Shown: positions 1 through 18,165 of the stretch, piece after piece | How the letters are laid out: each line of letters starts with the position of its first letter | Position numbering within the stretch: the first letter of the stretch is position 1 | Origin: a virus | Lineage: Duplodnaviria > Heunggongvirae > Uroviricota > Caudoviricetes | Strand: one strand, 5' to 3' | DNA length: 18,165 nucleotides | Virus record (IMG/VR): IMGVR_UViG_2681813004_000010 | Notes under the pieces: generated by a model | What the model was told of the DNA's origin: nothing | The model's database searches: none | What the model saw: the letters and a program-made list of their open reading frames with translations, nothing else | Position numbers and translations under genes: made by a program

Positions 1-2948
<2,948 letters not shown>

Positions 2949-2968
<20 letters not shown>

Positions 2969-4268
2969 TCTCCCGCATATTGCCAGTATGGCCTTTAATG
3001 AGCCGCTGATGCTTGAACCCGCCTATGCGCGGGTTTTCTTTTGTGCGCTTGCAGGCCAGCTTGGGATCAGCCGCCTGACGGATGCAGTATCCGGCGACAG
3101 CCTGACTGCCGGAGAGGCACCCGCGGCGCTGGCGTTATCCGGTGATGATGACGGACCACGACAGGCCCGGAGTTATCAGGTCATGAACGGCATCGCCGTG
3201 CTGCCGGTGTCCGGTACGCTGGTCAGCCGGACGCGGGCGCTGCAGCCGTATTCGGGGATGACCGGTTACAACGGCATTATCGCCCGTCTGCAACAGGCTG
3301 CCAGCGACCCGATGGTGGACGGCATTCTGCTCGATATGGACACACCGGGCGGAATGGTGGCGGGAGCATTTGACTGTGCTGACATCATCGCCCGTGTGCG
3401 TGACATAAAACCGGTATGGGCGCTGGCCAACGACATGAACTGCAGTGCAGGTCAGCTGCTTGCCAGCGCCGCCTCCCGGCGTCTGGTCACGCAGACCGCC
3501 CGGACAGGCTCCATCGGCGTCATGATGGCTCACAGTAATTACGGTGCTGCCCTGGAGAAACAGGGCGTGGAAATCACGCTGATTTACAGCGGCAGCCATA
3601 AGGTGGATGGCAACCCCTACAGCCATCTACCGGGTGATGTCCGGGAAACACTGCAGTCCCGGATGGATGCAACCCGCCGGATGTTTGCGCAGAAGGTGTC
3701 GGCATATACCGGCCTGTCCGTGCAGGCTGTGCTGGATACCGAGGCTGCAGTGTACAGCGGTCAGGAGGCCATTGATGCCGGACTGGCTGATGAACTTGTC
3801 AACAGCACCGATGCGATCACCGTTATGCGTGATGCACTGGATGCACGTAAATCCCGTCTCTCAGGAGGGCGAATGACCAAAGAGACTCAATCAACAACTG
3901 TTTCAGCCACTGCTTCGCAGGCTGACGTTACTGGCGTGGTGCCAGCGATGGAGGGCGAAAACGCCAGCGCGGCGCAGCCGGACGTGAACGCGCAGATCAC
4001 CGCTGCGGTTGCGGCAGAAAACAGCCGCATTATGGGGATCCTCAACTGTGAGGAGGCTCACGGACGCGAAGAACAGGCCCGCGTGCTGGCAGAAACCCCC
4101 GGTATGACCGTGGAAACGGCCCGCCGCATTCTGGCCGCAGCACCACAGAGTGCACAGGCGCGCAGTGATACTGCGCTGGATCGTCTGATGCAGGGGGCAC
4201 CGGCACCGCTGGCTGCAGGTAACCCGGCATCTGATGCCGTTAACGATTTGCTGAACACACCAGTGTAA
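2949..4268 (+). CDS. C: prohead protease / minor capsid protein gpC (S49 peptidase family), GTG start
   Basis: Translation from the GTG at 2949 reads (M)TAELRNLPHIASMAFNEPLMLEPAYARVFF…, matching lambda gpC (439 aa). The six-frame track's upstream start at 2814 is an extension running through the B 3' end. Confidence 0.85.
3663..4268 (+). CDS. Nu3: scaffolding protein Nu3, in-frame nested within the 3' part of C
   Basis: In-frame ATG at 3663 (MDATRRMFAQKVSAYTG…), 714 nt downstream of the C start, the same offset as lambda Nu3; shares the C stop. Confidence 0.6.
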   Translation: MDATRRMFAQKVSAYTGLSVQAVLDTEAAVYSGQEAIDAGLADELVNSTDAITVMRDALDARKSRLSGGRMTKETQSTTVSATASQADVTGVVPAMEGENASAAQPDVNAQITAAVAAENSRIMGILNCEEAHGREEQARVLAETPGMTVETARRILAAAPQSAQARSDTALDRLMQGAPAPLAAGNPASDAVNDLLNTPV

Positions 4269-4277
4269 GGGATGTTT

Positions 4278-4610
4278 ATGACGAGCAAAGAAACCTTTAC
4301 CCATTACCAGCCGCTGGGCAACAGTGACCCGGCTCATACCGCAACCGCGCCCGGCGGATTGAGTGCGAAAGCGTCTGCAATGACCCCGCTGATGCTGGAC
4401 ACCGCCACCCGTAAGCTGGTTGCGTGGGATGGCACCACCGACGGTGCTGCCGTTGGCATTCTTGCGGTTGCTGCTGACCAGACCAGCACCACGCTGACGT
4501 TCTACAAGTCCGGCACGTTCCGTTATGAGGATGTGCTCTGGCCGGAGGCTGCCAGCGACGAGACGAAAAAACGGACCGCGTTTGCCGGAACGGCAATCAG
4601 CATCGTTTAA
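4278..4610 (+). CDS. D: head decoration protein gpD
   Basis: 110-aa [30 protein letters not shown]…AISIV. SD AAGGGA 5 nt upstream of the ATG at 4278; the track start at 4272 is 2 codons too long. Confidence 0.9.
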
Positions 4611-4630
4611 CCTTACCCTTCATCACTAAA

Positions 4631-4652
4631 GGCCGCCTGTGCGGCTTTTTTT
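4631..4652 (+). terminator. D-E intergenic stem-loop with T-run (GCCGC-CTGT-GCGGC-TTTTTTT)
   Basis: Perfect 5-bp GC stem followed immediately by 7 T; the same intergenic hairpin I recall between lambda D and E. Probably an attenuator or mRNA processing element rather than a full terminator. Confidence 0.5.
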
Positions 4653-4665
4653 ACGGGATTTTTTT

Positions 4666-4941
4666 ATGTCGATGTACACAACCGCCCAGCTGCTGGCGGC
4701 AAATGAGCAGAAATTTAAGTTTGATCCGCTGTTTCTGCGTCTCTTTTTCCGTGAGAGCTATCCCTTCACCACGGAGAAAGTCTATCTCTCACAAATTCCG
4801 GGACTGGTAAACATGGCGCTGTACGTTTCGCCGATTGTTTCCGGTGAGGTTATCCGTTCCCGTGGCGGCTCCACCTCTGAATTTACGCCGGGATATGTCA
4901 AGCCGAAGCACTTAGCATGGCTTTCTGAGGCTTTCGTGTAG
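4666..4941 (+). pseudogene. E: major capsid protein gpE, 5' fragment (codons 1 to ~82, then 9 unrelated codons and a stop)
   Basis: MSMYTTAQLLAANEQKFKFDPLFLRLFFRESYPFTTEKVYLSQIPGLVNMALYVSPIVSGEVIRSRGGSTSEFTPGYVKPKH matches the lambda gpE N-terminus. After ~4911 the sequence becomes …LAWLSEAFV-stop and lambda collinearity ends. Intact gpE is 341 aa. Confidence 0.85.
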
Positions 4942-5073
4942 TTGCTGGTTTTTACACTTAATCTTTTGATAATAAAGAATAAGTTTATCTGGCGCTTTCA
5001 CTGGATTTTCCTCGTTATCTGTGTGTTGCAATCATCTCTGTATTGCAGCTTGTATTGCTTTTTGGGGCTAAAA

Positions 5074-6309
5074 ATGGCTGGTGAGAACAAACTGAGCGAC
5101 AAAGCACTTAAAGGATATCTGGGGAAACCCAGAGAAAAGCAGATCACCATTGCTGATGGAAAGGGGCTTTCTATTCGTGTGAGTACCAAGGGGGCTGTGA
5201 GCTTTGTTTTCTTCTACAGGTTAGCAGGTGGCCGGGCTGCTCCGGTCTGGCTAACGTTGGGTAAATATCCTGATATGTCACTCAAACAGGCAAGGGAAAA
5301 GCGCGACGAGTGCCGTGGTTGGTTGGCTGACAAACGTGATCCGCGTATCCAGATTAAGATTCAGGCTGAAGAACGCTTAAAGCCGGTCACAGTGGAGGAT
5401 GCACTAAATTACTGGTATGAAAATTACTGTAAGGTGCGTCGTAAAACTCATGCTGTAACGCTTGGCAGATTTCGAAAGCATATCTTTCCCTATATCGGTC
5501 ATTTGCCCGTAAATGACACTCACCTATATGAATGGCTGGACTGTTTTGACCGAATTAAACGTAATGCACCAGTTATGGCGGCGTATGTTTTTTCTGACAC
5601 TAAATTAGCTCTTCGTTTTTGTCGGGTACGCCAGTACGCGACGTGTGATGCTTTAAAGGATTTGCGCATGAGTGATGTGGGGCAGATTGCAGGTAAGCGG
5701 GATCGGGTTCTGGATGAAGCCGAACTGGGCCAGCTCTGGAAGGCAATTTTTGTCGAGCCTGATTTAAAACTAATGTCTGAATACACGCGAAAAATGTTTG
5801 TGCTTTGTACAGTATTTGGATGTCGAATGAGTGAAGCCCGATTATCAGAATGGAGCGAATGGGATCTCGAAAGTTGGGTTTGGACTGTACCAAAAGAACA
5901 CTCAAAAACCGGTGTTGAAATCGTCAGACCAGTACCTGAAATTCTACGACAGTGGGTAACGGATGTTCACGAAGAGACAAAACATACTGGTTATGTGCTG
6001 GGAAGTCTGCGAATTAGAGAAAGCGTAAGCAAGATTGGGGGGAAAATCGGTAAACGTTTGGGCCATGAAAAACAATGGTCACTACACGACCTTAGAAGAA
6101 CGCTATCTACTCATCTAAGTGATCTCGGTGTTGAATTTTATGTAGTAGAACAACTGTTAGGCCATGCGCTACCTGGCGTGGCAGGTGTTTACAACCGGAG
6201 TAAGTTTATGGCTAAAAAACTGGATGCTCTGGAACTCTGGACTACATATCTCAATAGCATCGCAGGTGCTGATTCAAAAGTGACAATCCTCAAACAAAAG
6301 GCTGGTTAA
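5074..6309 (+). CDS. int: tyrosine site-specific integrase, P4-type
   Basis: N-terminus (GKGLSIRVSTKGAVSFVFFYRLAGG…LTLGKYPDMSLKQAREKRDE) looks like the arm-binding domain of P4-like integrases. C-terminal catalytic region has …WSLHDLRRTLSTHL… and …LLGHALPGVAGVYNR (H-x-x-R and catalytic Tyr). The track start at 4942 is an extension; the ATG at 5074 is taken as the start by homology. Confidence 0.9.
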   Translation: MAGENKLSDKALKGYLGKPREKQITIADGKGLSIRVSTKGAVSFVFFYRLAGGRAAPVWLTLGKYPDMSLKQAREKRDECRGWLADKRDPRIQIKIQAEERLKPVTVEDALNYWYENYCKVRRKTHAVTLGRFRKHIFPYIGHLPVNDTHLYEWLDCFDRIKRNAPVMAAYVFSDTKLALRFCRVRQYATCDALKDLRMSDVGQIAGKRDRVLDEAELGQLWKAIFVEPDLKLMSEYTRKMFVLCTVFGCRMSEARLSEWSEWDLESWVWTVPKEHSKTGVEIVRPVPEILRQWVTDVHEETKHTGYVLGSLRIRESVSKIGGKIGKRLGHEKQWSLHDLRRTLSTHLSDLGVEFYVVEQLLGHALPGVAGVYNRSKFMAKKLDALELWTTYLNSIAGADSKVTILKQKAG

Positions 6310-6310
6310 C

Positions 6311-6541
6311 ATGAAAAAAATGGCAATTGTTGATAAAAAGGGTCTGGAGTACATTCCTAACATCGATCGTATGATCCGTGAGAAAGAATGTCGGGAGCTA
6401 ACCACTCTTGCGAACAGCACACGCTGGAAGCTGGAGAAGGAAGGAAAATTTCCTAAGCGGATCAAGATTGGTTCCACTGCTGTTGCATATCGTCTTTCAG
6501 AAGTGCAGGCATGGATTCGAGGTGAGTGGATTGAGAAATAA
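6311..6541 (+). CDS. alpA: AlpA-family HTH regulator / excisionase-like protein
   Basis: 76 aa, …ECRELTTLANSTRWKLEKEGKFPKRIKIGSTAVAYRLSEVQAWI…, the typical AlpA (prophage CP4-57 regulator) pattern. Lies immediately downstream of int, overlapping its stop. Confidence 0.8.
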   Translation: MKKMAIVDKKGLEYIPNIDRMIREKECRELTTLANSTRWKLEKEGKFPKRIKIGSTAVAYRLSEVQAWIRGEWIEK

Positions 6542-6555
6542 TATTTGGAGAATCT

Positions 6556-7473
6556 ATGAGTAGAATGATTAATACCTTGTGCCCTTATAGCCTTATCCCA
6601 TTAAATCAAATAGAACATAATGGAGAACATGTTTTATTAGCTGGATTAGGAGCTCCGGAAAGTTTTACTGTGAATGTTTCAAAAGAAGAAAATACACGAA
6701 TTAACGATTTGTTGGATGAACCATTCTTAGGAATGGAAATAATAAAATTACTCTCGTCTATTTCGGGTCTTCAATCAAGGAGTGGTGAAGTGAAGCCATT
6801 TTTTACTGGAATTACTGAGGGTGGAGATGCGGTGCATGTTAGGATGTCTCCTGGCGAAGTGACATTGAAAGTTAAAAGTCCAGTAGTGAAGGATAAAAAT
6901 AATAATATTGTTGCAGTAACTGGTTACGAAAAGGAGGTACAAGAAACTTTGTTATCAATCACAAAAAAATATGAAGCCAAGGGGTTTTCTGTAATTACTT
7001 CCGCTCCTATAAATCGAGAGGCTGAGATCAAGCTTAACTTCAATTTGGATATTGAATTATTAAATTATCAATATTTAAAGATGGCCTATCTTACAATGGT
7101 CTACGTATTTGGTGATCGCGGGATTAAGTGTCCGGCTGCGAATGAAATTAGAAAAATAATTCTGAATAAATCACCCCTGCCTTCAACTTTAAAAGGTGTT
7201 CGTTCTCTATCATGGGATGTCAATACTTTACCATTACTGCCAAATGTTGATACCCACAAACACATTGTTGCAAGTTTTAATATTCATGGGGAAGTAGTAT
7301 GTGCAGTGTCACTTTTTGGTGTATTTAATAAAGTATTTCTCATTGAAAATGAATTGGTGGATAAGGATAATGTTTTTGGTGAGATATATGAAGTCGACTA
7401 TAAAACAAGAAAAATCAATAGAACGGATATTGTTCAGCGCATTAATGAGGTTACAAAAAACGTACAGTTTTAA
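6556..7473 (+). CDS. hypothetical protein, AT-rich cargo gene (305 aa), function unknown
   Basis: Long ORF with a good SD (GGAGAA 5 nt upstream) and markedly lower GC than its neighbours. No family recognised by eye; N-terminus has C-x-Y … EH-x-GEH … GLG, faintly HNH-like, but I cannot confirm it. Followed by a hairpin/T-run. Confidence 0.6.
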   Translation: MSRMINTLCPYSLIPLNQIEHNGEHVLLAGLGAPESFTVNVSKEENTRINDLLDEPFLGMEIIKLLSSISGLQSRSGEVKPFFTGITEGGDAVHVRMSPGEVTLKVKSPVVKDKNNNIVAVTGYEKEVQETLLSITKKYEAKGFSVITSAPINREAEIKLNFNLDIELLNYQYLKMAYLTMVYVFGDRGIKCPAANEIRKIILNKSPLPSTLKGVRSLSWDVNTLPLLPNVDTHKHIVASFNIHGEVVCAVSLFGVFNKVFLIENELVDKDNVFGEIYEVDYKTRKINRTDIVQRINEVTKNVQF

Positions 7474-7490
7474 ATGTTAACTTAAAATCA

Positions 7491-7531
7491 ACTGATTTGA
7501 GAGTTTACTCAAATCAGTAACGATATTTTTT
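7491..7531 (+). terminator. stem-loop (ACTGATTTGAG / CTCAAATCAGT, 6-nt loop) followed by T6 run
   Basis: Perfect 11-bp inverted repeat at 7491-7501 and 7508-7518, 18 nt after the cargo stop; T-run at 7526-7531, slightly displaced from the stem, so not a textbook intrinsic terminator. Confidence 0.45.
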
Positions 7532-7635
7532 GTCAGGGTGGGAAATTAAACAAATAGTTCTCATATAGAGGTATGCACAGTATGTTGTAGAAGGTGTTAT
7601 GCGCCGGAGTACCCTACACTCTACGGCGCTGGTGG

Positions 7636-7815
7636 CTATTCCTGTTCTTTGGCCTTGCGGCGCTGGCGGTACTCAACTTCTCGTTTTAATGCTGCAGTGA
7701 CAAATTGTCCTGTACTTTCGCCAGGCATTTTTACTGCTTCAACATTGTCCATAACCTCATGCGGAACCCTTGCCGCAACGGTTTGTGATTTTGCGTTTAC
7801 TGCTTTTGTCGCCAT
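7636..7815 (-). CDS. small ribbon-helix-helix (CopG/Arc-like) regulator, putative island repressor
   Basis: Minus-strand ORF …MATKAVNAKSQTVAARVPHEVMDNVEAVKMPGESTGQFVTAALKREVEYRQRRKAKEQE has a beta-strand / helix / helix pattern typical of RHH proteins. Start chosen at the ATG with a GAGGG SD about 9 nt upstream; the track start at 7824 is three codons longer. Divergent from the replication operon. The overlapping plus-strand ORF 7649-7903 was rejected. Confidence 0.5.
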   Translation of the reverse strand: MATKAVNAKSQTVAARVPHEVMDNVEAVKMPGESTGQFVTAALKREVEYRQRRKAKEQE

Positions 7816-7866
7816 GTGGTGCATCCCTCAAAAAAAAACAAATGCAGTATGCAGGAAAAAAAATAA

Positions 7867-7918
7867 GTGTTCAACACTTGAAGTGTTCAACACCTTTGGT
7901 TAAATTGGTGTTCAACAC
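7867..7918. promoter_or_regulatory. three operator-like repeats GTGTTCAACAC in the divergent control region
   Basis: Exact 11-mers at 7867-7877, 7883-7893 and 7908-7918; the 11-mer is a near-palindrome (GTGTT-C-AACAC). Located between the minus-strand RHH gene and the plus-strand operon starting at 8016. Confidence 0.5.
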
Positions 7919-8015
7919 CTTGTTGATGCAATGTGCTTAAACGACGAAACCCGGCTGTGCGCTCACACTAACCGGGCTTCTAACCACCAACGATAGCAAC
8001 AGTATCGAGGTAGCT

Positions 8016-8219
8016 ATGAGAAATCATACCACACACCCGCAAGGGCGGGACCCGCACAACCTGAATAAATACATCTGGCGTTTTATCGCCCTGAGTACGG
8101 CACAACCGCGCGTGATTACCATCGAGGCCACCAGCGAACAGGAAGCCCGCCAGCAATCCCCAACTGGCTGCGTGATGATATTCGCCGCCCGTATTCGTCA
8201 GGAGGTGTGCCATGAATGA
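8016..8219 (+). CDS. hypothetical small protein (67 aa)
   Basis: ORF with GAGGT SD 6 nt upstream; first gene of a translationally coupled operon leading to the primase. No family assigned. Confidence 0.45.
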   Translation: MRNHTTHPQGRDPHNLNKYIWRFIALSTAQPRVITIEATSEQEARQQSPTGCVMIFAARIRQEVCHE

Positions 8220-8436
8220 TCTTTATTTTAAAGTGCTGACACATGCTGAAAACGCGCTCGTTTGTGGCAAAAATATGCGAGAAATCTTATCAACCTGGCT
8301 TGATGGGACAACAAATGCGGAACACGATGAACGGGATGCTAATTTAGCTGGAGCGTTAATTACGTTACTTGATCCTGTCATCAAAGAGCTGGATGAAGCT
8401 ATAAAAATACACGACCAGAGCTATACCGGAGAATAA
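8212..8436 (+). CDS. hypothetical small protein (74 aa)
   Basis: AGGAGGT SD 7 nt upstream; start overlaps the previous ORF's 3' end by 8 nt. Confidence 0.5.
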   Translation: MNDLYFKVLTHAENALVCGKNMREILSTWLDGTTNAEHDERDANLAGALITLLDPVIKELDEAIKIHDQSYTGE

Positions 8437-8439
8437 AAA

Positions 8440-8727
8440 ATGAAAAATAAATTTTCTGGCTTTATTGCCAGCGGTCAAACTCATTCAAAAATCAGCCTTG
8501 GGGATATTTTCAAAGACAGCTATGGCTATCGGGTAAAGATTATTTCGGTTGATGATCGTCGTGTCTCTTATTTGCGTGATGGTTATGATTTTGAATGTGT
8601 TATGCCGCGTCAGCAGTTCGAAAGAGATTTCATTCTGGTAAAAAATTGCAAGACAGATAATCAGAGGCGTGCCGCAGGCTATATCCGTAAAATTCGGGCA
8701 ATGTTAGTTGCCGGAGGTAACAAATGA
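8440..8727 (+). CDS. hypothetical small protein (95 aa)
   Basis: GGAGAA SD 6 nt upstream; stop overlaps the primase start (ATGA). Confidence 0.5.
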   Translation: MKNKFSGFIASGQTHSKISLGDIFKDSYGYRVKIISVDDRRVSYLRDGYDFECVMPRQQFERDFILVKNCKTDNQRRAAGYIRKIRAMLVAGGNK

Positions 8728-10544
8728 AACGTGCTCCGAACTTAAAATACCAACCGCGCGACAAAATGACGGAAGTCATCATTTTTGCTGGCAGTGATGC
8801 CTGGAGCCATGCAAAAGAATGGAATGAATGGGCAGGTAAGCATATTGCAGCAGATGATACACCACCAGTCATTCTGGGTACGGAACAACTGGAAAACCTG
8901 GATGATATGCAAATTATCGATGAAGGCCGTCATTATGTGCGTGTTTATCGTGCCGGAAAGATTGCAGAGAAAAGTCTGACGAAGGTTGCGACATTACTTG
9001 CTATTGCAGGCGTAAAGGAAGCACGTTGTTACCGTAGCTTTGTTGATCGAGAGCCTGAAGACTGGACTCCGCGCCTTGTCGGCCTAAAAGCTGAAGCGGA
9101 GCATGGGGAAAGTCTGGTGATTGAACTGCCAGTGAAGAAGGCTGAGCGCAAAAATGACGAGCGTGCTTCATCTTTGGCGTTGAATCAGATGGGGGCCAGC
9201 CAGCGCGGTGAAGTTCTCCTTGCACATTACGGCGGCGAACTGGCAATCAATGCCGACTCTGACACCGTTCATCATTACAACGGCGTTGTATGGGAGCCGG
9301 TTCAGGATAAAGAGTTACAGCGTGCTATGGCGCAGATTTTCATTGATGCGGAGATCAGCTATTCGCAGAACGCTATTAAATCGGCGGTAGATACCATGAA
9401 GTTAAGTTTGCCTGTAATGGGGAATACAGCCCGTAACCTGATTGGATTCAGTAACGGGGTATTTGATACCAGAACTGGTAATTTTCGGGAGCATAACAAA
9501 AACGACTGGTTGTTAATTGCCAGTGAATTACCTTTCAGCCCACCAGCAGAGGGGGAAACGCTGGCAACACATGCGCCGAATTTCTGGAAGTGGTTGCGCC
9601 GTTCGGTGGCTGAGAATGACCGCAAGGCAGATCGCGTACTGGCGGCATTATTCATGGTGCTGGCGAACCGGTACGACTGGCAGTTATTCATTGAGGTAAC
9701 AGGGCCGGGGGGAAGTGGTAAAAGTGTGATGGCGGAGATTTGCACCATGCTGGCGGGTAAGGCTAATACAGTATCAGCAAGCATGAAGGCGCTGGAAGAT
9801 GCAAGGGAACGTGCGTTAGTGGTTGGCTTTTCGCTGATTATCATGCCGGATATGACCCGCTACGCTGGTGATGGGGCAGGGATTAAGGCCATTACAGGCG
9901 GTGACAAGGTGGCAATTGACCCGAAACACAAAGCCCCCTATTCAACGCGTATTCCGGCAGTAGTACTGGCGGTTAACAATAACGCCATGTCATTCAGTGA
10001 CCGCAGCGGGGGGATCTCACGTCGTCGGGTGATATTCAATTTTTCGGAAGTTGTACCGGAGAACGAACGCGATTCGATGCTGGCGGAAAAAATAGAAGGT
10101 GAGCTGGCGGTAGTGATTCGTCATCTGCTTACACGGTTTGCTGATCAGGACGAAGCCAGACGCCTGTTATATGAGCAGCAGAAATCTGAAGAAGCACTGG
10201 CGATAAAGCGAGAGGGGGATTCGCTGGTGGACTTCTGCGGCTATCTCATGGCATCGGTAATGTGTGATGGCCTATTAGTGGGTAATGCTGAAATTGTGCC
10301 ATTCAGCCCACGCAGGTATCTCTATCATGCCTATCTGGCTTATATGAGGGCACATGGGTTTGGTAAACCTGTAACACTGACGCGCTTCGGTAAAGATATG
10401 CCGGGGGCAATGGCGGAATATGGCAGGGAGTATATGAAACGGAAAACGAAGCACGGTTTGCGTTCAAACGTGACACTGACGGAGGAATCAGAGGACTGGA
10501 TGCCATCATGTGTATCGGTCACTAATGACGATAGCAAAAATTAA
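8724..10544 (+). CDS. replication primase/helicase, P4-family (D5-like SF3 NTPase domain)
   Basis: 606 aa. Walker A FIEVTGPGGSGKSV, hydrophobic Walker B …LVVGFSLIIMPDM…, then …GIKAITGGDKVAIDPKHKAPYS…, typical of phage/plasmid P4-family primase C-terminal domains. GGAGGT SD; iteron origin immediately downstream. Confidence 0.8.
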   Translation: MKRAPNLKYQPRDKMTEVIIFAGSDAWSHAKEWNEWAGKHIAADDTPPVILGTEQLENLDDMQIIDEGRHYVRVYRAGKIAEKSLTKVATLLAIAGVKEARCYRSFVDREPEDWTPRLVGLKAEAEHGESLVIELPVKKAERKNDERASSLALNQMGASQRGEVLLAHYGGELAINADSDTVHHYNGVVWEPVQDKELQRAMAQIFIDAEISYSQNAIKSAVDTMKLSLPVMGNTARNLIGFSNGVFDTRTGNFREHNKNDWLLIASELPFSPPAEGETLATHAPNFWKWLRRSVAENDRKADRVLAALFMVLANRYDWQLFIEVTGPGGSGKSVMAEICTMLAGKANTVSASMKALEDARERALVVGFSLIIMPDMTRYAGDGAGIKAITGGDKVAIDPKHKAPYSTRIPAVVLAVNNNAMSFSDRSGGISRRRVIFNFSEVVPENERDSMLAEKIEGELAVVIRHLLTRFADQDEARRLLYEQQKSEEALAIKREGDSLVDFCGYLMASVMCDGLLVGNAEIVPFSPRRYLYHAYLAYMRAHGFGKPVTLTRFGKDMPGAMAEYGREYMKRKTKHGLRSNVTLTEESEDWMPSCVSVTNDDSKN

Positions 10545-10557
10545 ACTTATGGAATAA

Positions 10558-10780
10558 CTGTTCACCACTGTTCACCCTGTCATAAATATCTTTTATATCA
10601 GTATATTATAGGGTGAACAGTTATTTATGAACTGTTCACCAAACTATTCACTGTTCACCTTTTTGATTGTTTATTGAGCTTCAAGGGTGAACAGTGGTGA
10701 ACAGTTGGTGAATAGTTTTTGTGAAACTGTTCACCCATTAACATTATGAATTAAAAGAGAAAATATCAAAAGGTGAACAG
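10558..10780. repeat. iteron array / candidate replication origin (9-mer CTGTTCACC and complement GGTGAACAG)
   Basis: Perfect forward copies at 10558, 10568, 10632, 10651 and 10727; reverse copies at 10612, 10686, 10696 and 10772; plus degenerate copies (CTATTCAC, GGTGAATAG, GGTGAAGG). Embedded in AT-rich DNA directly after the primase gene. Confidence 0.7.
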
Positions 10781-10831
10781 GTGAAGGGTTAAAACGCAAA
10801 AATTTTAATTTACTGCTGTGAGATAAAGCCT

Positions 10832-11077
10832 ATGACAGCGAAGCACACAAAAAAATCACAATCGCACGCCCTTGATTTGACTGAACACTGGTTAAGGGTG
10901 TCGATAAAAATCATCGACCGCAACGCCGGGGAAGGATACGCGAAAGCACATCCCGAACTGATTAGCGCATTCATGACAACGGCGGCTGCAAACTTTGCCA
11001 CTCTGACCGAACGGGAGATTGCTGAAGCGGAGGAAGTGACAACAATCAATATTAAGTCCGGAGAGCAGGCAGCATGA
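10832..11077 (+). CDS. hypothetical protein (81 aa)
   Basis: ORF between ori and ssb; stop overlaps the ssb start (ATGA). Weak SD. No family recognised. Confidence 0.45.
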   Translation: MTAKHTKKSQSHALDLTEHWLRVSIKIIDRNAGEGYAKAHPELISAFMTTAAANFATLTEREIAEAEEVTTINIKSGEQAA

Positions 11078-11605
11078 CGGCGCAAATATCAGTTTACGGG
11101 CGGTTGGTGGACGACCCGCAGACAAAACAGACCAGCAAGGGCACCCCCATGACGCTGGCGCGTATGGCGGTATCACTGCCTTGCAGTCAGTCGGATGACG
11201 GTCAGGCGACGATGTGGTTATCTGTCCTGGCGTTTGGCAGACAAGCCGACGCGCTGGCAAAGCATCACAAATGCGAACTCCTGAGCGTGGCGGGTAACAT
11301 GCAGATGAGCCAGTGGACTGGACAGAACGGCGAAACGCGGCAGGGCTGGCAGGTTATCGCAGACAGCGTAATCAGTGCGCGATCGGTGCGACCGGGCGGC
11401 AAAACAGAACGGCGAAACGCGGCAGGGCTGGCAGGTTATCGCAGACAGCGTAATCAGTGCGCGATCGGTGCGACCGGGCGGCAAAAAAGGCCAACAGGGG
11501 CAGGCTACTGACGCACTGAACAGAGCAAAACAACAGGCAGATCAGCAAGGAAGCCAGCCACCAGTGGGAGATAATGAGCAATGGGGAGATGATATCCCAT
11601 TTTAA
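11074..11605 (+). pseudogene. ssb: single-stranded DNA-binding protein (SSB), frameshifted by an internal 82-bp tandem duplication
   Basis: N-terminal OB-fold-like sequence MTAQISVYGRLVDDPQTKQTSKGTPMTLARMAVSL…WLSVLAFGRQADALAKHH…. The canonical SSB C-terminal tail …QPPVGDNEQWGDDIPF is present but in the +1 frame (track ORF 11375-11605). Removing one 82-bp unit restores a single ~150-aa SSB. Confidence 0.7.
11322..11485. repeat. perfect tandem duplication, 2 x 82 bp
   Basis: Unit acagaacggcgaaacgcggcagggctggcaggttatcgcagacagcgtaatcagtgcgcgatcggtgcgaccgggcggcaaa occurs at 11322-11403 and again at 11404-11485. 82 is not a multiple of 3. Confidence 0.9.
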
Positions 11606-11624
11606 ATATTGCCAATAAAAAAAG

Positions 11625-11648
11625 GCCGGAAAAAATAAATTTTCCGGC
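11625..11648. terminator. A/T-rich hairpin (GCCGGAAA / TTTCCGGC) downstream of ssb
   Basis: 8-bp inverted repeat flanked by an A-run on the 5' side; no T-run on the 3' side, so only weakly terminator-like on the plus strand. Confidence 0.3.
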
Positions 11649-11822
11649 ATGCTACATAAATCCCGACCAAAGGGAGTGAATATATTAACACTAATTGTTC
11701 GCACTGAAGTTGTCACCCCAAAACTTTATACAACATTGCACTCGGTTGCATGTGTTCGCATGACAAATATCGGTGATAGCATATATCCACAATTATTTTT
11801 AATGAATGCAAAGAGGATGCGT

Positions 11823-12863
11823 ATGGTTGATTTATATTCGCCTACCCAGCTTGTACAGGTGGTTAATGCTGTAGATGTACAAAAACAACTAAATGCGTTG
11901 TTTACCAGTTTGTTTTTTACTCGCTCGGTAATGTTTGGATCGCGCGATATTATTCTTGATACAATCGACGATCCAAATATCCCAATTGCAGCGTTTTGTT
12001 CTCCTATGGTGGGTAGTAAAGTTTCACGTGACGAAGGGTACGAATCAAAAACAATTCGTCCAGGCTATATGAAGCCGAAAAGCAGCATTGATCCAAATAA
12101 GTTAGCTGTGCGCCCTGCTGGTGTATCACCTGAGCAATACAATGCTTTTGGGGCGCGTAATATTAAAGTTAAACAGGCGATTGTAAATCAAGCTAAAGCT
12201 ATTCGTGCACGTATTGAATGGCTTGCCGTTCAGGCAATCACAACGGGGAAAAATATCATTGAGGGCGATGGTATTGAACGTTATGAGCTGGACTGGAATA
12301 TTAAACCACAAAATATCATCACTCAGTCTGGCGGTACTGAGTGGTCAGGTAAGGATAAAGAAACTTTTGATCCAAATGATGATATTGAGAGCTACGCAGA
12401 ATTTAGTGAGGGCGTCACTAATATCATCATTATGGGCGGTAATGTATGGAAGAAATACCGTTCATTCAGAGCGATAAAAGAGGCTCTGGATACCCGTCGT
12501 GGTTCTAATTCCGAACTGGAAACGGCCCTTAAAGACCTTGGTGATTCGGTGAGTTTTAAAGGATATATGGGCGATGTTGCGATTGTTGTTTACAGCGGGC
12601 GTTATACCGACGAGGACGGAACTGAAAAACATTTCCTTGATCCTGATTTGATGGTGCTTGGCAATACGGCTCTTCAGGGGATTGTCGCCTATGGCGGTAT
12701 TCAGGATCCGGAGCTAATCCGAATGGGGCTGACTAAAGCCGAACTTGCACCGAAAAACTATATTGTGCCTGGTGATCCGGCTATTGAATATGTGCAGACA
12801 CATTCAGCACCACAGCCAATACCGGCCCGCATCAATCGTTTTGTTACCGTTCGCATTGGCTAA
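11823..12863 (+). CDS. major capsid protein homolog (lambda gpE-like, HK97-fold) encoded by the island
   Basis: 346 aa. …NIITQSGGTEWSGKDKETFDPNDDIESYA… and …YRSFRAIKEALDTRRGSNSELETALKDLGDSVSFKGYMGDVAIVVYSGRY… align closely with lambda gpE (…NITQSGGTEWSKRDKSTYDPTDDIEAYA…, …FRSFKAVKEKLDTRRGSNSELETAVKDLGKAVSYKGMYGDVAIVVYSGQY…); the ends are more divergent. Start chosen at the ATG with an AAGAGGA SD; the track start at 11649 is an extension. Confidence 0.8.
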   Translation: MVDLYSPTQLVQVVNAVDVQKQLNALFTSLFFTRSVMFGSRDIILDTIDDPNIPIAAFCSPMVGSKVSRDEGYESKTIRPGYMKPKSSIDPNKLAVRPAGVSPEQYNAFGARNIKVKQAIVNQAKAIRARIEWLAVQAITTGKNIIEGDGIERYELDWNIKPQNIITQSGGTEWSGKDKETFDPNDDIESYAEFSEGVTNIIIMGGNVWKKYRSFRAIKEALDTRRGSNSELETALKDLGDSVSFKGYMGDVAIVVYSGRYTDEDGTEKHFLDPDLMVLGNTALQGIVAYGGIQDPELIRMGLTKAELAPKNYIVPGDPAIEYVQTHSAPQPIPARINRFVTVRIG

Positions 12864-12872
12864 GGGGGAGCA

Positions 12873-13214
12873 ATGGCTACTCATTACACTGAACTCATGG
12901 CTGGCACTGAAGCACTGGTGACTACGCTGGGGATATTTTCAGCTAATAAAGGGGTAATTCCTGCATTTACGCCACTGATGCAGGAAGATGCAACAGGTGC
13001 ACTGGTGGTATGGGATGGTTCGAGCGTAGGTAAAGCGGTTTATGTTTCCGCTGTACAAATCGACACCGCGAAAAAAACACAGGCTCAGGTCTATAAGACA
13101 GGTGTCTTAAATGTTGATGCTCTGAACTGGCCTGAGTCTGTTAAAGAACTGTCAGTAAAGGTTGCAGCGTTTGTTGGCTCAGGTATTTCTGTTCAGCCGC
13201 TGGCTCGTGTGTAA
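12873..13214 (+). CDS. head decoration protein homolog (lambda gpD-like)
   Basis: 113 aa. …FTPLMQEDATGALVVWDGSSVGKAVYVSAV…VYKTGVLNVDALNWPESVKELSVKVAAFVGSGISV parallels lambda gpD …MTPLMLDT…[19 protein letters not shown]…[36 protein letters not shown]. Strong SD (AAGGGGGAG). Confidence 0.7.
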   Translation: MATHYTELMAGTEALVTTLGIFSANKGVIPAFTPLMQEDATGALVVWDGSSVGKAVYVSAVQIDTAKKTQAQVYKTGVLNVDALNWPESVKELSVKVAAFVGSGISVQPLARV

Positions 13215-13225
13215 AGGGGGATACA

Positions 13226-13609
13226 ATGCAGAATGATTACAATGACCTTAAGCCAATTGCCGAAATGATGTACCCGAATCCAGCTGTAGAGGAATTAAAA
13301 GCTATCGCTGACAAAATGTGTTTAAGCGAGCGCCTTGTTGATATGAATCAGGTGATGGAAATTACAACCCTGAGTCGGCGTACACTGCTAAACCTTGAGG
13401 CTAGTGGAGAGTTCCCGGAGCGTGTGCAGGTTACGGAAGGGCGTAAGGCCTGGTATTTAAGTGAAGTGATCGACTGGATAAATAATATTCCTCGCGCTTC
13501 TGAATATTGCCGCGTACCTGTCCCAAAAAAGCCAGATGCGGCGCTATGCCTCAAGATTGAGCGTGTACGCCGCAATGCACGGGATGGTCGCTATAAGCTG
13601 ATTGGTTGA
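13226..13609 (+). CDS. AlpA-like HTH protein with N-terminal extension (127 aa)
   Basis: …MNQVMEITTLSRRTLLNLEASGEFPERVQVTEGRKAWYLSEVIDWI… fits the AlpA-family HTH. Strong SD (AAGGGGGA). Ends about 10-30 bp before the cos-flanking homology begins. Confidence 0.6.
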   Translation: MQNDYNDLKPIAEMMYPNPAVEELKAIADKMCLSERLVDMNQVMEITTLSRRTLLNLEASGEFPERVQVTEGRKAWYLSEVIDWINNIPRASEYCRVPVPKKPDAALCLKIERVRRNARDGRYKLIG

Positions 13610-13617
13610 TGAAATTA

Positions 13618-13854
13618 GGGCCCGCTCTGGCTGGCGGGTCCTTTCCGGCGATCTGACAGGTTACGGGGCGGCGACCTCGCAGTTTTTCGCTATTTGTGAA
13701 AATTTTCCTGTTTAAGGCGTTTCCGTTCTTCTTCGCCGTAACTTAATGTTTTTATTAAAAACACCCCCTGAAAAGAAAGGAAACGACAGGTGCTAAAAAC
13801 AGGCTTTTTGGCCTCTGTCGTTTCCTTTCTCTGGTTTTGTCCGTGGAATGAACA
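13618..13854 (+). other. cos: lambda-type cos site (cosQ-like flank, cosN with 12-nt cohesive end GGGCGGCGACCT at ~13666-13677, cosB region up to Nu1)
   Basis: …gggtcctttccggcgatctgacaggttacg|gggcggcgacctcgc… matches my recollection of the lambda right-end / left-end junction; the downstream sequence up to the Nu1 ATG resembles the lambda cosB region with a few substitutions. Confidence 0.8.
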
Positions 13855-14400
13855 ATGGAAGCCAACAAAAAGCAGCTGGCTGACATTTTCGGTGCGAGTA
13901 TCCGTACCATTCAGAACTGGCAGGAGCAGGGAATGCCCGTTCTGCGAGGCGGTGGCAAGGGTAATGAGGTGCTTTATGACTCTGCCGCCGTCATAAAATG
14001 GTATGCCGAAAGGGATGCTGAAATTGAGAACGAAAAGCTGCGCCGGGAAGTTGAAGAACTGCGGCAGGCCAGCGAGACAGATCTCCAGCCAGGGACTATT
14101 GAGTACGAACGCCATCGACTTACGCGTGCGCAGGCCGACGCACAGGAGCTGAAAAATGCCAGAGACTCCGCTGAAGTGGTGGAAACCGCATTCTGTACTT
14201 TCGTGCTGTCGCGGATCGCAGGTGAAATTGCCAGTATTCTCGACGGGATCCCCCTGTCGGTGCAGCGGCGTTTTCCGGAACTGGAAAACCGACATGTTGA
14301 TTTCCTGAAACGGGATATCATCAAAGCCATGAACAAAGCAGCCGCGCTGGATGAACTGATATCGGGGTTGCTGAGTGAATATATCGAACAGTCAGGTTAA
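13855..14400 (+). CDS. Nu1: terminase small subunit Nu1
   Basis: 181 aa, MEANKKQLADIFGASIRTIQNWQEQGMPVLRGGGKGNEVLYDSAAVIKWYAERD…, near-identical to lambda Nu1 as I recall it. 26-nt overlap with A as in lambda. Confidence 0.92.
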   Translation: MEANKKQLADIFGASIRTIQNWQEQGMPVLRGGGKGNEVLYDSAAVIKWYAERDAEIENEKLRREVEELRQASETDLQPGTIEYERHRLTRAQADAQELKNARDSAEVVETAFCTFVLSRIAGEIASILDGIPLSVQRRFPELENRHVDFLKRDIIKAMNKAAALDELISGLLSEYIEQSG

Positions 14401-16114
14401 CAGGCTGCGGCATTTTGTCCGCGCCGGGCTTCGCTCACTGTTCAGGCCGGAGCCACAGACTGCCGTTGAATGGGCGGATGCTAATTACTATCTCCCGAAA
14501 GAATCCGCATACCAGGAAGGGTGCTGGGAAACACTGCCCTTTCAGCGGGCCATCATGAATGCGATGGGCAGCGACTACATCCGTGAGGTGAATGTGGTGA
14601 AGTCTGCCCGTGTCGGTTATTCCAAAATGCTGCTGGGTGTTTATGCCTACTTCATAGAGCATAAGCAACGCAACACACTTATCTGGTTGCCGACGGATGG
14701 TGATGCCGAGAACTTCATGAAAACTCACGTTGAGCCAACCATCCGTGATATTCCGTCGCTGCTGGCGCTGGCTCCGTGGTATGGCAAAAAGCACCGGGAT
14801 AACACGCTCACTATGAAGCGTTTCACCAATGGTCGTGGCTTCTGGTGCCTGGGCGGTAAAGCGGCAAAAAACTACCGTGAAAAGTCGGTGGATGTGGCGG
14901 GTTATGATGAACTTGCTGCCTTTGATGAGGATATTGAACAGGAAGGCTCTCCGACGTTCCTGGGCGATAAGCGTATTGAAGGCTCGGTCTGGCCAAAGTC
15001 CATCCGTGGCTCCACGCCCAAAGTGAGAGGCACCTGTCAGATTGAGCGTGCAGCCAGTGAATCCCCGCATTTTATGCGTTTTCATGTTGCCTGCCCGCAC
15101 TGCGGGGAGGAGCAGTACCTTAAATTTGGCGATAAAGAGACGCCGTTTGGCCTCAAATGGACGCCGGATGACCCCTCCAGCGTGTTTTATCTCTGTGAGC
15201 ATAATGCCTGCGTCATCCGTCAGCAGGAGCTGGACTTTACTGATGCCCGTTATATCTGCGAAAAGACCGGGATCTGGACCCGTGATGGCATTCTCTGGTT
15301 TTCGTCATCCGGTGAAGAGATTGAACCGCCTGACAGTGTGACCTTTCACATCTGGACGGCGTACAGCCCGTTCACCACCTGGGTGCAGATTGTCAAAGAC
15401 TGGATGAAGACGAAAGGGGATACGGGAAAACGTAAAACCTTCGTGAACACCACGCTCGGTGAGACGTGGGAAGCGAAAATCGGCGAACGTCCGGATGCTG
15501 AAGTGATGGCAGAGCGGAAAGAGTATTATTCAGCGCCCGTTCCTGATCGTGTGGCTTACCTGACCGCCGGTATCGACTCCCAGCTGGACCGCTACGAAAT
15601 GCGCGTATGGGGATGGGGGCCGGGTGAGGAAAGCTGGCTGATTGACCGGCAGATTATTATGGGCCGCCACGACGATGAACAGACGCTGCTGCGTGTGGAT
15701 GAGGCCATCAATAAAACCTATACCCGCCGGAATGGTGCAGAAATGTCGGTATCCCGTATCTGCTGGGATACTGGCGGGATTGACCCGACCATTGTGTATG
15801 AACGCTCGAAAAAACATGGGCTGTTCCGGGTGATCCCCATTAAAGGGGCATCCGTCTACGGAAAGCCGGTGGCCAGCATGCCACGTAAGCGAAACAAAAA
15901 CGGGGTTTACCTTACCGAAATCGGTACGGATACCGCGAAAGAGCAGATTTATAACCGCTTCACACTGACGCCGGAAGGGGATGAACCGCTTCCCGGTGCC
16001 GTTCACTTCCCGAATAACCCGGATATTTTTGATCTGACCGAAGCGCAGCAGCTGACGGCTGAAGAGCAGGTCGAAAAATGGGTGGATGGCAGGAAAAAAA
16101 GCGGTGTCTTATAA
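14375..16114 (+). pseudogene. A: terminase large subunit gpA, copy 2, truncated after codon ~575 (fused to E 3' sequence, ends …GRKK-SGVL-stop)
   Basis: MNISNSQVNRLRHFVRAGLRSLF… is collinear with lambda gpA through …EQVEKWVDGRKK, then reads 4 codons into E-derived sequence and stops. Copy 1 shows the normal continuation (…ILWDSKKRRNEALDCF…GEDE), so ~66 C-terminal codons are missing here. Confidence 0.85.
15134..16100 (+). repeat. direct repeat copy 2 (A gene segment), partner at 1-967
   Basis: See copy 1. The repeat ends at the A7 run (16094-16100), where copy 2 diverges into E sequence. Confidence 0.95.
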
Positions 16115-16415
16115 GGGAATGTATGGCGATGTGGCCATCGTCGTGTATTCCGGACAGTACGTGGAAAACGGCGTCAAAAAGAACTTCCTGCCGGACAACA
16201 CGATGGTGCTGGGGAACACTCAGGCACGCGGTCTGCGTACCTATGGCTGTATTCAGGATGCGGACGCACAGCGCGAAGGCATTAACGCCTCTGCCCGTTA
16301 CCCGAAAAACTGGGTGACCACCGGCGATCCGGCGCGTGAGTTCACCATGATTCAGTCAGCACCGCTGATGCTGCTGGCTGATCCTGATGAGTTCGTGTCC
16401 GTTCAACTGGCGTAA
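16098..16415 (+). pseudogene. E: major capsid protein gpE, 3' fragment (about codons 237-341)
   Basis: KAVSYKGMYGDVAIVVYSGQYVENGVKKNFLPDNTMVLGNTQARGLRTYGCIQDADAQREGINASARYPKNWVTTGDPAREFTMIQSAPLMLLADPDEFVSVQLA matches the lambda gpE C-terminus. It is joined in a different frame to A codon ~575 and has no own start except a fortuitous ATG at 16086. Confidence 0.85.
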
Positions 16416-16418
16416 TCA

Positions 16419-16432
16419 TGGCCCTTCGGGGC
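16419..16432 (+). other. E-FI intergenic stem-loop GGCCC-TTCG-GGGCC
   Basis: Perfect 5-bp GC stem with a TTCG tetraloop directly after the E stop; conserved lambda intergenic hairpin as far as I recall. Confidence 0.5.
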
Positions 16433-16456
16433 CATTTTCTCTCTGTGGAGGAGTTC

Positions 16457-16855
16457 ATGACGAAAGATGAACTGATTGCCCGTCTCCGCTCGCTGGGTGA
16501 ACAACTGAACCGTGATGTCAGCCTGACGGGGACGAAAGAAGAACTGGCGCTCCGTGTGGCAGAGCTGGAAGAGGAGCTTGATGACACGGATGACGCAGCC
16601 GGTCAGGACACGTCTGTCAGCCCGGAAAATGCGCTGACCGGACATGAAAATGAGGTGGTATCAGCGCAGCCGGATACCGTGATTCAGGATACGGCTGCTC
16701 TGGTCACGGTTGTGGCACTGGTGACGCTGCATACCGATGCACTTCACGCCACGCGGGATGAACCTGTGGCATTTGTGCTGCCGGGAACGGCGTTCCGTGT
16801 CTCTGCCGGTGTGGCAGCCGAAATGACAGAACGTGGCCTGGCCAGAATGCAATAA
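16457..16855 (+). CDS. FI: DNA packaging protein gpFI
   Basis: 132 aa, MTKDELIARLRSLGEQLNRDVSLTGTKEELALRVAELEEELDD…ERGLARMQ. GGAGGAG SD. The track start at 16418 is an extension through the hairpin. Confidence 0.88.
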   Translation: MTKDELIARLRSLGEQLNRDVSLTGTKEELALRVAELEEELDDTDDAAGQDTSVSPENALTGHENEVVSAQPDTVIQDTAALVTVVALVTLHTDALHATRDEPVAFVLPGTAFRVSAGVAAEMTERGLARMQ

Positions 16856-16866
16856 CGGGAGGCGCT

Positions 16867-17220
16867 GTGGCTGATTTCGATAACCTGTTCGATGCTGCCA
16901 TTGCCCGCGCCGATGAAACAATACGCGGGTACATGGGAACGTCAGCCACCATGACATCCGGTGAGCAGTCCGGTGCGGTGATACGTGGTGTTTTTGATGA
17001 CCCTGAAAATATCAGCTATGCCGGACAGGGCGTGCGCGTTGAAGGCTCCAGCCCGTCCCTGTTTGTCCGGACTGATGATGTGCGGCAGCTGCGGCGCGGC
17101 GACACGCTGACCATCGGTGAGGAAAACTTCTGGATAGACCGGATTTCGCCGGATGATGGCGGAAGTTGTCATCTCTGGCTTGGGCGTGGTGTGCCGCCTG
17201 CCGTTAACCGTCGTCGCTGA
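16867..17220 (+). CDS. FII: head-tail joining protein gpFII (GTG start)
   Basis: 117 aa, (M)ADFDNLFDAAIARADETIRGYMGTSATMTSGEQSGAVIRGVFDDPENISYAGQGVRVEG…, matching lambda gpFII. Confidence 0.88.
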   Translation: MADFDNLFDAAIARADETIRGYMGTSATMTSGEQSGAVIRGVFDDPENISYAGQGVRVEGSSPSLFVRTDDVRQLRRGDTLTIGEENFWIDRISPDDGGSCHLWLGRGVPPAVNRRR

Positions 17221-17231
17221 AAGGGGGGTGT

Positions 17232-17807
17232 ATGGCCATAAAAGGTCTTGAGCAGGCCGTTGAAAACCTCAGCCGTATCAGCAAAACGGCGGTGCCTGGT
17301 GCGTCAGCAATGGCCATTAACCGCGTGGCCGCAACGGCGATTAATCAGTCTTCGTCTCAGGTCGCCCGTGAAACCCGGGTGCCGAGAAAACTGGTTAAAG
17401 AGCGATCCAGACTGAAACGAGCTACGGTCAGAAATCCGAATGCAAAAATTATCGTTAACCGAGGTGATCTCCCTGCTATTAAGCTGGGGATCAGGATGCT
17501 TGGTCATCGCCCGAACAGCATACTCAAAGCCGGTCAGCATCGTTATCAGCGGGCATTCATCCAGCGATTAAATAATGGACGCTGGCATGTTATGCAACGT
17601 CTGCCAGAAGCACGGTATGCGAAGGGCAATGACGATAAGGGAAGGAAAAAGCGTAATCGTCTTCCCATTCAGGTGGTGAAAATTCCGATGGCGGTCCCAC
17701 TGAAACAGGCTTTTGATGAGAACGTTAACCGTATCCGGCGAGAACGTCTGCCAAAAGAACTGAGCTATGCGCTGAAACAACAACTGAGGATTGTGATAAA
17801 GCGATGA
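17232..17807 (+). CDS. Z: tail completion protein gpZ
   Basis: 191 aa, MAIKGLEQAVENLSRISKTAVPGA…; N- and C-terminal parts match lambda gpZ, the middle is somewhat divergent. Stop overlaps the U start. Confidence 0.85.
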   Translation: MAIKGLEQAVENLSRISKTAVPGASAMAINRVAATAINQSSSQVARETRVPRKLVKERSRLKRATVRNPNAKIIVNRGDLPAIKLGIRMLGHRPNSILKAGQHRYQRAFIQRLNNGRWHVMQRLPEARYAKGNDDKGRKKRNRLPIQVVKIPMAVPLKQAFDENVNRIRRERLPKELSYALKQQLRIVIKR

Positions 17808-18165
17808 AACATACTGAACTCCGTGCAGCCGTACTGGATGCACTGGAGAAGCATGACACCGGGGCGACGCTTTTTGATGGTCGCCCCGGTGTTTTTGATG
17901 AGGCGGATTTTCCGGCAGTTGCCGTTTATCTCACCGGCGCTGAATACACGGGCGAAGAGCTGGACAGCGATACCTGGCAGGCGGAGCTGCATATCGAAGT
18001 TTTCCTGCCTGCTCAGGTGCCGGATTCAGAGCTGGATGCGTGGATGGAGTCCCGGATTTATCCGGTGATGAGCGATATCCCGGCACTGGCAGGACTGATT
18101 ACCACGATGGTTACGCAGGGCTATGAGTATCGTCGTGATGACGATATGGCGTTATGGAGTTCTGC
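17804..18165 (+). CDS. U: tail terminator protein gpU, 5' part (runs off the window end)
   Basis: MKHTELRAAVLDALEKHDTGATLFDGRPGVFDEADFPAVAVYLTGAEYTGEELDSDTWQAELHIEVFLPAQVPDSELDAWMESRIYPVMSDIPALAGLITTMVTQGYEYRRDDDMALWSS… matches lambda gpU. No stop before the end of the window. Confidence 0.88.
   Translation, partial: MKHTELRAAVLDALEKHDTGATLFDGRPGVFDEADFPAVAVYLTGAEYTGEELDSDTWQAELHIEVFLPAQVPDSELDAWMESRIYPVMSDIPALAGLITTMVTQGYEYRRDDDMALWSS

Follow-up and report, generated by a model that had tools for sequence, protein, structure and literature searches.

What is the DNA that begins at position 4912, in the middle of a lambda-like head-gene cluster, and where does it end? The window, meaning the whole stretch of 18,165 nucleotides analysed here, is an entire draft contig (AOTC01000230.1), from an assembly that comprises at least 230 contigs. 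An earlier note, made from the letters, had described a satellite-type island breaking capsid gene E and considered that arrangement unusual. From 4912 onward the sequence is a PICI-type satellite. It lies in a helper-type lambdoid prophage, within the head operon and in the same orientation as that operon, and splits E. Integration site, gene content and sequence identity show it to be a phage-inducible chromosomal island (PICI) of the helper-embedded kind (HE-PICI), belonging to the Eco567.11capE family, integrated at E:Phage_cap_E:80. The arrangement is already known: this class was published in 2023, and the site is its most frequent one, with 201 instances reported (Tommasini, Mageeney and Williams 2023, PMC10111431). 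What is unusual is only the rearranged right end, found in one draft contig. Taken as a whole, an HE-PICI of this family with a real right-end rearrangement is the best explanation and one we hold to be probable.

Attachment of the satellite within helper gene E

Helper genes flank the island on both sides:

1..1167, + strand, C-terminal part of large terminase subunit A of the helper, truncated by the start of the contig
1164-1370, + strand, helper head gene W
1367-2968, + strand, helper portal gene B
2949-4268, + strand, helper C/Nu3, S49 protease-scaffold
4278-4610, + strand, helper decoration gene D (Pfam HDPD)
4666..4911, + strand, helper E codons 1-82, cut by the insertion (from comparison with phage E)
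16101 to 16415, + strand, helper E codons 238-341, after the A::E junction
16457-16855, + strand, helper FI
16867-17220, + strand, helper FII
17232-17807, + strand, helper Z
up to 18165, + strand, helper U, start only

The lambda-collinear order A-W-B-C/Nu3-D-E stops, as had been proposed, at E codon 82 (4910/4911). The match to phage E covers exactly 82 codons, ending ...TPGYVKPKH, and identity to the uninterrupted phage F2_407_2_2 ends at 4910; in relatives the cut E is annotated "major capsid protein, missing C-terminus". Head genes 1164..4610 are collinear, at 99.3% identity, with those of the prophage annotated in strain 980-2. The phage parts on both sides fit one phage type, F2_407_2_2, at 99.9-100%, with one mismatch over positions 1-1338 and 100% identity over 2,068 nt for the segment 16101..18165.

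At the left edge we placed two attachment features:

4906..4910, + strand, attL crossover block AAGCA, with island sequence from 4911/4912
5039..5058, + strand, doubled arm-type motif TGTATTGCagctTGTATTGC, which HE-PICI attP sites typically have as their downstream copy

The P' arm that follows AAGCAC is identical to that of Eco567.11capE. HE-PICI attP sites carry a doubled motif, TGTATTGCnnnnTGTATTGC, 132 +/- 2 bp downstream of the centre and a second copy 81 +/- 2 bp upstream (PMC10111431). The single match to TGTATTGCagctTGTATTGC in the window (0.01 expected) begins 131 nt from the core. The search for att repeats that the earlier note recommended yielded attL, but no attR in the window, and E codons 83-236 are nowhere in it. 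The second TGTATTGC arm motif, the upstream copy on the attR side, is likewise not in the window, as this copy lacks the P arm; in strain 980-2 this copy is present beside attR. The same element, placed at the same E codon and with normal attL and attR, is found in full prophages of 980-2, MB06231, SCU-102 and NRG857c. The missing attR is a sign of a damaged or mis-assembled copy, not of a different family.

Gene content and class of the island

The four zones of HE-PICIs (integration, Bro/dynamic, replication and late) are present in order. The GC content is 0.33-0.50 across the island against 0.55-0.63 across the head genes, in agreement with the suggestion that several island genes are AT-richer than the flanking genes. 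The first three zones comprise:

5074-6309, + strand, tyrosine integrase (Pfam Arm-DNA-bind_3 and Phage_integrase), adjoining attL
6311-6541, + strand, AlpA (Pfam), following the integrase
6556-7473, + strand, 305-aa AT-rich ORF, in the variable ("Bro/dynamic") zone, 6556..8219
7636-7824, - strand, small divergent YlcI/YnfO-like gene, variable zone
7867-7921, no strand, three copies of the palindrome GTGTTCAACAC, beyond the YlcI/YnfO-like gene
8016-8219, + strand, Icd-like/repressor-family gene, variable zone
8212-8436, + strand, hypothetical gene, in the replication zone, 8212..11511
8440-8727, + strand, DUF4222 gene, replication zone
8724-10544, + strand, D5-type primase-helicase (Pfam D5_N/DUF5906/Pox_D5)
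10558-10780, + strand, iteron origin with ten GGTGAACAG iterons (motif count)
10832-11077, + strand, hypothetical gene, replication zone
11074-11511, + strand, ssb, frameshifted

Pfam matches, palindromes and iterons confirm the int-alpA-regulator-primase-ori-ssb kit of the earlier note. The iteron motif GGTGAACAG matches 21 times in the whole window against 3.9 expected, a count that none of 200 shuffles reached. A perfect 82-bp tandem duplication at 11322-11485 shifts the ssb reading frame, and this duplication could be a gap-closing artefact. No Bro-N match was found in this copy's variable zone, while one relative (L014) has Bro-N.

The inventory had, however, missed three genes upstream of cos, listed here together with cos:

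11823-12863, + strand, E*, the satellite's own full-length E-family capsid gene (Phage_cap_E, E = 2e-41)
12873-13214, + strand, D*, gpD-family decoration gene of the late zone
13226-13609, + strand, second AlpA-like HTH gene (excisionase/regulator PHROG)
13634..13854, + strand, satellite cos (cosQ, cosN, cosB) with satellite-type flanks

E* is 48% identical to helper E and D* 40% identical to helper D. For the 127-aa product of the AlpA-like HTH gene, the nearest solved structure, and the only PDB match, is an AlpA protein. The cos, read earlier as a helper-type feature at the right edge, belongs to the island itself, so 13617 is not the island end; it is the cosN 12-mer at 13666-13677 that is helper-type, GGGCGGCGACCT, in this copy. 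Satellite-type bases bound it within 12 nt upstream and 4 nt downstream.

The cohesive-end 12-mer is GGGCGTCAGGCG, unlike the helper's, in 15 of 15 related satellites, and is of the helper type in this copy alone.

Comparison with known satellites, which had been proposed as a check, found 96-100% protein identity with Eco567.11capE, which resides in E. coli NRG857c and is the type HE-PICI for E:Phage_cap_E:80 (PMC10111431). Amino-acid identities are 99.5% for the integrase, 96.1% for AlpA, 99.8% for the primase, 99.4% for E*, 99.1% for D* and 100% for the HTH protein. A search of 5,426 complete E. coli genomes found the HTH-cos segment in 128. The gene content expected of Gram-negative PICIs (Fillol-Salom et al. 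2018) is found: int, alpA, a primase-replication module with ori, and cos, with no lysis or tail genes. Their expected size is about 10-12 kb, and intact relatives measure about 10.6-11.9 kb from attL to attR.

Could the region instead of a PICI be a conventional lambdoid early/immunity region, or a satellite of the P4 family? The P4-like arm-binding domain in the integrase, AlpA, the D5-type primase and the Icd-like gene, annotated as such in relatives, are what such a reading would draw on. Against it, 4912-13617 holds no cI/cro, O/P, Q or lysis gene, as the earlier note had also said for all of these but Q; no Psu, Sid or Delta family occurs among the Pfam annotations of every called gene; and both gene order and proteins (96-100% identical) are those of a described PICI. 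Profile searches (Pfam) confirmed the satellite genes and did not bear out the early-region or P4-family reading, which the Pfam content and the identity to Eco567.11capE proteins refute; we give both almost no weight. The earlier label "P4-type" is loose, and the island has a Gram-negative PICI organisation.

Published work on HE-PICIs (PMC10111431) and the gene content together suggest how such a satellite may live. Its own tyrosine integrase would insert it into the E gene of a lambda-like prophage, in the orientation of the late operon, and the helper capsid gene would stay split until Int and AlpA excise the satellite. Replication would be passive along with the helper and also by the satellite's own primase, iteron origin and SSB, and helper late transcription would read through the satellite. 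Helper terminase is predicted to package it at the satellite's own cosQ-cosN-cosB, while the satellite may contribute its own capsid (E*) and decoration (D*) homologues. Gram-negative PICIs are expected to show helper-dependent induction, excision and transfer at high frequency (Fillol-Salom et al. 2018). The type element 11capE excises after mitomycin C, and virions were not recovered for it (Tommasini et al., PMC10111431).

The right end of this copy

In relatives the element extends 1.3-2.5 kb beyond cos, across a variable cargo slot and as far as attR, where E resumes at codon about 79, so that neither ~13617 nor ~16100, the two right boundaries considered earlier, is the natural end. All ten relative contexts have E*-D*-HTH-cos-cargo and then directly FI-FII-Z-U, with an intervening E remnant called in four of the ten. 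In the window the natural right end is missing (cargo slot, attR, E codons about 79-237 and the P arm, which would carry the second arm motif), and cos is followed by:

13855..14400, + strand, hybrid Nu1 gene, satellite-type in its 5' part, then helper-type
14375..16100, + strand, second copy of helper terminase A, codons 1-575 (from phage comparison)
16098..16100, + strand, A::E deletion junction, where the shared sequence is AAA only (3-nt microhomology)

Nu1 switches from satellite to helper type between 13926 and 14049 (satellite-type to at least 13925, helper-type from 14049 at latest), and 14065-16100 has four mismatches to phage F2_407_2_2. The A::E junction, which had been put near 16100, does lie there, at 16098-16100, but not as the island's natural end. 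It joins A codon 575 to E codon 237/238 out of frame, the A frame ending after five more codons. The contig begins inside a segment that it repeats: bases 1-967 recur at 15134-16100 (967 nt, 99.9% identical), with one mismatch (T at 924, G at 16057).

The cos mosaic and the missing attR are features of this contig. We infer that the contig reflects the actual chromosome, and the right-end rearrangement is probably real. The satellite cos/Nu1-like segment would then have recombined with the helper cos-Nu1-A segment, with the switch at 13926-14049; a short helper-type conversion patch may have been laid over cosN; and the copied A would have been joined at codon 575 to E codon 237/238 via the 3-nt microhomology. 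Should the contig be correct, this satellite is locked in place: there is no attR, E is beyond restoring, and ssb is frameshifted.

That the right end is instead a mis-join is a real possibility. In one form, which we consider possible but doubtful, the satellite and attL are real and the contig's right half was mis-joined in assembly. The strain would then carry an HE-PICI/helper composite of normal structure, cargo and attR included, and besides it a second prophage, F2_407_2_2-like and bearing an A-to-E deletion; an assembler or gap-closer would have crossed via the ~120-430 nt common to the satellite cos/Nu1 region and the phage cos/Nu1. The draft status of the contig among at least 230, the 967-nt internal repeat at its edge and the perfect 82-bp duplication, of a kind made by gap-closing tools, are consistent with this. 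So is the rarity of the join: satellite-to-Nu1-to-A is absent from all 5,426 complete genomes, and across these and 153 billion gene positions the join has no second instance. The exact hybrid Nu1 protein and truncated A protein are on no other contig in the collection. Independent A'::'E deletions in satellite-free prophages, for example CUPS03, make such a second prophage plausible. However, the unambiguous common stretch is only about 123 nt (13926-14049), below usual insert sizes, and two nearly identical prophages would be required in one strain. In addition, a helper-type cosN patch within satellite-type flanks is not buildable from either parent's reads and so shows real satellite-helper recombination at this site in this lineage; as the 12-mer sits between satellite-type bases, reads carrying the mosaic must exist.

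The local joins could also be real and the 2-kb repeat wrongly paired, so that the satellite and Nu1-A-W-B-C-D-E' form a closed 15,133-bp unit, as a circle or tandem array, with the A::E deletion in the chromosomal prophage downstream of an ordinary helper cos. Position 1 corresponds to 15134, giving a period of 15,133 nt, which is the distance from helper cos to satellite cos. The A copies differ at one base, 43 nt from the fork, and short reads could not phase the repeat. Yet a circle of this kind would have attL while lacking attP and any known means of maintenance, PICIs normally keep their replication repressed, and the deposited contig pairs the repeat the other way; we regard this pairing as improbable.

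Comparison with known systems

With a real rearrangement of the right end as the preferred reading, how does this element relate to other satellites? Capsid-forming PICIs (cf-PICIs) also have a satellite-encoded capsid protein, but they encode a full head and packaging set (Alqurainy et al. 2023, 10.1101/2022.09.08.507074), whereas in this window A, W, B, C and D belong to the helper, not to the satellite. A member of that class would have its own TerS, TerL, portal, protease, capsid and connectors between its att sites; assignment to it was rejected, since intact relatives have just E* and D*, plus terS* in some cases, from attL to attR. A P4-like satellite, which would have psu, sid, delta and the eps/cnr/cI RNA module beside integrase, alpA and alpha primase, was likewise rejected, with no Psu/Sid/Delta Pfam match in all called genes or in ten island ORFs scanned directly; no C4 or isrK RNA was found.

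PICIs of the EcCICFT073 type share the int-alpA-regulators-primase-ori-late zone-cos layout, a lambda-like helper and cos packaging. They occupy chromosomal sites (Fillol-Salom 2018, 2019; PMC9026076), and their cosQ/cosN is nearly helper-identical, with no helper-type cosB and with rpp downstream of cos (PMC9026076). The 11capE family, in contrast, keeps a helper-like cosB, has a different cosN 12-mer and, downstream of cos, carries defence-type cargo or a gene derived from Nu1. No Rpp-like sequence was detected here. The layout of Rpp-type packaging redirection (Fillol-Salom et al. 2019), with rpp after a cos that has no helper-type cosB, is not seen: cosB is helper-like and the gene after cos is Nu1-type.

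Eco6102.18.E_Phage_cap_E_80 (CP023644), an elongated HE-PICI with captured helper late genes that is cited as evidence of late-gene capture (PMC10111431), likewise has a satellite at E:80 and, behind it, additional late-gene DNA of the helper arranged in non-phage order. Compared by description only, its "attR" is intact E sequence and its captured segments abut at E:80, whereas the joins in this copy lie at the cos/Nu1 homology and at A575::E238.

Copies in 980-2, MB06231 and SCU-102 are 99.3-99.6% identical in nucleotide sequence over the helper head genes and the satellite as far as mid-Nu1, and share the 305-aa variable-zone ORF with this copy. Beyond that point they have terS*, which is Nu1-like but diverges in its C-terminal half, then DUF2971, attR and E codons 79-341, and their helpers are unlike this one in FI-U (90-93% identity). 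Eco567.11capE has the same E insertion codon, P' arm, arm motif at about +132, gene order and kind of cos, but is unrelated across the variable zone (6530-8071). This copy differs from it further in its frameshifted ssb and in its cosN 12-mer, which is helper-type and not GGGCGTCAGGCG. In place of the 11capE right end (truncated Nu1, HEPN and DUF262 cargo, P arm and attR), this copy has a full-length Nu1 and A codons 1-575 fused to E codon 238.

The island as a member of a known satellite family

The window is one entire draft contig (AOTC01000230.1, assembly GCA_001447405.1, 18,165 bp). Lambda-type late genes occupy positions 1-4910 in the order A (C-terminal part), W, B, C/Nu3, D and E as far as codon 82, and the island follows on the same strand, bearing out the earlier note, which had placed it in a lambda-like head operon with E broken at codon 82. 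This segment shares 99.3% identity with the annotated prophage of strain 980-2 and 99.2% with the uninterrupted prophage of strain F2_407_2_2, and its identity to the latter stops at 4910. The phage parts of the window all match a single phage type, represented by F2_407_2_2, at 100% over 16098-18165 and 3825-4910 and at 99.9% over A. W-B-C (1339-3824) differs from this phage by 38 substitutions (about 1.5%), against an identity of 99.9-100% for A, D, E' and E-U, and is a mosaic patch within the helper head genes. SNP density against three helper phages revealed no clear mosaic boundary at the contig start.

The island is AT-richer than its flanks, as had been claimed, with GC down to 0.33-0.50. 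The integrase, AlpA, divergent gene, primase, iterons and ssb that the earlier note had listed are all present; the satellite's own homologues of helper capsid E and decoration D (E* and D*) and a second AlpA-like gene had been overlooked.

Genes and sites of the island, in window coordinates
5074-6309, +, integrase
6311-6541, +, AlpA
6556-7473, +, 305-aa AT-rich ORF
7636-7824, -, small divergent YlcI/YnfO-like gene
7867-7921, three GTGTTCAACAC palindromes
8016-8219, +, Icd-like/repressor-family gene
8212-8727, +, two small genes
8724-10544, +, D5-type primase
10558-10780, ten GGTGAACAG iterons
small gene, then ssb at 11074-11511, +
11823-12863, +, E*, full-length E-family capsid gene
12873-13214, +, D*, gpD-family gene
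13226-13609, +, second AlpA-like gene (127-aa HTH protein)
13634-13854, cos site

This arrangement has already been published: the helper-embedded PICI (HE-PICI) Eco567.11capE, or 11capE, sits in an E. coli NRG857c lambdoid prophage, inside capsid gene E, and has its own capsid gene (PMC10111431). Our reading of the island as a satellite of this kind, which agrees with that of the earlier note, is supported by protein identities of 96.1-100% to 11capE (integrase 99.5%, AlpA 96.1%, primase 99.8%, E* 99.4%, D* 99.1%, 127-aa HTH protein 100%) and by the same element, within E and with both att sites present, in complete prophages of strains 980-2, MB06231 and SCU-102; IAI39 has a decayed copy. 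The island side of attL is identical in the window and the NRG857c locus, and a doubled TGTATTGCnnnnTGTATTGC motif at 5039-5058 starts 131 nt from the att core, where HE-PICIs have it 132 +/- 2 bp downstream of the att centre (PMC10111431). Given the protein identities, attL, the arm motif and the occurrence of the element in other genomes, the island belongs to a known family and occupies the site known for it.

Among 5,426 complete E. coli genomes, 128 have the HTH-cos segment, and in the assembly collection 14,336 blocks list a protein identical to the 127-aa HTH protein. An HE-PICI is estimated to be carried by about 5.4% of genomes of this species (Tommasini, Mageeney and Williams, NAR Genomics and Bioinformatics 2023, PMC10111431). 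The element itself is already known, being the most common HE-PICI type, published in 2023. The arrangement is not the unusual one it had been taken for, since the HE-PICI class at E:Phage_cap_E:80 (E:80) was described in that year, with 201 published instances at this site. As a discovery our main finding is minor: it re-finds an element that a few percent of E. coli genomes carry.

Other assignments were rejected. For a P4-type element, neither the Psu, Sid and Delta genes nor a CI-type RNA were found; for an Rpp-type PICI, the helper-like cosB is retained and no Rpp-like sequence was detected. A PDB sequence search with the 127-aa HTH protein, considered as a candidate Rpp, matched an AlpA protein only. 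A tRNA att site was ruled out because the window has no tRNA or tmRNA gene and integration is within E. An Rfam scan gave no match at the gathering score, and neither P4 CI/C4 nor isrK RNA was found.

Several genes of the island drew separate observations. When 6500-8800 was scanned under relaxed settings, the only match was a weak one to the SymR antitoxin RNA family at 7943-8015 (-) (30 bits, where the gathering score is 61; E = 0.004). It adjoins the three palindromes and is antisense to the start of the Icd-like gene and just upstream of it. The 305-aa ORF (GC 0.33-0.37) had no match in Pfam, PADLOC or PHROG; it is common to the copies in 980-2 and MB06231 (WP_141073898.1), not to 11capE of NRG857c, and may encode an accessory or defence function that has yet to be characterised. 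The YlcI/YnfO family annotation of the divergent gene is common to a lambdoid helper gene just upstream of the helper cos (16600-16833 (-) in related locus L001, 4725-4949 (-) in L019). In ssb, a perfect 82-bp tandem duplication (11322-11485) shifts the frame, so that the acidic ...DDIPF tail is lost and persists in a different frame at 11375-11605. The duplication is missing from 980-2, NRG857c and every one of the best complete-genome matches, and could reflect either the decay of a satellite that is trapped or an error of assembly or gap closing.

The satellite cos and the zone beyond it

The suggestion that the island ends before cos (~13617) was not borne out, as cos belongs to the island and relatives run on to cargo and attR. 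Past the satellite cos, these have a cargo slot, a second TGTATTGC arm motif, attR and then E, which resumes at about codon 79. In 10 of 10 contexts shown, the variable cargo slot and then FI-FII-Z-U come after E*-D*-HTH-cos, and an E remnant between cargo and FI is called as a gene in four of the ten. Cargo contents vary (terS* with DUF2971, DUF262/GmrSD_N with HEPN, a TIR-domain protein, AF_1680, DUF3892, unnamed ORFs), and the slot looks like an anti-phage defence hotspot. The terS* gene is derived from Nu1: its first ~100 aa are nearly identical to Nu1 and its C-terminal half is about 45% identical. In the window, helper Nu1-A takes the place of the cargo slot. The earlier note had also proposed looking for att direct repeats at the candidate ends; the search recovered the attL core and one arm motif only, and since attR is missing, a flanking att repeat is not demonstrable within the window.

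Satellite cosN 12-mer, helper cosN 12-mer and cargo slot (satellite cos to attR) in related loci
L001: satellite 32080-32100; helper 17029-17047; slot 32273-33689
L004: satellite 18582-18602; helper 3530-3548; slot 18775-21452
L018: satellite 16086-16106; helper 947-965; slot 16279-18253
L005: slot 13649-14791
L008-L017: slot about 7600-9300

At cosN, GGGCGTCAGGCG was found in 15/15 related satellite loci (L001, L004, L018, L005, L006 and L008-L017), with cosQ and cosB around it otherwise lambda-like, whereas the helpers hosting 11capE-family satellites have GGGCGGCGACCT in all three composites. Compared with these 15 loci, the satellite cos of the window is the only one with the helper-type 12-mer: GGGCGGCGACCT at 13666-13677 is flanked by satellite-type bases, T13654 (12 nt upstream) and A13681 and T13683 (4-6 nt downstream). 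Complete-genome copies differ from the window at cos by at least 6 of 201 bases in 128/128 cases. If confirmed, a satellite-specific 12-mer could account for the lack of interference between two co-oriented cos sites that lie 15 kb from each other, and a private cosN may normally keep helper and embedded-satellite cos sites from joint use.

The rearranged right end

Satellite-type sequence, the cosN patch excepted, continues to 13925; 13926-14048 is ambiguous between satellite and helper type, and the sequence is helper-type from 14049-14087 onward. The outcome is a full-length Nu1 and then A codons 1-575, where A joins E at codon 237/238 with AAA alone in common and out of frame. The window lacks the P arm, attR and E codons 83-236, and 15134-16100 repeats 1-967 with one mismatch. 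We lean towards the deposited structure being real. In our favoured reading, a single recombination or template-switch event would have yielded it, entering through cos/Nu1 homology and exiting through microhomology at A575/E238. If so, the satellite copy in the window would be unable to excise or restore E.

That the right end was instead mis-joined is somewhat unlikely. It would fit a structure supported by one draft contig, the start of which falls within its own repeat. The join and right-end configuration have no instance among the 5,426 complete E. coli genomes searched, the hybrid Nu1 and truncated A protein are absent from the rest of the collection, and ssb has the unique duplication, itself either trapped-element decay or a gap-closing artefact. 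That the strain has another prophage, one with an A-to-E deletion, is also plausible, because such deletions occur independently in prophages that have no satellite, as in strain CUPS03. However, the A::E overlap of only 3 nt argues against a k-mer join, and at the satellite-helper switch the unambiguous common stretch is only about 123 nt. Most telling, the helper-type cosN 12-mer within satellite-type flanks cannot be assembled from reads of either parent, so satellite cos and helper cos did recombine in this lineage, less than 400 nt from the switch. Pairing the 2-kb repeat the other way would give a closed unit of 15,133 bp, the distance from helper cos to satellite cos, and is very improbable. 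Identity between E* and E as the cause of a contig break or false join at E238 was ruled out, the longest common word being 14 nt.

In several satellite-free lambdoid prophages, independent deletions with differing junctions join truncated A either to the C-terminal portion of E or to another head gene (14742-16934 of L003, the CUPS03 locus; other matches H27-H32). Such deletions at different junctions indicate that W-B-C-D loss is recurrent prophage decay.

Life cycle and late-gene capture

After induction of 11capE, qPCR and deep sequencing showed that the helper-satellite composite leaves the chromosome and replicates, and that the satellite excises later, E being restored only then; the authors were unable to recover any virions (PMC10111431). 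From gene content, we infer that Int and AlpA would carry out excision and integration, that primase, iterons and SSB would support autonomous replication, and that helper late transcription would read into the co-oriented satellite. Helper terminase would cut the satellite's cosQ-cosN-cosB, and E* and D* (48% and 40% identical to helper E and D) would either replace or remodel the helper capsid.

Capture of helper late genes by PICIs has already been proposed, with an elongated E:80 element (Eco6102.18) and many helpers that look truncated; the mechanism was left open and a direct source-recipient pair said to be lacking (PMC10111431). We consider it unlikely that the contig is correct and has caught such capture by a helper-embedded satellite in progress, including cohesive-end conversion and a potential packaging unit. 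Homologous recombination between a satellite cos/Nu1-derived segment and the resident helper cos-Nu1 would have copied helper terminase DNA into the satellite late zone, and the same event would have converted the private cohesive end to the helper's. The copied DNA is 99.9% identical to the resident copy, and these near-identical terminase copies would, if this is true, be a direct source-recipient pair. Assuming a helper cos upstream, outside the window, the two cos sites would be mutually compatible and separated by 15.1 kb. Between them would lie int, the genes for replication, E* and D*, and a complete Nu1-A-W-B-C-D set of head genes, a unit that could be packaged as a proto 'capsid-forming' satellite. 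If confirmed, this would be a concrete route of satellite-helper gene exchange, through cos/Nu1 homology instead of integrase.

The residual interest of the window lies in its rearranged end and the cosN difference. EcCICFT073-type PICIs have a cosN nearly identical to that of the helper (PMC9026076), whereas the 11capE family has its own cohesive end, unlike the helper's; cosN is unmentioned in the HE-PICI paper (PMC10111431). Relative to the capture proposed there, the window would differ in its route, cos/Nu1 homology, and in offering a near-identical source-recipient pair, only if the contig is right.

Follow-up and report, generated by a model that had tools for sequence, protein, structure and literature searches.

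The window analysed here is the whole 18,165-nucleotide stretch of DNA from the virus record IMGVR_UViG_2681813004_000010 (Caudoviricetes). It contains an open reading frame (ORF) at 6556-7473 on the + strand, which starts with an ATG at 6556, ends with a TAA at 7471-7473 and encodes a protein of 305 amino acids. The RefSeq entry for this protein, WP_141073898.1, is named 'hypothetical protein'. As had been stated in a preliminary description of the sequence, the ORF is located after the genes int and alpA and before a convergent gene. The main features around the ORF are the following.

5039-5059, + strand: doubled arm-type motif TGTATTGCAGCTTGTATTGCT, which resembles the attP motif tgTGTATTGCantgTGTATTGCa of helper-embedded PICIs (HE-PICIs)
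5074-6309, + strand: int, tyrosine integrase of the HE-PICI clade, capE site group (Pfam Arm-DNA-bind_3 and Phage_integrase; RefSeq, strain 980-2)
6311-6541, + strand: alpA, AlpA-family regulator/excisionase, last gene of the integration zone (Pfam Phage_AlpA, E 2.9e-15)
6547-6550, + strand: Shine-Dalgarno sequence GGAG, read from the sequence, 5 nt before the ATG of the ORF
7491-7518: AT-rich hairpin with an 11-bp stem, including 4 G-C pairs, and a 6-nt loop
7636-7824, - strand: small YlcI/YnfO (DUF3950) gene, function unassigned (PHROG 949, E 2e-22; RefSeq annotations)
8016-8219, + strand: Icd-like gene (PHROG 'transcriptional repressor' match)

The good Shine-Dalgarno sequence, the terminator-like hairpin and the low GC content that had been reported for the ORF were all found again in the sequence, with the hairpin being a modest one. 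The ORF has a GC content of 0.34 and a GC3 of 0.27; the GC content of int is 0.45, that of alpA is 0.44 and that of the whole window is 0.51. Only 14 nt separate the alpA stop codon (6539-6541) from the start of the ORF. A promoter scan predicted no sigma-70-like site between the two genes, and therefore co-transcription of the ORF with alpA is the simplest reading and is considered likely. The hairpin at 7491-7518 forms a more stable fold than shuffled sequence (z = -2.2). A run of six T residues lies 7 nt after it on the + strand, and a terminator scanner scored the same hairpin on the - strand. Judged from these sequence features, it is probably a modest bidirectional terminator between the convergent genes.

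The convergent gene at 7636-7824 had been taken for a repressor gene. This assignment is unsupported, as the gene encodes a YlcI/YnfO protein and the repressor-like match belongs to the + strand gene at 8016-8219. The YlcI/YnfO gene is part of the dynamic-zone backbone of the element, and it accompanies other cargo alleles and also occurs in the prophage itself. It was considered as a specific partner of the ORF and rejected, because it is found with other cargo alleles too.

The helper-embedded element

HE-PICIs are organised in four zones: the Integration zone (int and alpA), the dynamic 'Bro' zone, the Replication zone and the Late zone (Tommasini, Mageeney and Williams 2023, PMC10111431). 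Within the dynamic (Bro) zone, the ORF comes first. Near-identical DNA (99.9-100%) is present in six complete Escherichia coli genomes. In strains 980-2 and MB06231, the gene order is int, alpA, the ORF, YlcI, Icd-like, DUF4222, primase, SSB, major capsid, decoration protein, HTH, terS and DUF2971, and this whole block interrupts a λ gpE-like major capsid gene in a DLP12/λ-type prophage, with one half of the capsid gene on either side. In the window, the λ gpE-like frame is broken after residue 81, at approximately position 4911. The integrase gene follows, with a RefSeq start at 5074; when called mechanically, its ORF begins with a TTG at 4942. The encoded integrase is 53% identical to the integrase of ClpP-site satellites.

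An arm-type motif has been described for the attP of HE-PICIs (PMC10111431). A search for this motif gave one match, with 3 mismatches, and 0 matches were expected from 200 shuffles. A D5-type primase is present in the window in addition to int and alpA, as identified with Pfam. An integrase of the HE-PICI clade, alpA and a primase are thus found co-oriented inside a prophage late gene, which is the criterion for an HE-PICI. The element is a helper-embedded PICI of the site group E:Phage_cap_E, a type that is already known (PMC10111431). Of the previous label, the satellite part holds and the PICI part can be made more exact, as the element is a helper-embedded PICI (PMC10111431) and not a generic one.

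An intact attR that would restore the late gene upon excision is absent in the window, where the right end consists of a copy of Nu1-gpA' fused to the last third of gpE at approximately position 16100. The canonical junction is present in strains 980-2 and MB06231. An ORF at 14435-15202 on the - strand was considered as a 3' DUF2971 cargo gene and rejected, as it lies antisense inside the gpA copy and has no domain matches. A P4 CI/C4-like immunity RNA was not found in the window using Rfam at the gathering threshold.

The protein family and its predicted domains

Direct searches with the 305-aa protein gave no match in Pfam, PADLOC 2.0, PHROGs, NCBIfam or the PDB sequences. Matches to PAP2 (E 0.2) and to an acyltransferase (E 0.8) were dismissed as noise, and a lead to the NCBIfam entry 'HlpB' was dropped, as this is merely a Bacillus HNH-like protein. 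A word-indexed search of 5.8 billion proteins returned only 6 clusters. An exhaustive profile search returned 264 cluster representatives at E<=1e-3, nearly all of which are stand-alone proteins of approximately 300 aa, and no fusion architectures were observed among them. A profile search of genome contigs with a shallow alignment gave no related locus. No paper mentioning the protein accessions was found in the literature.

An alignment of 110 full-length family members was made, and each member was scanned against Pfam. Matches to PF14279 (HNH_5) were obtained for 65 of the 110 members, with a best E of 2.5e-19. The 305-aa protein and its closest relatives have no Pfam match, even at E<=10. 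When a profile of the window clade was compared to 12 PF14279-positive members using hhalign, the two aligned with a probability of 98% (E 2.6e-13) over 284 columns. Because the alignment spans 284 columns, the homology covers the full length of the protein and is not a mere motif. The predicted HNH_5 membership of the 305-aa protein is transitive, through its family relatives, since the protein itself is below every Pfam threshold. The profile searches that had been proposed earlier thus placed the protein in a family that is uncharacterised and has a nuclease domain of the HNH_5 type, and in no housekeeping or structural family. The residues and regions that are relevant for the predicted domains are the following.

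6568-6735, + strand: predicted ββα-Me (His-Me finger) domain, residues ~5-60 (model and alignment)
6580-6582, + strand: codon of C9
6625-6630, + strand: codons of E24 and H25 (predicted catalytic residues, as are N46 and D54)
6691-6693, + strand: codon of N46
6715-6717, + strand: codon of D54
6787-7470, + strand: C-terminal region, residues ~78-305 (model; no Pfam family)

Distant members of the family have the pattern CxxC...EHIxPxALGG...VCxxCNSxLG..VD, and the window clade has the pattern CPY...L...EHVLLAGLGAP..F.V.AS..EN..N.LxDEP. Conservation across the 110 sequences is 95% for C9, 95% for E24, 98% for H25, 99% for G32, 98% for N46 and 96% for D54, and N46 aligns with the Asn of CxxCN in the PF14279-positive members. 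A resemblance to an HNH motif near the N-terminus had been noticed before. This hint was right at the family level, but the catalytic His is H25 of 'GEH' and not H21 of 'IEH'. The structural Cys4 zinc site (CxxC...CxxC) has been lost in the 305-aa protein, which keeps C9 only and lacks three of the four cysteines. All four zinc cysteines are kept in 17 of the 110 members, and only the first one (C---) is kept in 76.

A first structure model, based on 6 sequences, had a pLDDT of 56 and was unusable. It was replaced with an AlphaFold2 model based on the 110-sequence alignment, with a pLDDT of 96.4 and a pTM of 0.91. In this model, a strand at residues 21-25, a strand at residues 38-42 and a helix at residues 43-58 form a ββα-Me finger, in which H25 ends the first strand and N46 is located in the helix. 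The ββα-Me domain looks competent for catalysis despite the missing zinc site. The C-terminal region is modelled as a β-rich subdomain with a helix (residues 82-160), followed by long helices on a six-stranded sheet (residues 166-302). Residues conserved family-wide among the 110 sequences include G77 (91%), K175 (99%), G186 (95%), H236 (98%) and F254 (95%). No Pfam family covers the C-terminal region in any of the 110 members, and Foldseek searches against the PDB and the viral BFVD gave nothing at E<=1e-3. The structure prediction and fold comparison that had been suggested earlier thus gave a ββα-Me finger followed by a C-terminal part for which no PDB or viral fold match was obtained. Within the PDB and BFVD, the modelled C-terminal domain is without a solved-fold counterpart. 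Weak similarities of this region to Hsp33, hot-dog and YajQ-like proteins were observed.

From the sequence relationships, the ORF appears to encode an uncharacterised HNH-type nuclease, with predicted activity and DNA as its presumed substrate. The protein is best described as an effector of the HNH type in which the zinc site has degenerated and the specificity domain is of an undescribed kind, with its function being a prediction. The gene family is undescribed; the element type and the defence hotspots of PICIs are already known.

Cargo turnover and divergence of the gene

The genes int and alpA are present at 96.5% identity or more in 175 E. coli genomes. The ORF follows them in 6 of these genomes and is lacking in the other 169. 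The similarity between the 175 islands breaks at approximately position 6529, at the 3' end of alpA. The interval concerned is as follows.

6529-8015: variable slot of the dynamic (Bro) zone, from alpA to the Icd-like gene (similarity break, seven alleles)

The alleles of this slot were collected by sampling 11 other islands and were then counted with queries that span the junction between alpA and the cargo gene. Of the 175 islands, 164 carry one of the following seven alleles.

67 genomes (the commonest allele): 178-aa reverse-strand gene
37 genomes: TIR-domain protein
34 genomes: DUF2971 protein, with a SWIM gene
11 genomes: putAbiC protein
6 genomes: the 305-aa ORF
5 genomes: 467-aa gene
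4 genomes: 265-aa gene

For the TIR allele, matches were obtained to PDC-S35, a candidate in PADLOC (E 6.9e-67), and to the TIR domain of CAP12/Pycsar, and the Abi allele matches PF16872. The Penadés laboratory has reported that both the 5' and the 3' end of PICIs can carry immune systems (PMC11364771). Because the slot is variable, has alleles such as TIR/PDC-S35 and putAbiC, and belongs to a type of element for which immune systems at the ends have been reported (PMC11364771), the position after int-alpA behaves, as judged by comparison of the islands, as a defence-type hotspot. The idea that the ORF occupies a variable accessory slot is borne out by these data, with at least seven alleles, including TIR/PDC-S35 and putAbiC, behind near-identical int-alpA genes in the 175 E. 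coli genomes. The opposite outcome, conservation of the slot across related islands, had been named as evidence against the idea and was not what was found.

Relatives of the ORF with at least 45% identity are all located directly after int-alpA in HE-PICIs. They are present in Enterobacter (74%), in Klebsiella and metagenomes (50-55%) and on a Rahnella megaplasmid (45%). The HE-PICIs that carry them have differing replication and capsid modules, and some are located in ClpP-capsid fusion genes and not in gpE. The pairwise identities of Int, AlpA and the ORF within and between the site groups are as follows.

Within a site group: Int 91-93%, AlpA 91-95%, ORF 73-82%
Between groups: Int 51-53%, AlpA 62-64%, ORF 49-55%

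Within the groups, dS is similar for the ORF (0.68-1.07) and int (0.72-1.49), and dN/dS is lower for int (0.03-0.07) than for the ORF (0.11-0.22). The dN/dS of the ORF indicates purifying selection, and therefore the ORF is considered to be a real, selected gene. Low GC is a stable property of the ORF, with values of 0.34-0.35 in all five orthologues. The ORF appears to have co-diverged with int-alpA across the integrase subclades. Since its divergence is in step with that of int-alpA and its low GC is shared by the five orthologues, the ORF seems to be no recent foreign arrival. It is best seen as an old, selected and faster-evolving companion of the integrase clade, which has probably since been replaced in most lineages.

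More distant relatives are found outside satellites, and family members are also present in cyanobacteria and Firmicutes. In Citrobacter farmeri, a solitary relative adjoins a benzoate/catechol operon, and a Paraburkholderia relative is chromosomal. Relatives in Methylotenera and on a Nostoc plasmid are located in integrative or plasmid contexts. In a metagenomic Tn7-like element, a relative lies 8 nt downstream of a GmrSD_N/DUF262 gene and adjoins a DNA methylase and EcoRII-C. The relative in Syntrophothermus has AbiEii, SIR2 and four PIN/MazE pairs around it, and there is an overlap with an SNF2 gene that is truncated. Another relative lies beside a PIN pair, and one follows an ORF of more than 1545 aa without a recognisable domain. 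Sixteen contexts were examined, and no neighbouring gene is conserved throughout them, so there is no conserved antitoxin gene among them. No relatives were found in 50,697 phage records using tblastn.

Possible functions and relation to known systems

The ORF product is read here, with moderate confidence, as a partner-less DNA endonuclease for conflicts with phages or other mobile elements, with anti-phage defence as its most likely role. This reading is based on the conserved catalytic set, the fixed two-part architecture, the lack of a conserved partner or immunity gene, the sharing of the slot with genes of the TIR and Abi types, and the presence of relatives in defence islands. It makes the ORF a credible anti-phage candidate. 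In the proposed mechanism, E24/H25 would provide a metal ligand and the general base, and N46, possibly together with D54, would provide metal ligands. The 305-aa version would have dispensed with the structural Cys4 zinc site, and the remaining ~230 residues would form a domain that is specific to the family and determines the target or the timing of cleavage. Invading DNA would be cut, and the DNA of the host would have to be spared. The C-terminal domain may read a DNA feature that is absent from the host, in a Type IV-like manner that depends on modification or sequence. Alternatively, it may hold the nuclease inactive until it is released by a phage factor, which would result in an abortive-infection-like response. 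The gene would be one of several interchangeable cargo cassettes behind the int-alpA of a helper-embedded PICI, and a defence of this kind would protect the satellite, the helper prophage and the host. The DUF262 neighbour in the Tn7-like element is a hint in favour of the Type IV-like mode.

Multiple observations speak against the defence reading. The HNH assignment of the protein is transitive, and its activity could be impaired or altered with the zinc site missing. Co-divergence with int-alpA is unusual for fast-turnover defence cargo and could mean that the function is satellite-specific. Some relatives are found in plain chromosomal contexts, such as those in Citrobacter and Paraburkholderia, and if the ORF is co-transcribed with alpA, as is likely, it would be expressed when the satellite is induced and not for constitutive surveillance. 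In the defence catalogue, the 305-aa protein and its close relatives match no PADLOC 2.0 model, and a few distant members weakly match the HNH of PtuB.

In the main alternative, which the apparent co-divergence and the tight coupling to alpA favour, the protein would be a nuclease of the satellite life cycle or of helper interference, which is made together with alpA at induction and nicks or cuts helper, competitor or host DNA in favour of satellite replication and packaging. The relatives of at least 45% identity from E. coli, Enterobacter, Klebsiella, Rahnella and metagenomes, all placed immediately after int-alpA with varied modules, are consistent with such a role, and so are the divergence of the ORF that tracks Int and AlpA at similar dS, the 14-nt gap to alpA and the lack of a predicted promoter within it. 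The ORF, Int and AlpA are 74%, 92% and 95% identical within a group, and approximately 52%, 52% and 62% identical between groups. In P4, eta/kil likewise follows the alpA homologue (PMC10111431). However, 169 of the 175 islands with the same int-alpA carry unrelated cargo instead, some of it of the defence type, and since they lack the ORF it is dispensable for the satellite cycle. The family members outside satellites, in Citrobacter, as Tn7 cargo, in cyanobacteria and in Firmicutes, also argue against this function, which is regarded as unlikely. The same holds for a related proposal, in which the ORF is no ordinary interchangeable defence cargo but an old companion of the integrase clade that targets prophage head genes and encodes a zinc-less HNH nuclease with a new C-terminal fold, induced with alpA and directed at helper or rival phage DNA; we consider this doubtful, and if it were true it would represent a new mechanism of satellite-helper conflict that is specific to helper-embedded satellites. 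A toxin, addiction or host-killing function without phage specificity, either kil-like or with an antitoxin elsewhere, which would stabilise the satellite or kill on induction, has a rather low probability. In its favour, a free-standing nuclease that has no immunity gene would be toxic unless it were regulated, PIN/MazE pairs surround one relative and a PIN pair lies beside another, and the convergent gene encodes an antitoxin of the HicB family in the Rahnella satellite as well as in one of the other slot alleles. On the other hand, no small partner gene is conserved, YlcI/YnfO also occurs with other alleles and in the prophage, solitary chromosomal copies exist, and the gene is intact at 99.9-100% identity in the 6 complete genomes.

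Two further explanations concern the nuclease domain itself. The protein could have lost its catalytic activity and be a DNA-binding or regulatory protein of the 'Bro zone' with an HNH origin, as the Cys4 zinc site is lost in the window clade and the dynamic zone of GN-PICIs mostly encodes DNA-binding and regulatory proteins with nuclease-related domains (PMC10111431). Conservation of the E-H...N...D set at 95-98% over the 110 members, including the 76 without the zinc site, is unexpected for a dead enzyme, and Pfam gave no match to Bro-N, KilA, KilA-C, ANT or HTH domains in the protein and its 110 relatives. Therefore, an inactive regulator is very unlikely. Even more improbable is a selfish, free-standing HNH homing endonuclease that has inserted downstream of alpA and spreads by cutting empty sites. 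Its layout would fit, as an HNH domain followed by a putative DNA-binding part of ~230 aa resembles that of free-standing homing endonucleases, and the presence/absence polymorphism has a sharp breakpoint at the 3' end of alpA. However, the 50,697 phage records contain no relative, islands without the ORF have other full-length genes at the site, which is not left empty, the apparent co-divergence with int-alpA does not resemble the sweep of a near-identical copy, and relatives are located in unrelated, non-homologous contexts.

Compared to known HNH nucleases, the candidate defence nuclease shares the ββα-Me topology and the EH...N...D catalytic set with PF14279 (HNH_5). It differs from this family in that, of the four zinc cysteines, three are missing in the window clade, which also stays below the Pfam threshold, and in that its C-terminal domain of ~230 aa is outside the described families. 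In the classification of Jablonska et al. 2017 (PMC5714182), HNH_5 is found in group 1 of the His-Me finger superfamily and, in addition, as an uncharacterised 'group 8' that comprises 158 sequences from bacteria and one from an archaeon. Defence effectors known to be based on HNH include PtuB of Septu, Cap5 (HNH-SAVED) of CBASS, and Type IV enzymes such as McrA and GmrSD. The ORF locus lacks a PtuA ATPase, a CD-NTase, a SAVED domain, DUF262 and DUF1524. The domain order and the C-terminal fold of the 305-aa protein also differ from those of the HNH defence effectors PtuB, Cap5, McrA and GmrSD.

In satellite-helper conflict, the satellite nuclease NixI of PLE is known to act on ICP1. The use of nuclease chemistry in such a conflict would be a likeness to the ORF product. 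The position just after an alpA-type regulator is shared with Eta/Kil of P4, where the gene is translationally coupled to the alpA homologue. No sequence or fold relation of the ORF product to NixI or Eta/Kil was detected, and the ORF differs from them in being missing from most islands with the same backbone.

Defence hotspots have been described for PICIs, P4 and P2 (Fillol-Salom et al. 2022, as cited in PMC11364771; Rousset et al. 2022, PMC9122126). The slot studied here resembles these hotspots and the Bro zone of HE-PICIs in having variable cargo between conserved satellite genes, with defence-candidate alleles. It is unlike them in that the ORF has no Bro-network domain, is undescribed there and appears to have co-diverged with int-alpA. 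If the ORF is protective, it would represent a compact single-gene defence of ~300 aa that combines an HNH nuclease without the usual zinc site with a specificity domain without a solved counterpart, and the dynamic zone of HE-PICIs would be shown to be a defence hotspot. The apparent co-divergence with a capsid-gene-targeting integrase clade also makes the ORF a tractable case for the question of whether cargo serves the host, the helper or the satellite. In addition, the dynamic zone holds at least three further cargo genes of unassigned function, including the 178-aa gene found in 67 genomes.

Two-gene arrangements of the HNH family

Two of the loci compared carry relatives of the studied 305-aa HNH_5-type protein next to a second gene.

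L034 6224-8936: GmrSD_N (DUF262)/SLFN_AlbA_2 gene followed by an HNH-family gene, cargo of a Tn7-like transposon
L013 2-5576: ORF of more than 1545 aa with P0006

In L034, the HNH-family gene starts 8 nt past the gene for the GmrSD_N (DUF262)/SLFN_AlbA_2 protein, which is 589 aa long and does not have the DUF1524 nuclease domain usual in such proteins. Together, the two may represent a split GmrSD-like pair, with the nuclease coming from the HNH family. In L013, P0006, a relative with 30% identity to the studied protein, overlaps the 3' end of the ORF of more than 1545 aa, for which no match was found in Pfam or PADLOC, and these genes may also form a two-gene system.

Other cargo of the satellites

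The slot directly after int-alpA is occupied by different genes in other islands.

L016 5667-6203 (-): 178-aa gene, commonest slot allele, 67 genomes
L019 5608-7011 (+): 467-aa gene, slot allele, 5 genomes
L017 5585-6382 (+): 265-aa gene, slot allele, 4 genomes

Searches of Pfam and PADLOC gave no match for these three genes, which are further cargo candidates. In addition, a second variable cargo site is present at the 3' end of the satellites, between terS and attR, and has been observed in five islands.

3' cargo site: L001 19876-20634; L002 17887-19095; L005 17343-18737; L007 17232-18683; L009 17243-18175

Depending on the island, this site holds a DUF2971 protein, a 402-aa or a 464-aa protein of unknown function, an AAA_15/AAA_21 ATPase or an FRG-domain protein.

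Right end of the satellite

Window 13855-16415: non-canonical right end, not a canonical attR

Here, the Nu1-like terS continues into a λ gpA copy that spans codons 1-579 and is fused at ~16100 to the last ~100 codons of gpE. Window 15134-16100 is 99.9% identical to window 1-967, which is part of the prophage's own gpA. The junction was found in no complete E. coli genome at a coverage of at least 80%; in three genomes, capsid and terminase fragments lie side by side. The window is either a derivative that has undergone deletion or rearrangement and is probably immobile, or an example of late-gene capture, or the product of an assembly error.

Replication region and convergent gene

Window 10686-10717: three 11-bp iterons (GGTGAACAGTT), directly downstream of the primase gene
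Window 11322-11486: perfect 82-bp tandem duplication, 2.0 copies, within the satellite SSB gene
Window 7636-7824 (-): small convergent YlcI/YnfO (DUF3950) gene of the satellite
L036 2584-2778 (-): YlcI/YnfO paralogue in a helper-type prophage, upstream of nohD/terS

The iterons fall within a low-GC stretch, and replication origins of GN-PICIs have been reported at the same position, just past the primase gene (PMC10111431). The 82-bp unit is present as a single copy in E. coli strain 980-2, which carries the same satellite, and its doubling in the window puts the C-terminal part of SSB into another reading frame, resulting in a protein of 145 aa versus 149 aa in 980-2. The YlcI/YnfO gene of the satellite has its paralogue within the helper-type prophage itself.

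Follow-up and report, generated by a model that had tools for sequence, protein, structure and literature searches.

The control region at the head of the rightward operon of the island described here is likely to be a two-layer negative control unit, placed in front of the replication genes of a phage satellite of the EcCICFT073 type. The best reading is that the replication operon is held by a repressor that also limits its own synthesis and comes in swappable immunity types, because the predicted sites track a small ribbon-helix-helix (RHH) gene and overlap predicted, conserved back-to-back promoters. A predicted antisense RNA, lying across the start of the first operon gene, would provide the second layer.

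A Satellite Inside a Prophage Capsid Gene

The window (the whole stretch of DNA analysed, 18,165 bp) is 100% identical to Escherichia coli strain 980-2. In the matching stretch, the RefSeq annotation gives late genes of a lambdoid prophage (terminase, portal, S49 peptidase and decoration protein), with the major capsid gene present as 5´ and 3´ pseudogene halves on the plus strand (window 4667–4912 and ~15474–16262; 7267–7512 and 18074–18862 in locus L001). An island of ~10.5 kb lies between these halves, in the same orientation as the prophage late operon.

The island starts with the integrase gene (5075–6309), followed by the alpA gene (6311–6541) and a gene for a 305-aa hypothetical protein (6556–7473). 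The latter had no match in Pfam, NCBIfam or PHROGs, and its position is that of the variable 'Bro zone' of PICIs. The minus-strand YlcI/YnfO family gene comes next, and then the icd-like gene (8016–8219; NCBIfam NF033153, 69.6 bits, in agreement with RefSeq), which is the first gene of the rightward operon. Its start at 8016, already given in the initial annotation, is common to the ORF list and RefSeq. A hypothetical gene and a DUF4222 gene lie between the icd-like gene and the D5-type primase gene (8724–10544), downstream of which come, in this order, genes for SSB, a capsid E homologue, a decoration protein, a second AlpA-like HTH protein and a TerS-like protein. The second AlpA/excisionase-like HTH protein, encoded at 13226–13609 between the decoration and TerS-like genes (phrog_2790, E 1e-49), is a possible regulator of the late module.

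These features are those of Gram-negative PICIs: int, alpA and pri-rep are co-oriented, the element is small, and it carries some phage late genes that make up a partial virion set. The gene order is the same as in the model Gram-negative PICI, EcCICFT073, and the island is an EcCICFT073-type PICI of E. coli inside a lambdoid prophage capsid gene. Furthermore, its insertion within a helper late gene, at the capsid E site, is that of a helper-embedded PICI (HE-PICI), an arrangement described, with the insertion site E:Phage_cap_E, by Mageeney et al. (PMC10111431). Capsid-forming PICIs (cf-PICIs) possess their own portal, protease, head–tail connectors and large terminase (bioRxiv 10.1101/2022.09.08.507074). 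This identity was rejected for the island, which has only capsid, decoration and small-terminase-like genes, with no portal, protease or TerL.

Since the island is co-oriented inside the capsid gene, helper late transcription would enter int, alpA and the control region directly. A terminator-like hairpin at 7491–7518, a perfect inverted repeat of 11 bp whose tails are T-rich on both strands, separates the convergent 305-aa gene on the alpA side from the regulator gene. Judging from its sequence, it is probably a bidirectional terminator that ends both transcription units, and transcription from the alpA side would need to read through it.

The 59-Residue Regulator and Its Predicted Fold

The initial annotation had proposed a minus-strand regulator of 59–62 aa with an RHH pattern. 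A 62-aa ORF (7636–7824) is indeed present in the ORF list, and the shorter end of the proposed range is the one that stands. The 62-aa reading was dropped because all of the aligned homologues (33/33) start with MATKAV or MATG and conservation ends at that ATG, which sets the true start at 7815. The regulator gene therefore spans 7636–7815 on the minus strand (stop codon 7636–7638) and encodes 59 aa, which is also the RefSeq call (WP_058100935.1).

The protein belongs to the YlcI/YnfO family (NCBIfam NF041551, 60.8 bits, E 9e-17, above the curated cutoff of 30 bits) and falls into a PHROGs family of unknown function. Searches against Pfam Arc (PF03869), RHH_1/RHH_5 and DUF3950 (PF13132) gave no match even at E ≤ 1, and a PDB sequence search returned only noise. 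An AlphaFold2 single-chain model, built with 33 sequences (pLDDT 80.8), has an extended N-terminus, with the putative DNA-reading strand at residues ~10–17 (SQTVAARV), then helix A (residues 19–28), a turn and helix B (residues 35–58). Among the 33 homologues, G32, E33 and S34 are invariant and T35 nearly so; in the model, these residues form the loop and the beginning of helix B. A conserved G-x-S/T/N turn thus joins helix A and helix B, as is characteristic of the RHH superfamily. An RHH-like fold for the 59-aa protein is suggested by this model, in line with the pattern first noticed in the letters. No function for YlcI or YnfO was found in the literature, and a likely function can now be assigned to one branch of this uncharacterised family.

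Three Sites over Predicted Back-to-Back Promoters

Three exact copies of GTGTTCAACAC start at 7867, 7883 and 7908, with the spacings of 16 and 25 bp (start to start) reported previously, and copies 2 and 3 are extended to GTGTTCAACACCTT, also as described. The 18,165-bp window holds no further exact copy elsewhere; the chance expectation is 0.02, and three or more were reached in 0/200 shuffles. Each site is a 5+1+5 palindrome (GTGTT-C-AACAC).

The rightward promoter, P_R, is predicted on the plus strand at 7878–7906 (−35 TTGAAG at 7878–7883, a 17-bp spacer and −10 TAAATT at 7901–7906), from where it would drive the icd-like/DUF4222/primase operon. Relatives retain CTTGAC and TAnAnT at these positions within diverged flanks. 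The regulator's own leftward promoter is predicted on the minus strand at 7846–7874, with −35 TTGAAC (complement of 7869–7874), a 17-bp spacer and −10 CATACT (complement of 7846–7851); the corresponding CAGTATG is invariant in nine loci, and other immunity types have a site immediately after TATACT. A consensus promoter scan with a threshold of 9/12 positions lists neither promoter, because each matches 8/12, and their assignment rests on conservation instead. In the nine-way alignment, the three sites, CTTGA[AC], TAnAnT and CAGTATG are conserved, with diverged spacers, leader and sequence past O3.

The three predicted operators are arranged around these elements. O1 (7867–7877) is located immediately upstream of the rightward −35, contains the predicted −35 of the regulator's own promoter and is conserved in nine diverged loci. 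O2 (7883–7893) falls within the 17-bp spacer of the rightward promoter, and its central base is C or T among relatives. O3 (7908–7918) is directly downstream of the rightward −10, over the predicted start at ~7913, and has an equivalent at −102 from the regulator ATG in nearly all relatives. As placed by the predicted promoter elements, O2 in the spacer and O3 over +1 are in repressor positions. The proposal that a repressor and its operators control the replication and capsid operon is supported in its replication part, by this overlap and by the covariation described below; the rightward promoter may control the capsid genes as well.

The Sites Follow the RHH Gene

The regulator gene and its upstream DNA were gathered from ~30 related islands in at least eight genera, with hosts including E. 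coli, Salmonella, Klebsiella, Edwardsiella, Pectobacterium, Xenorhabdus and unclassified Enterobacteriaceae. In each sampled island, between two and four 11-bp sites fit the pattern GTGT-NNNN-CAC, and their distances from the regulator ATG are conserved (~−102, ~−77, and ~−32 or −61 to −64). The central 4 bp change along with residues 11–15 of the putative DNA-reading strand, giving seven protein/site types. Proteins reading SQT[VIL]AAR[VI] at residues 10–17 go with the core TGAA (E. coli, Edwardsiella, Pectobacterium and Klebsiella-type), and those with S[KR]KLEARV go with CAGC (Xenorhabdus, Pectobacterium, E. coli and Salmonella). SQSVTARI is paired with AAGA in E. coli (L019, L020), SKRFDVRV with CGGA in Salmonella-type islands (L021, L022) and SKKIDVRV with CAGA in a metagenome contig (L031). 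Finally, SQ[AS]LK[AS]RV occurs with GGCC in EcCICFT073 and Enterobacteriaceae H11S18, and SQALRARV with AGAC in Salmonella (L030).

Once the first types had been derived, the sites of three further proteins were predicted before the loci were fetched, and all three predictions were correct. One protein (P0027) has a C-terminal half as in the window protein, yet a different strand and different sites. Some islands carry a site in inverted orientation, which fits a symmetric dimer. Indirectly, this covariation points to base recognition by an N-terminal strand at palindromic sites, the mode expected of an RHH protein.

Block recombination can also yield covariation of neighbouring DNA, so that a helper-phage or host factor might bind the repeats, with the adjacent ORF co-inherited through physical linkage alone. 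The helper prophage does have a distant relative of its own, a 77-aa YlcI/YnfO protein (Pfam DUF3950) encoded beside nohD/cos (L001 701–934, outside the window). However, this protein is just 18% identical to the island regulator, and tblastn against 50,697 phage records retrieved nothing related to the island protein. Moreover, the seven site types pair with seven strand types across genera in which the intergenic sequence is otherwise diverged, and islands of one site type occur in different hosts and attachment sites. Binding by an outside factor is, on this evidence, very unlikely.

The comparison of islands that share some genes and differ in others separates the RHH gene from the remaining candidates. 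L017, another capsid-embedded island (E. coli T-HYM1), has no YlcI-type gene. Its AlpA is identical to that of the window over 73 aligned residues, its primase is identical (WP_000817024.1, also shared by L018) and its icd-like gene is near-identical. At the regulator position it has an unannotated RHH-like ORF (…QFRMRISPELKEQFDKEAQSDGISLANWLKELGRKEL…), with sub-threshold matches to HicB, Arc and RHH_5, and two GTGACCACCT repeats stand at positions equivalent to the window sites. Conversely, regulator type and sites are unchanged in L018, L033 and L035, although one or more of AlpA, the integrase, the att site, the replication protein and the first gene are different there. The same holds for islands at tRNA-Pro, roxA/pepT and cspD, which retain this type of regulator and its three sites with a different AlpA, integrase and first gene, and with a replication protein that is either a D5 primase or a RepA helicase. 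The sites therefore go with the RHH gene rather than with AlpA, the integrase, the primase or the first gene of the operon.

In L017, RefSeq annotates a plus-strand 'hypothetical protein' pseudogene at 3720–3880, where an intact Arc-like RHH ORF is found on the minus strand; the pseudogene is probably a mis-annotation hiding a regulator.

The same comparison bears on AlpA, the one regulator with demonstrated control of these islands (PMC6092414), which might bind the repeats and activate, rather than repress, the rightward promoter, with the small ORF incidental. P_R is sub-consensus in the window, as is often the case in activator-dependent promoters. Nevertheless, an AlpA identical over 73 aligned residues is accompanied in L017 by entirely different repeats, the AlpA of L018 is just 43% identical over 37 residues and is accompanied by the same repeats, and islands with other AlpA proteins have the same sites. 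The sites in the spacer and over +1 are, in addition, in repressor positions, and AlpA is a highly improbable reader of these repeats.

Iteron origins are typically short direct repeats near replication genes, and unexplained repeated motifs near attP have been reported for HE-PICIs (PMC10111431). The repeats could, on these grounds, be replication-origin iterons or integrase/excisionase arm-type sites instead of operators. Against this, the identical primase of the window, L017 and L018 goes with different repeats in L017, L033 has a RepA helicase and the same repeats, and the PICI ori has been mapped downstream of pri-rep (PMC6092414). The repeats are also ~3 kb from the island end, and L017 uses the same attachment site with different repeats. 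This explanation, too, is highly improbable.

The icd-like protein, which carries the PHROG label 'transcriptional repressor', was also rejected as the cognate factor: it is near-identical in L017 despite different sites, and its gene is absent in L021, L022 and L029, which retain the regulator and the sites.

The RHH protein could, lastly, be the antitoxin and autoregulator of a small toxin–antitoxin or cargo operon, acting on its own leftward promoter only, with any effect on the replication operon as a by-product. In the window, however, there is no downstream partner gene, and in relatives the downstream genes are unconserved and gave no toxin-family matches. The geometry at the opposite, rightward promoter is also conserved, its −10 always lying between two of the three sites, and the module always heads a replication or early operon. 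This alternative is unlikely, although less so than those above, and repression of the replication operon by the RHH protein is the reading retained here.

A Predicted Antisense RNA over the icd-like Start

The interval proposed initially for the control region (7636–7990) cuts through an element that it overlooked, a predicted cis-antisense small RNA of ~80 nt on the minus strand (7936–8018), with its 5´ end near 8015/8016. The predicted RNA comprises two nested 5´ helices and a 3´ terminator hairpin with a U-run, and it is fully complementary to the P_R leader, the Shine-Dalgarno sequence and the start codon of the target, the icd-like gene (8007–8219 on the plus strand, with GAGG at 8007–8010 and the ATG at 8016). 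An extended −10 promoter, TGgTATGAT, is predicted for it on the minus strand at 8023–8031, inside icd-like codons 3–6 and seven bases upstream of 8015/8016. A −10-like hexamer (TATGAT, TATAAT, TAGACT or TATGCT) is found at a fixed distance from the start codon in 17 loci. The terminator hairpin (7950–7977, minus strand) is followed by UUUCGUCGUUU, ~75 nt downstream of the RNA start. In relatives, sequence changes in the terminator stem are compensated and the U-run is clearer (e.g., GCGTTGCTGTTTTTA).

Sixteen diverged copies fold into a common structure of 24 pairs, with compensatory changes in 12 of them. Paired cells amount to 95.5%, compared with 38–49% when the partners are slid, and this value was matched by 0/500 shuffles. 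When the opposite strand is read, pairing goes down to 80.6%, with 57 G–U cells. The window copy has an MFE of −35.6 kcal/mol (z −5.3) and scores 80.4 bits (E 2e-18) with the covariance model R1, which was built from these copies. Model R1 finds one copy per island, always on the strand of the regulator, including nine loci outside model-building, EcCICFT073 among them. The R1 search found no copy in L021, L022 and L029, where the first gene is not icd-like, indicating that the antisense RNA belongs with the icd-like gene and not with the repressor.

At Rfam gathering thresholds, no match was obtained in the window. A permissive scan gave a SymR match (RF01809) on the minus strand at 7943–8015, with 30.2 bits (E 0.0018) against a gathering score of 61. 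C4 (RF01695) and isrK (RF01394), which have been reported in some HE-PICI islands (PMC10111431), had no match in the window even at E ≤ 10.

In one E. coli island (L024), a second control module lies behind the first at 2960–3364. Its parts are a further element resembling the antisense RNA, a cluster of GTGTGTAATGTGTATATACACATAAACACAT palindromes and an Arc-like RHH ORF akin to that of L017, and it could represent either a tandem module or a remnant.

Proposed Mechanism of Repression and Its Relief

On the basis of the features read in the DNA, the predicted fold, the covariation in both the sites and the RNA structure, and the independence of the sites from other genes, we infer regulator binding and repression as follows. 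In the first layer, a dimer of the RHH repressor would insert its N-terminal β-ribbon (residues ~10–17) into the major groove of GTGT-NNNN-CAC. Occupation of O2, in the spacer, and O3, at the start site, would block RNA polymerase at the icd-like/DUF4222/primase operon, and O1, which holds the regulator's own −35, would provide autoregulation. Residues 11–15 would set the central 4 bp, with QTVAA specifying GTGTTGAACAC and KKLEA specifying GTGTCAGCCAC, so that immunity types would be interchangeable.

In the second layer, a constitutive antisense RNA of ~80 nt would pair with the P_R leader and the ribosome-binding site, trapping the transcripts that escape the repressor. Translation of the first gene would be blocked and downstream expression probably reduced via polarity.

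The initial annotation put forward the hypothesis that a helper-phage signal would have to act at this region to derepress the island. In published work, Gram-negative PICIs are induced via helper-dependent AlpA expression (PMC6092414; bioRxiv 10.1101/2022.09.08.507074). In EcCICFT073, AlpA is needed for induction and its over-expression is sufficient (PMC6092414). The block would most likely be lifted by transcription entering from upstream, either AlpA-dependent or, in the embedded copy, from the helper late operon. If resistant to termination, such transcription could override both layers, partly by collision with the two leftward promoters. With the island inside the helper late operon, the repressor could be bypassed by read-through and need not be targeted. 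A helper-encoded anti-repressor would be an alternative way of lifting the block.

Comparison with Known Systems

The closest analogue in logic is the immI region of phage P22 and the closest in role is Stl/Rpr of Gram-positive satellites, neither of them homologous to the island module. P22 immI encodes the RHH repressors Mnt and Arc, with the divergent promoters Pant and Pmnt and the sar antisense RNA. Both systems would combine small RHH repressors, operators over back-to-back divergent promoters, one protein that controls both promoters, and a short cis-antisense RNA that covers the ribosome-binding site of one gene of the operon under repression. However, no sequence relationship was detected (no Pfam Arc match and no PDB sequence match). 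The island has three 11-bp palindromes 16–25 bp apart, in contrast to a single 21-bp operator in P22, its operon encodes satellite replication functions instead of an antirepressor and, unlike P22 immI, its protein has at least seven swappable specificities.

Gram-positive PICIs are kept silent by a master repressor, which is inactivated by helper proteins. As with SaPI Stl and Gram-positive PICI Rpr, the island regulator gene is divergent from the satellite replication operon. Stl and Rpr, however, are larger helix-turn-helix proteins inactivated by a helper protein, whereas the island regulator is a non-homologous 59-aa RHH protein, and AlpA activation is required in the Gram-negative PICI lineage (PMC6092414).

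The P1/P7 immI region (C4 RNA, icd, ant) and the CI RNA of P4 resemble the island in having RNA-based immunity in a satellite or plasmid prophage, with an icd-like first gene, a predicted block of translation by a small RNA and probable downstream polarity. C4 and CI arise by processing of the same-strand transcript and have repeated target sites, in contrast to the island RNA, which would come from the opposite strand. SymR (symE/symR), the best Rfam match, is an RNA of ~77 nt that runs from the target start codon over the Shine-Dalgarno sequence and has a similar 3´ hairpin, but the score is far below gathering and the island target gene is unrelated to symE. Finally, YlcI (DLP12) and YnfO (Qin) share with the regulator the family NF041551 and the form of small proteins with an RHH-like pattern; helper YlcI hits DUF3950 and lies beside cos/terminase, whereas the island protein has no DUF3950 match and occupies another position.

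EcCICFT073 and the Distribution of the Module

EcCICFT073 has the same module as the window (L027 7243–7855; E. coli CFT073, NC_004431.1, 1380242–1380854). It consists of a 59-aa YlcI/YnfO gene (C_RS30120), the antisense RNA (68.6 bits) and an icd-like gene, with two GTGTGGCCCAC sites and GTCCCCCAC after the −10. The immunity type of the window occurs in 509 of 5,426 complete E. coli genomes.

The founding PICI paper leaves it unclear what acts as repressor in Gram-negative elements (PMC6092414). In the literature covered, which took in subscription journals in part, the RHH/antisense module is undescribed and no repressor is reported for Gram-negative PICIs or EcCICFT073. It is a tentative proposal, on balance more doubtful than probable, that YlcI/YnfO-type RHH proteins are the missing master repressor of Gram-negative PICIs and the counterpart of Stl/Rpr, with the five-residue code defining immunity groups and with helper induction overriding both the RHH protein and the antisense RNA. 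If so, these proteins would silence the replication operon not only in EcCICFT073 but also in about one tenth or more of E. coli genomes, and the helper override would depend on read-through, either AlpA-driven or from the late operon, or on an anti-repressor. Deletion of the repressor would then make the island self-inducing, or AlpA-independent for replication.

The analysis provides a concrete repressor candidate in the model island, with defined predicted operators and promoters and a residue-to-base code. This bears on satellite quiescence, on the way in which the block yields to AlpA or to late transcription from the helper, and on a possible role of immunity types in interference between co-resident satellites. 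Furthermore, the seven predicted orthogonal pairs of 59-aa repressors and 11-bp operators are possible compact parts for synthetic biology.

Most relatives have a variable, small, co-directional gene of 57–248 aa directly downstream of the regulator (L019, L021, L024, L025, L028–L030, L034 and L035), which the window is without; EcCICFT073 has a 57-aa arginine-rich ORF there. A Pfam search of these variable genes gave only weak SWIM and WYL hints. By analogy with rexAB behind lambda cI, they could be cargo expressed in the quiescent state.

Follow-up and report, generated by a model that had tools for sequence, protein, structure and literature searches.

The stretch of DNA analyzed here (the window; 18,165 nucleotides of the Caudoviricetes record IMGVR_UViG_2681813004_000010) holds a lambda-like head-gene cluster encoding the C-terminal part of terminase A, W, the portal protein B, the protease C, the decoration protein D, and the first ~90 codons of the capsid protein E, which is broken at about 4.9 kb by an element that reaches ~16.1 kb. 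The N-terminal (4639-4941) and C-terminal (16086-16415) parts of capsid gene E are both co-oriented with this element. Its genes include an integrase (int; 5074-6309, + strand) recognized by its Pfam tyrosine recombinase domains, an AlpA-like regulator (6311-6541, + strand), and, after alpA, a very AT-rich ORF of 305 aa (6556-7473; GC, ~0.30 to 0.35) that has no Pfam or PHROG match and could be an accessory or defense cargo gene. These are followed by a YlcI/YnfO-like gene on the opposite strand, an Icd-like gene, a DUF4222 gene, pri (8724-10544, + strand), a cluster of repeats, a small ORF, an SSB gene (11074-11511, + strand), capsid and decoration genes, and an HTH regulator. The int, alpA, pri, SSB, capsid, and decoration genes all lie on the + strand, and the element has both the size (10 to 20 kb) and the late-gene homologs of a PICI. 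In Escherichia coli 980-2, the same element is found at 99.3% identity, flanked by the two halves of a prophage major capsid gene, each of them annotated as a pseudogene. Because it splits capsid gene E, with head genes on either side, the element is a PICI lodged in a lambdoid prophage, within its major capsid gene, i.e., a helper-embedded PICI. The helper-embedded PICI 11capE (PMC10111431) likewise carries int, alpA, pri, SSB, capsid, and late-gene homologs; the paper describing it does not dissect the origin, and the copy in our window differs in having a rearranged right end.

The repeats directly downstream of pri are built on the 9-mer CTGTTCACC, of which nine perfect copies, all within positions 10558 to 10780, occur in the window: five on the + strand (starting at 10558, 10568, 10632, 10651, and 10727) and four on the − strand (10612, 10686, 10696, and 10772). 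The chance expectation is 0.12 copies, and nine or more were reached in none of 200 dinucleotide-preserving shuffles. Three degenerate copies accompany them, namely, CTATTCACT at 10644 (+ strand), which overlaps the next iteron at 10651; CTATTCACC at 10707 (− strand), with one mismatch; and CCCTTCACC at 10780 (− strand; GGTGAAGGG as read on the + strand), which overlaps the one at 10772. The initial annotation had described at least nine perfect 9-mers in both orientations plus several degenerate copies, packed into AT-rich noncoding DNA straight after the pri stop codon, and this description is borne out down to the exact coordinates of the perfect copies: the GC content is 0.335 to 0.345, versus about 0.44 to 0.55 in the flanking genes; no open frame in the repeat region exceeds 32 aa; and the first iteron begins 14 bp past the stop codon at 10544. 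An Rfam search of the repeat region gave no match, and a full-text literature search for the 8-mer core TGTTCACC returned unrelated primer sequences alone. Positions 10500 to 10850 contain neither a DnaA box (with up to one mismatch allowed) nor a perfect IHF site nor a GATC, so that the region does not have the DnaA boxes and IHF or GATC sites beside the iterons that characterize plasmid iteron origins of the host-DnaA type.

A cluster of repeats between two co-oriented genes might also consist of operators, through which Pri or another protein regulates the genes from 10832 onward or read-through from pri, with no role in replication; initiators commonly autoregulate through their own iterons. 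We regard this explanation as extremely improbable. A scan of positions 10400 to 10900 yielded no match to a sigma-70-like promoter or an intrinsic terminator, an operator would need far less than twelve sites and two AT-rich spacers in 230 bp, and the homologous regions of phage P4 and the PICI EcCICFT073 (see below) are, respectively, annotated and experimentally tested as replication elements.

The arrangement of the sites is highly ordered. The twelve iterons form two units of ~120 bp placed head to head, which together make up an imperfect palindrome of ~280 bp centered about 10672; this symmetric element (about 10534 to 10813), delimited by inverted repeats and by the alignment of one half to the other, is slightly larger than the span of the perfect copies (10558 to 10780). 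It contains long imperfect inverted repeats (54 nt at 74% and 36 nt at 83% identity), and its left half (10540-10668), when reverse complemented, aligns with the right half (10672-10800). As expected from such a dyad, a long hairpin is predicted for the region in single-stranded form (z = -7.6). Relative to the pri stop codon, the sites have offsets of 15>, 25>, 68<, 89>, (100>), 108>, 142<, 152<, 163(<), 184>, 228<, and (236<), and their spacings are mirror symmetric around ~10672. Each half thus comprises three iterons 10 to 11 bp apart, an interval of 20 bp, one opposed iteron, an AT-rich spacer of 35 to 45 bp, two opposed iterons, and an A/T tract. In the left unit (10545-10668, − strand) we find two perfect iterons 10 bp apart (10558-10576, + strand), an AT-rich spacer (10577-10611) with facing iterons on either side, a single perfect iteron (10612-10620, − strand), and a group of three (10632-10659, + strand; perfect at 10632 and 10651 and degenerate at 10644). 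A central spacer (10660-10685) at the center of the dyad separates this group from the corresponding triplet of the right unit (10672-10800, + strand), in which iterons with a spacing of 10 to 11 bp are perfect at 10686 and 10696 and carry one mismatch at 10707 (10686-10715, − strand). This triplet is followed by a single perfect iteron (10727-10735, + strand), the right AT-rich spacer (10736-10771), two overlapping iterons (10772-10788, − strand; the first perfect and the second, at 10780, degenerate), and an outer A/T tract (10791-10813), which mirrors positions 10534 to 10548 on the left side and is kept in relatives and in the P4 units. In a nearest-neighbor scan of duplex stability, the regional minimum for 30-bp duplexes fell at positions 10580 to 10609, within the left spacer (-27.0 to -27.9 kcal/mol); it ties the minimum of the whole window, in which 30-bp duplexes average -41.5 kcal/mol (standard deviation, 3.8), and the left spacer is the likeliest site of melting. 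Within the region, the right spacer comes next in order of instability (-29.4 to -30.7 kcal/mol at 10740-10769).

The product of the adjoining gene, Pri (606 aa), consists of an N-terminal module of ~130 aa, a central region with D5_N and an SF3 helicase (DUF5906), and a C-terminal origin-binding domain. It is matched by the Pfam families D5_N, DUF5906, and Pox_D5, and its helicase also matches the papillomavirus E1 helicase family weakly (PF00519; E = 1.9e-4); its score with the TIGR01613 model (primase, P4 family) falls below the cutoff of that model. Pri is 51% identical to residues 323 to 771 of the α protein of phage P4, and the two genes have in common a stretch of 403 bp with 69% DNA identity. 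The C-terminal domain (aa 498 to 594; 10215-10505, + strand) was matched by a phmmer search to the origin-binding domain of P4 α (PDB code 1KA8; E = 1.9e-24), which is called a winged-helix domain in the title of Yeo et al. (2002). The initial annotation had taken the gene for that of an initiator lying next to its own iterons, and both the presence of this domain and its covariation with the iteron word across lineages (see below) speak for that assignment. Its further description as a primase/helicase holds for the SF3 helicase and origin-binding parts, which are readily recognizable, and not for the primase part: residues 1 to 159 of Pri have no Pfam match, while the same search with residues 1 to 323 of P4 α recovered Zn_Ribbon_Prim and Toprim_3. 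As the N terminus thus lacks the Zn-ribbon/Toprim match of P4, the label "primase" is unproven for Pri. By sequence comparison, the Zn-ribbon and Toprim primase domains with which P4 α starts are both replaced in Pri by the module of ~130 aa, for which we found no family assignment. This module is conserved and self-contained and is fused to differing downstream modules across homologs; it has a predicted α/β fold with a weak resemblance to the Toprim primases and lacks the DxD motif. Within it (aa 1 to ~130; window positions 8724-9120) we noted the invariant pattern TE.IIFAGSDAW.HA..W…PPV.L.

The relationship to P4 extends to the DNA that the initiator would recognize. P4 α binds type I iterons, and the minimal P4 ori1 is ~123 bp in length with six iterons and a 35-bp AT-rich stretch, which fits the unit of ~120 bp defined above. 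We drew further information on P4 mainly from its annotated record and from PDB entry 1KA8. The record marks "ori type 1 repeats" at two places, the origin (9086-9809) and crr (the "cis required region for replication"). The latter directly follows the α gene and is 4.5 kb away from the annotated ori. The type 1 repeat is the 8-mer TGTTCACC, identical to that of the window and present in P4 in 11 perfect copies (six in ori and five in crr), most of which extend to the same 9-mer, CTGTTCACC. Both halves of the window origin align with P4 ori positions 9295 to 9430 and with each of the 120-bp repeats of crr; like the P4 unit, they combine five to six iterons with an AT-rich stretch of ~35 bp in ~120 bp, and the triple-iteron arrangement at 10686 to 10715 matches that of P4 ori positions 9310 to 9338. 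Even the spacers have text in common: the right spacer resembles the crr spacer (gaattaaaagagaaaatatcaaaa versus gaaattaaaagagaaaaacgaaa in crr), and gaattaaaagagaaaatatcaaaaGGTGAACAG of the window corresponds to gaaattaaaagagaaaaacgaaaGGTGAACAG of crr. The cluster follows pri as crr follows α, and the helicase and origin-binding domains of the two proteins are homologous. The two replicons differ in their overall plan. That of P4 is bipartite, with one ori unit and two direct crr units 4.5 kb apart, whereas that of the window comprises two inverted, abutting units in one cluster. Homologs of the P4 genes sid, psu, delta, and epsilon were not matched among the ORFs that we scanned against PHROGs and Pfam, of which those at 6556-7473 and 13690-14295 (− strand) had no match at all.

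A direct functional counterpart is available in the PICI EcCICFT073, the sequence of which we took from the CFT073 chromosome. Fillol-Salom et al. (2018; PMC6092414) cloned its rep-ori (pri-ori) in a temperature-sensitive plasmid and obtained colonies at the restrictive temperature, and colony formation was lost or reduced when either rep (pri) or ori was deleted. EcCICFT073 has the gene order of the window element: YlcI/YnfO (− strand), Icd-like, DUF4222, pri, ori, small ORF, SSB, capsid, and decoration. Its Pri protein is 44% identical to that of the window over the full length and has the same three-part architecture. The 288-bp gap after its pri gene reproduces the order, orientation, and spacing of the window iterons, along with the two AT-rich or spacer segments. 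The differences concern the word itself, which is CTGTCTACC/GGTAGACAG in place of CTGTTCACC and is accompanied by a differing wing segment in Pri; the right spacer, which is GC rich in EcCICFT073 and AT rich in the window; and the location, since EcCICFT073 occupies a chromosomal att site beside phoQ whereas the window element resides in a prophage gene. Because of the conserved synteny, the iteron layout, and the homology of the Pri proteins, the window region is, as judged from these comparisons, the ortholog of the experimentally tested EcCICFT073 origin. Like the origins of Gram-negative PICIs, the organization of which has been described in the PICI literature as common to no other replicon, it lies directly 3′ of pri and contains two sets of iterons flanking AT-rich DNA. 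The layout of a PICI or satellite origin that the initial annotation saw in the region is therefore well founded, as the region corresponds to the EcCICFT073 ori in both position and architecture and is homologous to P4 ori and crr; it consists of two inverted units of the P4 type rather than a simple array of iterons. A second set of repeats lies upstream of the pri operon, where the near-palindrome GTGTTCAACAC occurs in three copies at 7867-7918 between the divergent YlcI/YnfO-like and Icd-like genes; the equivalent spot of EcCICFT073 has GTGGGCCACACC twice. We considered and rejected these repeats as a second Pri site comparable to P4 ori1, as GTGGGCCACACC does not follow the Pri word of EcCICFT073. 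They probably serve as operators for a regulator distinct from Pri and show a specificity variation of their own.

We extended the comparison to 72 related loci from Enterobacterales and Pasteurellaceae. Close relatives retain the TGTTCACC cluster directly 3′ of the gene, and other lineages have a different repeated word in the same, equally AT-rich place, the words including TGTCTACC, TGTCCACC, TGTCCGCC, TGTGCACC, and TCTCTACC. By source, CTGTCTACC is found in Escherichia ruysiae, Kluyvera, and Enterobacter; CTGTCCGCC and CTGTCCACC are found in Serratia; CTGTGCACC is found in Proteus; and CTCTCTACC is found in Symbiopectobacterium. The order, orientation, and spacing of the sites are kept while the word switches at all sites together. 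In an alignment of the C-terminal domains, the segment after the EYxK motif, i.e., the wing, differs according to the word: GGTGAACA goes with KRKTKHG-IRSN (KRHTKQG-IQTN in P4); GGTAGACA, GGCGGACAG, and GGTGGACAG go with a rewritten wing that has a 5-residue insertion; and GGTGCACAG goes with YYYN. The mapping is not one to one, as EcCICFT073 combines a GGTAGA-type word with a different wing. Among relatives with the same word, column identity is 0.70 in the iterons versus 0.60 in the spacers; the gap is modest, in part because the alignment slips, and this comparison, which if anything speaks against an origin, is not among our main lines of evidence. The P4-type relative from Erwinia rhapontici (locus L017) has two separate TGTTCACC clusters (3052-3144 and 9508-9610), one lying about 3 kb upstream of its α-like gene and the other about 2 kb downstream, and none directly after the gene; the match to its protein begins at residue 146 of Pri, so that the window-type N terminus is absent, and its two-cluster plan resembles the bipartite ori-plus-crr plan of P4. 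The 287-bp origin region of the window was recovered from 688 of the 5,426 complete E. coli genomes, in 164 of them at an identity of ≥99%, and it is annotated in none of the 688.

The likeness to crr raises the alternative that the cluster acts solely as a cis-acting replication enhancer, with initiation at a second site in the element. The occurrence of P4 crr in the same position after α, with two ~120-bp units of the same iterons and the annotated ori 4.5 kb away, is in keeping with this, as are the two separate clusters of the Erwinia relative. Nevertheless, we consider it very unlikely. The window contains a single iteron cluster and no second one anywhere along its length, and PICI-type relatives have none within ±6 kb; in EcCICFT073, the counterpart of the nearby GTGTTCAACAC repeats, the other conceivable site, does not go along with the Pri word. 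Furthermore, the window units align equally well with P4 ori and with crr, including the triple iteron typical of ori, and pri together with the equivalent gap of EcCICFT073 is enough for plasmid replication (PMC6092414).

Several lines of evidence, namely, the nine copies of the 9-mer against an expectation of 0.12, the identity of the word to that of P4, the alignment of both units with those of P4, the match of Pri to 1KA8, the covariation of word and wing, the orthology with EcCICFT073, the presence of a single cluster, and the absence of promoter and terminator matches, lead us to conclude that the repeat cluster is very probably the vegetative replication origin of a Gram-negative helper-embedded PICI, with Pri as its iteron-binding initiator. 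At the origins of SV40 and the papillomaviruses, inverted sites for the initiator (large T antigen and E1, respectively) beside easily melted DNA serve the head-to-head loading of SF3 helicases; the origin sequences are unrelated to that of the window, and the comparison is one of analogy alone. With this model in mind, we propose that Pri would bind the TGTTCACC iterons via its C-terminal winged-helix domain and that the helical spacing of the arrays would put its protomers on one face of the DNA. Pri oligomers assembled on both units might then melt the AT-rich spacers bracketed by facing iterons, with positions 10580 to 10609 being the weakest point, and the inverted units would load SF3 helicases in opposite directions. 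Primers could be supplied by the N-terminal module of Pri or by the host primase DnaG, and bidirectional theta replication would ensue once the helper induces the satellite.

The copy of the element in the window has suffered damage, which bears on whether its origin is still in use. A perfect tandem duplication of 82/83 bp (11322-11486) shifts the frame of the SSB gene, and the acidic C-terminal DDIPF tail of the 980-2 copy is gone. At the right end, positions 13634 to 14162 match both the cos/terS of the satellite and the cos/Nu1 of the helper, and the sequence from ~14162 to 16100 follows helper Nu1-A; its final part (15134-16100) is a 967-bp direct repeat of window positions 1 to 967 at 99.9% identity, after which a junction at 16098 to 16100 leads directly to capsid codon ~237. 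What the window lacks relative to the intact copy of E. coli 980-2 is attR, the remainder of satellite terS, the gene for DUF2971, and capsid codons ~80 to 236; the duplicated 5′ segment of helper Nu1-A stands in their place. None of the 5,426 complete E. coli genomes has the resulting A/E junction as one contiguous match. The rearrangement of the right end may show a PICI in the act of acquiring late genes, or it may simply be decay. The satellite cos/terS copy at 13634-14162 is closely related to the helper cos/Nu1 (as compared with positions 21052-21580 and 6001-6529 of locus L001), which fits packaging by the helper terminase and would provide homology for recombination with the helper.

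With attR lost and the SSB gene frameshifted, this copy may no longer complete the satellite cycle, and one could go further and regard the region as an origin by descent that lies idle in a decaying copy, a relic that does not fire productively. The missing right end, the frameshift, and the junction absent from complete genomes all point in that direction. On the other hand, Pri is full length, the 287-bp origin is 100% identical to the copies in other genomes, and firing in situ would need neither attR nor the satellite SSB, E. coli having an SSB of its own. On balance, an idle relic appears unlikely to us, and we infer that the origin is functional in this copy too.

The kind of origin was already known from the 2018 work (PMC6092414), the type of element hosting it was known from the 2023 work (PMC10111431), and the iteron word was known from P4. 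What is new is the fine map of the origin, the homology of its units to those of P4, down to an identical word, the plan of two inverted units that persists across changes of the word, and the series of matched wing and word variants; beyond the map, the tie to P4, and the variant series, the region is typical of a class already described. For an origin that goes unannotated in about one-eighth of the complete E. coli genomes, the map makes twelve iterons, two inverted units, and two putative melting sites available for testing.

The families of PICIs and P4 are usually treated as unrelated, and their helpers differ, being lambdoid phages in one case and P2 in the other. Our results tie the Gram-negative PICI replicon to that of P4 at three levels: unit plan, iteron word, and origin-binding domain. 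Variants with matched iterons and wings constitute a natural system for studying changes of initiator specificity and may be usable for the construction of orthogonal replicons. The identical word and the homologous origin-binding domains further raise the tentative possibility of cross talk, in which α fires or titrates the PICI origin or Pri acts on P4 ori and crr, and an equally tentative one is in situ amplification by copies that do not excise. If cross talk does occur, satellites in one cell would be expected to cross-activate each other or to be incompatible, and the repeated switching of word and wing across lineages would represent escape from such interference. In copies unable to excise, Pri-driven firing within the late operon of the prophage could amplify the helper head genes and cos region in situ.

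Follow-up and report, generated by a model that had tools for sequence, protein, structure and literature searches.

A head-to-tail 82-bp duplication that shifts the ssb reading frame in an Escherichia coli helper-embedded phage satellite

The SSB gene (ssb) of a phage satellite is interrupted by a perfect tandem repeat that leaves its conserved C-terminus in another reading frame, which raises the question of whether this arrangement is a recent inactivating mutation, a reversible on/off switch that operates by repeat collapse, or an artefact of assembly or amplification. All three had been put forward in an initial annotation of the DNA. The window, by which is meant the whole stretch that was analyzed (18,165 nucleotides; IMG/VR virus record IMGVR_UViG_2681813004_000010), is contig AOTC01000230.1 of the draft assembly GCA_001447405.1.

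The repeat and the products of the interrupted gene

Tandem Repeats Finder reported positions 11322–11486 of the window as a single array (period 82, 2.0 copies, 100% matches, 0 indels, score 330), and by direct string comparison 11322–11403 and 11404–11485 were the same base for base, which confirms the two exact head-to-tail 82-bp units first described from the letters. Adjacent perfect 82-mers cannot have arisen by chance, and a 20-mer spanning the junction between the units occurred once in the window, against 0.00 occurrences expected from shuffles. The junction reads GGCAAA followed by ACAGAACGG, and the right edge of the unit is a GGCAAAAAAGG run. Beyond the unit, the match between the copies continues for 1 base (A) on the right and for none on the left, which limits the microhomology at the junction to at most 1 nt; when flanking direct repeats able to explain the duplication were sought, this 1 nt was all that was seen.

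Copy 1 of the unit (11322–11403, + strand) is read in frame, from the third base of codon 83, where the duplication sets in, to codon 110; copy 2 (11404–11485, + strand), identical to copy 1, is read out of frame. Because 82 = 3 × 27 + 1, the native frame is left after residue 110. The disrupted ssb (11074–11511, + strand; taken from the open reading frame list) encodes a 145-aa product, WP_077854879.1, which is native through residue 110, including the OB fold, and then continues as a 35-aa out-of-frame basic tail, TERRNAAGLAGYRRQRNQCAIGATGRQKRPTGAGY, that contains seven Arg and one Lys and ends in KRPTGAGY. Since the frameshift falls after residue 110, the OB fold is complete, and the Pfam SSB family (PF00436; cut-off 26 bits) matched residues 4–99 of the restored and the truncated protein alike with a score of 55 bits.

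The native 3′ end of ssb, which encodes the linker and the acidic tip (ending in GDNEQWGDDIPF, followed by the stop codon), is stranded at 11486–11605 (+ strand), in the +1 frame relative to the ATG at 11074 and within an open reading frame at 11375–11605. D-D-I-P-F is encoded at 11588–11602 and the stop codon lies at 11603–11605; this stranded segment has the same sequence as the 3′ end of the uninterrupted ssb of E. coli 980-2. The pair of open reading frames at 11074–11511 and 11375–11605 is as expected from the earlier claim that a unit not divisible by 3 shifts the frame and leaves the tail in +1. Tip and OB fold are not joined in one polypeptide in the window allele, and they are joined once one unit is removed. 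By comparison with the native protein, a 39-residue linker and acidic tip with a net charge of about −3 is lost and a 35-residue arginine-rich tail with a net charge of about +7 is gained.

Two routes by which the tip might still be made were considered and rejected. Separate translation of the stranded 3′ part would have to start at the GTG at 11375, ahead of which no Shine-Dalgarno-like sequence or ribosome-binding site was read from the sequence. Programmed frameshifting as a rescue would need a +1 shift, whereas the only slippery-looking run, an A6 at 11480–11488, would favor −1.

Removal of one unit in silico gave a single protein with 100% identity to WP_032348758.1, the SSB annotated in E. 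coli 980-2; at 149 aa, it is close to the length of about 150 aa that had been predicted for a one-unit deletion. With a 901-bp query around ssb, three complete E. coli genomes matched at 100% identity and many more at 98–99.9%, and every match listed spanned about 819 bp in the record, that is, one unit; the 82-bp duplication is the sole difference between the window allele and the intact alleles. Because the surrounding 819 bp are 100% identical to the three one-unit genomes, with no further change, the event is taken to be recent. Across 14 kb shared with E. coli 980-2, the 82-bp insertion was the one indel in the window and the other island genes were full length; by this measure, the sequence quality of the contig looks good.

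The satellite and its SSB family

The interrupted gene belongs to a satellite of about 10 kb in which the order is integrase, AlpA, a variable zone, a D5-type primase, a small open reading frame, ssb, capsid, decoration protein, HTH protein and small terminase, the late genes encoding a lambda-E-like capsid protein, a D-like decoration protein, an HTH protein and a Nu1-like small terminase. Pfam matches along the contig, all on the + strand, ran from Phage_cap_E (in a 91-aa fragment) through Phage_integrase and Phage_AlpA to D5_N/DUF5906/Pox_D5; the integrase and AlpA genes stand at the left end, co-oriented with the primase gene and with the helper late gene that the element interrupts. The satellite is a helper-embedded PICI (HE-PICI) in capsid gene E of a lambdoid prophage, a type of satellite already known and described by Mageeney et al., 2023 (PMC10111431). 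It shares with the described elements of type 11capE (site E:Phage_cap_E:80; PMC10111431) the co-oriented insertion in a lambda-E-like capsid gene, at about codon 80, in a lambdoid prophage, the gene order, the primase-SSB replication zone, the ori iterons and the late zone, but differs from them in having a replaced right end, no attR and a frameshifted ssb. An E gene interrupted in this way is also seen in E. coli 980-2, where the annotation gives a capsid pseudogene in two parts.

In HE-PICIs, the SSB gene sits with the primase gene in a replication zone beside ori, and the PICI ori is located downstream of pri (PMC10111431). The primase/helicase gene of the window (8724–10544, + strand; D5_N, DUF5906, Pox_D5) occupies a replication zone in common with ssb. 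Iterons of the sequence GGTGAACAG were found 21 times in the window against 3.9 expected, and ten of them, in both orientations, are clustered at 10558–10780, in an AT-rich stretch that separates the primase gene from the small open reading frame upstream of ssb; the cluster is probably the satellite origin of replication. The small open reading frame (10832–11077; 81 aa) overlaps the start of ssb in an ATGA at 11074–11077, an overlap that suggests translational coupling, and in one relative (P0042, 220 aa) the 81-aa frame and ssb are fused as one open reading frame. The 81-aa protein had no Pfam match. Immunity RNAs, which are reported in some HE-PICIs, gave no Rfam match at gathering thresholds, and nothing relevant was found in the literature on a special role of SSB in Gram-negative PICIs.

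PDB structures of SSBs aligned with residues 4–104 of the protein (best E = 5e-11). In a pairwise alignment with E. coli SSB, identity over the OB fold was 22%, and W48, F54 and W81 stood opposite W54, F60 and W88 of E. coli SSB, while the W40 position was not conserved. The restored satellite protein resembles E. coli SSB, the model of the homotetrameric bacterial SSBs, in its single OB fold with counterparts of W54, F60 and W88, followed by a low-complexity linker and, at the C-terminus, D-D-I-P-F. It differs from E. coli SSB in having its gene on a satellite instead of the chromosome, in having a much shorter linker and in its total length (149 aa versus 178 aa). The D-D-I-P-F tip of bacterial SSBs is a docking site for partner proteins.

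A search for relatives with the restored protein returned 630 clusters at E ≤ 1e-10, nearly all from E. coli, Salmonella and their kin, with lengths of 136–151 aa. When the best 120 of these 630 clusters were taken together with the query, about 110 of the 121 representatives ended in D-x-[ILV]-P-F, the others being sequences cut off at a contig end or, in a few cases, alleles with a frameshift or a fusion (P0082, P0115, P0078 and P0067). Across these representatives, the tip is conserved in the satellite SSB family and disruptive alleles are rare and sporadic. In P0082, the frameshift lies at the A6 run marking the right edge of the 82-bp unit and leads into the same nonsense frame as in the window allele; other alleles of the family contain short tandem duplications (9 or 24 nt) that keep the frame, and the boundary between OB fold and linker looks prone to indels when these alleles are compared. 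The relatives of the window ssb in which an indel or loss of the tip was noted are P0082, P0115, P0078, P0067, P0081, P0084 and P0075.

Occurrence of the two-unit allele and structure of the contig

A 36-mer across the junction (11386–11421) had 0 matches in 5,426 complete E. coli genomes, whereas a control 36-mer from inside the unit was present in 1,139 of the same genomes, at 1,296 places. The exact junction likewise had 0 matches in JGI metagenome contigs, in GTDB species representatives (one genome per species) and in IMG/VR, and the whole repeat region (11300–11510) gave no megablast match in 50,697 GenBank phage records. At the protein level, a search covering 153 billion gene positions found the exact 145-aa product on one contig only, AOTC01000230.1, which is the window itself. 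A search of the protein collection with the nonsense tail had as its sole match a 38-aa open reading frame from a different E. coli assembly (on a 5.25-Mb contig); this frame was ruled out as a duplication allele, being an alternative-frame reading of a stretch of single-unit length with a GTG start just upstream of the unit. In the collections searched, the two-unit allele is private to one draft assembly. Conservation of the two-unit form in related islands, which had been raised as a sign of a fixed pseudogene, was not found at any of the 1,296 homologous loci.

The satellite ssb region as such matched 1,530 of the 5,426 complete E. coli genomes. At the nucleotide level, this SSB lineage appears to be confined to satellites and prophage-embedded elements.

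In this contig, the island has an unusual right end. The attL site (4896–4916, + strand) lies inside the helper capsid gene E, at the end of the E N-terminal fragment (4666–4941, 91 aa), and is the only match to the att pattern; no attR with a matching identity block was found in the window. From about 14190, the contig continues into a helper-type Nu1 gene and then into codons 1–579 of terminase A (14375–16114), and at 16098–16100 it jumps from A to E (at about codon 238) through an AAA microhomology, the E C-terminal fragment occupying 16104–16415. E resumes at the equivalent of L001 17145, about 470 bp beyond the attR of E. coli 980-2, so that relative to that strain DUF2971, attR and about 470 bp of E are missing. 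The A/E junction at 16098–16100 was absent from the 5,426 complete E. coli genomes. Replacement of the right end (13933–16415) could have come about by capture of late genes followed by a deletion, by recombination with a second defective prophage, or by misassembly. Because attR is missing, the island is probably not transferable, and its loss fits an immobilized element that is gathering lesions.

The first 967 bp of the contig, which are the 3′ part of terminase A, recur at 15134–16100 with one mismatch, at position 924 (T versus G). The repeated stretch begins right at the end of the contig, so that it is probably part of a longer repeat within which the contig broke off.

In the cos region (13660–13690; cosN 13666–13677), the window has the lambda cohesive-end sequence GGGCGGCGACCT where the near-identical satellite of E. 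coli 980-2 has GGGCGTCAGGCG, and the SNPs on either side of this patch are of the satellite type. Such a small helper-like patch suggests gene conversion between satellite and helper. Across the cos/terS region as a whole, satellite-type and helper-type SNPs alternate in a fine mosaic; no single misjoin can yield such a pattern, so that real recombination has shaped the locus.

Origin and consequence of the duplication

The reading we favor, and consider probable, is a spontaneous, recent and strain-private tandem duplication in the accessory ssb of an E. coli HE-PICI. Codons 83–110 (82 bp) would have been copied head to tail by an illegitimate template switch or strand exchange that used at most 1 nt of microhomology. 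From what is known of bacterial SSBs, the truncated protein would be expected to retain binding to ssDNA and to have lost the recruitment of replication and repair partners, and with partner recruitment lost it would be a loss-of-function allele of a conserved satellite replication gene; this loss of function is extrapolated from E. coli SSB, to which identity over the OB fold is 22%. The proposal of a recent inactivating mutation stands in part: the change is recent and private, but "inactivating" is too strong a word for an allele in which the OB fold (residues 4–99) is untouched and the linker and tip are lost. The predicted product is comparable to engineered tail-less SSBs, from which the last 8 residues were removed, in that the DNA-binding domain is retained without the partner-docking tip, and differs from them in that it was truncated naturally, by a frameshift that also appends a basic nonsense tail. 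The lesion is of an ordinary kind, in a known gene family and a known kind of satellite.

Collapse of the repeat to one unit would be physically expected at low frequency. Tandem repeats of 101 bp collapse without RecA in E. coli, and in uup radD cells deletion on a multicopy plasmid was found in 8% of cells, reported as 96-fold above wild type (PMC7145654), which places the wild type at roughly 1e-3 on a multicopy plasmid. The ssb repeat is like the 101-bp tetA repeats assayed in the Lovett and Cox laboratories (PMC7145654) in being a perfect repeat inside a gene, the collapse of which would restore function; those are engineered reporters, whereas the ssb duplication is natural.

An artefact of assembly, library or amplification, in a strain that truly carries one unit, is a good deal less probable than the duplication itself, and yet it is the alternative that deserves most weight. 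The two-unit allele is found in one draft contig, AOTC01000230.1, in which the A/E junction is likewise absent from complete genomes and the first 967 bp recur at 15134–16100 from the exact contig end, so that the assembler was working through repeats and could have run into trouble; moreover, neither of the two private junctions has independent support in a protein collection that includes Logan assemblies of sequencing runs. Against an artefact, it is generally the case that assemblers collapse tandem repeats and do not make them, and a new junction is assembled only from reads that run across it. The contig also has no other indel relative to the closest complete genome in 14 kb, its neighboring genes are full length, and the SNP mosaic at cos/terS is beyond what one misjoin would give.

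A reversible contingency switch, in which gain and loss of the 82-bp unit would move SSB between tip-bearing and tip-less states, is very unlikely. Since 3 does not divide the unit length, the frame depends on copy number, and in this respect the locus resembles phase-variable contingency loci built on simple-sequence repeats, where repeat copy number decides whether a full-length protein is made; in addition, RecA-independent collapse of perfect tandem repeats some 100 bp long is frequent enough to be measured, and the 3′ end is still there, intact and undamaged. Known contingency loci, however, have short units of 1–7 bp, not 82 bp, and many copy-number alleles between strains, not two copies only. 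No copy-number polymorphism was seen here, with two units at 0 of 1,296 homologous loci and none in the other collections, so that the on/off switch suggested in the initial annotation is not supported. The gain step, with almost no homology to work on (at most 1 nt of microhomology), would also be far rarer than the loss step, and no unusual DNA secondary structure that might drive slippage was found around the repeat (z = −0.48).

Selection for a new function is improbable to a similar degree. Here an SSB reduced to its OB fold and a basic tail would be advantageous, for example by interfering with the replication of a helper or rival phage or by evading a defence that senses SSB. The OB fold is fully kept, and tip-less alleles have arisen independently in the family (P0082, by an A-run frameshift into the same nonsense frame, and P0115, P0078 and P0067), but such alleles are rare in a family in which about 110 of the 121 representatives carry the tip, the two-unit allele was found once only, and an island without attR is probably not transferable. 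A selectable two-state allele, silent and tip-less until repeat collapse restores it at high copy after induction, or a tip-less OB protein that acts as a dominant interfering factor on helper or rival phage replication, is the least probable reading of all; its sliver of likelihood comes from the undamaged 3′ end and from the repeated appearance of tip-less alleles in the family. Were the switch or the selected new function true, a new way for a satellite to modulate replication machinery would be at hand; the data do not point there.

The result has little importance beyond annotation. WP_077854879.1, which is named SSB by RefSeq, is the frameshifted, tip-less allele and should be treated as a probable pseudogene or a possible assembly error. 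As a natural case, it is a clean one, in which a tandem duplication was formed with almost no microhomology and the ancestor can be fully reconstructed, and the ssb duplication and the lost attR together illustrate the decay of a helper-embedded satellite. In a protein collection clustered at 90% identity, the 145-aa SSB (11074–11508) falls together with satellite major capsid proteins in a cluster of 1,275 members, which probably reflects chaining through fused or misjoined open reading frames, a database oddity and not biology.

Follow-up and report, generated by a model that had tools for sequence, protein, structure and literature searches.

A satellite lineage of lambda-type capsid and decoration genes in an 11capE-type island that interrupts a prophage capsid gene

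The Interrupted Helper Prophage

The stretch of DNA analysed here (the window; 18,165 nucleotides, IMG/VR record IMGVR_UViG_2681813004_000010) opens inside the head module of a helper prophage. The genes and the attachment and cos features described below all lie on the plus strand. The 3' part of the terminase gene A runs to position 1167 and is followed by W (1164–1370), the portal gene B (1367–2968), the protease/scaffold gene C-Nu3 (~2949–4268) and the gene for the decoration protein gpD (4278–4610). These head genes, positions 1 to 4610, are collinear at 99.3% identity with Escherichia coli 980-2, where they carry RefSeq product annotation. The next gene, E, breaks off. Its 5' fragment (4666–4910) comprises codons 1–82, equivalent to lambda gpE residues 1–82 and to positions 1–78 of the Phage_cap_E profile. 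The annotations of 980-2, 07-4299, EC190486 and NRG857c list it as a pseudogene "missing C-terminus", and in these four genomes the same island lies between two E pseudogene halves.

The island in the window is co-oriented with the helper prophage, whose E gene it interrupts at codon 82. An insertion inside a helper gene is the defining feature of helper-embedded PICIs (HE-PICIs), and it had escaped the initial annotation of this DNA. That annotation also described the window as having no portal, protease or scaffold. The description is right for the island and wrong for the window, which has the helper's W, B, C/Nu3 and D at 1164–4610.

Organization of the Island

The attL identity block, AAGCCGAAGCA, occupies 4900–4910, and the island begins at 4911. 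A 10-bp block, AACCCAAGCA, is common to attL and attR in 980-2. The attL sequence, with the block "agccgaagca", has been given for HE-PICIs of the E_Phage_cap_E_80 class (PMC10111431 supplement), and the attL here matches it. The doubled TGTATTGC arm motif of the HE-PICI attP is found at 5039–5058, ~134 bp from the crossover; in HE-PICI attP sites, two such motifs flank the centre, the downstream one at 132 ± 2 bp and the upstream one at 81 ± 2 bp (PMC10111431). The upstream TGTATTGC copy is absent along with the entire attR side.

As in Gram-negative PICIs, a tyrosine integrase gene (5074–6309, 411 aa; Pfam Arm-DNA-bind_3 and Phage_integrase) stands at one end of the island and reads inward, and it is adjoined by alpA, encoding an AlpA-family regulator/excisionase (6311–6541; PHROG 2790 and 66, RefSeq "AlpA family" in 980-2). 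Three proteins are nearly identical to those of 11capE in NRG857c: the integrase (409/411), the capsid protein (344/346) and the decoration protein (112/113). Membership of the integrase in the HE-PICI clade is taken from its 409/411 identity to this founding 11capE integrase rather than from a tree. The distance from attL to attR is ~10.6 kb in 980-2, and Gram-negative PICIs range from ~10 to 15 kb (Fillol-Salom 2018). By its sequence and its site (E:Phage_cap_E:80), the island can be assigned to the published helper-embedded PICI type 11capE.

The variable slot after alpA holds a low-G+C accessory gene (6556–7473) for a 305-aa protein that has no match in Pfam, PHROGs or PADLOC and whose single-sequence AlphaFold model, at pLDDT 36, is unusable; in sibling islands the slot has TIR or Abi genes. 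Further along is the primase/helicase gene pri-rep (8724–10544; Pfam D5_N, DUF5906 and Pox_D5). Directly after the primase, where PICI origins lie, a 246-bp imperfect inverted repeat (10555–10791) is a candidate origin. The SSB gene (11074–11605; Pfam SSB) is frameshifted by an 82-bp tandem duplication (11322–11407 = 11404–11489), and removing the 82 bp in silico restores a 149-aa SSB ending in DDIPF. Then come the two genes of chief concern here, encoding an E-like major capsid protein (11823–12863) and a D-like decoration protein (12873–13214). They are followed by a second AlpA-family HTH gene (13226–13609, 127 aa; Phage_AlpA 7.6e-9, PHROG 2790 1e-49), which is conserved after the D-like gene and occupies the same place in Serratia and Salmonella islands. 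Between attL and cos, Pfam and PHROGs reveal no portal, protease, scaffold or large terminase gene, and no lysis or tail genes. A promoter and terminator scan around the cassette gave nothing beyond shuffled expectation except one hairpin after SSB, and no Rfam family matched the window at gathering thresholds.

The cos Region and the Right End

The capsid gene pair had been placed upstream of cos, and that is where it is. The cosN sequence, GGGCGGCGACCT, is at 13666–13677, within a lambda-type cos region (13640–13850) in which cosQ-like sequence precedes cosN and cosB-like sequence follows it; cosN and these flanks align with lambda and helper cos. Beyond it are Nu1 (13855–14400) and a terminase A gene cut off after codon 575, the two together spanning 13855–16100. 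This part of the window is composite. The sequence as far as ~14192 is that of the island's own TerS-like gene in 980-2, and thereafter it follows phage Nu1-A. Window 11404–14192 corresponds to the 980-2 island and 13634–16100 to the cos-Nu1-A segment of the 980-2 helper, while 15134–16100 repeats window 1–967 at 99.9%. The truncated A is joined at an AAA microhomology to a 3' fragment of a lambda-type E gene (16101–16415, residues ~238–341), and FI, FII and Z follow.

The window leaves the island sequence at ~14192. It lacks attR, which in HE-PICIs of this group has the same identity block and lets excision restore E, and which is present in the sibling genomes. The composite right end may come from true recombination with a second prophage that lacks A to E, or from a mis-join during assembly at the ~560-bp cos-Nu1 repeat. 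Because attR has been lost and SSB is frameshifted, the island looks locked in place. As judged from its sequence, this copy seems immobilised and decaying, yet both capsid genes are intact. Neither the A'/'E junction nor an island HTH gene contiguous with full Nu1-A was found among complete E. coli genomes (0/5,426 in each case). In the published element Eco6102.18, the "attR" is an uninterrupted E site (PMC10111431), an arrangement that could be the precursor of the right-hand layout seen here.

The Capsid and Decoration Proteins

The E-like gene (11823–12863) has a Shine–Dalgarno sequence, AGAGGA, 6 nt on its 5' side and encodes 346 aa. The protein and lambda gpE align over their full lengths (148/349 identical, 42%; E 6e-87), and it matches Pfam Phage_cap_E at 2e-41 over profile positions 4–327 of 329. 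An AlphaFold model (pLDDT 78, pTM 0.79) has the complete fold. Its best match, by sequence and structure, is 3BQW (TM 0.85), the solved structure of a 351-aa capsid protein of strain CFT073, which agrees with c1499 in length and strain; with the lambda gpE structures 7SJ5 and 7VI9, the TM scores are 0.78–0.81. The protein is an HK97-fold major capsid protein of the Phage_cap_E family, for which shell assembly is predicted, and the initial reading of it as a full-length gpE homologue is borne out. The accompanying claim that its central third is nearly identical to gpE is overstated: identity is ~66% over residues 161–260, and 90% is attained by residues 221–240 alone. Residues 41–100, on the other hand, are 45–70% identical to c1499 versus 20–35% to lambda. 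Between the satellite and phage E clades, 29 residues are invariant, and site-wise conservation is correlated (Spearman 0.50, p 3e-23).

The next ORF (12873–13214, 113 aa) had been taken for a decoration protein, and the matches agree that it is one of the gpD/SHP type. Its Pfam HDPD match (4.5e-15) spans the trimer core of that family. Over 78 residues it shares 38% identity with gpD, and it matches the phage 21 SHP structures (1TD0, E 4.7e-16) better than gpD (1e-11). Its N-terminus has a satellite-specific pattern, M..PY.EL.AGT...TTL.

A short stretch of the E-like gene had been singled out as nearly identical to lambda E in nucleotide sequence and as a sign of mosaic exchange with helper phages. 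The 35-nt patch is indeed identical to lambda E at 33 of 35 positions. The argument for exchange is weak, however, because the patch falls in the most conserved motif of the family, LDTRRGSNSxLETALKDLG, which is the consensus in satellites and phages alike. An apparent greater closeness of residues 161–245 to lambda than to c1499 in a comparison of three sequences shrinks to residues 221–240 when 41 sequences are compared. The excess of identical codons is marginal (permutation p 0.03–0.07, uncorrected), and the 135 nt around it have just 73–77% nucleotide identity to phage E genes. On these counts, we reject the patch as firm evidence of exchange with a helper E gene.

A Satellite Lineage under Selection

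The order E-like then D-like is the reverse of that in lambda, as first noted, and of that in the helper prophages examined, which have D followed by E. The pair was inspected in 13 islands, at 7 integration sites and in 5 genera (Escherichia, Serratia, Edwardsiella, Lelliottia and Salmonella). All 13 have E before D, usually followed by the AlpA-type HTH gene and then, where cos was examined, by cos. The pair is 55% and 54% identical to c1499 and c1500 of EcCICFT073, whereas the closest phage match to the E-like protein in a set of 50,697 records is 42.3% identical. The database matches to the E-like protein fall in two bands, one at 52–99% identity (360–772 bits) and one at 38–43% (≤291 bits). 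Judged by these relationships, the pair can be recognised as a satellite-specific lineage of gpE/gpD homologues that includes c1499/c1500.

For unsaturated pairs, dN/dS is 0.06–0.09 for the E-like gene, 0.06–0.16 for the D-like gene and 0.05–0.25 for the primase, values indicative of strong purifying selection on the cassette. Together with the phage-like conservation profile and the complete fold, they point to a retained function, and selection and profile lend indirect support to assembly into an icosahedral shell. In lambda, the N-terminus of gpD enters a sheet with the E-loop of gpE and a neighbouring N-arm (PMC5701804). These same parts, the N-arm and E-loop and the D N-terminus, are the most diverged from the phage forms, yet the satellites agree among themselves. 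The contacting parts of the two proteins appear to have diverged jointly, and we infer that they are a matched pair. The cassette is also found in islands without an interrupted E gene, at chromosomal sites, in a portal gene and in a P2-like tail module. Since these islands leave E uncut, repair of a broken E cannot be its general purpose.

Possible Roles of the Pair

We consider the best explanation overall to be an 11capE-type island with a capsid pair that makes shells on helper parts, with a probability of about 0.5. Shell building on the helper portal and scaffold would be the likeliest role of the pair. The two genes would be transcribed with the late zone of the island, probably aided by read-through of the helper late operon. 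The E-like protein would assemble on the helper portal, scaffold and protease into lambda-sized shells, either alone or mixed with helper gpE. The D-like trimer would then staple the expanded shell, its own N-terminal strand pairing with the E-loop and N-arm of the E-like protein. The satellite would thus get a supply of shells independent of the helper E and D genes, which would be redundant with a helper having intact E and D but could matter where the island interrupts E. A decoration protein is useful only on an expanded shell, so its retention argues for real shell formation. The initial proposal of chimeric or substituted shells is compatible with the selection and co-divergence results.

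The experimental record for proteins of this type comes from EcCICFT073. Deleting c1499 or c1500 altered neither lambda interference nor island transfer, the packaged DNA was all phage-sized, and the authors found no c1499 phenotype (PMC6092414). The knockouts suggest that the pair is dispensable there, an observation that speaks against a shell role. The literature searched contained no subsequent study of what proteins of the c1499/c1500 type do.

Interference and defence functions abound in PICIs. Instead of building a satellite shell, the proteins might act as poison or decoy subunits that disrupt the capsid assembly of lambdoid phages, competing or non-cognate, or they might modulate capsid-sensing immunity. 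Sibling islands contain TIR, Abi and HEPN/DUF262 genes, and the conserved A-domain could permit co-assembly with phage gpE. We nevertheless think this role unlikely: lambda still failed to form plaques when c1499 or c1500 was deleted, a poison subunit needs no co-diverged decoration partner under equally strong selection, and there is no PADLOC match.

Also rather unlikely is a redirection of capsid size by the E-like protein, together with the D-like one, in the manner of Ccm of SaPIbov5. It would yield small shells with room for one or two island genomes but not for that of the helper, and it would operate only with particular natural helpers. A capsid homologue with this effect has a precedent in SaPIbov5, and the same has been proposed for PmCI172 (PMC6092414). 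The inter-capsomer contact regions (N-arm, E-loop and P-domain) are those in which the satellite clade departs from phage E, and the pair is strongly conserved. Set against this, EcCICFT073 with its helpers gave phage-sized DNA, the deletions did not relieve interference, and no sequence feature was found that predicts a different triangulation number.

A version of shell building to which we give similarly little credence has the satellite pair form the shell on helper portal and scaffold while, in islands embedded in E, helper E is off until excision. The first procapsids would then consist of the satellite capsid protein and be stabilised solely by the satellite's matched decoration protein, and an altered size or packaging preference would be possible. 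If true, this would place the island between the classical capsid-hijacking PICIs and the capsid-forming PICIs.

We regard it as improbable that the pair is passive cargo, whether as captured late genes, a spare copy of the interrupted E, or sequence with no function. PICIs are documented to capture late genes, Tommasini et al. put forward a "backup intact copy", and the EcCICFT073 knockouts gave no phenotype. However, dN/dS of 0.06–0.16 is at or below the primase level, and islands that cut no E gene, inserted in a portal gene or at chromosomal sites, also have the cassette. Identity of the clade to any phage E does not go above 42%, so the capture was not recent, which also counts against cargo. 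Last, the initial annotation had itself named as a refutation that the pair might be head genes of an ordinary third prophage, and a portal, protease/scaffold, gpD, E fragments, FI, FII and Z are present in the window; synteny refutes this and supports a cos-type satellite, since those head genes are those of the helper interrupted by the island, and the cassette itself is within the island, bounded by attL (4900–4910) and, in sibling genomes, attR, and moves together with the integrase, AlpA, primase and SSB genes to chromosomal sites without phage genes.

Comparison with Known Systems

The finding is already known in its essentials and adds little as a discovery: the pair has been known in an E. 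coli PICI, EcCICFT073, since 2018 (as c1499/c1500) and in 11capE since 2023. What is added here is the definition of the clade, the E–D order in 13 islands, the purifying selection and the co-divergence of E and D. There remains a puzzle in full shell and matched decoration proteins that are under selection of primase strength, yet have no deletion phenotype in the laboratory. The window itself pairs an irreparably broken helper E with an intact satellite E-like gene, and so raises the question of whether the satellite gene can replace E.

The element 11capE, its site in the helper capsid gene and its own capsid gene have been published (Tommasini, Mageeney and Williams 2023, PMC10111431). Our island is the same as Eco567.11capE of NRG857c in its integration point (codon ~80–82 of a lambda-type E), attL, arm motif and gene order. 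It differs in its accessory genes, with the 305-aa protein here and others, including HEPN/DUF262, in 11capE. It differs also on the attR side, whose place is taken here by a complete Nu1 and a shortened A joined to the E 3' fragment, and in the frameshift of SSB in the window's copy. For 11capE, excision after mitomycin C was shown, and virions were not recovered (PMC10111431).

EcCICFT073 shares the E-then-D pair, placed after primase and SSB and before cos, and belongs to the same satellite clade. Its integration site is chromosomal, lying between roxA and phoQ, whereas the island here interrupts a prophage gene. Its decoration gene is followed by one with no relation to the 127-aa HTH gene here, and comparison of the HTH protein with c1501 gave no similarity. 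EcCICFT073 has RppA and a divergent cosB; the island here has a lambda-like cosB and a Nu1-like gene. This is not the arrangement of Rpp-type redirection, in which a homologue of RppA/B/C lies by cos with a divergent cosB (Fillol-Salom 2019), and the TerS-like protein of the sibling island matches RppA weakly (29% over 63 aa).

With lambda gpE and gpD and the SHP of phage 21, the pair shares Pfam families and folds, and the A-domain motif LDTRRGSNSELETA.KDLG is common to the satellite E-like proteins and lambda gpE. It differs from lambda in having only 42% and 38% identity, a reversed gene order and a diverged N-arm, E-loop and D N-terminus. Unlike the lambda head module, the pair has no portal, protease/scaffold or large terminase gene beside it in the island. 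The E-like protein resembles Ccm of SaPIbov5 in being a satellite's own homologue of the major capsid protein of its helper; Ccm causes small capsids, whereas c1499, the tested homologue of the E-like protein, did not.

The capsid set of the capsid-forming PICIs (cf-PICIs) includes portal, protease/scaffold, head–tail connectors and both terminase subunits. The island resembles them in having a satellite-encoded HK97-fold capsid protein; in the outline given by the preprint that describes them, cf-PICIs encode all the proteins for their own capsids and steal tails only (bioRxiv 10.1101/2022.09.08.507074). The island, in contrast, has shell and decoration proteins only, and no portal, protease/scaffold, head–tail connector or terminase gene is encoded from attL to cos. 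The island of a Lelliottia relative additionally carries an S49 protease, which hints at intermediates toward the cf-PICIs. If the pair truly forms satellite-type shells on helper portals, it would mark out a stepwise path from capsid hijacking to capsid making.

Organization and identity of the island

The main genes of the window all lie on the + strand and form three blocks. The first belongs to the helper, the lambdoid prophage whose E gene is interrupted. Its head genes at 1-4610 are of lambda type, namely terminase A (3' part only), W, portal B, C-Nu3 (protease/scaffold) and gpD (decoration), and they are followed by a 5' fragment of E that starts at 4666 and whose first 82 codons match lambda gpE. 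The fragment breaks at AAGCCGAAGCA (4900-4910), and the island begins at 4911. The island genes are the integrase (5074-6309), AlpA (6311-6541), a 305-aa frame of low G+C without a family match (6556-7473), small YlcI/YnfO, Icd-like and DUF4222 genes, a D5-type primase (8724-10544), a frameshifted SSB (11074-11605), the E-like capsid gene (11823-12863), the D-like decoration gene (12873-13214) and a second AlpA-family HTH gene (13226-13609), 3' of which is a lambda-type cos site (cosN 13666-13677). From cos to 16100 come Nu1 and A codons 1-575. The last block starts at 16101, across an AAA microhomology joint (16100/16101), with a 3' fragment of lambda-type E (the last ~104 codons), then FI, FII and Z. 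A 246-bp imperfect inverted repeat (10555-10791, exact 23-bp arms at 10556-10578 and 10684-10706) lies directly 3' of the primase, where PICI replication origins are reported.

The integration of the island into the helper E gene was overlooked in the initial annotation. The same island is found in four complete E. coli genomes (980-2, 07-4299, EC190486 and NRG857c), flanked by annotated prophage major capsid halves, one lacking its C-terminus and the other its N-terminus. In 980-2, a 10-bp block, AACCCAAGCA, is common to both island ends. Helper-embedded PICIs (HE-PICIs) were described by Tommasini, Mageeney and Williams in 2023 (PMC10111431), where 201 such elements are mapped to site E:Phage_cap_E:80. 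One published element at this site, 11capE of NRG857c, is identical to the window at 409/411 residues of the integrase, 344/346 of the capsid protein and 112/113 of the decoration protein. The attL of the window agrees with the published alignment, including the variant block agccgaagca, and the HE-PICI-specific doubled TGTATTGC motif is at 5039-5058, about 134 bp from the crossover (132 +/- 2 bp in PMC10111431). The island is almost certainly an 11capE-type HE-PICI; both the element and its capsid/decoration family (c1499/c1500 of EcCICFT073) were already known. In the 980-2 island, cosN (about 30085-30100 in locus L001) reads GGGCGTCAGGCG, perhaps a variant cohesive end, where the window has GGGCGGCGACCT; the cos sequence on either side does not differ between the two.

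In sibling 11capE-type islands, the defence-like cargo differs and occupies two hotspots, one following alpA and the other lying between cos and attR. Examples are at 12537-14253 in NRG857c, at 4772-5647 and 13222-13983 in locus L010, and at 14059-14742 in locus L003; the cargo includes HEPN + DUF262, TIR-domain and abortive-infection proteins. The 305-aa gene of the window (G+C about 34%) occupies the slot after alpA where siblings have TIR-domain or abortive-infection genes. Its product has no match in Pfam, PHROGs or PADLOC, and a single-sequence AlphaFold run gave no usable model (pLDDT 36). It is a candidate anti-phage gene of a new type.

State of the island copy and its right-hand junction

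Over its left 14.2 kb the window matches 980-2 collinearly at 99%. At about 14192, within the Nu1-like gene, it switches to a phage Nu1-A, which replaces the 3' end of the island's own TerS-like gene, an accessory gene and attR. A ends after codon 575 and is fused to E at about residue 238. Positions 15134-16100 duplicate 1-967 at 99.9%, and identity to 980-2 falls to 89-93% in the FI-Z region. Among 5,426 complete E. coli genomes, none has the A'/E junction at 16100/16101 or the island continuous with a full Nu1-A; prophages with other A-to-E deletions exist, for example CUPS03. The published element Eco6102.18 ends at an uninterrupted E site (PMC10111431), an arrangement expected from crossover between the cos-Nu1-like segment of an island and a second helper copy. 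From the junction evidence, the window is best interpreted as a recombinant of this kind, with later loss of the A-to-E stretch, or as a join to a distinct, defective prophage. A mis-assembly within the roughly 560-bp cos-Nu1 repeat is also conceivable. On any of these readings the island in the window lacks attR. In addition, SSB is frameshifted by an 82-bp tandem duplication (11322-11407 = 11404-11489), and with one repeat unit taken out the frame encodes an SSB of 149 aa with the usual DDIPF tail. This copy of the island is probably immobile. The E-like and D-like genes are intact, and their DNA is 100% identical to the 07-4299 copy.

The capsid and decoration proteins

The observation of a capsid/decoration cassette is confirmed. 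The E-like protein (346 aa) is a full-length homolog of lambda gpE, as had been claimed, with 42% identity end to end (E 6e-87) and a Pfam Phage_cap_E match across the whole profile. Structure prediction, which had been proposed as a check, gives a complete HK97 fold (AlphaFold model from 41 sequences, pLDDT 78) with a spine helix at 110-141 and an A-domain at 143-300; structurally it comes closest to PDB 3BQW (TM 0.85) and lambda gpE (TM 0.78-0.81). The D-like protein (113 aa) is likewise the decoration protein it was called (Pfam HDPD, 4.5e-15; 38% identity to gpD over 78 residues) and is somewhat nearer to phage 21 SHP than to gpD. The gene order is indeed reversed, E then D in the island versus D then E in lambda and in three helper prophages inspected.

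The initial annotation also described the central third of the E-like protein as close to identical to gpE; identity there is about 66%. Its 35-nt patch of near identity to lambda E holds, at 33/35 nt; its reading of the patch as mosaic exchange with helpers is weakly supported. In a three-way comparison with lambda and c1499, the centre of the E-like protein looked lambda-like. With 28 satellite and 13 phage sequences, residues 221-240 alone stay nearer to phages, and the motif there, LDTRRGSNSxLETALKDLG, is the family-wide consensus, from which c1499 departs. The excess of identical codons in the motif has a permutation p of 0.03-0.07, uncorrected, and phage E genes match the 135 nt around the patch at 73-77% identity. 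The patch may be a short, old conversion tract. As a whole, the earlier interpretation is partly supported.

A satellite-specific clade

By sequence, the capsid/decoration pair forms a satellite-specific clade. Among 50,697 records, no phage exceeds 42.3% identity to the E-like protein of the window. A search of 5.8 billion protein clusters returned two separate bands: an upper one at 52-99% identity (360-772 bits) from Escherichia, Salmonella, Cedecea, Scandinavium, Serratia, Edwardsiella, Lelliottia and Enterobacter, and a lower, phage-type one at 38-43% (<=291 bits). With the suggested search for the cassette in other islands, the count reaches 13 islands including that of the window, at seven integration sites in five genera; every clade member looked up is in a PICI-type island, downstream of a replication gene, with E-like preceding D-like. 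The sites are the E gene (the window and its four relatives), between cspD and clpS, adjoining tRNA-Pro, between roxA and phoQ (EcCICFT073), fis (Serratia, Lelliottia), within a portal gene (Edwardsiella) and within a P2-like tail module (Salmonella). At least 80% of the cassette is present in 395/5,426 complete E. coli genomes.

Several of these islands have features of their own. In Edwardsiella tarda (locus L012, 765-15626), a helper-embedded island cuts the portal gene into 286-aa and 257-aa halves. An intact helper D then E lies 3 kb downstream of the satellite pair, so that both orders stand side by side, and the cassette is therefore not simply a substitute for an interrupted E. The Salmonella enterica island (L014, 4292-13978) encodes integrase, DUF4222, an AAA_25 helicase, E-like, D-like and AlpA within the tail cluster of a P2-like prophage. 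P2 capsid proteins are not known to be related to lambda E in sequence; if they are unrelated, the E-like and D-like genes here could not serve as a mere spare copy of that prophage's own. The fis-integrated PICI of Lelliottia sp. (L013, 2660-13337) has an S49 protease/scaffold-type gene directly after the pair and a Phage_HCP gene near alpA, and may be a step between the cassette and capsid-forming PICIs. Two database proteins (P0005, 463 aa; P0079, 470 aa) have Phage_cap_E and HDPD domains in one chain, and could be natural fusions or sequencing frameshifts.

Selection and co-divergence

Purifying selection on both genes is strong. Pairs short of saturation give dN/dS values of 0.06-0.09 (E-like) and 0.06-0.16 (D-like), next to 0.05-0.25 for the island primase. 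Site-wise conservation correlates between the satellite and phage clades (Spearman 0.50, p 3e-23), and 29 residues are invariant in both, a pattern of constraint like the one in phage capsid proteins. In the lambda shell, gpD contributes its N-terminal strand to a four-stranded sheet whose other partners are the E-loop of one gpE molecule and the N-arm of a neighbouring one (Lander et al. 2008, via PMC5701804). Residues 41-100 of E-like are 20-35% identical to lambda and 45-70% to c1499. The N-terminus of D-like, which is shorter than its phage counterparts, has a satellite-only pattern, and at the C-terminus the satellite D-like proteins have an SVQPL extension in common. Conservation between the two clades resides in the A-domain of E-like. 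The parts joining E to D have diverged together from the phage forms.

Possible function and the EcCICFT073 precedent

Selection, constraint pattern and co-divergence together suggest that the two proteins still act as capsid and decoration proteins, and with each other. The statement that the window has no portal, protease or scaffold is right for the island, while helper copies are present in the window. The island also lacks connectors and a large terminase, and the helper must supply all of these. We consider the best explanation, at roughly 40-50%, to be that the satellite proteins would build a shell, or co-assemble, on the helper portal and scaffold. Size redirection, with helpers other than those assayed, is a rival. 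The pair might alternatively act as a poison or decoy; since decoration proteins bind a shell only after it has expanded and filled with DNA, a decoy would have little reason to keep a matched one. The strong purifying selection argues against passive cargo; this rival and an origin of the cassette in an ordinary prophage are both poorly supported. What interest remains lies only in the purpose of so strongly conserved a satellite shell pair.

Such a pair was known before 11capE from EcCICFT073, which we located in the CFT073 genome. As reported by Fillol-Salom et al. 2018 (PMC6092414), deleting c1499 or c1500 neither restored lambda plaques nor changed island transfer, the packaged DNA was all phage-sized, and the authors found no phenotype for c1499. 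These silent knockouts would be explained if the satellite shell were redundant with helper gpE and gpD in the laboratory. PDB 3BQW, released in 2008 as "putative capsid protein of prophage (E. coli CFT073)", is the top sequence match of the E-like protein (E 2.4e-121) as well as the top structural one; at 351 aa it has the length of c1499, and length and strain are what tie the two. The window's E-like protein is 55% identical to the EcCICFT073 capsid protein, and its D-like protein 54% identical to the decoration protein.

Follow-up and report, generated by a model that had tools for sequence, protein, structure and literature searches.

A second AlpA-family gene in the head-gene cassette of a helper-embedded PICI, beside a lambda-type cos site: a candidate late regulator

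Gram-negative PICIs and helper-embedded satellites are common. One helper-embedded PICI (HE-PICI), 11capE, was described by Tommasini, Mageeney and Williams (NAR Genom Bioinform 2023; PMC10111431). In EcCICFT073, AlpA activates its own promoter (PMC6092414), and the gene for RppA, which carries an N-terminal HTH, lies 3' of cos1 in the position of Nu1 (PMC6739421, PMC9026076). Here, we analyzed a stretch of 18,165 nucleotides from a virus of the Caudoviricetes (IMG/VR record IMGVR_UViG_2681813004_000010; hereafter the window), in which a gene for a 127-aa protein of the AlpA family, named AlpA127 below, lies directly beside a cos site. All genes described, as well as the attP arm motif, the candidate promoter, the cosQ hairpin and cos, are on the plus strand.

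The island in the window is an HE-PICI of the 11capE type that interrupts the capsid gene E of the prophage at codon 82. This assignment is based on the split of E at codon 82, on the common orientation of int, alpA, primase, capsid and decoration genes, and on the presence of the same element in strains SCU-102 and A37, where it is bounded by E' and 'E. The 5' fragment E' of the helper major capsid gene (4666..4911, codons 1-82) follows lambda E in translation up to ...GYVKPKH and diverges thereafter, with the attL crossover region at about 4902-4911; the same partial capsid gene is annotated in SCU-102 and A37, and the insertion point corresponds to site E:Phage_cap_E:80 of PMC10111431. E' stops at 4911 and is followed on the same strand by the gene for the satellite tyrosine integrase (5071..6309; Pfam Arm-DNA-bind_3 and Phage_integrase), whose product is 99.5% identical to that of the SCU-102 satellite, with an identical insertion site. 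In front of int, the arm-type motif TGTATTGCAgctTGTATTGCt of HE-PICI attP could be read from the sequence in doubled form (5038..5059), with a third, looser copy at 5021-5029; both the motif and its location, about 132 bp from the att centre, agree with PMC10111431. On the basis of this identity and the attP motif, the integrase was assigned to the HE-PICI clade. The next gene is a canonical PICI alpA of 76 aa (6311..6541; Pfam Phage_AlpA, 2.9e-15). The replication zone includes the satellite primase (8724..10544), annotated in relatives as a DNA primase family protein, and ori-like iterons of GGTGAACAGTT repeats 3' of it (10543-10760), and is closed by a hairpin terminator detected in a terminator scan (11625..11648), to which equivalent GC hairpins were found in all relatives. 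The late zone starts with a satellite E-like major capsid gene (11817..12863; Pfam Phage_cap_E, 3.7e-41; 42% identity to a helper-type capsid protein) and a D-like head decoration gene (12873..13214; Pfam HDPD, 4.5e-15), followed by the AlpA127 gene. A search for Rfam families and tRNAs across the window found none.

The prophage surrounds the island; cos and Nu1 lie within the island, as does a copy of the helper gene A of 1.7 kb. AlpA127 had initially been taken for the last gene of the island and Nu1 for a gene of the prophage downstream; neither assumption holds, since the right part of the satellite also contains cos, Nu1 and the truncated A copy, and Nu1-A' is a duplicated helper segment within the island. 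A' (14375..16097) extends from the start of the large terminase gene to about codon 574 and was recognized as a repeat within the window, 15134-16100 differing from window positions 1-967 by one mismatch. It is fused to 'E, the 3' fragment of the helper gene E (16098..16415, about codons 237-341), which is followed by FI. The fusion lies at an A-run microhomology; the deletion that joined A' to the end of E removed attR together with E codons about 83-236. The intact relatives A37 and SCU-102 have kept both attR and a 263-codon 'E fragment. The lambda-type cosB/Nu1 cassette has been lengthened by a recent duplication of helper Nu1-A, which a deletion has then joined to the end of E. Misassembly was considered an unlikely origin of this junction, as it shows A-run microhomology only and no repeat; the exact A'::'E junction was found in none of 5,426 complete E. 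coli genomes. An intact attL and attR pair for precise excision restoring the late gene is absent from the window. It should be noted that ssb carries an 82-bp duplication that breaks the gene. The element is thus a decaying copy, with attR gone, ssb broken and the helper E beyond repair, and its own biology is of limited interest for these reasons.

The gene that concerns us (13226..13609) begins with ATG 11 nt past the decoration gene, behind the Shine-Dalgarno sequence GGGGGA. Its product was identified as an AlpA-family winged-HTH protein by Pfam, PDB and PHROG profile matches. As the initial annotation had stated, it is a second AlpA-like HTH protein of 127 aa: residues 36-85 align with positions 2-51 of the 51 in Pfam Phage_AlpA (PF05930) at 35.8 bits, above the gathering score of 21 bits. 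The N-terminal extension noted at that time, 35 aa long, was also recognized, but the HTH is central rather than in the C-terminal half, being followed by ~40 further residues. Both extensions are conserved, and nearly all homologs are 127 aa long. Other matches were PDB 8c3t ('AlpA family phage regulatory protein'; 2e-9, or 6e-13 with the family profile), which is the only PDB match of the family profile and on which a literature search found nothing relevant, and phrog_2790 (1e-49), annotated as 'excisionase and transcriptional regulator'. NCBIfam gave no match and PADLOC a weak one only (E = 0.0028). AlpA127 shares 36% identity over 67 aa with the first AlpA of the island and is a paralogue of the PICI master activator AlpA. 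The Pseudomonas AlpA antiterminator was rejected as a homolog: it is larger and Q-like with a C-terminal HTH (PMC9371919), and the AlpA127 profile finds only 8c3t in the PDB. An AF2 model built from a 19-sequence alignment reached a pLDDT of only 53.5, too low for a comparison of folds, so the extensions are given no structural interpretation. AlpA127 thus belongs to a known family and a known type of element, but is itself uncharacterised.

The order capsid (346-350 aa), decoration (113 aa), AlpA127 and cosQ/cosN is kept at 11 loci from 10 genera, a wider survey by a scan of genome contigs having added only four loci, and in 407 of the 5,426 complete E. coli genomes an AlpA127 gene adjoins cosQ/cosN. 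AlpA127 is satellite-specific, as no close homolog could be identified in 50,697 phage genomes. Across nine loci compared with the window, capsid proteins are 76-99%, decoration proteins 69-100% and AlpA127 56-100% identical, whereas integrase identity ranges from 24% to 99% or no integrase was detected within the 10-kb flank. Differences among these loci extend to the replication and first-regulator genes. This pattern bears on a role of AlpA127 as a recombination directionality factor, that is, as the excisionase of the satellite Int or, like AlpA_1 of EcCIMP1, a substitute for the helper Xis. The AlpA/Vis family does include excisionases, the annotation of phrog_2790 names this function, the second AlpA gene of EcCIMP1 supports helper excision (PMC11773190), and a circularised element places the AlpA127 gene 5' of attP and int. 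However, AlpA127 is still 56-72% identical where the integrases are 24-45% identical or undetected within that flank and the islands use different targets (fis, a site near rpoD and capsid gene E); AlpA127 tracks the capsid genes instead, and co-variation or co-inheritance with integrase and att site was not observed. Moreover, the island already has a canonical alpA after int, and alpA_1 of EcCIMP1 lies at the end of its island in opposite orientation, outside any head-gene operon. We therefore consider an excision function improbable.

The position beside cos had also led to the proposal that AlpA127 redirects packaging. The gap first put at ~10-30 bp was measured as 26 nt from the AlpA127 stop codon (13607-13609) to cosQ, and the lambda-type cosQ/cosN/cosB region leading directly into Nu1 proved to be a complete cos (13636..13854, from alignments with lambda) followed by an intact, lambda-type, satellite-internal Nu1 (TerS) gene (13855..14400, ATG at 13855; 181 aa; Pfam Phage_Nu1, 2.7e-100; 98% identity to lambda Nu1). 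The alignment identified cosQ GGGTCCT (13636-13642), the 12-nt cohesive end GGGCGGCGACCT of cosN (13666-13677), R3 (13715-13730, lambda bp 50-65), R2 (about 13773-13788) and R1 (about 13816-13831), in the order R3-I1-R2-R1 and with lambda-type spacing to Nu1. This cos does differ from lambda (NC_001416), as had been noticed: within lambda bp 1-190 there are 13 differences (bp 16, 18, 31, 44, 71, 73, 92, 97, 102, 130, 134, a deletion of 136, and 170), and two more lie in the cosQ-cosN interval. None of them affects cosQ, cosN, R3, R2 or R1; the Nu1 binding elements in cosB, for which alterations relevant to terminase specificity had been considered, are identical to those of lambda. This cos carries satellite-lineage SNPs that are common to the SCU-102 satellite and absent from the helper cos. 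Together with the prophage sequence on both flanks, these SNPs led us to reject cos as a property of the downstream prophage.

A packaging accessory in the broad sense would bind either the TerS of the satellite or the helper, or DNA at cosQ/cosN or immediately to their left, and would favour satellite packaging or cos cleavage. Consistent with such a role, the AlpA127 gene ends 23-54 nt from cosQ at all 11 loci examined, the spacer folds into hairpins that include cosQ, and genes for DNA-binding proteins often adjoin their own sites. In the window, the hairpin GGGCCCGC-N8-GCGGGTCC (13618..13641), whose 3' arm is cosQ, was obtained by RNA folding of the enclosing 48-nt stretch (13604-13651; -20.8 kcal/mol); analogous hairpins or terminators are present in relatives and none in lambda. 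Most comparisons pointed the other way. No alignment of AlpA127 with RppA was obtained by BLASTP, and the AlpA127 family profile searched against the PDB at E<=10 missed RppC (6hlk), 6hn7 and any Nu1 chain, while RppA found 6hlk at 5e-31; hhalign with Nu1-like proteins gave a probability of 0.1%. The Rpp architecture, an N-terminal TerS-like winged HTH (1-64) and a C-terminal dimerisation coiled coil, was not recognized in AlpA127, whose HTH spans residues 36-85. Rpp is encoded on the opposite side of cos, just 3' of it in the position that Nu1 fills here and rppA in EcCICFT073, and a Trabulsiella PICI has an AlpA127 gene 5' of cos together with a true Rpp homolog 3' of it. An identical protein (WP_001178671.1) is paired with a lambda-type cosB in SCU-102 and with a phage-21-type cosB/TerS in A37. 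The cosB of the window is not of the kind cognate to Rpp, which is unlike that of the helper and has no lambda R elements; since R3, R2 and R1 equal those of lambda there is nothing to retarget, and since cosQ, cosN and the first ~45 bp rightward are common to lambda no satellite-specific site exists there. Finally, the same slot in EcCICFT073 holds an unrelated Nu3-like protein. We thus rejected an Rpp analogue because homology was not found, gene position and cosB type do not fit, a relative has AlpA127 alongside Rpp, and one protein is paired with different cosB types. A packaging accessory in the wider sense seems quite unlikely, even though the strict adjacency to cosQ (11/11 loci) and the cosQ-armed hairpins leave room for some cos-linked role. 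According to these comparisons, AlpA127 travels with the capsid genes and not with the integrase or any cosB type.

We tentatively favor the reading that AlpA127 regulates the satellite late (head-gene) cassette, although we would not put it at even odds. Of the two alternatives offered by the initial annotation, the packaging-redirection factor is thus contradicted by the comparative evidence, and the late-control factor is compatible with it. The conserved late zone runs from a TTRYAC-repeat promoter region through the E-like capsid, D-like decoration and AlpA127 genes and 23-54 nt to cosQ/cosN. In the window, the candidate promoter (11726..11782), whose function is predicted, consists of TTATAC, TTGCAC, TTGCAT and TTCGCAT repeats phased at 10 bp (11726-11761) and, 25 nt past the third repeat (TTGCAT), the extended -10 TGATAGCAT (11774-11782). 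The terminator described above lies 5' of it, the cassette genes are spaced 9-11 nt apart in operon-like fashion, and the phased-repeat pattern occurs once in the window. Phased repeats and extended -10 are conserved 5' of the capsid gene at every AlpA127-bearing locus, and the strict three-repeat pattern was found exactly once per locus in eight of them, always at this place. Variants occur at the other loci, namely TTGCAC-TTGCAT-TTCGCAT in the window and SCU-102, TTGTAC in Cedecea and TTATAC in Buttiauxella/Scandinavium; the repeat sequence drifts along with AlpA127 divergence, a covariation that spans only two or three clades.

The sequence comparisons show how the locus is built, to which family AlpA127 belongs, and how its gene is conserved and linked; its binding site and regulatory role are inferred. 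AlpA127 would be the cassette's own transcription factor, recognizing the phased repeats (about -38 to -73) in a promoter with an extended -10 and no -35, and thereby switching on or sustaining expression of capsid, decoration and AlpA127 itself; it might also help transcription to get past the cosQ hairpin. Its closeness to cos is a matter of synteny, the gene being the last in the head block. Packaging specificity resides to the right of cosN, where cosB and terS/rpp form an exchangeable cassette, lambda-type here. A regulator at the end of the operon that it activates needs a separate trigger for its first expression, and the phased repeats could instead be bound by the first AlpA or by a factor of the host or the helper.

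Another possibility is that AlpA127 acts on helper promoters or transcripts and interferes with, or times, late functions. P4 Delta/Epsilon and PLE CapR are precedents for helper-directed satellite regulators. The specificity of AlpA127 for satellites and its absence from phages would fit such a function, as would co-expression with capsid homologs that probably compete with helper E and D, and the conservation of the extensions at both termini suggests a partner besides DNA. On the other hand, no copy of the two-repeat motif was found in about 37 kb of helper prophage, in the CFT073 helper region or in EcCICFT073, an element without AlpA127, and lambdoid late genes are not known to contain internal promoters that could be targeted. 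Overall, this explanation is unlikely.

If the cassette-regulator reading is correct, a dedicated regulator of the late (capsid) zone would extend the single-AlpA model of PICI induction by a further level. A more elaborate version, in which AlpA127 is a satellite-specific head-cassette switch that binds the repeats, drives read-through of the cosQ hairpin and couples terS/rpp to capsid expression, would give Gram-negative PICIs a second, late-acting AlpA circuit separate from the AlpA master regulator, but is unlikely. The comparison of loci also places packaging specificity in this satellite family in a swappable cosB plus terS/rpp cassette directly right of cosN, beside a constant AlpA127-cosQ-cosN block, and the location of this cassette helps to predict helper-satellite mobilisation pairs.

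Like 11capE as presented in PMC10111431, the element interrupts a lambda E homologue at codon ~80, in the same orientation. It is divided into int/alpA, variable, replication and late zones, encodes an E-like capsid protein of its own, and shares with 11capE the attP arm motif TGTATTGCA, a right-end cos about 90% identical to the helper cos, and late genes captured from the helper. Unlike 11capE, it lacks attR and the middle of E, has the ssb duplication and has captured a helper Nu1-A' copy; 11capE is without terS according to that source, whereas the window element and its relatives A37 and SCU-102 have it, and term searches of that paper found no late-zone AlpA paralogue. AlpA127 resembles RppA and RppC (PMC6739421; PDB 6hlk, 6hn7), E. 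coli PICI proteins that redirect phage packaging and are characterized by binding of the helper TerS and a block of phage packaging, in being a small satellite HTH protein encoded beside the satellite cos, but it has a central AlpA-type HTH in place of an N-terminal TerS-like DNA-binding domain and a C-terminal coiled coil, and adjoins a lambda-type cosB, whereas Rpp acts with a cosB without lambda R sites. It belongs to the same Pfam family as AlpA, the master activator of Gram-negative PICIs (EcCICFT073; PMC6092414), which is about 70 aa long, is encoded beside int in the integration zone and provides a precedent for a DNA-binding activator in an element of this kind; AlpA127 is extended at both ends, is the product of the third gene of the capsid cassette and has a different recognition helix. 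AlpA_1 of EcCIMP1 (PMC11773190) is likewise an additional AlpA-family protein of an E. coli PICI, encoded at the element's far end and serving a different role from that of the master regulator; its gene is on the opposite strand, and the protein is Xis-like, dispensable for the PICI cycle and able to replace the helper Xis, whereas the AlpA127 gene is co-oriented, part of the head-gene operon and tied to no integrase type. Compared with lambda cos, the spacing is the same except for a 1-bp deletion between R2 and R1, and the 13 substitutions or indels are outside the protein-binding elements; the window cos is satellite-internal, and homology to lambda begins exactly at cosQ.

The 5' end of the window lies within the large terminase gene A of a lambdoid prophage, followed by W, B, C, D and the major capsid gene E (ATG at 4666), whose match to lambda ends after codon 82 (...GYVKPKH) at position 4911. 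The genes of an island come next, co-oriented with those of the prophage: an integrase (5071-6309), a first alpA gene (6311-6541), a 305-aa ORF (6556-7473) with no family match in Pfam, PHROGs, NCBIfam or PADLOC, a primase (8724-10544), ori-like iterons, ssb, an E-like capsid gene (11817-12863), a D-like decoration gene (12873-13214), the ORF of the AlpA-family protein AlpA127 (127 aa; 13226-13609), cos, Nu1 (the lambda-type TerS; 13855-14400) and A', a copy of gene A that spans 574 codons. At about 16098 there is a jump to approximately codon 237 of E, after which come FI, FII and the tail genes. The same island was found in Escherichia coli SCU-102 and A37, where a 5' fragment of E lies on one side of it and a 263-codon 3' fragment of E on the other. 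It is the helper-embedded PICI (HE-PICI) of type 11capE, site E:Phage_cap_E:80, described by Tommasini, Mageeney and Williams (PMC10111431). It should be noted that the variable zone of the window (6517-7974) is unlike both A37 and SCU-102. In addition, a perfect 82-bp tandem duplication (11322-11485), single-copy in A37 and SCU-102, has frameshifted the satellite ssb, and its DDIPF tail is now a separate ORF (11375-11605).

The initial annotation correctly placed the AlpA127 gene close to a lambda-type cos: the stop codon ends at 13609, cosQ (GGGTCCT) starts at 13636 and the cohesive end GGGCGGCGACCT occupies 13666-13677. AlpA127 is not the last gene of the island, as had been supposed, since Nu1 and A' still lie inside it. 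Nor does cos belong purely to the downstream prophage. Prophage genes are present on both flanks, and between cosQ and the Nu1 start, 15 of the 16 positions (13654-13840) that differ from the helper cos of SCU-102 agree with its satellite cos; therefore, this stretch is of satellite lineage. The sequence becomes helper-like inside Nu1 (98% identical to its lambda counterpart) and remains so beyond it, and 15134-16100 repeats positions 1-967 with a single mismatch. The Nu1-A segment is a recent capture from the helper through recombination, and a later illegitimate deletion at an A-run removed the remainder of A together with attR and the central part of E. At the resulting A'::'E fusion (16090-16105), attR and E codons about 83-236 are gone; the exact junction occurred in none of 5,426 complete E. 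coli genomes. This copy of the island is no longer able to excise or to restore E. Because of the deletion, the window also lacks a DUF2971 gene with a PADLOC match (7.5e-26) to the candidate defence family PDC-S31; in intact relatives this gene lies between terS and attR and is encoded by the opposite strand (15286-16044 (-) in the A37 locus, 19414-20172 (-) in the SCU-102 locus). Satellite-free prophages of strains W137 and CUPS03 carry independent Nu1-A'::'E deletions with other junctions (L004 17132/17133; L005 about 17184-17192), and thus loss of the A-to-E head-gene block recurs. The SCU-102 satellite has five substitutions within the 12-nt cohesive end (18562-18578 of its locus, corresponding to 13661-13677) and a nu1 pseudogene. 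Many E. coli matches cease aligning at 13670, which suggests that an inactivated satellite cosN is common.

It had been proposed that AlpA127 could be an analogue of Rpp (RppA/RppC), the PICI protein that redirects helper TerS, and that differences of cos from lambda could affect terminase specificity. The differences are real (13 in bp 1-190 and two more between cosQ and cosN), but in the alignment with lambda they spare cosQ, cosN, R3 (lambda bp 50-65; PMC9026076), R2 and R1. The Rpp analogy was rejected on five lines: homology, profile, cosB, coexistence and pairing. First, BLASTP revealed no similarity of AlpA127 to RppA or to the 137-aa protein of EcCICFT073. Second, a PDB search with its family profile at E<=10 recovered no Nu1 chain and did not recover RppC (6hlk), whereas RppA does find 6hlk (5e-31); hhalign against Nu1-like proteins gave 0.1%. 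Third, the cosB to which Rpp redirects TerS has no lambda R sites (PMC6739421), whereas the R sites of the window are intact. Fourth, a Trabulsiella fis-PICI encodes AlpA127, then a cos with CACCACCAC-type cosB, then an Rpp homologue (32% identical to RppA, 2e-19), and thus the two coexist. Finally, the identical AlpA127 protein (WP_001178671.1) accompanies a lambda-type cosB in SCU-102 and a different cosB in A37, whose TerS is 84% identical to phage 21 gp1 over its N-terminal 90 residues. Thus, packaging specificity in this satellite family is set by the cassette starting about 43 bp right of the nick, not by AlpA127. This cosB plus terS/rpp cassette is swapped among close relatives (window 13709 onward; compared loci L018 14484-15179, L007 10440-10943, L010 10480-11106 and L014 10470-10640). 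Besides the lambda type, the variants seen are a PICI-type C-terminal TerS part joined to a phage-21-type DBD, a GGTGGTGG-type cosB accompanied by a Nu1-like gene of 168-169 aa, a CACCACCAC-type cosB accompanied by Rpp, and a lambda-like cosB that lacks terS.

The comparison covered 11 loci, from Escherichia, Trabulsiella, Salmonella, Buttiauxella, Kosakonia, Kluyvera, Superficieibacter, Cedecea, Scandinavium and an unidentified metagenome contig. Without exception, the capsid gene (346-350 aa) is followed by the decoration gene (113 aa), AlpA127 and, 23-54 nt on, cosQ/cosN. In nine of these loci, identity to the window proteins was 76-99% for capsid, 69-100% for decoration and 56-100% for AlpA127. 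Across the same nine loci the integrase ranged from 24% to 99% identity or was undetected within the 10-kb flank, and the first regulator and replication genes were replaced. An excisionase or substitute for helper Xis has a precedent in AlpA_1 of EcCIMP1 (PMC11773190); however, integrases and integration targets vary among AlpA127-bearing islands while the head genes are retained, which argues against an integrase-dedicated excisionase. The strict adjacency to cos, and a hairpin (13618-13641) with cosQ as one arm that has counterparts in relatives and none in lambda, would favor a cos-linked role, to which we assign a low probability. In the window, L007, L010, L013-L016 and EcCICFT073, the sequence that separates the last late gene from cos contains either such a stable hairpin, with cosQ as 3' arm and stems varying from locus to locus, or a canonical terminator; lambda has nothing comparable.

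Every AlpA127 locus has three or four TTRYAC-form hexamers in 10-bp phase, after a terminator (11625-11648 in the window) and 5' of the capsid gene. An extended -10 (TGATAGCAT in the window, 11774-11782) lies 25 nt past the TTGCAT repeat, with no -35. The strict three-repeat pattern occurred exactly once per locus in eight loci, always upstream of the capsid gene, and more divergent AlpA127 proteins pair with variant repeats (TTGTAC in Cedecea, TTATAC in Buttiauxella/Scandinavium). PICI AlpA activates its own promoter (PMC6092414); therefore, we infer that AlpA127 activates the late cassette (capsid, decoration, AlpA127) via these candidate repeats, although another protein could bind them instead. 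A helper-directed regulator is a less probable reading; about 37 kb of helper prophage contained no copy of the motif, nor did the EcCICFT073 end or the EcCICFT073 helper. The attP arm region (5021-5059) and the late-promoter repeats (11726-11761), both phased direct repeats, have a common core, TATTGCA, which may reflect coincidence or related binding proteins. Between terminator and repeats, the non-E. coli relatives have a stem-loop (L010 8420-8460, L007 8405-8450, equivalents in L013, L014 and L015) whose loop reads GGAGG and whose stems vary in a compensating manner; it is not obvious in the window.

The AlpA-type HTH was confirmed by Pfam Phage_AlpA (35.8 bits, cutoff 21; residues 36-85), flanked by conserved segments (N-terminal ELxxxADKM, C-terminal VPVPxKPDxALCLKxERVRRQA). 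The ORF is real and conserved (98 database clusters, almost all 127 aa), with an AlpA family protein, 8c3t, as sole solved relative. No close homologue was present among 50,697 phage genomes, whereas the gene and its cosQ/cosN occur together in 407 of the 5,426 complete E. coli genomes, in 111 of them with a lambda-type continuation. Three useful outcomes are that the packaging-redirection reading is refuted, that a candidate promoter-regulator pair (phased repeats and AlpA127) can be put to the test, and the picture of a swappable cosB/terS cassette adjoining a constant AlpA127-cosQ-cosN block.

The paper on EcCIMP1 (PMC11773190) states that one AlpA per element is typical of E. coli PICIs, and term searches in the consulted papers gave no mention of such a paralogue in the late zone. 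In EcCICFT073, capsid and decoration genes are followed by a 137-aa protein (phrog_1999, Nu3-like), a terminator, cos1 and rppA (144 aa); therefore, Rpp holds the position of Nu1 3' of cos, as is likewise drawn in PMC9026076. The 137-aa protein (2084-2497 of that locus) shows similarity (1e-8) to head maturation proteases in their C-terminal, Nu3/scaffold-like part. Rpp and AlpA127 differ in both protein and place. Published descriptions already cover the element type, its cos and the capture of late genes. AlpA127, although uncharacterised, belongs to a known family and sits in a known element, and does not amount to a new kind of system; the doubled attP arm motif TGTATTGCA of PMC10111431 also occurs in the window, at 5038-5059.
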